A stretch of DNA of 34,297 bases, from positions 1 to 34,297 of the IMG/VR virus record IMGVR_UViG_3300010043_000002; one strand, 5' to 3'. The position numbers and the translations under genes are program-made. Numbering within the stretch: the stretch's first letter is position 1; every line of letters begins with the position of its first letter. Shown here piece after piece: positions 1-34,297 of the stretch. The stretch comes from a virus. Its lineage: Duplodnaviria > Caudoviricetes. The notes beneath the pieces are model-generated. The model saw only the letters and a list, made by a program, of their open reading frames with translations. It did no database searches and was not told the DNA's origin.

Positions 1-123
1 TCGGCCCGGCGACGAATAAACGGTTTCGACAATAATGATTTACTTCTTTCAGTTCTGAACGGAAAACACTCTCTTAAGGCCAGATATATGTCATGTATAT
101 CTGGCCTTTTTTTTGCCCTAAAA
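1..123. repeat. Terminal direct repeat (circular assembly overlap), copy 1
   Basis: Bases 1-123 are identical to 34175-34297; the repeat cuts through the 3' end of ORF 33823-34209, as expected for a circular contig. Confidence 0.95.
76..114 (+). terminator. Intrinsic terminator after the 31964-34209 operon (across the circle junction)
   Basis: AAGGCCAGATATAT-gtc-ATGTATATCTGGCCTT stem followed by a T-run. Confidence 0.85.
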
Positions 124-158
124 CTAATGATTTCCCTTGTAATTTAATGTTTTTTCTC

Positions 159-187
159 TTGTGCAAGCGTTACACTTGATATATATT
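159..187 (+). promoter_or_regulatory. Sigma70-like promoter for the early gene array
   Basis: TTGTGC-17 bp-TATATT, with an AT-rich UP-like tract upstream, just after a terminator. Confidence 0.5.
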
Positions 188-198
188 CCCTTCTGTCA

Positions 199-253
199 GG
201 GCGCAATGAGGCGCCAGGCAAGATTAGAAAAGAACACTAAACGGAGGACAGTC
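199..253 (+). repeat. Intergenic cassette element, copy A (degenerate hairpin)
   Basis: GGGCGCaatgagGCGCC ... GAACACTAAACGGAGG directly before ATG 254. Confidence 0.75.
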
Positions 254-1291
254 ATGCAAGCGATTACAGCAAGTGAAATCAAAGTCGGCGACATTATCCT
301 GAAAGAGTCATGGAGATCCCGCAATGCTGGCAAGGTCGTCATCAATATTGCATCAACAAAGACATTTGTCTTTTTGACGTTCGCAGATAAACAAACTTCA
401 AAGATGCGCGCCGATAAAATCATTGCGGTCGACCGTGTTGAAATTATCGAAAGCTATGCGAGCGCTGTACAGAAATGGCATGAAATAGTGGAACAAAACG
501 CCATCCTACATGAGCGCGATTTTTCAGGCAAATACGTCGACATACTGTGGATTCATGAGGCTTTCTTGCATGTGCCTCAAAACATTGTCGACACAATTTT
601 CTTTGATGAAGATACGACAAAAGCTTTCAGTGAATTCGCGCGCAGCATTGAGAAAAGAATCATGGAAATTCGCGCGCAGGCGCCGGCGCCGCTTACAGCA
701 TGTTCGGATTGCGGAAATGTAAGGTCGCAATCTGAATGCACAAAAGACGAATATTGCGAAAAGCATTTTCAAGAGTCATTTAAACAAGCGGCGCCGAGCG
801 CCAGCAACGCGCGCTTTGACCGTTTCGATATTTGCGAAGCGTATCTAGCCATTGAAATGGACTATAACGAAGGTGGCATGGTCAAAGGCAAGTCGTATAG
901 TAGCCAGCTACACCGCATGCAGTTTCGCGCGGGCGCCGCGTTCAAGGGATTTGATTCACTGACAGAAAATGGCAAAAAGATTTACATGGCTAAGGCGCAG
1001 TCTTTAGGCTTTATCAAAGCGGAGGATACTATGGACAGAGAACAAATCATGAATGAATACGATGTGGAGAGCGGCGTTATCAAGTCGCCTGGCAAATTCG
1101 AAGGCGAAGCGCTTTATGTGCCTTTTTTTTATAACGCCTATCTTGATGGCATGGCTGACGAATACGACAACGATGTTGTCATATTCAATATCTCGGATGA
1201 CGATTGCGTAAAATTTCCAGAATTGCGAGGCGTCAAAACTTTGCGCCTTAGCGAATCTGATAGCGGCTTTGTCTACGCCGAAACGGAATAG
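254..1291 (+). CDS. Hypothetical multi-module early protein (apparent fusion of several small phage proteins)
   Basis: ATG at 254 follows the GGAGG RBS of the cassette element; internal CxxC; internal in-frame GGAGG-N5-ATG at 1031. Confidence 0.75.
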   Translation: MQAITASEIKVGDIILKESWRSRNAGKVVINIASTKTFVFLTFADKQTSKMRADKIIAVDRVEIIESYASAVQKWHEIVEQNAILHERDFSGKYVDILWIHEAFLHVPQNIVDTIFFDEDTTKAFSEFARSIEKRIMEIRAQAPAPLTACSDCGNVRSQSECTKDEYCEKHFQESFKQAAPSASNARFDRFDICEAYLAIEMDYNEGGMVKGKSYSSQLHRMQFRAGAAFKGFDSLTENGKKIYMAKAQSLGFIKAEDTMDREQIMNEYDVESGVIKSPGKFEGEALYVPFFYNAYLDGMADEYDNDVVIFNISDDDCVKFPELRGVKTLRLSESDSGFVYAETE

Positions 1292-1357
1292 TCGAAATGC
1301 AAACGGGCGCCGCGCCAGGCGCCCACACTCAACACTTGAACACTAAACGGAGACATC
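1289..1357 (+). repeat. Intergenic cassette element, copy B
   Basis: TAGTCGAAA...GGGCGCC-gcgcca-GGCGCCC-ACACTCAACACTT-GAACACTAAACGGAG-ATG. Confidence 0.9.
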
Positions 1358-1630
1358 ATGACGATTTCAGAATTCAATCCTGATTGTATGGACATTGAAG
1401 AGCTTGATACGTTCGGCCGCAGATTCGCTACAGACGATTATCAGGCAAGGGCATTTTTCGAAGGCGCGCCCGATGGATATATGACGGCGTACGCTCATTT
1501 GATTATGTACGCCATTTTGAAATCGCGCGCGATGGAACTACGCGCGAATGGCGATATACAAGGCGCGCTTTGGTGTGAGGGAATTTGCGAGCGCATATAC
1601 AGCGCTTTGCCAGATTTCGCCCGATGGTAA
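1358..1630 (+). CDS. Hypothetical early protein (90 aa)
   Basis: ORF exactly fills the space between two cassette elements, with an RBS. Confidence 0.8.
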   Translation: MTISEFNPDCMDIEELDTFGRRFATDDYQARAFFEGAPDGYMTAYAHLIMYAILKSRAMELRANGDIQGALWCEGICERIYSALPDFARW

Positions 1631-1705
1631 ACAGAGCCGAATGCGGGCGCCCGCGCCAGGGCGCCCAAAACAAAGAACACAAGAACACTAAACGGAGAAA
1701 ATATC
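1631..1705 (+). repeat. Intergenic cassette element, copy C
   Basis: GGGCGCCC-gcgcca-GGGCGCCC ... GAACACAA-GAACACTAAACGGAG. Confidence 0.9.
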
Positions 1706-2107
1706 ATGTCGAAAATTCCAAACTGTTTTGAATGTGGCGAAGCTTGCGAGCAAACAGGGCGCAACACTTGGTATTGTCCCTCTTGTGACGTCTGTCCAGA
1801 ATGCTTTTGCCCGCAAGTAGACAATGGCGGACATTACCCGGAATGCTCTGAACTGGCGCCGCCAATTCAATACGCCAATATCGTATTCGCGCAAGGTGAT
1901 GACGCGACAGAGCCGTTAGAGATACTGGACAGAGACGGAGAGCAAGCGGCGATTGAATACCTGGCGCAGTGGGACTATGGCGAATATCACGAAGTAAGAG
2001 AGGCGCCGGCGGCCGGCGCCAGTGATTACACTTTTAAATCGGGCGCCTATGTACTCTCTTACAATTTGCGCATGGGCTATATCGGACTAGAAAGAATTAT
2101 TGACTAA
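1706..2107 (+). CDS. Hypothetical early protein with N-terminal Cys-rich zinc-binding region
   Basis: CFEC, CPSC, CPEC motifs; RBS supplied by the cassette element. Confidence 0.8.
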   Translation: MSKIPNCFECGEACEQTGRNTWYCPSCDVCPECFCPQVDNGGHYPECSELAPPIQYANIVFAQGDDATEPLEILDRDGEQAAIEYLAQWDYGEYHEVREAPAAGASDYTFKSGAYVLSYNLRMGYIGLERIID

Positions 2108-2170
2108 ACGCAAACGGGCGCCGGCCGGCGCCCACCTTTCAACACTGAACACTGAACGGAGAAAAAAACC
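2108..2170 (+). repeat. Intergenic cassette element, copy D
   Basis: GGGCGCC-ggcc-GGCGCCC ... TCAACACT-GAACACTGAACGGAG. Confidence 0.9.
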
Positions 2171-2635
2171 ATGTCAGCATTTCTGCAAAGCCACAAAGCA
2201 TATGACTCAATCGCCTGTACTCTCATACGCTGGACGAATTCGCATGACTGGCGCGTTAAGCGCCTGGCGCAAGAGGTCATGGGCGTTATCAATCAAACAC
2301 GGACGGCGCCCGATGATATCCACGTTTATGAAATACCGGAATGGATTATCAAAAAATGGAGTGAGGATTTACAGCGCGCGAATGTGGCGTCAGTAAATTA
2401 CCGATATCGCGAGAGCAATACAAGCGATTATAAATGCAATCCGCTGATAGGGCGCCAATTGTCAGCCGTTGAATTGATCAAACTTCTGTACTCTGTCGAT
2501 TATCAATCTTGCGAGCCTGAGAACTGGCAGGACTCGCCAATCGCTAAAGAGCTGCGCGCCGTGACGCTGGCGCTCGCTGAGCATATAGTCCGTGAATCGT
2601 CGGCGTTTGAGAAAGCCGACACATGGAGCATGTGA
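2171..2635 (+). CDS. Hypothetical early protein (YQSCE motif)
   Basis: 154-aa ORF between cassette elements; N..SVNYRY and YQSCE motifs resemble phage/plasmid hypotheticals. Confidence 0.8.
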   Translation: MSAFLQSHKAYDSIACTLIRWTNSHDWRVKRLAQEVMGVINQTRTAPDDIHVYEIPEWIIKKWSEDLQRANVASVNYRYRESNTSDYKCNPLIGRQLSAVELIKLLYSVDYQSCEPENWQDSPIAKELRAVTLALAEHIVRESSAFEKADTWSM

Positions 2636-2702
2636 CACTCGAAAGGCGGCGCCGCGTCAGGCGCCGCCACACTCAACACTGAACACTAAACGGAGGACAG
2701 AC
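2636..2702 (+). repeat. Intergenic cassette element, copy E
   Basis: GGCGGCGCC-gcgtca-GGCGCCGCC (stem extended symmetrically) ACACTCAACACT-GAACACTAAACGGAGG. Confidence 0.9.
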
Positions 2703-2942
2703 ATGAACGAATTGCAGCGCGATGATAATGGAAAATTGATCTCTTTCGCCTGGCCTGGCGGATACCCGGTTTTCTATCTGGACAAGGAAAACAGCGTCTT
2801 ATGTCCAGATTGCGCCAATAGAGACGTCGATCAATCGCAAGAGGTGATTGCGGCCGATGTAAATTGGGAAGATAGCGCGCTCTATTGCGACGATTGCAGT
2901 AAGCGTATTGAGAGCGCTTACAACGAGCCGGAGGACAAATAG
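2703..2942 (+). CDS. Hypothetical zinc-binding early protein (AWPGGYP family-like)
   Basis: ATG 2703 after GGAGG; AWPGGYP, CPDC and CDDC motifs. Confidence 0.8.
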   Translation: MNELQRDDNGKLISFAWPGGYPVFYLDKENSVLCPDCANRDVDQSQEVIAADVNWEDSALYCDDCSKRIESAYNEPEDK

Positions 2943-3013
2943 TCGAAACGATAGCGGGCGCCGATCGGCCGGCGCCCATTCACTCAACACTTGAACACTA
3001 AACGGAGAACATC
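2940..3013 (+). repeat. Intergenic cassette element, copy F
   Basis: TAGTCGAAACG...GGGCGCCG-atcggc-CGGCGCCC...CACTCAACACTT-GAACACTAAACGGAG. Confidence 0.9.
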
Positions 3014-3364
3014 ATGGAAAATGAAAAGCTTTCGAAATCAGACTATCAAGCGGCGATCTATTCGCAATCAGCGGTAAACGCCAGCGGGTTAATCAAGTCG
3101 CTCGCCGAGATCACCACGCGCATATGGAACACGGCGCGCGAAATCGGCAAAGGTACGGCATGGGTGAATCAACATCCGATCATTCAATTATTCACCTATC
3201 AGATTGTCGCGCTGTCTTTCAAACGTGAATTCATTGATTGGGATGGATACACAAAAGCCTATGCCTTTGTTCAGCAAGTCGTAAACGGCAACCTGGCGCC
3301 TGATGACGACTGGGCAAACTGCAACGCGAGTATAGGCGCGGAGGAAAGCCATGAACTGTCATAA
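3014..3364 (+). CDS. Hypothetical early protein (116 aa)
   Basis: ORF with cassette RBS. Confidence 0.75.
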   Translation: MENEKLSKSDYQAAIYSQSAVNASGLIKSLAEITTRIWNTAREIGKGTAWVNQHPIIQLFTYQIVALSFKREFIDWDGYTKAYAFVQQVVNGNLAPDDDWANCNASIGAEESHELS

Positions 3365-3521
3365 ATGCGGCGCAGAGGCTTATCAATCATCGCGCTACTG
3401 TAACCGATGCGGCGCCCGGCTCAAGCGCAAAAGCGAACTGGCCTGGCGCGTCAAGATGGTCATATTCGTGACTCTGATCATAGCGCTACTGCTCGCGCTC
3501 GCGTCGGCGTCGCATAGATAG
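3351..3521 (+). CDS. Small zinc-ribbon membrane protein (56 aa; not in the ORF track)
   Basis: GGAGG RBS; MNCHKCG...YCNRCG followed by hydrophobic MVIFVTLIIALLLALASA. Confidence 0.7.
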   Translation: MNCHKCGAEAYQSSRYCNRCGARLKRKSELAWRVKMVIFVTLIIALLLALASASHR

Positions 3522-3572
3522 TCAATAAGGCGTCCGGCCGCAGGGCGCCCACATTTCAACGGAGGAAAGAAC
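3522..3572 (+). repeat. Intergenic cassette element, copy G (truncated)
   Basis: GGCGTCC-ggccgca-GGGCGCCC-ACATTTCAACGGAGG-ATG. Confidence 0.7.
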
Positions 3573-3746
3573 ATGAAAGAAAAGACTTGCCCTCATTGTC
3601 ATTTGAAGGCGCCGCGCGTCAATTGTGAAAACTGCGGGCGCGATATGTGCGAGGACTGTATGCGCGGGACAGTTTGCGGGTCGTGTGAGGATCGAGCGAC
3701 AGAAGGCGAGGAGGATAAAACACATGCCGAAACGAATATACATTGA
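3573..3746 (+). CDS. Small Cys-rich zinc-finger protein (57 aa; not in the ORF track)
   Basis: MKEKTCPHC...CENC...CEDC...CGSC (four CxxC); RBS. Confidence 0.7.
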   Translation: MKEKTCPHCHLKAPRVNCENCGRDMCEDCMRGTVCGSCEDRATEGEEDKTHAETNIH

Positions 3747-4056
3747 GCAGTTCAGCCATTGGTGGATGTTTACGGCTGATCAGTTCAAACACTTTCTTGA
3801 GATCGGAGACAAGCAAGAGTGGTTCCTAAACGATCTTGGCAAGAAATTATCGCGCCGGCCAAAGTCTATCGGCGCCGAACCGTGGAACGATGGCGAGCGC
3901 TACTATGATGGCTATTATTCGCGAACAGACGCCGCGATATTTTTCACCATGCCATGCGACTGGAACGCCGACGAATGGCAACTAGCGCGACAACGGTTTG
4001 CCGAATTTCAAAAGGGAGGATCGAGTCATGCCAGTTCGCACGGCAATCACATTTGA
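3724..4056 (+). CDS. Hypothetical protein (Trp-rich)
   Basis: GAGGA RBS before ATG 3724; overlaps neighbouring genes. Confidence 0.7.
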   Translation: MPKRIYIEQFSHWWMFTADQFKHFLEIGDKQEWFLNDLGKKLSRRPKSIGAEPWNDGERYYDGYYSRTDAAIFFTMPCDWNADEWQLARQRFAEFQKGGSSHASSHGNHI

Positions 4057-4213
4057 GTCAACCGCAGAGAAAGAGAGATTTGAGAAGCTGGCCGCAAGGG
4101 CCAAGCTTTCACTGAGCAACTACATTCGTCGTTGTCTCGGCCTTCAGCCGCTCACGCATGGCGGGCCGCGTCCGAATGGAAATAAAAAGAGAGATCAGAA
4201 AAAACCGGAGTAA
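4028..4213 (+). CDS. Small ribbon-helix-helix-like DNA-binding protein
   Basis: GGGAGG RBS; 'EKERFEKLAARAKLSLSNYIRR' resembles RHH/MobC-type helices. Confidence 0.6.
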   Translation: MPVRTAITFESTAEKERFEKLAARAKLSLSNYIRRCLGLQPLTHGGPRPNGNKKRDQKKPE

Positions 4214-4218
4214 AACTT

Positions 4219-4632
4219 ATGAGCGATGATGATTTGACTTTCTATCACCTATCGCCGGATGACAAAGAAACCGTCGATCAATTATTGAAAATTCTATCCG
4301 ATCTAAATATTTTGAGCGGCAGAAAGCTATCAGGCGAGGCGCAAGCGATGGCCGACATTGCCGCGCAGGCGATCTCAAAGCTCGTTGTCTATATCGCCCG
4401 CAAATCAGACAAACCGAAAGAGGAAACAATAGATCTGATCAAGGGCGGCTTGTTCGATTGTTCAGACCGCCCGGCTGAGATGCGCGGCATGATGCAAGTT
4501 TGGAGCGCCGAGTATGGCGATGAGATCGTCCGGGCCGCCGCCGAAAGACTCGGCAAGGTTGAAGACTTCGAACGCGCCATGCGGGAGATGAAATCATGGA
4601 ACTGGAAAAAAAAGGGGGAAAGCCATGAATAA
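4219..4632 (+). CDS. Hypothetical protein
   Basis: 137-aa ORF with GGAG RBS, last large gene of the early operon. Confidence 0.7.
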   Translation: MSDDDLTFYHLSPDDKETVDQLLKILSDLNILSGRKLSGEAQAMADIAAQAISKLVVYIARKSDKPKEETIDLIKGGLFDCSDRPAEMRGMMQVWSAEYGDEIVRAAAERLGKVEDFERAMREMKSWNWKKKGESHE

Positions 4633-4719
4633 ACAAATGCAGCCTGAGACCGATCTCTTAAACGCCCTTTGCCGCTCATTACAAGCCCGCCATTGAATTT
4701 TTAGATCGTAGTGAAAGAC

Positions 4720-4762
4720 AAAGCCGCTGTCGCTCGTTGAAGGGCGCCAGCGGCTTTATTTT
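4720..4762. terminator. Hairpin/terminator between the convergent early operon and the integrase
   Basis: AAAGCCGCTG...CAGCGGCTTT followed by ATTTT. Confidence 0.6.
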
Positions 4763-4764
4763 GG

Positions 4765-5010
4765 GAAAGTGGGGACAAAAAAGGGACATATTTGAAATTT
4801 CGAAAGGCTGTAAACATTGTGGATATTATGTTTATAGCATTCTAGCGATATCGCAGGATTGGATTAATACCCACTTTTTGCCCTTTCGGCTAAGTCGTTC
4901 AAAGAACAGCTAACTACAATGGTTGCTATAGCTAAGCGGCTATCTCGCTTATCAGAGGATTACAGCCCTTATCAGCCGTTTCAGACAATCGGGGGCCAAA
5001 CAGGGACATC
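4765..5010. other. Candidate attP region
   Basis: AT-rich non-coding stretch at the integrase 3' end, flanked by related GGGACA-containing repeats (GGGGACAAAAAAGGGACA ~4772; GGGGGCCAAACAGGGACA ~4991) that resemble arm-type sites. Confidence 0.45.
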
Positions 5011-6089
5011 AAGCCTAGGATCTCTTTGTAATACTCTTCAAGGCTTTCTATAGCCTCGCGACACCTCCCATCTAGAGCGATGATGTATTTGCTCGTTTGA
5101 TCTTTTTTCCTGTGTCCCATGATCTTCTCGATTGAACTACGCCGGGCGCCGCTGTCTTCCATAATGGTTGCGGCCAGGTGTCGGATGTCATAGGGCACCC
5201 ATCCGCCAGGAACTCTATCGCCGTAGACTACGCCGGACAGCTCCCCGATAGATTCGGACGTCCGCTTAACTTTGTCCTTGCCTATCGTGAAATATCGGCC
5301 GGTTGAATTTTCCCGCTCCCGTAGTATCGCGATCGCCGTAGCTGATAGCGGTATCTCGCGCTCGCTTCCACCGCCCTTTTCCGATCGGATGACAACGCTC
5401 GAACGTTCAAGCCTTACTTGCTGGCTTGTCAGTTCAAGTATCTCGCCTCTGCGGGCGGACGTGAGGAGCATGAGCCTAAAGAGATCAAACAGCTCGCGAC
5501 GGTTGTTTAGACACTGTTGCCATTCGCCGGGCAAGCGCTCAATCAAGCAGGCCGAGAGTATTTTTGCGAAATCGTTTTTAGATATGAGATGAGATCGGCC
5601 GCGCGTGTCTGTCTCCCATTTCGCTTTTGGCGGCCGCCAGTCGTCAAGCTCTCTGAAATATTCGGGCGCCTTAGATAGCACGCCGAAAATGTAAGTCATA
5701 TAGCGGTTCATAGTCATAGGCTTTAGTTTTCTTTCGACAAGCGTAATCTTGAAGAGCTTCCAGTCGGCCCGCCCAAGTTGCCTAAGCATCGTATATTCGC
5801 CGCCTGTCGAATCTACGAATTGATCAAACATCTGAAGCGCCCGTTTCGAGACGTCGGGATCATTGACAACTTTCTTTCGCAGATCGCCGAGCGTGATCAT
5901 AGGCGCCGGTTTCATCAGCCCTAAACGCTCGGCCGCCGCGTTTGTCCTTAACTGCGCATAGGCGTCTTCCGCCTCTTGCCTTGTTTTGAATATAGCGGCC
6001 CGCGTGATGCGCTCTTTGCCGATCTTTCCAACGATGCGCCAGCGCCACTCATCCAAGTCTTTTCTGTATACAGATTCAAATTTCGCCAT
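4932..6089 (-). CDS. int: Tyrosine recombinase / phage integrase
   Basis: Catalytic motifs TSARRGEI (R), SEKGG (K), YDIRH (HxxR variant), MGH, TSKY; N-terminal arm-binding-like region. Confidence 0.9.
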   Translation of the reverse strand: MAKFESVYRKDLDEWRWRIVGKIGKERITRAAIFKTRQEAEDAYAQLRTNAAAERLGLMKPAPMITLGDLRKKVVNDPDVSKRALQMFDQFVDSTGGEYTMLRQLGRADWKLFKITLVERKLKPMTMNRYMTYIFGVLSKAPEYFRELDDWRPPKAKWETDTRGRSHLISKNDFAKILSACLIERLPGEWQQCLNNRRELFDLFRLMLLTSARRGEILELTSQQVRLERSSVVIRSEKGGGSEREIPLSATAIAILRERENSTGRYFTIGKDKVKRTSESIGELSGVVYGDRVPGGWVPYDIRHLAATIMEDSGARRSSIEKIMGHRKKDQTSKYIIALDGRCREAIESLEEYYKEILGLMSLFGPRLSETADKGCNPLISEIAA

Positions 6090-6128
6090 GTGAGATCTCC
6101 ATTCTGTTTTGATTTGGTTTGGTGTTGA

Positions 6129-7040
6129 CTATTCGCTCTGCTCTTTCGATTCGGCCTTGTCGGCCTTCTCGCCTGGCAGCGGAAAAAGCTCTTTATTCGT
6201 CGGCCGCAGATTGCCGACCGCCGCTTCGCCGTTGAGATAGGCGTGGAGCGCCCTTTCGGTTTTTAGGTAGATTTCCCGTCTGATCGGCTCGGCCGAGACT
6301 GTTTTTAAGTACAAGAGATAGTTGCGCAACATGATCAGCCATTTCTCCTCCTCGCCGCCGACGCCGGTAAGCATGACCTCTGCCGCATGCGTCAATTTCC
6401 TTTTGTAACGCCCTGTGCAATAGGCCCTGACGAAAACGGCCAGCAAAGGCGATAGGCGCATGCGCGGTAGCGGTTTGCCGACCGCGAATAATGAAACGAC
6501 AAAGGTGATCGCCTCTTTGTACTGCAAATAGAAATCAATTTTTTCCGACCGCGAAACCTCTCTCATCTCATGGACGCCATCTTTCACTTTGTAGCCGAGC
6601 CATTTGATGACGCCCACCTCTAACAGATTGGATTGCATGCCCTTGTAATGCAGAATATCCACGATGCCCCGGTTAAAGCCGTTGTCTATGCCGTCGTTGG
6701 ATTCGGGCGGGAGATTGCGGACTACCAGAATTATCACGGCGACGCCGCTCTGAATGATCGCGTACAGACGGTGCTGGCCGTCTATCAAATTGCCATGACT
6801 GTCAAAGGCAATGCCCTGATGCGTCGTGCGCCATTTCCCTTTGGTCATGTCCTTGGCGTATCGCTTGACGCGCGACTCTCTGAGCGGGCGGTTGCATTTG
6901 TTGTGTTCGAGATATAGCGGCGCCAGCTCTGGTGTGATCCTTTCGAAGCCGGCTGAGAGCGACGGCCGGCCTGGCCTGTCTGCTGTTATCGAGCGTTTGA
7001 CCAGTCGCGCGCGTGGCGTGAGATGTTTCGAATTTTGCAT
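6129..7040 (-). CDS. ParB/Srx-like (DGQHR motif) phage protein
   Basis: NRPL..RV.RYA.DM..G.W...HQGIAFD..GNLIDGQHRL.AII. Confidence 0.75.
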   Translation of the reverse strand: MQNSKHLTPRARLVKRSITADRPGRPSLSAGFERITPELAPLYLEHNKCNRPLRESRVKRYAKDMTKGKWRTTHQGIAFDSHGNLIDGQHRLYAIIQSGVAVIILVVRNLPPESNDGIDNGFNRGIVDILHYKGMQSNLLEVGVIKWLGYKVKDGVHEMREVSRSEKIDFYLQYKEAITFVVSLFAVGKPLPRMRLSPLLAVFVRAYCTGRYKRKLTHAAEVMLTGVGGEEEKWLIMLRNYLLYLKTVSAEPIRREIYLKTERALHAYLNGEAAVGNLRPTNKELFPLPGEKADKAESKEQSE

Positions 7041-7279
7041 GTTTACTCCTTTGTTGGATTGTGCGGTTGGTATTATGTTTATCGCGAAAGAGAAAAGGCC
7101 GGCAGGGGCGGCCCTTCCCGATCATCGGTCATGTCTTATGGTTAATCCTCCTGAAAATAAATCCATCGTGCGTCTGTAATTCCGCGTCGTGATGGCGTTA
7201 AAGAGCTGAAGAGACAAAAAAACTTCCCACACCCATATTGCGGATAGTGAAAATTTTTATTTAAGTGGCAATCAAGGTT

Positions 7280-7576
7280 TCAACTCGCCTTTGTGTCCAC
7301 ATATTGAACAAAGCCACTTGAGCCTGAGCCGCTATTGTTTATTGATGCTTTTTTACGCGTCTTCAGGTTGTAGTGATTGATCAATATCCATTCGATATGT
7401 CGGGAGAGTGTGCGGAATTGATTTTCCGCATCTTCTTCCAATAGGCGCCAAACTTCAGCGGGGAGAACGATCGATTTTCTTTCTGGCGCATTTACTTGGT
7501 TTAAATGCTCTTTAGCCATTTCGGCGAGGTGTTGTGTTTCTTCAATCAGTTTGTTGGCTGCTTTTTTTCTACCCAT
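7280..7576 (-). CDS. Arc/Mnt-like RHH repressor candidate
   Basis: 'KSIVLPAEVWRLLEEDAENQFRTLSRHIEWIL' matches the RHH pattern; start uncertain (7576 or 7636). Confidence 0.6.
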   Translation of the reverse strand: MGRKKAANKLIEETQHLAEMAKEHLNQVNAPERKSIVLPAEVWRLLEEDAENQFRTLSRHIEWILINHYNLKTRKKASINNSGSGSSGFVQYVDTKAS

Positions 7577-7719
7577 GTCATTCCTTTTTTGGCGGAACGG
7601 CAGGACGTTGTCTAGATCCATCCATCGTCGAATCATTTGTACCTCCTTGTGATTTGTAGGATGTCCCTTACTGAATTCTCACGCCATGCCGTCGCGAAAT
7701 TACTTTATTCACCAGATTA

Positions 7720-7875
7720 CACCACATTGATACCACAGTAGTGGAAGCTGGCGCAATAGCGCGCGGAAGATAAAGGCAAGGAATATCTGGCTTTACCGTA
7801 AGGGTGATGCGCAATTTTGCGCATATAGTGGAAAGTAGTTGCAAAGCATATCACTTTGGTGCATATATGCGCCCA
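7720..7875. promoter_or_regulatory. Divergent promoter/operator region (genetic switch)
   Basis: Lies between divergent RHH genes; palindromes ATGCGCAA-tt-TTGCGCAT (7807-7824) and CCAC-agta-GTGG; TTGCAA...ATATAT promoter-like. Confidence 0.5.
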
Positions 7876-7877
7876 TC

Positions 7878-8087
7878 ATGGAATATGTTGATTTTTCTAC
7901 ACGCCTACTCCGGGTTGCCCTCGACGCCTTAGACGCTGAGGCGGCCCAAAATTTCAGGAGCAGAAACCAGATGCTCCAAATAATCGTGGCTGAGCGCTAT
8001 CAGATCTCGCTCGCGAAACCGCCCGCTCGATCGCGAGCGGCGCCTAAAGCCAAACGCAAAGCGAAACCGAAAGCCGCCCTGAACTAA
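7878..8087 (+). CDS. Arc-like RHH protein (Cro-equivalent candidate)
   Basis: 'FSTRL...LDALDAEAAQNFRSRNQMLQIIV' resembles the Arc 'A...RS.N' helix pattern; basic tail. Confidence 0.65.
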   Translation: MEYVDFSTRLLRVALDALDAEAAQNFRSRNQMLQIIVAERYQISLAKPPARSRAAPKAKRKAKPKAALN

Positions 8088-8120
8088 ACAAACCATACCG
8101 ACACCCCGGAAAGAACACCT

Positions 8121-8393
8121 ATGCGCGCTGAATGCTTCGACCGTCTGATCGATCCCCACACTCACGCCGTCCTGGCCGCCTATGGTTGGATCAGTGAAAG
8201 AAAAGAGCTGGTAGGAAAATATTGGGTAAGCGTCGAACGCGATCCCTATCTTTTTTTTCCAACCCAAGAAGCCGCCAGGCAATTTTTCAAACTCGCATCC
8301 GATACGCTCAAAGCGCGCTCGCAGGCGCGGGCGCGATCAATCAAAAATTTGCGCTATAGGCGCAAACAAGCCGCCGCATTAGTCGCGGCGTGA
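8121..8393 (+). CDS. Hypothetical protein
   Basis: ORF in the rightward operon; GTGA overlap with the next gene. Confidence 0.6.
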   Translation: MRAECFDRLIDPHTHAVLAAYGWISERKELVGKYWVSVERDPYLFFPTQEAARQFFKLASDTLKARSQARARSIKNLRYRRKQAAALVAA

Positions 8394-8701
8394 ATGGAGA
8401 TGAAATGCCGCATGACAAGTTTCTATCGTTTCGAGAAGTCGCCGAGCTGATTGGCCTGAAAGTCGGGACGCTTCGCAACGGCGAGGGCGGAACCGCCGAC
8501 ATCCCGCGAATGAAGATCGGCGGGCGCGTCCTGTTCTCACAGCGCGCCGTCGAGCAGTGGATGGCCCGCAAGGCCCGCGAAGCGGCCGATAAAGCGGCCG
8601 GCGCAAGAAACCCGATGGATCGCCTGGACAGACGGCGCCGCAGGCAAACGGCCGGCAAGCCTTTAACGCTCGCTGTGATCAACGGAGGAAAGATCAAATG
8701 A
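8390..8701 (+). CDS. HTH excisionase-like (MerR/AlpA-type) DNA-binding protein
   Basis: FLSFREVAELIGLKVGTLRN...IPRMKIGGRVLF...VEQWM. Confidence 0.8.
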   Translation: MNGDEMPHDKFLSFREVAELIGLKVGTLRNGEGGTADIPRMKIGGRVLFSQRAVEQWMARKAREAADKAAGARNPMDRLDRRRRRQTAGKPLTLAVINGGKIK

Positions 8702-8919
8702 AAATAAACGAAGCGAACATAAAAGAGATTGAGCTTTTGGTTCTCACGCTCGAAGGCCGCGAGGAGGACGCTAAGGCGATGCTGCGCACAATGGGCATGG
8801 GCGAAAGGCGCCGGCTGCAAGAGGCGATCTTTTCTCTGTCCTACTGGATCTCAGAGACCAATACGGCGCCGGTTGGGATTGGGCGGCTCGCGGTCAAGAA
8901 AGTTGAGGCGAAGAAATGA
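8698..8919 (+). CDS. Hypothetical protein
   Basis: GGAGG RBS; ATGA coupling on both sides. Confidence 0.65.
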   Translation: MKINEANIKEIELLVLTLEGREEDAKAMLRTMGMGERRRLQEAIFSLSYWISETNTAPVGIGRLAVKKVEAKK

Positions 8920-9131
8920 CGGCCCAGTACATTCAAGTCAATCGCCGGCGCTTCGCCTACATGCTCGGTAACACGTTCTTAGGCGTGTGGGAACTGAAAC
9001 CGCTCGATCCGGCGCTGCGCGTCCAGCGCTATCAAAAGCTTTCGTTTGTGTTCGAGCGTCCCGACACGGTAGAGCGGAAATGGCTTCGCGAGCGAATCAT
9101 TCAACAAATCGAAAAACAAACCGACCGATAA
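8916..9131 (+). CDS. Hypothetical protein
   Basis: ATGA coupling. Confidence 0.6.
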   Translation: MTAQYIQVNRRRFAYMLGNTFLGVWELKPLDPALRVQRYQKLSFVFERPDTVERKWLRERIIQQIEKQTDR

Positions 9132-9219
9132 AAAAAGCCGCAAGCCAAGCGGCTCGCGGCATGAAATCTCACATGTAAATTTAAACAAGGCATTTTAACC
9201 GCCAGAGAGGAGAAATGAA

Positions 9220-9513
9220 ATGCGATATAGACAAGCCCTATGGGAAGCCAACGAATACGCCGACGCGAGGGCAGCGCTCTTGGAATGTCGCAAGATCAAC
9301 CCGGAGTATCCGGGCGCCGTGGCCGAGCGCATAGGCGATATGTTCGAACTGATCAAGCGAGCGCTCGCGCCGATCGAAGAAGAAGCCGAGCGGCGCGATC
9401 ACGCGATCTCGATAGGCAAGGGAGATTACTATCGCGAAATGCATGACCTGGCCGCCGATTTTCATGAGCTGATCATCGGCGTTTTGAAAACGGGAGGAGG
9501 CAAGGCCGCATGA
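9220..9513 (+). CDS. Hypothetical protein
   Basis: GAGGAG RBS; ATGA overlap with the next gene. Confidence 0.7.
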   Translation: MRYRQALWEANEYADARAALLECRKINPEYPGAVAERIGDMFELIKRALAPIEEEAERRDHAISIGKGDYYREMHDLAADFHELIIGVLKTGGGKAA

Positions 9514-10439
9514 ACACTCAACTCGCCACGCAAACGACAACCGTTGACGAATGGGAGATCTTGAAAAAGATCATAGCTAAAGGCGATCTCGCCGACCTAA
9601 GCCCTGAACAGCAGTTGATTTATTATGTCGGGATCTGCAAGCGGCATAAGCTCGACCCGCTGTCGAAGCCATTCGACTTTTTGGAATGGGTTGATAGGAA
9701 AGGCCGGCGCAAAGTCGTTCTCTACGCCAACAAGGAATGCGGCGCGCAATTGCGCCTAGATAGGGATGTCTCGATCTATCGCATAGACGAGATAGAAGAG
9801 AACGATTTTTACAAGGTCACGGCCTACGCCCGCACGCCGGACGGCCGCGAAGATCTCGACAAGGGCGTCGTCTATGTTGGCGGCCTATCCGGCGAGTATT
9901 ACGCCAGCGCAATCAAATCGGCCGTGACGCAAGCGAAACGCCGAGTGACGCTATCAATCTGTGGTTTGGGAATGCTCGACGAAACTGAGGTCGACGATGT
10001 TCCCGGCGCCCGCCGCATAGAAGATCCCGACACTGAGGCGCCGGCGCCCGATCGCAAACCATCATCGCTCGATCAGTGGAAAGCGGGCCGGGCGCTCGCC
10101 ATGCGGATCATCGATCTCTCCACGCGGCTCAAGAACATGGGCGTCCCGGAGGAGGTCATCAAGTCGTGGTTGCCGGCCGGTCTGACGTCTCGCAAGGATC
10201 TCGACGAAAAGCAGGCTGTCGAGTTCATAGAGAATCTGACGATCAGAATAAGGCTCAATAACCTTTGCGCGGCGCTCTCTGATAAGGGCGTCAAGAAGGG
10301 ACAGATACTTGAGCATATGCCAGAGGGCGTCACGTCGCTCCGGGATCTCACTTTGCCGCAGGCGTCCCGGCTCGCCGCCGATTTCGGCGTCTGGTTATCG
10401 AAGATCGGCGGAAGGGAGGACGCGCATCCCCAAGATTGA
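9510..10439 (+). CDS. RecT/Bet-like single-strand annealing protein
   Basis: 'YY..IC....LDPL.KPFD' and 'A.TQAKRRVTLSICGLGMLDETEV' resemble phage Redbeta/RecT-type recombinases; duplicated C-terminal helical repeat. Confidence 0.65.
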   Translation: MNTQLATQTTTVDEWEILKKIIAKGDLADLSPEQQLIYYVGICKRHKLDPLSKPFDFLEWVDRKGRRKVVLYANKECGAQLRLDRDVSIYRIDEIEENDFYKVTAYARTPDGREDLDKGVVYVGGLSGEYYASAIKSAVTQAKRRVTLSICGLGMLDETEVDDVPGARRIEDPDTEAPAPDRKPSSLDQWKAGRALAMRIIDLSTRLKNMGVPEEVIKSWLPAGLTSRKDLDEKQAVEFIENLTIRIRLNNLCAALSDKGVKKGQILEHMPEGVTSLRDLTLPQASRLAADFGVWLSKIGGREDAHPQD

Positions 10440-10734
10440 AATAGCGATCACTGAAAAGCTCGGCGAGACGGCCGGCAAAATGCTGCATGGTTTCGAAGTC
10501 GCGCAGAAAGTCTCTTACGAGAGCGAAGAGGAAGCCTGCAAATCCCTGACACCGGCGCTCTCTTACATTATCCCGCGAGTCGTGCTGATGGCGATTTACA
10601 TGTTGCAAGAGCGAAGCGGAGGCGCGGCTCAAGGGCTGAGCCTCGGCGATAAGAACGACTCGACGACTTTAGAAAAAATGATGAATGAGCTGATGAACAA
10701 GCTCGAAAACGAATTCCCTGAAGAGATCGCGTAA
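10426..10734 (+). CDS. Hypothetical protein (start uncertain)
   Basis: Open frame with protein-like composition; GGGAGG RBS is followed by ATC rather than ATG, next ATG at 10480. Confidence 0.5.
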   Translation: MPKIEIAITEKLGETAGKMLHGFEVAQKVSYESEEEACKSLTPALSYIIPRVVLMAIYMLQERSGGAAQGLSLGDKNDSTTLEKMMNELMNKLENEFPEEIA

Positions 10735-10832
10735 GAACCGTTCGGTAACTTCTCACTATTCCCCCCTCATAGGCCGCGCCTGCGGATCGGCCGGCCATCA
10801 TATCCACGCCATTCATACACAGAGACTATGTC

Positions 10833-12107
10833 ATGCCTGCTAAAGAAAATAGTAAGCGAAAGGCGAAGCGCGCCGAACTGGAGATCCCAACCGCAGAAGA
10901 GATATTCGACAAGCCCCCGGCGCCGCCGCCGCCGCTCTCGCCCGCATGGACGGATGATTCGATCGCGCGCCAGCTCGCCGATGACGCCATAGCCGAGACG
11001 CTTCTAGACGAGATAATTCATGAACCGCCGCCCGCGCCGGCGCCGGCGAAGAAGGAAAAGAAGAAAAGCGAGCGAGTGATCGAAGACGCGCTTTCTCGCA
11101 TAGTGGACGCGCAAACCATTTTGGACACTCACTACCCGGAACCGATGTGGGCGGTAAAAGGCGTCATTCCAGAGGGCACGACGTTCATAGCCGGCCCGCC
11201 GAAACTGGGCAAGTCGATCTTTTGTCTCAATATCGCCGTCGCCGTCGCCGAAGGCGGGAAAGCCCTATCGTATTTCGACGTTGAGCGTGGATCGGTTCTA
11301 TACCTGGCGCTCGAAGACAGCGAGCGGCGAATTCAGAAGAGGCTCAAACAGCTTGTGACTCGACAGCTTTCTGGCAATCTCAAAGTCGCGACTAAATGGC
11401 CCCGGTTGAATTTGGGCGGCCTGGAGGCGATAGAGGCGTGGGCGCAACGCAGAGACGACGCCCGACTTTTGATCGTCGACACTTTCAAAATGCTTCGCCC
11501 GATACGGCAGGGCGTCCACAACAATGTCAACGCCTACGATCTCGACTACGAAGATGTGGCGCCGCTTACCGAATTCGCGTCCGCGAACCAGATCTGTTTA
11601 GTGATCGTCACTCACACTCGCAAAGCTATGGCCGATGATCCACTGGCTACCGTCAGTGGTTCATTTGGACTAACAGGCGCCGCCGATGGCGTGTTAGTCC
11701 TAGCTAGGCAGCGTAACAGTAGGACAGCTACTCTCACGGTAATAGGTAGAGACGTGGAGGAACAGGAACTAGCTCTAGAGTTCTCACCCGATATTTACTC
11801 ATGGGCGGTTCTTGGAAAGAGTGAAAGCGTCAAACAGAGAGACGAGCGGAGCGAGATTTTAGATCTACTACAAGACAGCGATGAGCCGCTCTCACCTGGA
11901 GAGATCGCCGTCATGCTTGATCGTCCTAGAGGCGCCATTCGAATGCGACTCTTGCGCATGCGCAGAGATCGCGAGCTGTCGCTTTTCGGGAGAGGCAATT
12001 ATCACTTGCCTAACTATGAACCACGTATGAAACAAACGATTAGAAATGGGTATGATGAGAGATGGAGAGATGTCACATTGTCACAGTTAGAGGATGACGA
12101 AGTGTGA
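10833..12107 (+). CDS. AAA_25/RepA-type (RecA-fold) replicative helicase with C-terminal HTH
   Basis: Walker A GPPKLGKS, YLALED, Walker B LLIVDT, HTRK, GS.GLTGAAD. Confidence 0.88.
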   Translation: MPAKENSKRKAKRAELEIPTAEEIFDKPPAPPPPLSPAWTDDSIARQLADDAIAETLLDEIIHEPPPAPAPAKKEKKKSERVIEDALSRIVDAQTILDTHYPEPMWAVKGVIPEGTTFIAGPPKLGKSIFCLNIAVAVAEGGKALSYFDVERGSVLYLALEDSERRIQKRLKQLVTRQLSGNLKVATKWPRLNLGGLEAIEAWAQRRDDARLLIVDTFKMLRPIRQGVHNNVNAYDLDYEDVAPLTEFASANQICLVIVTHTRKAMADDPLATVSGSFGLTGAADGVLVLARQRNSRTATLTVIGRDVEEQELALEFSPDIYSWAVLGKSESVKQRDERSEILDLLQDSDEPLSPGEIAVMLDRPRGAIRMRLLRMRRDRELSLFGRGNYHLPNYEPRMKQTIRNGYDERWRDVTLSQLEDDEV

Positions 12108-12290
12108 CATTTAAAGTGTTATGAATAAAGTAATTTATAGCTACTTGTCACATTGTCACAGCATGTGTATAGGAAATCGTATACACATGCTGTGACAAGG
12201 TGACAAGTAGCTATAACTGTAATGCTTACAACAATATAAATGTCACATTTCGATTGTCACAAATTGTCACTGGCTGTAGAGGTGTGACAA
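12070..12290. repeat. Probable replication origin: TGTCAC/GTGACA iterons around a 37-bp-arm palindrome
   Basis: Arms 12135-12171 and 12180-12216 (one mismatch, 8-nt loop); about ten TGTCAC/GTGACA units; AT-rich; directly after the helicase. Confidence 0.75.
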
Positions 12291-12341
12291 TCTCTAATGT
12301 GAACCATAGGTGAAACAAAACCCTAATAAAAGGAGGCTGTC

Positions 12342-13523
12342 ATGAAATTCCACGAAGTCGTAGACATCTTCCCGATGATGTCTGCTGATGAGTTCAATAC
12401 GCTTAAAACCGACATCGCCGAGAACGGCCAGCGGGAACCGATATGGATATATAAAGGGCAGATCATTGATGGACGGAATAGATATAAAGCATGTGAAGCG
12501 CTTGGACTAAATCCAGTAACACAAGAGTGGGACGGAACGGGATCTCTTACGTTATTCGTGGTATCAATGAACCTACACAGGCGCCATTTAAATAGTAGCC
12601 AAAAAGCCGTAGTAGGTGAAGAAATCGAAAAGCGATTAGCTATAGAGGCCAAGGAAAAAGAAAAGCATCGTAAAACCAAAAATAATGTAAATGGAAATGA
12701 CGCGACTTTTGAAAATTTTCAAAAGTCGCTATCTATTCATGCGGCTGAGCAAGCGGCCGTCGCCGTTGGCGCAAACGCTCATTACATTGTAGACGTAAAA
12801 AAGCTGCCGCCCGACATCAAGGAAAGAGTAAAAAAAGGCGAGATAAATATTCCAGCCGCTAAGCGTGAGATGAAGGTGCGAGAAACCGCTTTAGTAAGAA
12901 ACCAAGCCGCCTCGAGCATCAAAAAGACTAACAGTCAAATAATCGTTGGCGACTTCTGGAATAACGCTGAAAAGATACCAGACAATTCCATTGCGCTTAT
13001 TTTTACCGATCCGCCATATAACAAAGAAGCTGAAAAGTTATTGACCAACCTGGCCGAGTTCGCCGCCAGAAAGCTCGCGCCAGGCGGGAGCGCCCTGTTC
13101 TATATAGGCCATTTGCAATTGCCCGCTACGTTCAAAGCGTTTGAAGGTAAATTGCGATATTGGTGGATGTGCGCGACTTTTCATAATGACGATCTGGCGA
13201 TTATGAAATATTACGGTATTCGAGTGGGATGGAAGCCTATTATATGGTTTGTAAAAGAAAGCCGTTATGACAACACAAATCTAGTAGTAGACACGATGAT
13301 ATCGAGTCAGAAAGAGAAAAAATTTCATGACTGGCAGCAACCCGAATATGAAGCTAGTTACTGGATCGAAAAACTATGCCCGCCAGACGGGATCGTTTGC
13401 GATCCGTTCTTAGGCGGCGGGACTACAGCCGCCGCCGCCCAGAGGCTAAAACGAAAATGGATCGGGTTTGAGATAAACCCCGAGACGGCCCGTATTGCGT
13501 CGGCTAGATTGGAGGGAAAATGA
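12342..13523 (+). CDS. ParB-like N-terminal domain fused to an N6A/N4C DNA methyltransferase
   Basis: IIDGRNRYKAC and NLHRRHL (ParB-like); FTDPPY and DPFLGGGTT (beta-class amino-MTase order). Confidence 0.88.
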   Translation: MKFHEVVDIFPMMSADEFNTLKTDIAENGQREPIWIYKGQIIDGRNRYKACEALGLNPVTQEWDGTGSLTLFVVSMNLHRRHLNSSQKAVVGEEIEKRLAIEAKEKEKHRKTKNNVNGNDATFENFQKSLSIHAAEQAAVAVGANAHYIVDVKKLPPDIKERVKKGEINIPAAKREMKVRETALVRNQAASSIKKTNSQIIVGDFWNNAEKIPDNSIALIFTDPPYNKEAEKLLTNLAEFAARKLAPGGSALFYIGHLQLPATFKAFEGKLRYWWMCATFHNDDLAIMKYYGIRVGWKPIIWFVKESRYDNTNLVVDTMISSQKEKKFHDWQQPEYEASYWIEKLCPPDGIVCDPFLGGGTTAAAAQRLKRKWIGFEINPETARIASARLEGK

Positions 13524-14107
13524 CTAAGCCTTTCAACGTGCGTATCACATGTGAAAACTGCGGATATCAAACGACGGCTGAGACGGCTTTCGGCCGATGG
13601 ATGCGAAATGAACCTGACCTTTGTTCATCGAAGGGTATCATTCGAACTGACACGGATCATACGATACTCAGATATAAGACCGCCGCAGAAGGTAAGGAAT
13701 ACCAGTTGATTATCGACTTAGAGGTCAAAGAATTTCTGAGCCAACCCGATCCAGCGCAAAAGACAATCCTGCTATTCAAGCATCAATTGGCGAATATTAC
13801 AGGACGGAACATGTACGGCGCCGTGACACGCATGACACGCAAACTGAAATCATTCATTATGGGTAGGCGCGTAAACGTGCGTTATCTTGGCTATCATCTA
13901 CTGCAATTCGAAAAGACAAACCCTAAAGACTCGACGCTGATCCTTTGGGATCACAAGCCCGTCGACTGCGAGACTCTGAAAAAACTTCTATTGATAGAGA
14001 TCGATCCTTACACGTTTCGTCCAATGGAACATCTCTTGCGCGATCGCCACGCGCGGGATGATGAATCATGGCTTTTTGAGATAGATCATATTCGCCCGCC
14101 AAAGTGA
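13520..14107 (+). CDS. Hypothetical protein, possible PD-(D/E)XK nuclease fold
   Basis: ATGA-coupled to the MTase; CENC, then D...LEVK pattern. Confidence 0.55.
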   Translation: MTKPFNVRITCENCGYQTTAETAFGRWMRNEPDLCSSKGIIRTDTDHTILRYKTAAEGKEYQLIIDLEVKEFLSQPDPAQKTILLFKHQLANITGRNMYGAVTRMTRKLKSFIMGRRVNVRYLGYHLLQFEKTNPKDSTLILWDHKPVDCETLKKLLLIEIDPYTFRPMEHLLRDRHARDDESWLFEIDHIRPPK

Positions 14108-14162
14108 TCGCGTGTTTTGATCATTGGATAAAGAGATATATAATACCGCCACGCAAATGAAG

Positions 14163-14226
14163 TGGCCCTGCGCCGCAATACAGTTGAGCGCAGGGCCAAA
14201 TCGCCAACAACGAACACTTAACGGAG
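14163..14226 (+). repeat. Distant relative of the cassette element upstream of hicBA
   Basis: TGGCCCTGCGC...GCGCAGGGCCA hairpin followed by CAACAAC-GAACACTTAACGGAG. Confidence 0.55.
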
Positions 14227-14276
14227 TATTGTCAGCGATGAATAATCCTATCACACCAAACGCCAACTCGAAAAAC

Positions 14277-14492
14277 ATGACTAAAGAAATTACGCTTACC
14301 GCGTCCGTCTGGCCGGAAGAAGACGGCTTCGTTTCTCAATGCGTGGAGTACGATGTTTCAAGCTGCGGAGACACAGAAGAGGAGGCTTTAGACAATCTTA
14401 TTGAAGCCGTCGAGCTGTATCTCGAAGATCCGACGCCGACTGTAGCGCCTAGAATCGTTTTACAGTTTAAGGTTGAAGCCCATGCCGCTTAA
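14277..14492 (+). CDS. hicB: HicB-family antitoxin (short form); start may be 14238
   Basis: ASVWPEEDGFVSQC.E.DVSSCGDTEEEALDNLIEAVELYLE. Confidence 0.85.
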   Translation: MTKEITLTASVWPEEDGFVSQCVEYDVSSCGDTEEEALDNLIEAVELYLEDPTPTVAPRIVLQFKVEAHAA

Positions 14493-14706
14493 AACACTAC
14501 CCTATCGCGAGGTGAAGCGTCGGCTTGAGTCGGCGGGATTTTCCATCGTTAGCCAGAAGGGGAGTCATGTGAAATTTAAATTAGTCACTGCGTTTGGGGA
14601 GCGCATAGCAATCGTTCCCAAAAGAAAAAAAGGCGTTCTCGCCGGGACGATTGGCGGCATTCTCAAACAGACTGGCATATCGGTTGAAGAATGGGATGAG
14701 CTTTGA
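14482..14706 (+). CDS. hicA: HicA-family mRNA interferase toxin
   Basis: REV.RRLE.AGF.IVSQKGSHVKF...IVP...GTI.GILKQ.GIS.EEW. Confidence 0.88.
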   Translation: MPLKTLPYREVKRRLESAGFSIVSQKGSHVKFKLVTAFGERIAIVPKRKKGVLAGTIGGILKQTGISVEEWDEL

Positions 14707-14718
14707 GGAGGAAAAACA

Positions 14719-14922
14719 ATGAACAACGCCCGATTGATAAACAAGATCACAAGCCTTGAAGTTGAGCTACGCAAAAAAGACGATCAGCTATATAGCCTGA
14801 TCGAAAAGGGCCGCGAGTCTGAAGAGGAGGCCAGGCGCCTTGCGTTTAAAGTATCTACGCTCGAAACCACTATTGAAGACTTGCGCGCGAAAATCGCCGA
14901 GCTAGAGGCCCGGCTTAAATGA
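14719..14922 (+). CDS. Small coiled-coil protein
   Basis: GAGGAGG RBS; heptad pattern. Confidence 0.7.
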   Translation: MNNARLINKITSLEVELRKKDDQLYSLIEKGRESEEEARRLAFKVSTLETTIEDLRAKIAELEARLK

Positions 14923-14935
14923 AAGGTGAAAGCAT

Positions 14936-15331
14936 ATGAACATGAGATTGACGGAAAAACGAAACGAACTAGAGCTTACTGTATCGGAGCTGGCCAACCT
15001 GCTAGGCGTGAGCGCGATCGAACTCGCGGCATGGGAGCGCGACGAAGCGTCATGCCCTTTTCAGAGAATGCTTGAACTCGCGCTGGAAGCCATCGAGGCT
15101 GACACAGCCGTTGATCGGCTCATTGAAAAGGTGAAGGGGTTAGGCTCCGAAGGGGAAAGAAGCGTTTTCCTGGCGCTCGCTGAAGACGAGATCGCCAGGA
15201 TAGAAGAGCGCCATGCCAAACGGGAGAAAGAAAAAGAGCGCAGCAAAGCATGGTGGACGGAACATAACCGATGGTGCGAAGAGCATGGCATGCCTGTGCG
15301 AGACGCGGCCAAGAGTTTAGAACAAGCCTAG
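14936..15331 (+). CDS. XRE-family HTH protein
   Basis: RL.EKRNELELTVSELANLLGVS..ELAAWER. Confidence 0.75.
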   Translation: MNMRLTEKRNELELTVSELANLLGVSAIELAAWERDEASCPFQRMLELALEAIEADTAVDRLIEKVKGLGSEGERSVFLALAEDEIARIEERHAKREKEKERSKAWWTEHNRWCEEHGMPVRDAAKSLEQA

Positions 15332-15900
15332 TCTCTCAATAGCCGATAAACCGTAGCCCGCCCTATGCGAAGGCGTTCCGCGATCTCTGTCGCCGAAACG
15401 CCTTCGCTTCTCAATTGCAAGACTTCAATTCTTTTCCTGCGCGAGATCGGCGGCCTTCCCCATTTCTTGTGTTTCGCGCGATATGTGGCGATCCCCGCCT
15501 TGACGTTCTCAACGATCATTTCCCGCTCGAACTGCGCGAAAACCGCGAGTATGCCCGCCATCATTCGCCCGGCCGGCGACGTCAAGTCTATTTGCTCACA
15601 GAGCGAAACAAACGCGACTCTATGAGCTTGGAGATCGTCAAGCGTCATCAGTAGATCGGGCGTCGAGCGGCCCCAACGGTTGAGCTTCCAGCACAAGACG
15701 ACATCGATCTTGCCGGAGCGCGCCAGCTTGATGATCTGCTCGCGCCCGGCGCGATCGTTTTTCTTGCCGGTCTCCGCCTCTTGAACTTCGGCCGCCACAG
15801 TCCAACCGCGAAGCTTCGCATAGTCGCGCATGCTCTCAAGCTGCATCGGGATCGAATGCTGATCGCGCGTCGAGACCCTGGCGTATAGCGCCGCTCTCAT
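15328..15900 (-). CDS. Small serine recombinase (resolvase/invertase) with C-terminal HTH
   Basis: MRAALYARVST...Q...KLNRWGRS...AQFERE.I.E...G....WGRP; start at 15900 by ATGA overlap. Confidence 0.92.
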   Translation of the reverse strand: MRAALYARVSTRDQHSIPMQLESMRDYAKLRGWTVAAEVQEAETGKKNDRAGREQIIKLARSGKIDVVLCWKLNRWGRSTPDLLMTLDDLQAHRVAFVSLCEQIDLTSPAGRMMAGILAVFAQFEREMIVENVKAGIATYRAKHKKWGRPPISRRKRIEVLQLRSEGVSATEIAERLRIGRATVYRLLRD

Positions 15901-16310
15901 ACGCCGACCGCCTTGAATTTTTCTATCTCTGATGGTTTCGGCCCGACGAAGATCGAAGGCGGAAGCGGGATCTCTACGCCGACCGGGCGCCATAGATGCA
16001 AAACGTTCGGATGACAATTGACATACTCTGAACGCGGCGGATGATATTCAATGACGCAATCCTCTTCATCCCAAAACAAGCTTTTGACATAACACATTTC
16101 ATCCCATACCGGCGTTATGACTCGCTTGCCCTGGCGGGCGCTGACAGAGACGTGTTCCCATCCCTTGCCGTTCGACGCGATCGCCACAAGCTGTCGGTTG
16201 CCGATCTTGGGCGGCAGAAGGAAGGCGCCGAAGTCGGGACAGCTCTCAGCGTCCTGAAAGAACGGGACGCGCGGATCTTGAGTTCTGAATTTTTCGGGCA
16301 CTTTCCACAT
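15897..16310 (-). CDS. Conserved phage hypothetical protein
   Basis: GWEHVSVS...P.WDEMC.VK.LFW..E...EYHPP.SEYVN.HP..LHLWRP. Confidence 0.8.
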   Translation of the reverse strand: MWKVPEKFRTQDPRVPFFQDAESCPDFGAFLLPPKIGNRQLVAIASNGKGWEHVSVSARQGKRVITPVWDEMCYVKSLFWDEEDCVIEYHPPRSEYVNCHPNVLHLWRPVGVEIPLPPSIFVGPKPSEIEKFKAVGV

Positions 16311-16339
16311 AGTCTAAATAACCCCCTGAAAACTGGCGT

Positions 16340-16460
16340 TCCACTGAGCGATTATATTGTATTTTACGCGACTGTCTCAAAATTCTCTCAAGCTAGAGTT
16401 TGTGATACGCTAACCCATGAACTAACATTCTCTCCTTAATTCTTTAATAGAAGTTAGACT
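16340..16460. promoter_or_regulatory. Candidate res site / divergent promoter
   Basis: Non-coding region upstream of the resolvase operon with a TGTCTCAAAA...TTTGTGATAC imperfect inverted repeat. Confidence 0.35.
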
Positions 16461-16472
16461 CATGGAGGCGAA

Positions 16473-16733
16473 ATGAAAGATCATCTTGAATCGGGCGCCG
16501 CTCTTGAGCGCTTAAAACTGGTTTACCATAAGCTCAAAGTCGTTGAAGGCTTGTTTGAAATGACGCTCTGCGCGACTGTGACTCCAACGACTTTCATCGA
16601 GCTAGGAAAAGATCTATACCATCTTAAGAGCGTCGCGGATGAAATGGCTTCCATCCTGCGCGAAGTTTTTCCCGAAGGGATCGAACCGCCAGTAGTCGAA
16701 GAGTTCAAGAGCCGCCTTTCAGAATCCGAATAG
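16473..16733 (+). CDS. Hypothetical protein
   Basis: GGAGG RBS; 86 aa. Confidence 0.65.
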   Translation: MKDHLESGAALERLKLVYHKLKVVEGLFEMTLCATVTPTTFIELGKDLYHLKSVADEMASILREVFPEGIEPPVVEEFKSRLSESE

Positions 16734-16902
16734 CGCGTAGAATGCCCCGCATTCGCGTTTAGAAGCCCGCCAGTAAATCTAAAAGAAAGCCCGCGACACT
16801 CCCCTATCGCGGGCTTCGTAGCGTTTGGTGAAAGTAAAGCTGAGGGTTGCAGTTCGAATTTGCGATTTTGACAAGACCCAAACTGGCAGCGAGACTATCT
16901 CA

Positions 16903-16949
16903 CAAAAAAGATGGCCGCAAGCGCCTCGAATGCCTGCGGCCATCTTTTG
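16903..16949 (-). terminator. Terminator ending the late operon (possibly bidirectional)
   Basis: AAAAGATGGCCGCA...TGCGGCCATCTTTT stem with A/T runs on both sides. Confidence 0.75.
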
Positions 16950-16969
16950 CGGAAGAAATGTCTACTAAA

Positions 16970-17527
16970 TCAATCGCGCGTAAAAACTACCACAGCGACA
17001 AGCCCAAGGCCAAGCAAAAGCAACAACGGAAGGCCCGACGACGACTGATCGCCATTTCCTAAACTCCCATTGGTTGTCTCGATGTAGCCATTCCCGCCAG
17101 TCGAGGCGGCGGGCGCCACTCCGGCCTGCGCCATGATCTGCGCCGCGTAGTTGCGCGCCGCCGCCGATACTGTCCCTCGCTGAACGTTCCCCTCGCCGCC
17201 GTTATAACCCTGGAGCGCTTTCGACATATCGCCGCCGAACAGGCCCAAGAGATAAGTCATGTACGCGCACCATGCGTCGAGCGACAGGTTTATATCGTAA
17301 GCGTTCGGATTTTGCGGCCCAGAGCCGAAGCGCGCCCATGTGTCGGGCGTGAATTGAGCGATCCCGCGTTCTTGGGCGCCGCCGACGTACTTGCCGAAAA
17401 TCACTGTCTGGTTGAAATTCGCCGACTCCCGCGCGAGCTGGACTAGAGCGATGTTCGGATTGATGCCGCAAGAGTTGGCCCTTTGAACGATCAGCGATTT
17501 GATTTCATCGGTAGTCATGCCCTTCAC
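16970..17527 (-). CDS. Lytic transglycosylase (SLT-like) with C-terminal membrane anchor
   Basis: ARES, GIAQF.P.TW, ALQGYNGGEG motifs; C-terminal LPLLLLLGLGLVAVVVF. Confidence 0.85.
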   Translation of the reverse strand: MKGMTTDEIKSLIVQRANSCGINPNIALVQLARESANFNQTVIFGKYVGGAQERGIAQFTPDTWARFGSGPQNPNAYDINLSLDAWCAYMTYLLGLFGGDMSKALQGYNGGEGNVQRGTVSAAARNYAAQIMAQAGVAPAASTGGNGYIETTNGSLGNGDQSSSGLPLLLLLGLGLVAVVVFTRD

Positions 17528-18117
17528 CTCTTAGCCAGAAAGATCACAGCGACTAAGGCGCCGGCGCCGAGAACCCAAAGCAAATTTGTTTGCGCCTGTT
17601 CTTCCGATGGCAGTAGCGGCGGGACATATGTCCTCTGCGTCCCGGTCACATCGGGCGTATCAGTCCCGACCGTGAAAGACAGGCCGCTATCAGATGGCGG
17701 ATTTACCGCGCCGGGCGGAGTGGCGGGCTGAGATGGAGATGGAACGTAATCGATCTGTACATCATCCTTGCGCGTGACGAGAACGAAGGGCAAAAGTTGA
17801 GATATGACCGCCGCCGCTGTATTTTGTATATCGGCCCTCGATAGAAAAGTCGCCATCGTTGACGCTTTGATCAGGATATATCCATCCGAAAACCATCCCG
17901 GCGCCGTGACACTGATTTCGGGATTGGTAAAGCCGCCGCCGCCACTAAACCATGACGCCAATGCGTTTTGGACGTACAGAACGGCATCCTGTGGATTATT
18001 GAGCTGGTCGGGCATGTTCGGATAGTAAACATTGGCCCATTTATACGCGAAGCCAACGCGGATGCGCGATCCGGCAATGACGGCGACATCTCCCATCAAT
18101 GTTGGGTATCTCGTCAT
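17524..18117 (-). CDS. Membrane-anchored virion protein, paralog 4
   Basis: N-terminal LMG..VIAGS.I.VGF; C-terminal TM followed by KR. Confidence 0.75.
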   Translation of the reverse strand: MTRYPTLMGDVAVIAGSRIRVGFAYKWANVYYPNMPDQLNNPQDAVLYVQNALASWFSGGGGFTNPEISVTAPGWFSDGYILIKASTMATFLSRADIQNTAAAVISQLLPFVLVTRKDDVQIDYVPSPSQPATPPGAVNPPSDSGLSFTVGTDTPDVTGTQRTYVPPLLPSEEQAQTNLLWVLGAGALVAVIFLAKR

Positions 18118-18120
18118 TTT

Positions 18121-18357
18121 TCACGCCCCTTCGCCCTTCTCTTCTTCCCACGCCCCGGAGATCGCGAACGAATGCCCATCCTCGCAAACAACCAGCAAAC
18201 AAGCGACGATCGCGATCTTGAAGCCTCCGGGCGCCGCCCACATTCCGCCCTTACCGCAATCGGGACAGCGAACCATGAAGCGGTCGAGATAGACGGGCTT
18301 GATCGTGATCGTTTCGCCCGCGTCAAGGCCAAGTTGTTTGCGAAGCCATGCCATCAT
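18121..18357 (-). CDS. Small zinc-finger protein
   Basis: CPDC and C...CEDGH; coupled to neighbours. Confidence 0.6.
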   Translation of the reverse strand: MMAWLRKQLGLDAGETITIKPVYLDRFMVRCPDCGKGGMWAAPGGFKIAIVACLLVVCEDGHSFAISGAWEEEKGEGA

Positions 18358-19517
18358 CAGAAATTGAATACTTCGATAAGACTTAAATTTTGTGTCACAT
18401 CGTTATTAGCTACGCCAATTCCTATAGTATTTAAACTTATTATACTGGTTGCAAAATTAAATACACCGCCACTCGTAAAATCCGCGTCCCAGTTAATATT
18501 ACCCATAAAAGACCCTTTGCCTGTATTTGTCCCGGAAAGATCAAATTTAGATACACCTACGAACAGAACAAAAGATAATATAAAAGTAGTTGCACTTTTC
18601 CTGACAATATCTCCAGTCATTCGCCAACCACCTGCAACTGTAAAGGCAAGGGAAGGCGGCGTACCATTGATAGGGACATTAGGGCTGACATCAATTATGT
18701 TGCCTGCAATTCCAGAGCCTGCGCCCCCATTAAAAATAAGTCCAATTCCTTTTGTATTAGTGTTCGGCGCCAATCCACCCGCCATCGTATAATGGGCATA
18801 ATCACCATTATTCCTTAAAGAATTTGCGGGTAAAACGTCAAGATGTAAAACCGTCGGCCCACTGCCGACGTTTCCAACCGTCGTTGTATTCGGCGGGAAC
18901 GCGCGCGGGATGCCGCTGAAATTCCCTATCGGCACATTGACGCCATTGATCCGGGCCATCAATTGATTGGTCGCGCTGTTGTACCAGAGATCGCCATTGA
19001 CGGGCGTTAAGGGATCGGGCGCTACCTGACCTACGTTGACGCCGGGGTTATTCGCGCCGGGGTTGAATATTTGACGCGCGTCGTTCTGATAACTAAATGT
19101 CAAACCATCTTCAATCAGAATGCTAGTATCGTCTAGAGCGTCAGTTGTAGCCGACCCCCATATAGATATTGAGTTCAATCTCGGCGCCCGATTCTGTTCA
19201 TACAACACGCCCGTCACATCGCCCACTCGAAGAAAAGACTCCCCATTGAGAGATTGAAAAAACGAATTCCCAAAGCGTGAGGTAGCGTCAGGGATGAGCG
19301 CGAGCGCGCCCGTTCCCGGCGCCGCCACAGAAGGCGGGACGGGCGGCGCGTCGAAGCGGAGCGCCTTGTCCTCGATATTATTCGTGATCGTCGAAAACAG
19401 CGCGTCATTCGTGATCCCGTTCGATCCGTCAGGGCCGAGACCGGGCCGCACGATGTACATCTCGTCTGTCGGTTGTGGCGCTGTTAGTTGCGGGAGTTCA
19501 GTAAGTTTCGCTGACAT
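18357..19517 (-). CDS. Spike/fibre-like receptor-binding protein candidate
   Basis: N-terminal KLTELP motif, GDLWYNS..NQL motif, G/N/T-rich beta composition; low-GC C-terminal part. Confidence 0.6.
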   Translation of the reverse strand: MSAKLTELPQLTAPQPTDEMYIVRPGLGPDGSNGITNDALFSTITNNIEDKALRFDAPPVPPSVAAPGTGALALIPDATSRFGNSFFQSLNGESFLRVGDVTGVLYEQNRAPRLNSISIWGSATTDALDDTSILIEDGLTFSYQNDARQIFNPGANNPGVNVGQVAPDPLTPVNGDLWYNSATNQLMARINGVNVPIGNFSGIPRAFPPNTTTVGNVGSGPTVLHLDVLPANSLRNNGDYAHYTMAGGLAPNTNTKGIGLIFNGGAGSGIAGNIIDVSPNVPINGTPPSLAFTVAGGWRMTGDIVRKSATTFILSFVLFVGVSKFDLSGTNTGKGSFMGNINWDADFTSGGVFNFATSIISLNTIGIGVANNDVTQNLSLIEVFNF

Positions 19518-19529
19518 AATCAGTATTCG

Positions 19530-19721
19530 CTACGCTGCGCTTTCAAGCTGTAGAAAGTCATTTCCCGTAGTGTCCGATTCAAGCAATAGCCCATCAAAGC
19601 CGGAAGTGTCGGATTCAAGCAATAGAATATCGGGCGGCGGCGACGGCGCGCCCCCGCCGCCCGGCTCACGCTTGTGAAACCATAATTCATCCGGCTGATG
19701 TCGCCGTTCCCAAGAAAGCAT
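19530..19721 (-). CDS. Small virion protein with LLLESD repeats
   Basis: GAGG RBS; LLLESD x2 plus LQLES, immediately upstream of the fibre-like gene. Confidence 0.6.
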   Translation of the reverse strand: MLSWERRHQPDELWFHKREPGGGGAPSPPPDILLLESDTSGFDGLLLESDTTGNDFLQLESAA

Positions 19722-19745
19722 TCAGACCTCGAATAAGACACAGCA

Positions 19746-20261
19746 TTACGTGTTGCGCCCGAACGCCAGGACTTCACCGGAGCCGATTTTATCCGCGATT
19801 TGCGATGAGATGTGATAGGAATAAACCGTCGTTCGGATGAATCGCGGATTGGCGTCAGGCGGCGCCGAGAGTATGCCTTGTAAAGTGATAGTCTCGGCGC
19901 CTCTAGCAATCAATAATTCATCAATGTCCACAAGGAGATGCGCCGGAACAAGAGGCGTGATTGAATCGGTTGAATTGGCCACCCAACGCAACGACCCGCC
20001 CGGAGGCGGTTCAAAGTTGCGGAAGCCCGGCGCCCCCGCGACATCGGTGAACACGTAACACTCGACGCGCAGGATTACCAGATACGGCGAAGCTTCGGGA
20101 ATCTGATATGAGGCCAGCACTTGTTCAGTTGGCAAATCAATCCATGTAAGCCGATTGCCAAACCTGACGGGCTTGATCTGATGCCAAAGCGTGATGGCCT
20201 CATCGAGCGTCGCCGGATAACAGGCGTCGACAAGCTCTTTCATGTGTTTGTTGATCAGCAT
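19746..20261 (-). CDS. Putative minor capsid/vertex protein (beta-rich)
   Basis: 171 aa; alternating hydrophobic beta pattern; position in the structural operon. Confidence 0.55.
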   Translation of the reverse strand: MLINKHMKELVDACYPATLDEAITLWHQIKPVRFGNRLTWIDLPTEQVLASYQIPEASPYLVILRVECYVFTDVAGAPGFRNFEPPPGGSLRWVANSTDSITPLVPAHLLVDIDELLIARGAETITLQGILSAPPDANPRFIRTTVYSYHISSQIADKIGSGEVLAFGRNT

Positions 20262-20267
20262 AGCGAT

Positions 20268-21275
20268 TCAATACTCACACAGTCTCACACCTCTATAAGT
20301 GATAACGCTCGAATCGAGGGGAATGTCAAAGAAAGCGTTTTGCAATATCGTTTGGAGTCGATGGCGCGATTTCAATAGATAGGGTTTAGTGAATGGCCGT
20401 CCCGGATTAGCGTCTCCTTGATTCCCAAAGATCGCCTGAGACGCCGTAAGGGCTGGCGTCCAAAAAGTCTGCTCGCCAGTGTCGCTTATTTTAGCTAAAA
20501 GGCGTTTGGTTACGTCTGTCGATGCGTTGCTGAAGGCGTCATGTATTTCAACGTCGCAATCATCGGACATCGTGAATTGCGTTACCTGATTGGCGCCGTC
20601 AATCTGAAAGTCGTCAATCCTGCGTGATTGATATTCACCTACGGGCATCGTCGCAAACCAGGGGAGCCGAGAGCCTACAGCGATAATTTCGCCGTTCGGC
20701 ATCACGACGCGCGATGGCGCTTTGAATCCGGGCGTGTTGTTGATCAATTGAACGCCGACAAATGTGAGCTTAACCGTTATCACAACGGGCGGGCCTACAA
20801 GATTCGCATTCAATACCGTCCAATCGAGTTTTAGCTTTGAATGCGCTGGCAGAAAAAAAGCTTCTGGCAGTCGAACAATCGGCATGGGAAAATTAAAGCC
20901 CCGCAATCCTATTCCCGCAAGGGCGGCTAGTGGTATGTAACCGATCCTTGTAGGCGTGGCCCAGGGTATCCCGCTTTCCTCATGCGTGATGTTGACATAC
21001 GTCCAATTTTCGGTAGCCACAGTCACGGATATAAACCAGGCGCTTGCGCCAATGATCAACACATCATACTGATTCGGCCTTGTGACCACCGTAACAAACG
21101 GAATTTCACCAGGGCTTTTGACGAGATCGACGCTCGTTGTCAGATACAAGGGAACTTGAATCGGATAATGATCCGCTATCGCTTCGGCGTAAGGCGTCCA
21201 GAAGGGTGAAGCGCCCCATGATGAGCCTACGAAATCACCTGTGGGTATTGCGCTATTTGTGGCTAGTTGATTCAT
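20268..21275 (-). CDS. Putative minor capsid protein (two beta-rich halves)
   Basis: Start 21275 by ATGA overlap; both halves end in similar motifs (LPEAFFLP..S.L...LTFVGVQL / FTKPYLL..R..L...ITYRGVRL). Confidence 0.6.
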   Translation of the reverse strand: MNQLATNSAIPTGDFVGSSWGASPFWTPYAEAIADHYPIQVPLYLTTSVDLVKSPGEIPFVTVVTRPNQYDVLIIGASAWFISVTVATENWTYVNITHEESGIPWATPTRIGYIPLAALAGIGLRGFNFPMPIVRLPEAFFLPAHSKLKLDWTVLNANLVGPPVVITVKLTFVGVQLINNTPGFKAPSRVVMPNGEIIAVGSRLPWFATMPVGEYQSRRIDDFQIDGANQVTQFTMSDDCDVEIHDAFSNASTDVTKRLLAKISDTGEQTFWTPALTASQAIFGNQGDANPGRPFTKPYLLKSRHRLQTILQNAFFDIPLDSSVITYRGVRLCEY

Positions 21276-21760
21276 GATCCGAAACCTACGCTGTAATCCC
21301 ATCCGCCGTTGATAGGATTTGTCAGTCTCAACGCGCGCCATGTCCATAGCCCGCCAGTTACCGGGATCAGTTGAGAGGGAATGAGAGCGGAGTTCGTGAA
21401 TTGCAATGCCAGCCTGCCCTGTCTACGCACAAAGAAGGGTTGAACTAATGGCAACACTGGCAGGACTTGACCGGAGACGCCAGCTAAGGCGTTTACGGGA
21501 GTGTCCTGTGGAGTTGGATTGTCGTTCGACATCCACTCATATTGTGGCGACACCGAGCGAATGCGAACAAGCACGGCGGGATTATTGAAATTAACCGTTG
21601 CGGCAAAAAATAAAACGTCTTCGCTGATTTCGTTTGTAAAAACTATTGGAGGCCGTTCATTCGCAACGCCTGTAAAGCCTATCGAGATCGTGTCGATTAA
21701 TTCAAGATGCGTCGCGTAGCGATCTAAAATCTGATACACATACTTAGTGAAAAAATACAT
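21272..21760 (-). CDS. Putative minor capsid protein (beta-rich)
   Basis: LAG..G...PV.PL.QPFFV..QGRL.L.FT motif shared with 20268-21275. Confidence 0.6.
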   Translation of the reverse strand: MYFFTKYVYQILDRYATHLELIDTISIGFTGVANERPPIVFTNEISEDVLFFAATVNFNNPAVLVRIRSVSPQYEWMSNDNPTPQDTPVNALAGVSGQVLPVLPLVQPFFVRRQGRLALQFTNSALIPSQLIPVTGGLWTWRALRLTNPINGGWDYSVGFGS

Positions 21761-21772
21761 CTCTTCTCTCCA

Positions 21773-22024
21773 TCATCCGCGCAGCCCGGAGCCGCGCGCC
21801 ATGCCGTAAACCTGCATGACGAGTTCATGCGTATCCATCTCTTTGTCGTAAGCTTCTTTCTCTTCTTCGGTGAAATGGATTGAATGGCCGTTACTGAGCG
21901 CCACGTCATAGCCGGGCGTGATCCAAAACGCGAAGCGGCGCCAGCCCGATGTGTCGCGCTTCTTGATCGCGACGACGTTGAGTATCGGCAAGCGATATCG
22001 GCCTATCTGTTTGATCGGATTCAC
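21773..22024 (-). CDS. Hypothetical protein
   Basis: GAGAGG RBS, GTG start; 83 aa. Confidence 0.65.
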   Translation of the reverse strand: MNPIKQIGRYRLPILNVVAIKKRDTSGWRRFAFWITPGYDVALSNGHSIHFTEEEKEAYDKEMDTHELVMQVYGMARGSGLRG

Positions 22025-22041
22025 GGCGGCGCCTCTCTTTC

Positions 22042-22082
22042 AAAAAATCCCGCGAGGCGAGCGCGCGGCCCGCCCCGCGAGT
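22042..22082 (-). terminator. Intrinsic terminator downstream of the capsid candidate
   Basis: Minus strand: CTCGCGGGGCGGGC...GCTCGCCTCGCGGG followed by ATTTTTT. Confidence 0.7.
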
Positions 22083-22233
22083 TCGATCACTTGCTAGCTC
22101 TGGCTTTGAAAGAGATCACTAGCTGCTATCTATTGATCGCATAAACTTTGTGCTAAAATACAAAACGGGCCGAACAAGTGTTGACGCACCTGTCGGCCCT
22201 CACCACAAAATTTTCTGTGTAGGAGAAAATCTC

Positions 22234-23130
22234 ATGGCTAAGACCTATCGTGTCATTCCTGCGCTTACCGCGCAAGACATCAAACGTTTTGAAAAATTTG
22301 TTGATCGTTCGCCCGGCCAGGGGCCGAACGGAGATTGCCATCAATGGCAAGGCTTCAGAAATCCTAAAGCCGGTCATGGAACATTCGGTCTTCATGACCG
22401 CGCATATCTGGCGCATCGCGTCGCTTACTTGATCTATCACGGCGAGATCGACCCGACGCTTCAAATCCTTCACAAGTGCGGCAATGGCGCCTGCGTTCGC
22501 AAGGAGCATTTGCGGCAAGGCGATCAATCTGAAAATTCCTTTGATGGATGGCGCTTCAGAAGAGAGAACATTGCTTACACGCCCGATCCCGATCACGTTC
22601 CCATCGGCAGACGCAAACCGCAGACAGTCGAGGAGCGTTTTTGGTCGTTTGTTGATAAGACGCCGGGACAAGGGCCGAATGGCGATTGCTGGATATGGAC
22701 AGCGGGCAAGCGAAAAGGTTATGGCGCATTCAATCGGCGCAAGGGCGAGATGTGGGACGCCCATCGCTTCTCTTACTACCTTGCGCATGGCCGCATCAAT
22801 AAATCCAAAGTCCTTCTTCACATTTGCGACAATCGAGCATGCGTCAATCCCGCTCACCTTAAACAAGGCACGCAGGCTGACAACCTGCGCGATATGCGCG
22901 ATAAAGGCCGCGATGCGAGAGGCATTAAGCATGGCAGTAAGACTCATCCCGAATCCGTTGTCAGAGGTGAGCAAGTGATTAACGCAAAGCTCACCGAAGA
23001 CCAAGTAAGAGAGATCAGACGCCTTGCTGATAGCGGCGTGAGTCACGGCGATATTGCGAAGCAATATGGAATGAGCCGCGCCGCTATCAGCATGATTGCT
23101 GAAAGAAAACGATGGAAACACGTTGTATGA
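22234..23130 (+). CDS. Free-standing homing endonuclease with two tandem HNH domains and a C-terminal HTH
   Basis: Two repeats of FVD..PGQGPNGDC..W...AHR..Y...HG.I....LH.C.N.ACV...HL.QG...N; AKLTE.QV.EIR tail; AGGAG RBS. Confidence 0.9.
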   Translation: MAKTYRVIPALTAQDIKRFEKFVDRSPGQGPNGDCHQWQGFRNPKAGHGTFGLHDRAYLAHRVAYLIYHGEIDPTLQILHKCGNGACVRKEHLRQGDQSENSFDGWRFRRENIAYTPDPDHVPIGRRKPQTVEERFWSFVDKTPGQGPNGDCWIWTAGKRKGYGAFNRRKGEMWDAHRFSYYLAHGRINKSKVLLHICDNRACVNPAHLKQGTQADNLRDMRDKGRDARGIKHGSKTHPESVVRGEQVINAKLTEDQVREIRRLADSGVSHGDIAKQYGMSRAAISMIAERKRWKHVV

Positions 23131-23162
23131 CGTGCTTCATGCTCTATATGCGGTATGCACTG

Positions 23163-23945
23163 TTAACCCGTGACCGGCTGTATGCCGATCCCGGCGAGTC
23201 CAACCCTGACGCGGACAGTGACGCCGGCGCCGATAGTGAAAGGATTTTGTACTTTCATCCTGACGCCGAATTTGGTCAGCTCTGGCAGATGGCGCATGAC
23301 CGGCATCTGATATGCCCATCCAACGCCGTTGTTAACCCATCCGTCCGGCAGCGCGCCGACATCTCCGCTTATTCCGTAAGCGCCCGCCGGAAAGCGCCAA
23401 CCAGGGCCGTCCTCAAAATTCGTTTGATTGACGAAGAGAACGAAGTAAGTACTTTCCTGAAAGGCCCGCATGAGGTTGCCCATGTTCTCGACGGGAGCGG
23501 TGATCCCCGGATTGAGGGCGAGGTTTAGGAAGTTCCCCGTCGTTTGAAGCGTGGCGTCTGGCGAAGCGACGATCGCGAACTGCACACTGATTTGCCAAAT
23601 CAACGCTTCGTAACCTTTGGCGAGCTGGCCGCCGCCGACTATCCACGGCGAGACGTCGATCTCTTGTTTCGAGTATGGCGTTCCGGCGATGAACAAGCTT
23701 TGCTGTTGGCCGAGCGCGTTTTGATAGAACACGAAATCGCGAACGGGCATCGCTCCCGGATCTATTCGCAGCGTGTCGTAGAGTTCGACGCCGGTTATTG
23801 AAGCGAGACGCCCGCCGTTGGCGGCGATGAATTGCGCGATCTGTTGATAATAGCTCGGATTGATTTGATCGAGCGTGGTAGGCAATCCCGGCATCGACGT
23901 ATTCGTGAAGCCGAAATTCGGAGGATTATCATAGAATCCTGGCAT
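23163..23945 (-). CDS. Candidate major capsid protein (jelly-roll-like, 260 aa)
   Basis: Strong RBS, beta-rich (LYDTLRI...FVFY...FGVRMKV...VRVRVGLAG), follows the core-protein gene, has a downstream terminator; no HK97 features seen; fold not verified. Confidence 0.55.
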   Translation of the reverse strand: MPGFYDNPPNFGFTNTSMPGLPTTLDQINPSYYQQIAQFIAANGGRLASITGVELYDTLRIDPGAMPVRDFVFYQNALGQQQSLFIAGTPYSKQEIDVSPWIVGGGQLAKGYEALIWQISVQFAIVASPDATLQTTGNFLNLALNPGITAPVENMGNLMRAFQESTYFVLFVNQTNFEDGPGWRFPAGAYGISGDVGALPDGWVNNGVGWAYQMPVMRHLPELTKFGVRMKVQNPFTIGAGVTVRVRVGLAGIGIQPVTG

Positions 23946-24034
23946 GGTGATTTTCTCCCATTCTTTCTTGAAGCTGTTTACCCTTCACGCGAGCGGCCCC
24001 ATGCCAAAGCCCTCGCGCGACTATCGAATTATCC

Positions 24035-24748
24035 TTAGTGGCCCCACACTCCGGGGCGCACGCCGAAACCCTGCATGCCATTGGCCGGATGCGCTGGCGC
24101 TGGCGGCGGCGGAACGATCAAGGGCGGTTGCCCTGTAGTGACGCCGATTCCCGCCATCCCTCGCGGGCGATAGCCAGACCACGGCCCCGACATCGTCGGC
24201 GCCGCCGCCGCAGTCACGCCTGCGAGCGTGCGAGATACAAACGGTTGAATGATCTGTATCACTGCGGTAGACAGGCCGAGAATGATCGTCGGCTGCGCGA
24301 ATCGTCTCGTCGCTCCGAACATATGGAACAATTTTCCGAGGCCCCAACCTGTCAAGGCTGTGATCGCGGGCGCGTTGAATTGGCCGAGCGGCAGAAAGCC
24401 TCCGATCAGTCTATTGACGAGCGGTTGCGCGATACCGAGGCCGAACCCGCCTATAGCGAAATTGAATATCTCGCCGCCTGATACCGCAGGATTGCGATGA
24501 TGGCGGCGATGGTGTCGCCGTCTAATCGGATTGGTACGGCGCGCTCGCGCGAATACTCCATAGCGATGATGGCGCCTCGTTCTGCGGCGGCGCCTGACAG
24601 GGTTGACCGGATTGAGAGGATTTTGGCGCCGAGCGTGAATGCGGCGCCTGCGTCTACGTGCTGGCATACTTCGTCTCCTTTTCGGATTGACCAACGCCAA
24701 AACCGAGGGCGCCGGATTGATTACTCTTCTACGGACAAGGCGAGTCAT
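24035..24748 (-). CDS. Arg-rich (protamine-like) N-terminus with hydrophobic segments; putative core/membrane protein
   Basis: GGAG RBS before 24748; poly-Arg/His with repeated NP, then hydrophobic helices and a Pro-rich tail. Confidence 0.8.
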   Translation of the reverse strand: MTRLVRRRVINPAPSVLALVNPKRRRSMPARRRRRRIHARRQNPLNPVNPVRRRRRTRRHHRYGVFARARRTNPIRRRHHRRHHRNPAVSGGEIFNFAIGGFGLGIAQPLVNRLIGGFLPLGQFNAPAITALTGWGLGKLFHMFGATRRFAQPTIILGLSTAVIQIIQPFVSRTLAGVTAAAAPTMSGPWSGYRPRGMAGIGVTTGQPPLIVPPPPAPAHPANGMQGFGVRPGVWGH

Positions 24749-24756
24749 ATAATTGA

Positions 24757-24807
24757 CTCCTTCTGCGTCATTGCGGTGAATAGCGGCGGCGACGCGATCC
24801 GACCGCA
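24757..24807 (-). repeat. Structured 5'-leader repeat, copy 2
   Basis: TGCGGTCGGATCGCGTCGCCGCCGCTA...CGCAATGACGCAGAAGGAG on the minus strand; similar to 25585-25633. Confidence 0.75.
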
Positions 24808-24927
24808 TAAAGTCATTAAACTGTTACAATTGAGGCTGATTTGTGATAGGATAGGGACAGCTTGGACGGAAGCGGCTAACTTTCGCCCAAGCCTAACCAC
24901 ATCATTCGTAATGGAGATACGAACAGC

Positions 24928-25554
24928 ATGGCTAAGTTCACTATACTCACTGAAAAACAATGCACCAAATGCAAAAAGATCAAGCCTGTTGAACTTTTTG
25001 AACCGCTTTACAAAAAGCCCGGCAAATTCACTTCTCATTGTCGTGACTGCCGTAATCGTGAAAGCTCTGCACGCTATAGACGCAAAAGAGCTGCTATGCC
25101 TAAGCGTCAGCGCATTGATACTAAGTGGAAGAAATGCGCCAGATGTAAAGAGGTAAAACTCCGATCTCAATTTCGTCGGAGAACTGATGGCCGACCCCAC
25201 CTTGTACAACCATATTGCAATGATTGTTTTCAAGGGACGCGCAGAGAAATCGGTAAGCGTTGGAGAGCGACGCCAAAAGGCAAGCGCAGAATGAGCCATT
25301 ACCATCTCAAGCGAGTGTTTGGCATTTCGATAGAAGACTTCGAAGTAATTCTTGATTGTCAGAATAACCAATGCCTGATATGCCTGAATCCATTTTCTAA
25401 AGAGAAAGGACGAAGGCCCAGTGTTGATCACTGCCACGCTACCGGAGTCATTCGAGGGGTCTTGTGCGCGTTCTGCAACGGCATGCTCGGCAAGGCGAAA
25501 GATGATCCCGCCTTTTTTAAGCGCGCTATTGAGTATTTGAAACGCGGTGGATAG
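24928..25554 (+). CDS. Endonuclease VII-family homing endonuclease with two N-terminal zinc modules
   Basis: KQCTKCK..KP...F repeats; Q...CLIC...VDHCH.TG.IRGVLC..CN..LG...DD......AIEYL. Confidence 0.9.
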   Translation: MAKFTILTEKQCTKCKKIKPVELFEPLYKKPGKFTSHCRDCRNRESSARYRRKRAAMPKRQRIDTKWKKCARCKEVKLRSQFRRRTDGRPHLVQPYCNDCFQGTRREIGKRWRATPKGKRRMSHYHLKRVFGISIEDFEVILDCQNNQCLICLNPFSKEKGRRPSVDHCHATGVIRGVLCAFCNGMLGKAKDDPAFFKRAIEYLKRGG

Positions 25555-25584
25555 TTTCCGTTTGACAAGCGGCATTGCTTATCT

Positions 25585-25633
25585 CTCTTTCTTGCGTCTT
25601 TGCGTTTAGCGGGCGGCGACGCGACCGACCGCA
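25585..25633 (-). repeat. Structured 5'-leader repeat, copy 1
   Basis: TGCGGTCGGTCGCGTCGCCGCCCGCTAAACGCAAAGACGCAAGAAAGAG on the minus strand. Confidence 0.75.
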
Positions 25634-25643
25634 AGCTCGTTAC

Positions 25644-26411
25644 TCACGCGCCGAGTGTCTTCTTGGCGCGCTCGAAATATTTTTCCCTATCGGCAAGCCC
25701 TGTATAACCGCCGTTGATCTTGTGCGTGATCTGTTTGAAATCGAGAGCGTCGGCAAGGTCATTGAGGCCATGCGATTTCCAGAAAGCGGCGGCGATGGTA
25801 AATGCATGCTCGGCCTTTTCGGCTAGCTCTGGATTCGAGATCAGATCGACGCCCAGAAGCTCGCCATACTTTTTGTAGTTCTCGCGGCCCGTGATCTGTA
25901 TCGGGCCTCGCCCCTTGAAGCGATGACCATCTCCCTTTTCAGTGTTGCCGAGATTCTTTGACAGTTCGGTGTGCGGTTCATACTTCTTTTGCTGATCGGT
26001 CGGCCCCCATATCTCAGCCATGTATTTCAGTTCGGCGGATTCGTGCGCGATCTGCGCGAGAAAGGCGGCGGCGCGTAAGGGCGTATTGATTTCGTGATCG
26101 ATCATCGCCTTGACGATGTGCGGCAGATATTCATCGCGCTTCGCGTCATGCAAATTCGGCATGATCGCCTTCAAATGAATGTCGGTTATGACGAAGGCAG
26201 GAGGCCCCGCATGACTGGTAGACTCCTGCCCCGGCGTCACGACGCCCACCTCGTCAGGCGCCGCGATCACAGCGACAACCGTATCGAAATCGAGATCATC
26301 AATTGCGGCGCCGCTCTCATCGGCTTGAATGAGCTTGGCGGCCCGCGCGCCCGATGACGCCGTGAACAGTCTTTCCGCTATTTGTTTTGCTTCGTCGCTT
26401 GTCATGGTCAA
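25644..26411 (-). CDS. Glycoside hydrolase family 19 (chitinase-like) endolysin
   Basis: AAFLAQIAHES, DG.RFKGRGPIQITGRENY, IT.KINGG..GL.DR. Confidence 0.92.
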   Translation of the reverse strand: MTMTSDEAKQIAERLFTASSGARAAKLIQADESGAAIDDLDFDTVVAVIAAPDEVGVVTPGQESTSHAGPPAFVITDIHLKAIMPNLHDAKRDEYLPHIVKAMIDHEINTPLRAAAFLAQIAHESAELKYMAEIWGPTDQQKKYEPHTELSKNLGNTEKGDGHRFKGRGPIQITGRENYKKYGELLGVDLISNPELAEKAEHAFTIAAAFWKSHGLNDLADALDFKQITHKINGGYTGLADREKYFERAKKTLGA

Positions 26412-27967
26412 TTTTCTAAACCTCGCGGCCCTATCCGATAGGCGCCGCCGCGAAATACAAGTCCGCCCTCGCCGTCCGCATGCAGCGTCGGCCGGCGTCC
26501 ATCCTCCTCGCCAACGTGATGGAAAAATATTGTTGGTTGCGTATGTCCTAAATGCTTTTTGACATCCAAATATTCAACCTTTGACACTTCGCCGAAGTTG
26601 CGTTTAGGGCCATCGTATAAGGGCGCGCCGTTGACCGATCCCAAATGCAATTTGCCTTTCGTATCACTACAGAGCCATGCCGAGCCGGCGACTGGTTTGA
26701 TAGTGCCTTCTTCCGTCGTGATGCTGACAAGCTTGCCGAGCTTCGCGAGACCCTGCGGAGTTCCATGTGGGAACCAGAGATCCCGCTCTCCAGAAACCGC
26801 GCCGGCGAACTCGCGACGGATCTCGGCGGGTGAAGGATTCCATTTCTTGTAGACTCGCGGCGCCGAGCTTTGACGACGACGCTTGCGCTCTGCGGCCACA
26901 CGTCGCCGGCCGCGCCCGCGCCATCCCATCGTGTCTGTAGCGCGGCGCGCAGTCGAATATTCATGGCGCATGCCTCTGCGCGTCGGATTGCGGCGCCTGG
27001 CGCTCGACGTGCGGCGCGTGGCTTTCTTCGTAGACTTGACTACTCGACTCGCGCGCTTGACGGTTTTCCGCTTAGGCGCCGCTCTCTTGACTGTCCGCCT
27101 GGCGCTCGCTTTCTTTGTTCTTTTCTTGGCGGACTTCTTGCGCTTGCGTCCTTCGCCAACCCGGCCCGGATCGTAGTCATATGACGCGCGTATGGGATGG
27201 AACACGCCCATATCATCGACAAAGCCGGCCGCCACATTGCTGCGCCGCTTGACGGTTCTCTTTGCGGCCCGGCGCGGCGCCGCTCTCTTTACCGATCTCT
27301 TAGGCGCCGCTCTTTTCACTGTCCGCCTGGCCGCCGCTCGCTTGACTGTCTTCTTGACTCTCTTCTTGACGGTTCTCTTTCGCTTGCGCGATTCGCCGGC
27401 CCTTCCGGGATCGTAGTCGTATGACGCGCGTATGGGATGGAACACGCCCATATCATCGACAAAGCCGGCCGCCACATTGCGTCGTCGTCTTCTCACTGTG
27501 TTTCGCTCCCTTTTCTCGTAGATATAACCAGTGTTGAGATCGAGGAAATCTTTTCCGCTGAGCTTCTGCGTCCCTTTTCCTTTCTTGTAATAGCGAATGC
27601 CGTATTTCCAGCCCTTGGGCGTTGACTCGGCTTGCTTCTTGATAACCAGATCGAAATATTTCGTCGTCCCGTCAGGATTCTTTTCGACCGAATAGCGATA
27701 GATATTTTTTGGGCCTGGCACTTTCCCTCTCACCTTTCGAATCGCAGAGCCGCGAGTAAACGCCGAGACAGTCTCACTGACGGTCTTTGTGTATTTCGGG
27801 ATCGCTTCAACCGTGTAAGACGGATTCGCCCTGGCCCGCACAGTCGCGGCCGCGATCCGTTTGGCTTCGCGCAATGAGGCGCCGCGTTCAAGTTCCGTTC
27901 GCAGGATGTGTTCATACTGGCGGTTCTGTTTGGCCGTCGCGCCCGCCAAGTGTTTTCGTCTTGGCAT
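26408..27967 (-). CDS. Highly basic modular DNA-condensing protein (histone H1-like KRAA repeats)
   Basis: RTVKRAAP repeats, duplicated NVAAGFVDDMGVFHPIRASYDYDPGR, globular C-terminal domain. Confidence 0.8.
   Translation of the reverse strand: MPRRKHLAGATAKQNRQYEHILRTELERGASLREAKRIAAATVRARANPSYTVEAIPKYTKTVSETVSAFTRGSAIRKVRGKVPGPKNIYRYSVEKNPDGTTKYFDLVIKKQAESTPKGWKYGIRYYKKGKGTQKLSGKDFLDLNTGYIYEKRERNTVRRRRRNVAAGFVDDMGVFHPIRASYDYDPGRAGESRKRKRTVKKRVKKTVKRAAARRTVKRAAPKRSVKRAAPRRAAKRTVKRRSNVAAGFVDDMGVFHPIRASYDYDPGRVGEGRKRKKSAKKRTKKASARRTVKRAAPKRKTVKRASRVVKSTKKATRRTSSARRRNPTRRGMRHEYSTARRATDTMGWRGRGRRRVAAERKRRRQSSAPRVYKKWNPSPAEIRREFAGAVSGERDLWFPHGTPQGLAKLGKLVSITTEEGTIKPVAGSAWLCSDTKGKLHLGSVNGAPLYDGPKRNFGEVSKVEYLDVKKHLGHTQPTIFFHHVGEEDGRRPTLHADGEGGLVFRGGAYRIGPRGLEN
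27168..27480. repeat. Intragenic tandem duplication, 240-bp period
   Basis: 27168-27240 and 27408-27480 are identical except for one synonymous base. Confidence 0.9.
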
Positions 27968-28443
27968 TACTTCTTTCTCCCGAACATCATGAAAAGCAGA
28001 AAGGCGCCGCCGCCTAGCACGACTAACTGCGCCGTGTTTTTAGAGACGCCAAAAGATGTAGCGATAGAATCGAAAAATCCCGTCTCTGTCCCGGTTGCGG
28101 TCGCCGGGACATAGGGCTGGAAAGCCAATTGAGCGGCGGCGCCGTTGATCGGAATGCCCGCCATCTGAAGGGCGCTTACCAATTGGCTGGCGAAGTCGCC
28201 GCCATTCGGCCAACTAGCCGTCGCCGTCCCGTCCACTCGCACGTAGGGCGTAGTGGCGCCGGTTGGAATCGTCGTCGTCACGTCATAGGCCCATCCGCCA
28301 TTGACTATCGCGTGAGTCACGGCGGCGGGATCAATGGTCGCGCCGGTCTCTATCGGGAATTGAAAGGCGAAAACCGAACCGCCCGCGAGCGCGCCCTGCG
28401 TCGCTACAGCGCCCATCAATTGGCGATAATGTGGATATGTCAT
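27967..28443 (-). CDS. Membrane-anchored virion protein, paralog 3
   Basis: LMGA.ATQG.LAGGS; GFFD.IATS.GV...TAQL; C-terminal TM followed by RKK. Confidence 0.8.
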   Translation of the reverse strand: MTYPHYRQLMGAVATQGALAGGSVFAFQFPIETGATIDPAAVTHAIVNGGWAYDVTTTIPTGATTPYVRVDGTATASWPNGGDFASQLVSALQMAGIPINGAAAQLAFQPYVPATATGTETGFFDSIATSFGVSKNTAQLVVLGGGAFLLFMMFGRKK

Positions 28444-28997
28444 TTCTTCCCCTTTCCGCCGCCTGTGGCCATCAGCACGATGAATAAACCGAATCCGCCG
28501 ATGATGAGTAATTGCGCCGTCCCGGTAGTGACGCCGAGAGAAGTAGCGATCTGATCAAAAAAGCCCTTTGGAGGCGGCTGCGTCGTCACTACGGGGGATT
28601 GCGTCCCTCCGGTCGGCGCGTATGGGACGAAAGTCAATTGCGCCGTTGACGCGTCAATCGGAAATCCAGCCACCGCGATGGCGTCGGCCAGGATGTTCGC
28701 GAAATCCTGCCCGCTCGAATAAGACGTAACCGCCGTGCCGGTCACTCGCACCTGCGGCGGCGCGCTCGCTCCCGCCGCTCCCATCACATAAGAGCCGAGA
28801 GGAACAGTGATCCAACCCGCGCTCTCAAGCGCGGGCGCTATGGCCGCTGGATCGAAGAGGAGCGTACCGTCTGCGGCGACGCTATCAGCGACGGCCATAA
28901 AATCGAATTGAATCGGAGAACCGCCCGCCAGTATTCCTTGCGTCGATGTCGCGCCTAATAGCCTTCTTGGGTAGCCGTAGCCGTAAAGACGTTTCAT
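28440..28997 (-). CDS. Membrane-anchored virion protein, paralog 2
   Basis: Start 28997 (TGATG overlap); clearly similar to 27967-28443. Confidence 0.8.
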   Translation of the reverse strand: MKRLYGYGYPRRLLGATSTQGILAGGSPIQFDFMAVADSVAADGTLLFDPAAIAPALESAGWITVPLGSYVMGAAGASAPPQVRVTGTAVTSYSSGQDFANILADAIAVAGFPIDASTAQLTFVPYAPTGGTQSPVVTTQPPPKGFFDQIATSLGVTTGTAQLLIIGGFGLFIVLMATGGGKGKK

Positions 28998-29638
28998 CAC
29001 TTTTTCACCAAAGCTAAAACAACTAGCAGGCCGACGCCTCCGACGATCAGGCCGCCCACTGTGCCCGCCGCGAGACCGCCTATAGGCGACTTGATGCCGA
29101 ACAGGCATGCGAAGTAATCGCCAAGGCCCATTGCGCTAAAATCGCATTGGGCAGGCGGTTGATTTTGATTCTGATTCGCCGCTTGATTCGTATATGGCGT
29201 GCCCTGCAATTGCGATCCCGGCGCCGTCCCATAAGGCGCGAATCGAAATTGAATCGTTGAATAGTCAATCGGATAACCGGCGTTTTTTATCGCTTGGTAG
29301 ATCTCCTCAGCGAACACCGTTGCGGACGGGTAAGAGGTTGTCGCATAGCCTGTAACCACGATGTACGGATTGACCACGCCTGCGGCCTTGTAGACATGAG
29401 TCGTATAGCTAAGGCCCAACTCCTCTTGAAGTAGGCGCTCGATTTCCGAAGGATCATACAACTTGAAAACGGTGTCGATGATTCCGGCGTTATAGCCGAA
29501 CTCAAAATAATTTCCGCCCGCCATCTCGCCTAAATTTTGCGGTATCGCGCCGAGCAGACCGGCGAGACCCCATGCCGGTTCAAATGCATTGCATCCGTCA
29601 TATCCACGCTGGCATCCCGCGCAGCATCCGCCGTTCAT
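28997..29638 (-). CDS. Membrane-anchored virion protein, paralog 1
   Basis: GGAGG RBS, ATGA overlap; LLGA...GEMAGG..FEF, PYIVVTG.ATTSY; C-terminal TM followed by KK. Confidence 0.8.
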   Translation of the reverse strand: MNGGCCAGCQRGYDGCNAFEPAWGLAGLLGAIPQNLGEMAGGNYFEFGYNAGIIDTVFKLYDPSEIERLLQEELGLSYTTHVYKAAGVVNPYIVVTGYATTSYPSATVFAEEIYQAIKNAGYPIDYSTIQFRFAPYGTAPGSQLQGTPYTNQAANQNQNQPPAQCDFSAMGLGDYFACLFGIKSPIGGLAAGTVGGLIVGGVGLLVVLALVKK

Positions 29639-30831
29639 GACGCCCTCCTGTGCCTGATGGTCGTTGCGTGGTCTCCATTGCCGCCGCTCAGGACAAGGAT
29701 GGCCAGGAGGCCGAGCCATAACCACCAGGGGATTTCGTCGAAGAATGACGCGCCCGATGGATTCGGCCCGCACACGCCGTTAAGCGTATTGAATGTGTAT
29801 CCGACCTGCGGACACTGCGGAATCAATTCACATCTGCGAGTCGCCGGATTCGACCAATAACCGACCGGACATCCGCCTCCCGCTACGCATGCCTCTGTCG
29901 TCGGATTGAAAACAGAGCCTGGATAGAGTTGCGCGCAGTTCGGAATCGGCATGCACCGCTGATATCGACGTGATTGATACTGCCCGGATGGGCATCCTTG
30001 TTGCGACGATGGCGGCGGTTGCTGTGGCGGTTTCGGCGCGGCGGCGGCCTGTTGCTGTTGCTGCGTCGTCGCTGGCGGGAAGGGCACGCATGAGTATGGA
30101 TCGTTTATCGGATGATAGTAGCCAGTCGGACAATAACCGGGAAGATTCGACCCGTAGGTCATGGGCGCGCTCGGCGCAGGCCCGAAGTCGATCAGAGGCG
30201 CCGGGAAAGTAAAATCCGGCAGCGGCGGAGTGTAGGGTATGGAGGGCGGAGTGGTTATATCCGGTAATGTGGGATTCCCCGGCTCCGTCTCCATCGGGAA
30301 TGTAAATTCTTGACCCGGAGGCACGGCGCCGAACTCTTCTTGAGGGCCATACGTCGGCCATCCTAAATCCGGTAACTGGTAGTAATCGGGCGGGACGGTT
30401 ACATCGGGCGTCGTTATATCGGGCGGCGCGGGCGGCGCGGGCGCGTATGGATCATATCCCGGATAACCTGTCGGTATGTCGTAGCCGAAACCGGGATCAT
30501 ATGAGGCGTCATACCCATAGTCATAGTATCCGGGATCGTAGAGAAAATCAGAGTATCCGCCGTAGTCATAACCGCCGCCGCCCCCGCCGCCAAAGTCGCC
30601 GTAATCGTAATAGTCATCGATAGCCAGAAGGCCGAGGCCCCGCGCGCGGTCGCGACTCCCTTTGTAGTATCTCGTCATCGCGCCCAACCCTCCGTTATGG
30701 CCAGAGGCGAAAAGCCAATCGGCGCCCGCGCGCTCGCATCTCTGCTCGCCCTCATTCCAGCGAAGCCCATGCGAGGCGCAATCCGGCAAAGAGCGCCAGC
30801 GGTTTTCCCTTTTGTCGAAATAGCGAGACAC
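29635..30831 (-). CDS. Tyr/Gly/Pro-rich protein with Cys repeats and a C-terminal membrane anchor
   Basis: CPTGYY, CPSGQY, CPVGYW, CPQVGYTF repeats; IPWWLWLGLLAILVL. Confidence 0.8.
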   Translation of the reverse strand: MSRYFDKRENRWRSLPDCASHGLRWNEGEQRCERAGADWLFASGHNGGLGAMTRYYKGSRDRARGLGLLAIDDYYDYGDFGGGGGGGYDYGGYSDFLYDPGYYDYGYDASYDPGFGYDIPTGYPGYDPYAPAPPAPPDITTPDVTVPPDYYQLPDLGWPTYGPQEEFGAVPPGQEFTFPMETEPGNPTLPDITTPPSIPYTPPLPDFTFPAPLIDFGPAPSAPMTYGSNLPGYCPTGYYHPINDPYSCVPFPPATTQQQQQAAAAPKPPQQPPPSSQQGCPSGQYQSRRYQRCMPIPNCAQLYPGSVFNPTTEACVAGGGCPVGYWSNPATRRCELIPQCPQVGYTFNTLNGVCGPNPSGASFFDEIPWWLWLGLLAILVLSGGNGDHATTIRHRRAS

Positions 30832-30835
30832 ACTG

Positions 30836-31117
30836 TCAATGCTTCCTTCCGCTGAAGATCAGCACTAGCGCGGCGATCCCTATTAGCCATAGCCCGGAGT
30901 TGCCAGTGAGAGAAAAGCCCGGTTGCCCTTGCCCGCTCGTTGCGTATGGATTCGTCTGATATGGCGTCCCGCCGCCGTATGGCGCATATCCCGGCGGGTA
31001 TCCAACATTGGTTGGCGCGTAGACATTCGTTCCCGGAGGGTAATAACCGGATTCGGCGACTTGAGCCGTTCGCGCCGCCGCTTGTATCGTATTGTTCGCG
31101 AAGTCCAACCAATCCAT
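30836..31117 (-). CDS. Small membrane-anchored protein
   Basis: GAGGAG RBS; Y/P/G-rich; C-terminal TM followed by RKH. Confidence 0.8.
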   Translation of the reverse strand: MDWLDFANNTIQAAARTAQVAESGYYPPGTNVYAPTNVGYPPGYAPYGGGTPYQTNPYATSGQGQPGFSLTGNSGLWLIGIAALVLIFSGRKH

Positions 31118-31127
31118 TTTTTACTCC

Positions 31128-31736
31128 TCAAAAAATCTCTTGCGATACTTCGAAGCCGCCTGTCTGTAGCGGTTGCCGATAGCCCATCGGCTCGCCGCTT
31201 GCGACCGCATCAAGCGCGATCCATGTTCCGTCTTCAAGCTCGGCCTCGACGTAGACATGCGAAGCCTCCCGGCCATCTACCCATTGAGCGACGAAGCGCG
31301 ATCGGATGCCGAGAGCGGCGAGCAGAGTCGCGAGCAGGACAGAGAGCGAGACGCAATCGCCCTCGCCTTTGAGCATTGTTCTTTTTGCGTCTTGCAATGT
31401 TTGTTCATTGAGCGGATGAGCGACGTATTGAATTTGATGCGCCGCGAAATCGAACAGGGCCGCTATCACATCCATGCGGGCATGTTGTGTTGCGCCGGAT
31501 GTGATGGCATGTGCGGCCCTGATGTTGAACTCGTCTTGATAACCGGAATATTCGGGCGCGAGACCGATCAGCACGGCGTCGCGCATGGCCGAGAGCGTGT
31601 CAAAGGTCGCGTCGTCGCCGGCCGGCAGCGCTCTATATTCGGTTGGATAGCTGATGGCGACGGGCGCGGGTGGTAGCGAGCTATTTGCATATTGAACGCC
31701 GCTTGCCGCCGTTTTAGTCGCGCCTTGTGTCGCCAT
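31128..31736 (-). CDS. Transglutaminase-like (papain-fold) Cys-His-Asp enzyme; putative protease
   Basis: GDCVSLSVLLATLL..LGI.SRFV, SHVYVE, WIALD. Confidence 0.85.
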   Translation of the reverse strand: MATQGATKTAASGVQYANSSLPPAPVAISYPTEYRALPAGDDATFDTLSAMRDAVLIGLAPEYSGYQDEFNIRAAHAITSGATQHARMDVIAALFDFAAHQIQYVAHPLNEQTLQDAKRTMLKGEGDCVSLSVLLATLLAALGIRSRFVAQWVDGREASHVYVEAELEDGTWIALDAVASGEPMGYRQPLQTGGFEVSQEIF

Positions 31737-31759
31737 AAAAGAAATTCCTTGCGGCGTGA

Positions 31760-31950
31760 AAGGCGACGATCAATATGCGGGCGGATAAAAACACCAATAA
31801 AAATGGGCTGTCAAGAGCTATTAGTTTGACTAATACCTGGCTAAGTGGTTATAAGCTGTACTTATAGCTAGTTCGATTCAGTGGCTTGTCAAATTCCATT
31901 CACGTCCATAAACACTGACGATTCACTGAGAAATATTTTTTCTACTTTGG
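31760..31950. promoter_or_regulatory. Divergent promoter region
   Basis: AT-rich gap; + strand TTGACT-18-TATAAG (31826-31855); two TTGACA hexamers on the minus strand; TATAAG-ctgta-CTTATA palindrome. Confidence 0.5.
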
Positions 31951-31963
31951 CTAAGGAGTAGTA

Positions 31964-33331
31964 ATGCCGAGAAGAAAAACAACCACGAAAGCCGAGACGA
32001 GAAGAAGGGCGCCCGCTGAAGTCGAGATCCTACCGGCAGAAGATCCGCCGCCGCTGCCAGGCCGCAAGACGCTGGTCGAGGCCGAGCATACGATCAAGTA
32101 TTCCGCGCCCGTGCCCGTAACCGTCGATCAGACGGGAGAAGATATGCTGATCGATGGCGTCGAGTATGAAGAGCAAGAGAGAGCCAGGCGCCGCAAGAAG
32201 ACATCGAAAGACGAGCGCGACGAGCTAAAGCGAGAAATGGACAAGCTCGGCGTCGCTTCGGTTTCTCGCCTGAAATTGTCCATCGACAAATACAGGCATA
32301 GTGAGTCTGACGATTCGGGCACGATGGCAGAAAAGGACTATTGCACTAAATATCCCGTCACTAAAGATCATATCTTGAATGAAGACTATCTCGACGTCGC
32401 GCGCAAGTATGGCCCCGGCCGATTCTGGTTTACGCTGCGAATGGATAATCAGATCGTCAGGCAATGGGAACGCAAGATCAATAACGCCCTGACGGCGCCG
32501 ATCATTCAATCAGTCAACCCGGCAGATCCGAACGCGCCGCAAGTGATCACGTATCCGATGCCGGACGCCAACGGCCATCAACCTGTCGGCCAGATGACCT
32601 GGCAAGAAATGATCAAGATGCAAGACTCGCTTTTTGAGCGAAAGCTGAAAGAGTTGAAATTATTTCGCGAGTCAATAGGCGTTGACATAGGGCAGCAATC
32701 GGCGCAAGCGGCGGTAACAGATCCGAAAATCGCAGCGCTGCAATTGATCGCCGACAACCCGGACGTCATGGAAAGGATCGGCAAAGGGATCGCGTCGACA
32801 GTACTCGGCGCGAAGCATGGCGACGGCGATCCTTGGGCTGAGGTCGCGATGGAAGCGGTTAAGAGCGGCCAGGCCGCGAACATGCTACGCTCGGCCATAG
32901 ATGCAATATTCAATGGGATCAATGGACTATTCCCTAAGCCGCAGAACGGCCCGCTCGCCGGCGTTCAACCGATGGCTCAAGCGCCGGCGCCGCAACCTGC
33001 GCCGGCCGAGGCGGCGCCCGTTTCGCAAGAGAGCGCCGCGCAGCATATGACGCTCGCGCCATCTGACGCGCTGATCATTCAATTGATCGGAGCGCTTGAG
33101 AGGAACGCCCCGCTCAAAGAGGCGCAAACCATTATCAATGTCGCCGTCTATCGCCATCCAGAGCTTGACGAATCAATCGAACAATTGCTCAACATGTCGG
33201 TAGACGAGATCATGGTCATGCTCACGGCCTATCATTCGAAAGTCGCCGAGATCCCACACGCTAAGCAATGGCTTGAGACATTGATCGGATCGCTCGCGGC
33301 GCCGAGCGATGGCCAGGAGGCGCCGCAATGA
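31964..33331 (+). CDS. Hypothetical large helical protein
   Basis: AAGGAG RBS; 455 aa; no recognisable motif. Confidence 0.8.
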   Translation: MPRRKTTTKAETRRRAPAEVEILPAEDPPPLPGRKTLVEAEHTIKYSAPVPVTVDQTGEDMLIDGVEYEEQERARRRKKTSKDERDELKREMDKLGVASVSRLKLSIDKYRHSESDDSGTMAEKDYCTKYPVTKDHILNEDYLDVARKYGPGRFWFTLRMDNQIVRQWERKINNALTAPIIQSVNPADPNAPQVITYPMPDANGHQPVGQMTWQEMIKMQDSLFERKLKELKLFRESIGVDIGQQSAQAAVTDPKIAALQLIADNPDVMERIGKGIASTVLGAKHGDGDPWAEVAMEAVKSGQAANMLRSAIDAIFNGINGLFPKPQNGPLAGVQPMAQAPAPQPAPAEAAPVSQESAAQHMTLAPSDALIIQLIGALERNAPLKEAQTIINVAVYRHPELDESIEQLLNMSVDEIMVMLTAYHSKVAEIPHAKQWLETLIGSLAAPSDGQEAPQ

Positions 33332-33531
33332 TCGAGGTTGAAGAAGTCCATCTCAACATCTCGTCAAATAACTTTGTTTATCTTGACATCAAGGTTGATG
33401 GCCGATGGCGCCGCATTATCAACGCCTATCATGCCGGGATTACTGATTACTATGTGTCCAATTTCGGCATGGAACTGGGAGACGGAACGATGGATGTCAC
33501 GGCGGATTATGAAATGGAGGTTGAGGAGTGA
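33328..33531 (+). CDS. Hypothetical protein
   Basis: GGAGG RBS; ATGA coupling. Confidence 0.65.
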   Translation: MIEVEEVHLNISSNNFVYLDIKVDGRWRRIINAYHAGITDYYVSNFGMELGDGTMDVTADYEMEVEE

Positions 33532-33857
33532 ACGTCGATATCTCTTCTTTCCTCACGCCGGACGGACGCTGGAATATGCTGCAAGACTGGCTAGAGGAAA
33601 GCCCAAAGCATCAGAGGACGCTCGACGCATGGCTTGAGATGACGCCCGAAGAAGTGTTCCCGGAAATAAGAGAGGTTGTCGCCGAGATCGCGACGCGCAA
33701 ATACGGGCCGCTCGCCGGCGCGCTCGTTCGCGTGACGAAGATGTCGGCCGAGCTGCGCGGGTGGATAGAAACTTTGCAAACCTGCTATCGCGATCGGAAA
33801 GGAATTTTCAAGGAGGAAAAGCATGTCGGAAAAAACAGACGAACAATCAAAGGCTGA
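33528..33857 (+). CDS. Hypothetical protein
   Basis: GTGA coupling; RBS. Confidence 0.7.
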   Translation: MNVDISSFLTPDGRWNMLQDWLEESPKHQRTLDAWLEMTPEEVFPEIREVVAEIATRKYGPLAGALVRVTKMSAELRGWIETLQTCYRDRKGIFKEEKHVGKNRRTIKG

Positions 33858-34209
33858 TTTCGATTTTGACTATATCACTCAAGCGCTCGGATTGATCCCG
33901 ATACAACAGGGCGAAGCGGCGATCAATCCTGGCGCGATAACCGATGTCTGCCGCGCGTCCGTCGAAGAGTCCGACGACGAAGGATGGATGATCACTCTAC
34001 AAGGCGGCGAGACATACCATCTGACGGATGACGAGATGAGCGAGCTTGAAGCGACTATCCGCGCCAGGGCGCAAACCGCGAAAGAGATGCAGAAAGAGGC
34101 GATCAAACAAAACATGAAATCTCAAGCGGAGGCTATGGCTGAGCTGTCGGCGAGTGTGGCGCCTGGCATGATAGTCGGCCCGGCGACGAATAAACGGTTT
34201 CGACAATAA
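33823..34209 (+). CDS. Hypothetical protein
   Basis: AGGAGG RBS; followed by a terminator. Confidence 0.75.
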   Translation: MSEKTDEQSKADFDFDYITQALGLIPIQQGEAAINPGAITDVCRASVEESDDEGWMITLQGGETYHLTDDEMSELEATIRARAQTAKEMQKEAIKQNMKSQAEAMAELSASVAPGMIVGPATNKRFRQ

Positions 34210-34297
34210 TGATTTACTTCTTTCAGTTCTGAACGGAAAACACTCTCTTAAGGCCAGATATATGTCATGTATATCTGGCCTTTTTTTTGCCCTAAAA
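34175..34297. repeat. Terminal direct repeat (circular assembly overlap), copy 2
   Basis: Identical to 1-123. Confidence 0.95.

What the first reader, a model, noticed from the sequence alone, without database searches (positions are those of the whole stretch)
24035..27967. (R/K)xNP-punctuated basic proteins: candidate polyprotein processing signal
Seen: the 519-aa protein is divided into modules by RANP, EKNP, RRNV, RSNV, RRNP and KWNP. The Arg-rich protein has INP, VNP, RQNPLNPVNP, RTNP and HRNP, the last just before its hydrophobic domain. The internal 240-bp duplication copies one N-delimited module. Inference: NP marks cleavage or docking sites that release protamine/H1-like peptides for genome condensation, reminiscent of adenovirus core-protein maturation but not something I know from bacterial viruses.
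Basis: partly seen in the sequence, partly recalled or inferred. Interest (0 to 1): 0.75.

Follow-up and report, generated by a model that had tools for sequence, protein, structure and literature searches.

The report
Asparagine-jointed, cassette-swapping viral core polyprotein
An uncultured bacterial virus with a predicted tailless capsid encodes a basic protein built from small modules that its relatives swap at asparagine joints, and a neighbouring viral protease likely cuts it at those joints to release peptides that would pack the DNA and carry a variable cargo into the host.

Summary
The window is a complete 34-kb temperate virus with a predicted single-jelly-roll capsid protein. The 519-aa protein is one of 79 homologues that share a 142-aa end domain but carry shuffled 40-85-aa modules: about 43 recurrent families, 76 distinct architectures. 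Motif-blind homology breakpoints fall at NP or (R/K)N joints (56-61% versus 19% expected). Near-identical relatives swap modules at the Asn codons, and whole stand-alone phage genes are captured between joints. At nine flank-defined joints Asn is nearly invariant (241 of 244), Pro follows in 143, and Asp/Ser/Thr never substitute. Codon use argues against a DNA-level site. This reads best as an Asn-specific cleavage signal. The likely enzyme is the transglutaminase-fold protein 31128-31736 (Cys-His-Asp in 120 of 120 homologues), but no cleavage is shown, and a second Gly-based motif competes for that enzyme. The cargo is not only protamine-like: some modules are acidic or captured early genes. 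Ten literature searches found no description. The scan noted a similar NP-segmented core protein in another genome (e1-6053368).

The parts
26408..27967 (-). 519-aa basic modular polyprotein: six Asn-delimited modules (residues 1-48, 49-97, 98-164, 165-244, 245-327, 328-377; net charge +7 to +25) followed by the conserved end domain
27824..27826 (-). joint Asn48 (RAN|P)
27677..27679 (-). joint Asn97 (EKN|P)
27476..27502 (-). double joint Asn156 (ERN|T) and Asn164 (RRN|V) around a short Arg linker
27236..27238 (-). joint Asn244 (RSN|V), start of the duplicated module
26987..26989 (-). joint Asn327 (RRN|P)
26837..26839 (-). joint Asn377 (KWN|P) before the end domain; NP at this position in 62 of 79 homologues
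27111..27487 (.). tandem duplication of one module: two 137-nt copies at 85% identity, 240 nt apart
26411..26836 (-). conserved 142-aa C-terminal domain; confident beta-rich model with no fold match; invariant Tyr and His; occurs as a stand-alone half-size gene in distant relatives
24035..24748 (-). Arg-rich core protein with NP-punctuated basic arm and hydrophobic domain. Likely start Met21 (24748, AAGGAG upstream); the open frame extends to 24808
24665..24680 (-). internal Shine-Dalgarno sequence and Met48: likely second, nested start of the Arg-rich protein
   Evidence: 23 of 32 homologues versus 16 of 783 background Met codons
24491..24493 (-). Asn106|Pro107 between the basic arm and the hydrophobic domain; invariant in 35 of 35 aligned homologues
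31128..31736 (-). transglutaminase-like (PF01841) protein with Cys128-His160-Asp176; candidate maturation protease; first gene of the structural operon
23163..23945 (-). predicted single-jelly-roll major capsid protein
24928..25554 (+). endonuclease VII (probable homing endonuclease) inserted in the interval; not part of the system
25644..26411 (-). GH19 endolysin inserted between the two basic genes; not part of the system

Best explanation
The 519-aa protein is a chain of small modules that relatives swap at asparagine joints, and it is likely cut after those asparagines during virion assembly by the virus's transglutaminase-fold cysteine protein, which would free basic DNA-binding peptides and captured small proteins inside a predicted tailless capsid. 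Shown: modular architecture, Asn joints, swapping at the joints, capture of whole genes, an intact triad, conserved gene order. Inferred: the polyprotein and the membrane-anchored Arg-rich protein co-condense with the circular genome (no packaging ATPase was found); the protease then cleaves at x-N|P or (R/K)-N|x, detaching the Arg-rich arm from its membrane anchor at Asn106 and breaking the polyprotein into units that enter the next host with the DNA. Recombination through the 6-10 nt microhomology of repeated Asn-Pro codons would shuffle the units, and selection would keep swaps that leave whole units between joints.
For: NP 287 versus 34 expected before the end domain in 79 homologues. With every Asn and following Pro masked, homology ends lie within 6 residues of a joint in 61% of 332 starts and 56% of 452 ends versus 19% at random; other Asn residues give 1.1x and 0.9x. 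About 43 module families, 76 of 79 architectures distinct, 27 of 282 co-occurring family pairs seen in both orders. Three near-identical pairs (L001/L023, L079/L080, L075/L076) break at the Asn(-Pro) codons. P1 is Asn in 241 of 244 flank-defined joints, P1' is Pro in 143, and Asp, Ser or Thr never replace Asn; DP, SP and TP are 1.15x, 0.65x and 1.55x expected. Asn away from joints is depleted (1.5% versus 3.65% in 22 control genes) while Gln is not. Whole genes sit between joints: phrog_9437 (positions 3-98 of 98), DUF1391 (3-48 of 48), and a 70%-identical copy of a 60-aa early gene of the same virus, start Met right after the Asn. The triad is invariant in 120 of 120 listed homologues; the nearest solved sequences are peptide:N-glycanases, Asn-directed enzymes, though weakly (E 0.007). 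All 18 protease-bearing viral contigs examined carry an Arg-rich NP gene nearby.
Against: No cleavage product was observed. Co-occurrence is among core genes of one lineage, so it is not independent evidence, and the end domain co-occurs too. A second, Gly-based motif (leaders ending LMG|A or LLG|A on membrane proteins; MxG[ILVFM]G 49 versus 5.4 expected in the Arg-rich family) is an equally plausible substrate for the same enzyme. NP occurs inside the end domain in 17 of 79 proteins, at about chance level (19 versus 14.6), including one RRNP loop insertion; a purely sequence-driven protease would nick these. NP is also enriched in the capsid and lytic transglycosylase proteins (98 versus 41; 24 versus 7.5), where it may be an ordinary turn. 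The homologues are related and the flank patterns were written after viewing the sequences, so the counts overstate independence.
Confidence: 0.5

Rival explanations
1. The proteins are cut after Asn, but not by the transglutaminase-fold enzyme: the catalyst is the conserved end domain, Asn side-chain cyclisation as in asparagine peptide lyases, or a host protease, while the transglutaminase-fold enzyme trims the Gly-based leaders of membrane proteins or cross-links them.
For: The end domain has invariant Tyr, His and Asp, ends in Asn in 66 of 79 proteins and accompanies the NP proteins in distant viruses. Asn-Pro self-cleavage is documented for RsgI and reovirus-type capsid proteins (PMC10328401, passages). 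Gly-based leaders exist as alternative substrates.
Against: The end domain has no invariant Cys or Ser in the wider alignment. The documented self-cleavage sites lie inside folded domains, whereas these joints lie in variable basic linkers. Many joints have a non-Pro P1' (101 of 244), where uncatalysed chemistry would favour deamidation (own knowledge).
Confidence: 0.2
2. NP and (R/K)N are uncut docking or packaging signals that tether each module to the capsid, the membrane or the end domain; modules were once separate genes with an M-(basic)-NP leader, and fusions left the leaders at the boundaries.
For: Stand-alone genes in relatives begin with short M-(basic)-NP leaders. A hydrophobic-strand-NP class of site is conserved, and the Arg-rich protein's leader motif reappears next to the end domain in some polyproteins. 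Tandem NPxNPxNP repeats three residues apart look more like multivalent binding than useful cuts. The nested second start already yields a form without the leader.
Against: Only one residue is invariant and P1' is tolerant, which is little information for a binding motif. One signal would suffice for a fused protein, yet joints are kept at module boundaries throughout and Asn is avoided elsewhere.
Confidence: 0.2
3. NP(K/R)(K/R) is a DNA minor-groove-binding turn like the SPKK motif of sperm histones, and breakpoints fall there only through microhomology.
For: Lys or Arg are the commonest residues after NP (44%, 53% and 57% at the next three positions). SPK(K/R) motifs are known in sperm histones (PMC9903204, search listing and start of abstract).
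Against: SP is not enriched (0.65x), Ser, Thr and Asp never replace the Asn, and Pro is dispensable at many joints. Joints also precede acidic and hydrophobic modules.
Confidence: 0.06
4. The motif is the protein shadow of a DNA recombination site used by the virus's integrase or resolvase, as in integron cassettes or shufflons.
For: Breakpoints map to these codons; AAT is used in about 75% of NP sites; the genome encodes a tyrosine integrase.
Against: The same AAT bias before Pro holds in other structural genes (72%, 232 of 324). All eight Asn-Pro codon pairs occur at the end-domain joint, and close relatives differ synonymously at joints.
Confidence: 0.02

Closest known systems
Polyvalent proteins of phages and conjugative elements (Iyer et al. 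2017, PMC5512222; passages read)
   Same: Many small domains in varied combinations on one chain, proposed to be packaged and delivered with the DNA and to be proteolytically processed; MutS-I domains occur in both (one weak case here).
   Different: Those are mostly large proteins of portal-terminase phages and plasmids, with processing ascribed to zincin-like MPTase domains. The passages read give no repeated junction motif. Here units are 40-85 aa, mostly basic, and delimited by an explicit Asn joint in a virus with a predicted jelly-roll capsid.
Adenovirus core proteins VII and mu matured by the adenovirus protease; ASFV core polyproteins (recalled)
   Same: Arg-rich core precursors cut by a virus-encoded cysteine protease during maturation.
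   Different: Those enzymes belong to another fold class and cut at Gly-based motifs (recalled); here the candidate is transglutaminase-fold and the joint is Asn. Their precursors do not swap cassettes.
Prohead-protease processing of packaged proteins in T4 and SPN3US/phiKZ-type phages (PMC10052503, abstract; T4 internal proteins recalled)
   Same: Multi-site maturation cleavage of proteins that are packaged and ejected; variable small internal proteins with a removable leader.
   Different: Tailed phages with a packaging motor; Glu-directed proteases (recalled); cargo on separate genes, not a shuffled polyprotein.
Portogloboviridae, Sulfolobus polyhedral virus 1 (PMC8459092, whole text)
   Same: Single-jelly-roll capsid (best structural match, Z 8.0, rmsd 3.7, 152 aligned), circular dsDNA, nucleoprotein core inside a membrane as the likely architecture.
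   Different: Archaeal host and about 20 kb; this virus is 34 kb with an integrase and peptidoglycan hydrolases. The profile mentions no protease or polyprotein. Sequence identity of the capsid match is 5%.
Asn-Pro self-cleaving proteins (RsgI, reovirus-type mu1/VP5; PMC10328401, passages)
   Same: Scission of an Asn-Pro bond that depends on the Asn side chain.
   Different: One site inside a folded domain, versus many sites in variable linkers here.

Membership tests
Transglutaminase-like superfamily (PF01841), gene 31128-31736 | Profile match above the curated cut-off | tested here: met
   54.9 bits versus 23, E 1.2e-14
Transglutaminase-like superfamily (PF01841), gene 31128-31736 | Cys-His-Asp catalytic triad | tested here: met
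   C128, H160, D176 in 15 of 15 and 120 of 120 listed homologues
Transglutaminase-like superfamily (PF01841), gene 31128-31736 | Protease activity with Asn specificity | not testable with these tools
   needs an assay
Polyvalent proteins | Many domains in diverse, shuffled architectures | tested here: met
   76 of 79 architectures distinct
Polyvalent proteins | Zincin-like MPTase or the characteristic domain set | tested here: inconclusive
   no such family listed in Pfam scans of 70 and 23 members; one weak MutS_I match
Polyvalent proteins | Conjugative element or portal-terminase phage context | tested here: inconclusive
   no terminase or portal match among 31 window proteins scanned; capsid protein predicted as a jelly roll; the paper says 'most', not all
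Adenovirus-type core maturation | Adenain-type protease | tested here: not met
   the candidate enzyme is PF01841, nearest solved sequences are PNGases
Adenovirus-type core maturation | Gly-based cleavage consensus at the module joints (consensus recalled) | tested here: not met
   joints are Asn in 241 of 244; a Gly-based motif occurs elsewhere
Portogloboviridae | Single-jelly-roll capsid protein | tested here: met
   model pLDDT 79.5; top match SPV1 capsid Z 8.0, rmsd 3.7, 152 aligned, next Z 7.0 is another jelly roll; the fold is supported, kinship is not shown
Portogloboviridae | Circular dsDNA genome of about 20 kb | tested here: inconclusive
   123-nt terminal repeat fits a circle, but 34.3 kb
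Portogloboviridae | Host in Sulfolobales | tested here: not met
   GH19 and SLT peptidoglycan hydrolases and bacterial bin labels on relatives point to a bacterial host
Portogloboviridae | Internal membrane and nucleoprotein coil | not testable with these tools
   several membrane-anchored structural genes are consistent
Asparagine peptide lyases | Self-cleavage by Asn cyclisation within a folded domain | not testable with these tools
   Asn invariance fits; linker location does not

The most novel reading that the evidence does not exclude
A widespread, apparently undescribed group of bacterial single-jelly-roll viruses builds its core without a packaging motor and loads it through a cassette polyprotein. 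Small genes, including the virus's own early genes, are captured between Asn joints, co-condensed with the DNA, released by a new Asn-specific transglutaminase-fold protease and delivered as a hypervariable ready-made payload at infection.
Probability: 0.35. Interest if true: 0.88.

Novelty: new variant of a known kind. Interest (0 to 1): 0.74.

Why it matters
It would show core-polyprotein maturation, familiar from eukaryotic DNA viruses, in bacterial viruses, with a different enzyme fold and an Asn-specific cut. It would also give a visible evolutionary mechanism, gene capture and swapping at a one-residue joint, for diversifying what a virion carries into the cell. The cut sites are predicted to the residue and the candidate enzyme is a 202-aa soluble protein, so the claim can be tested by co-expression without culturing the virus. 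A compact protease that cuts before proline after Asn would be a useful reagent.

Tried and rejected
DNA-level recombination site: rejected by codon use. SPKK-like turn: largely rejected. Fold search of the end domain gave no clear match in the PDB or BFVD (best Z 3.8), and the atlas look-alikes were weak; this shows no absence of relatives. One complex prediction (protease, end domain and Arg-rich leader peptide) returned no answer and is not used. No Pox_A32 packaging ATPase match in 0 of 5 complete genomes searched, and the only Walker A motif in a convincing gene is in the AAA_25 helicase-like protein; a divergent ATPase is not excluded. No match for capsid, protease or end domain among 50,697 GenBank phage records. 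Three wider alignments (A3, A5, A8) were too divergent to scan the viral contigs, so distant viruses are sampled by only three contigs (L093, L098, L106), and no independent loss of the protease could be tested. No RNA holder was listed; contigs of two DNA runs showed no informative joints. Internal starts after polyprotein joints were not convincingly enriched (3 of 25 versus 8 of 261). The capsid protein's own Asn29-Pro30 is conserved in close relatives but not in distant ones, so it is not counted as a site. NCBIfam named none of the window's modules. No tRNAs and no promoter signal above chance.
Full report
Context. The window is a complete virus record of 34,297 nt with a 123-nt terminal repeat. 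It encodes a tyrosine integrase, an AAA_25 helicase-like protein, a methylase, an SLT and a GH19 peptidoglycan hydrolase. The 260-aa gene 23163-23945 has 166 relatives among 819 candidates and 87 clusters at 50% identity. Its model (pLDDT 79.5) is a single jelly roll whose best match is the SPV1 capsid protein (Z 8.0, rmsd 3.7, 152 aligned). That Z supports the fold, not kinship. Gene order is conserved in the longer loci: protease-like gene, membrane proteins, large basic protein, Arg-rich protein, capsid protein. Relatives carry bin labels Blastocatellia and Pseudomonadota, so the host is bacterial but not identified. The best-holding public run is a soil metagenome, possibly the source sample.

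Observation. Every motif listed is present, and NP exceeds chance in both proteins (4 versus 0.65, p=0.0024; 7 versus 1.32, p=5e-5). The 240-nt duplication copies one module. The strict (R/K)xNP pattern fits only 5 of the 11 NP sites.

The large protein is a cassette array. A search with its last 144 residues gave 79 proteins of 286-831 aa among 324 candidates (only lengths 285-909 were searched). NP sits at the domain boundary in 62 of 79. Upstream of it NP occurs 287 times against 34 expected and RN 292 against 102. To avoid circularity I masked every Asn and following Pro, down-weighted Lys/Arg and aligned all pairs (2,876 local alignments). Of 784 endpoint clusters, 61% of 332 starts and 56% of 452 ends lie within 6 residues of NP or (R/K)N, against 19% for random positions; other Asn residues and eight other residue classes give 0.5-1.6x. 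Splitting at the motif gives 641 segments, about 43 families shared by two or more proteins, 68 singletons, 76 distinct architectures and 27 of 282 family pairs in both orders (this split uses the motif and over-splits some modules, so the numbers are approximate). Of eight gene pairs aligned at DNA level, the three nearly identical ones break at the Asn(-Pro) codons: a 99% block in L001/L023 begins and ends there, L079/L080 diverge right after an Asn codon, and L075 has a 231-nt module that L076 lacks between two Gln-Asn-Pro codon runs.

Modules are autonomous proteins. A whole phrog_9437 protein (profile 3-98 of 98, E 1e-29) and DUF1391 (3-48 of 48) lie between joints; DUF6926 (below cut-off) and MutS_I (just above) are weaker cases. 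An N-terminal winged-helix module matches TrmB weakly in 13 of 70. Among 509 segments searched against other ORFs, one matched a stand-alone 60-aa gene in the early region of the same virus (39 of 56 identical), with its Met directly after the joint Asn. Some modules in distant relatives are acidic. The cargo is therefore mostly basic (family means 0.13-0.60 Lys+Arg) but not simply protamine-like.

The Arg-rich protein. In 40 of 47 non-redundant homologues with the basic part present, NP occurs 209 times against 20 expected, and 81% of 259 Asn are followed by Pro. The NP before the hydrophobic domain is invariant in the 35 full-length sequences aligned.

What the joint is. It is a protein signal: AAT bias before Pro is the same in other structural genes, and all eight codon pairs occur at one homologous joint. 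At nine joints defined by flanking residues, P1 is Asn in 241 of 244 and P1' is Pro in 143; Asp, Ser and Thr never substitute. I wrote these patterns after viewing the sequences, one fixes P1', and some joints are counted twice. Away from joints Asn is depleted (290 of 18,993 versus 130 of 3,566 in 22 control genes) while Gln is not. A single invariant residue, a tolerant next residue and avoidance elsewhere is the pattern expected of a protease P1 site, and not of a turn or cap. This step is inference.

The enzyme. Gene 31128-31736 matches PF01841, has at least 566 relatives and keeps Cys128, His160 and Asp176 in all 120 listed. Its nearest solved sequences are peptide:N-glycanases, weakly. 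All 13 viral contigs found through the end domain also carry it, and all 18 protease-bearing viral contigs examined have an Arg-rich NP gene, including 16-, 17- and 80-kb viruses. Against the assignment: these are core genes of one lineage; the end domain, a confident model with no fold match, also persists as a half-size stand-alone gene in L093 and L098 and by eye in L106; and a Gly-based motif offers a second substrate. NP inside the end domain in 17 of 79 proteins and NP enrichment in the capsid and SLT proteins show that not every NP is a site.

Comparison and novelty. It works most like the polyvalent proteins of Iyer et al. (PMC5512222, passages) crossed with adenovirus-type core maturation (recalled), but fails the adenovirus tests on enzyme and motif and is not a portoglobovirus (PMC8459092, whole text). 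Maturation cleavage of packaged proteins is known in tailed phages (PMC10052503, abstract), and Asn-Pro scission in self-cleaving proteins (PMC10328401, passages). Ten searches of the open library (listings only unless named) found no description of this virus group or motif. Yutin et al. 2018 (PMC5894146, term search of the main text) and bioRxiv 10.1101/2025.08.03.668216 (passages) do not mention transglutaminase or arginine-rich proteins. I did not read supplements, and subscription papers are not covered, so a prior description cannot be excluded.

Verdict. Real, conserved and unusually clean. Cleavage after Asn about 0.7; by the transglutaminase-fold enzyme about 0.5; uncut docking about 0.2. 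New variant of a known kind, interest 0.74.

Noticed in passing
window 17524-18117, 27967-28443, 28440-29108, 28997-29773, 29635-30831 (all -): Membrane-anchored structural proteins share N-terminal leaders ending in (L/M)(L/M)G|A/D or GLG|A; the Arg-rich family has C-terminal MxG[ILVFM]G repeats (49 versus 5.4 expected) that resemble the recalled adenovirus protease consensus. Possibly a second processing or membrane-targeting motif.
   Followed up: partly
window 26411-26836; L093 9288-9560; L098 8789-9061; L106 11548-11967: The end domain looks like an internal duplication of a half-size YxHxF protein that stands alone in distant viruses (hhalign of the halves: probability 49%); no known fold matched.
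   Followed up: partly
window 16970-31736: Whole structural module of an apparently undescribed group of bacterial single-jelly-roll viruses (about 16-80 kb in the contigs seen) with no packaging ATPase found and no match among GenBank phages.
   Followed up: partly
window 19746-21760 (-): Three conserved genes after the capsid gene (162, 359, 171 aa) with cross-matching profiles; likely paralogous minor jelly-roll or vertex proteins.
   Followed up: no
window 31964-33331 (+): Conserved 455-aa gene of no known family, divergent from the protease gene in nearly all long loci.
   Followed up: no
window 27824-27967 (-): The first module resembles, from recall, small ChaB-like or 'plasmid stabilization' DNA-binding proteins; Pfam and NCBIfam gave no match.
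   Followed up: partly
window 22150-23130 and 24928-25554 (+): Two endonuclease genes (double HNH; endonuclease VII) inserted against the direction of the structural operon on either side of the capsid gene.
   Followed up: no
window 14473-14706 and 14124-14492 (+): Small gene pair that looks, from recall, like a HicA/HicB toxin-antitoxin module; not scanned.
   Followed up: no
window 15328-16017 (-): Serine-recombinase-like ORF (recalled pattern) in addition to the tyrosine integrase; not scanned.
   Followed up: no
L106 9917-11551: In an 80-kb relative the transglutaminase-like domain is fused to a long, apparently membrane-anchored extension.
   Followed up: no
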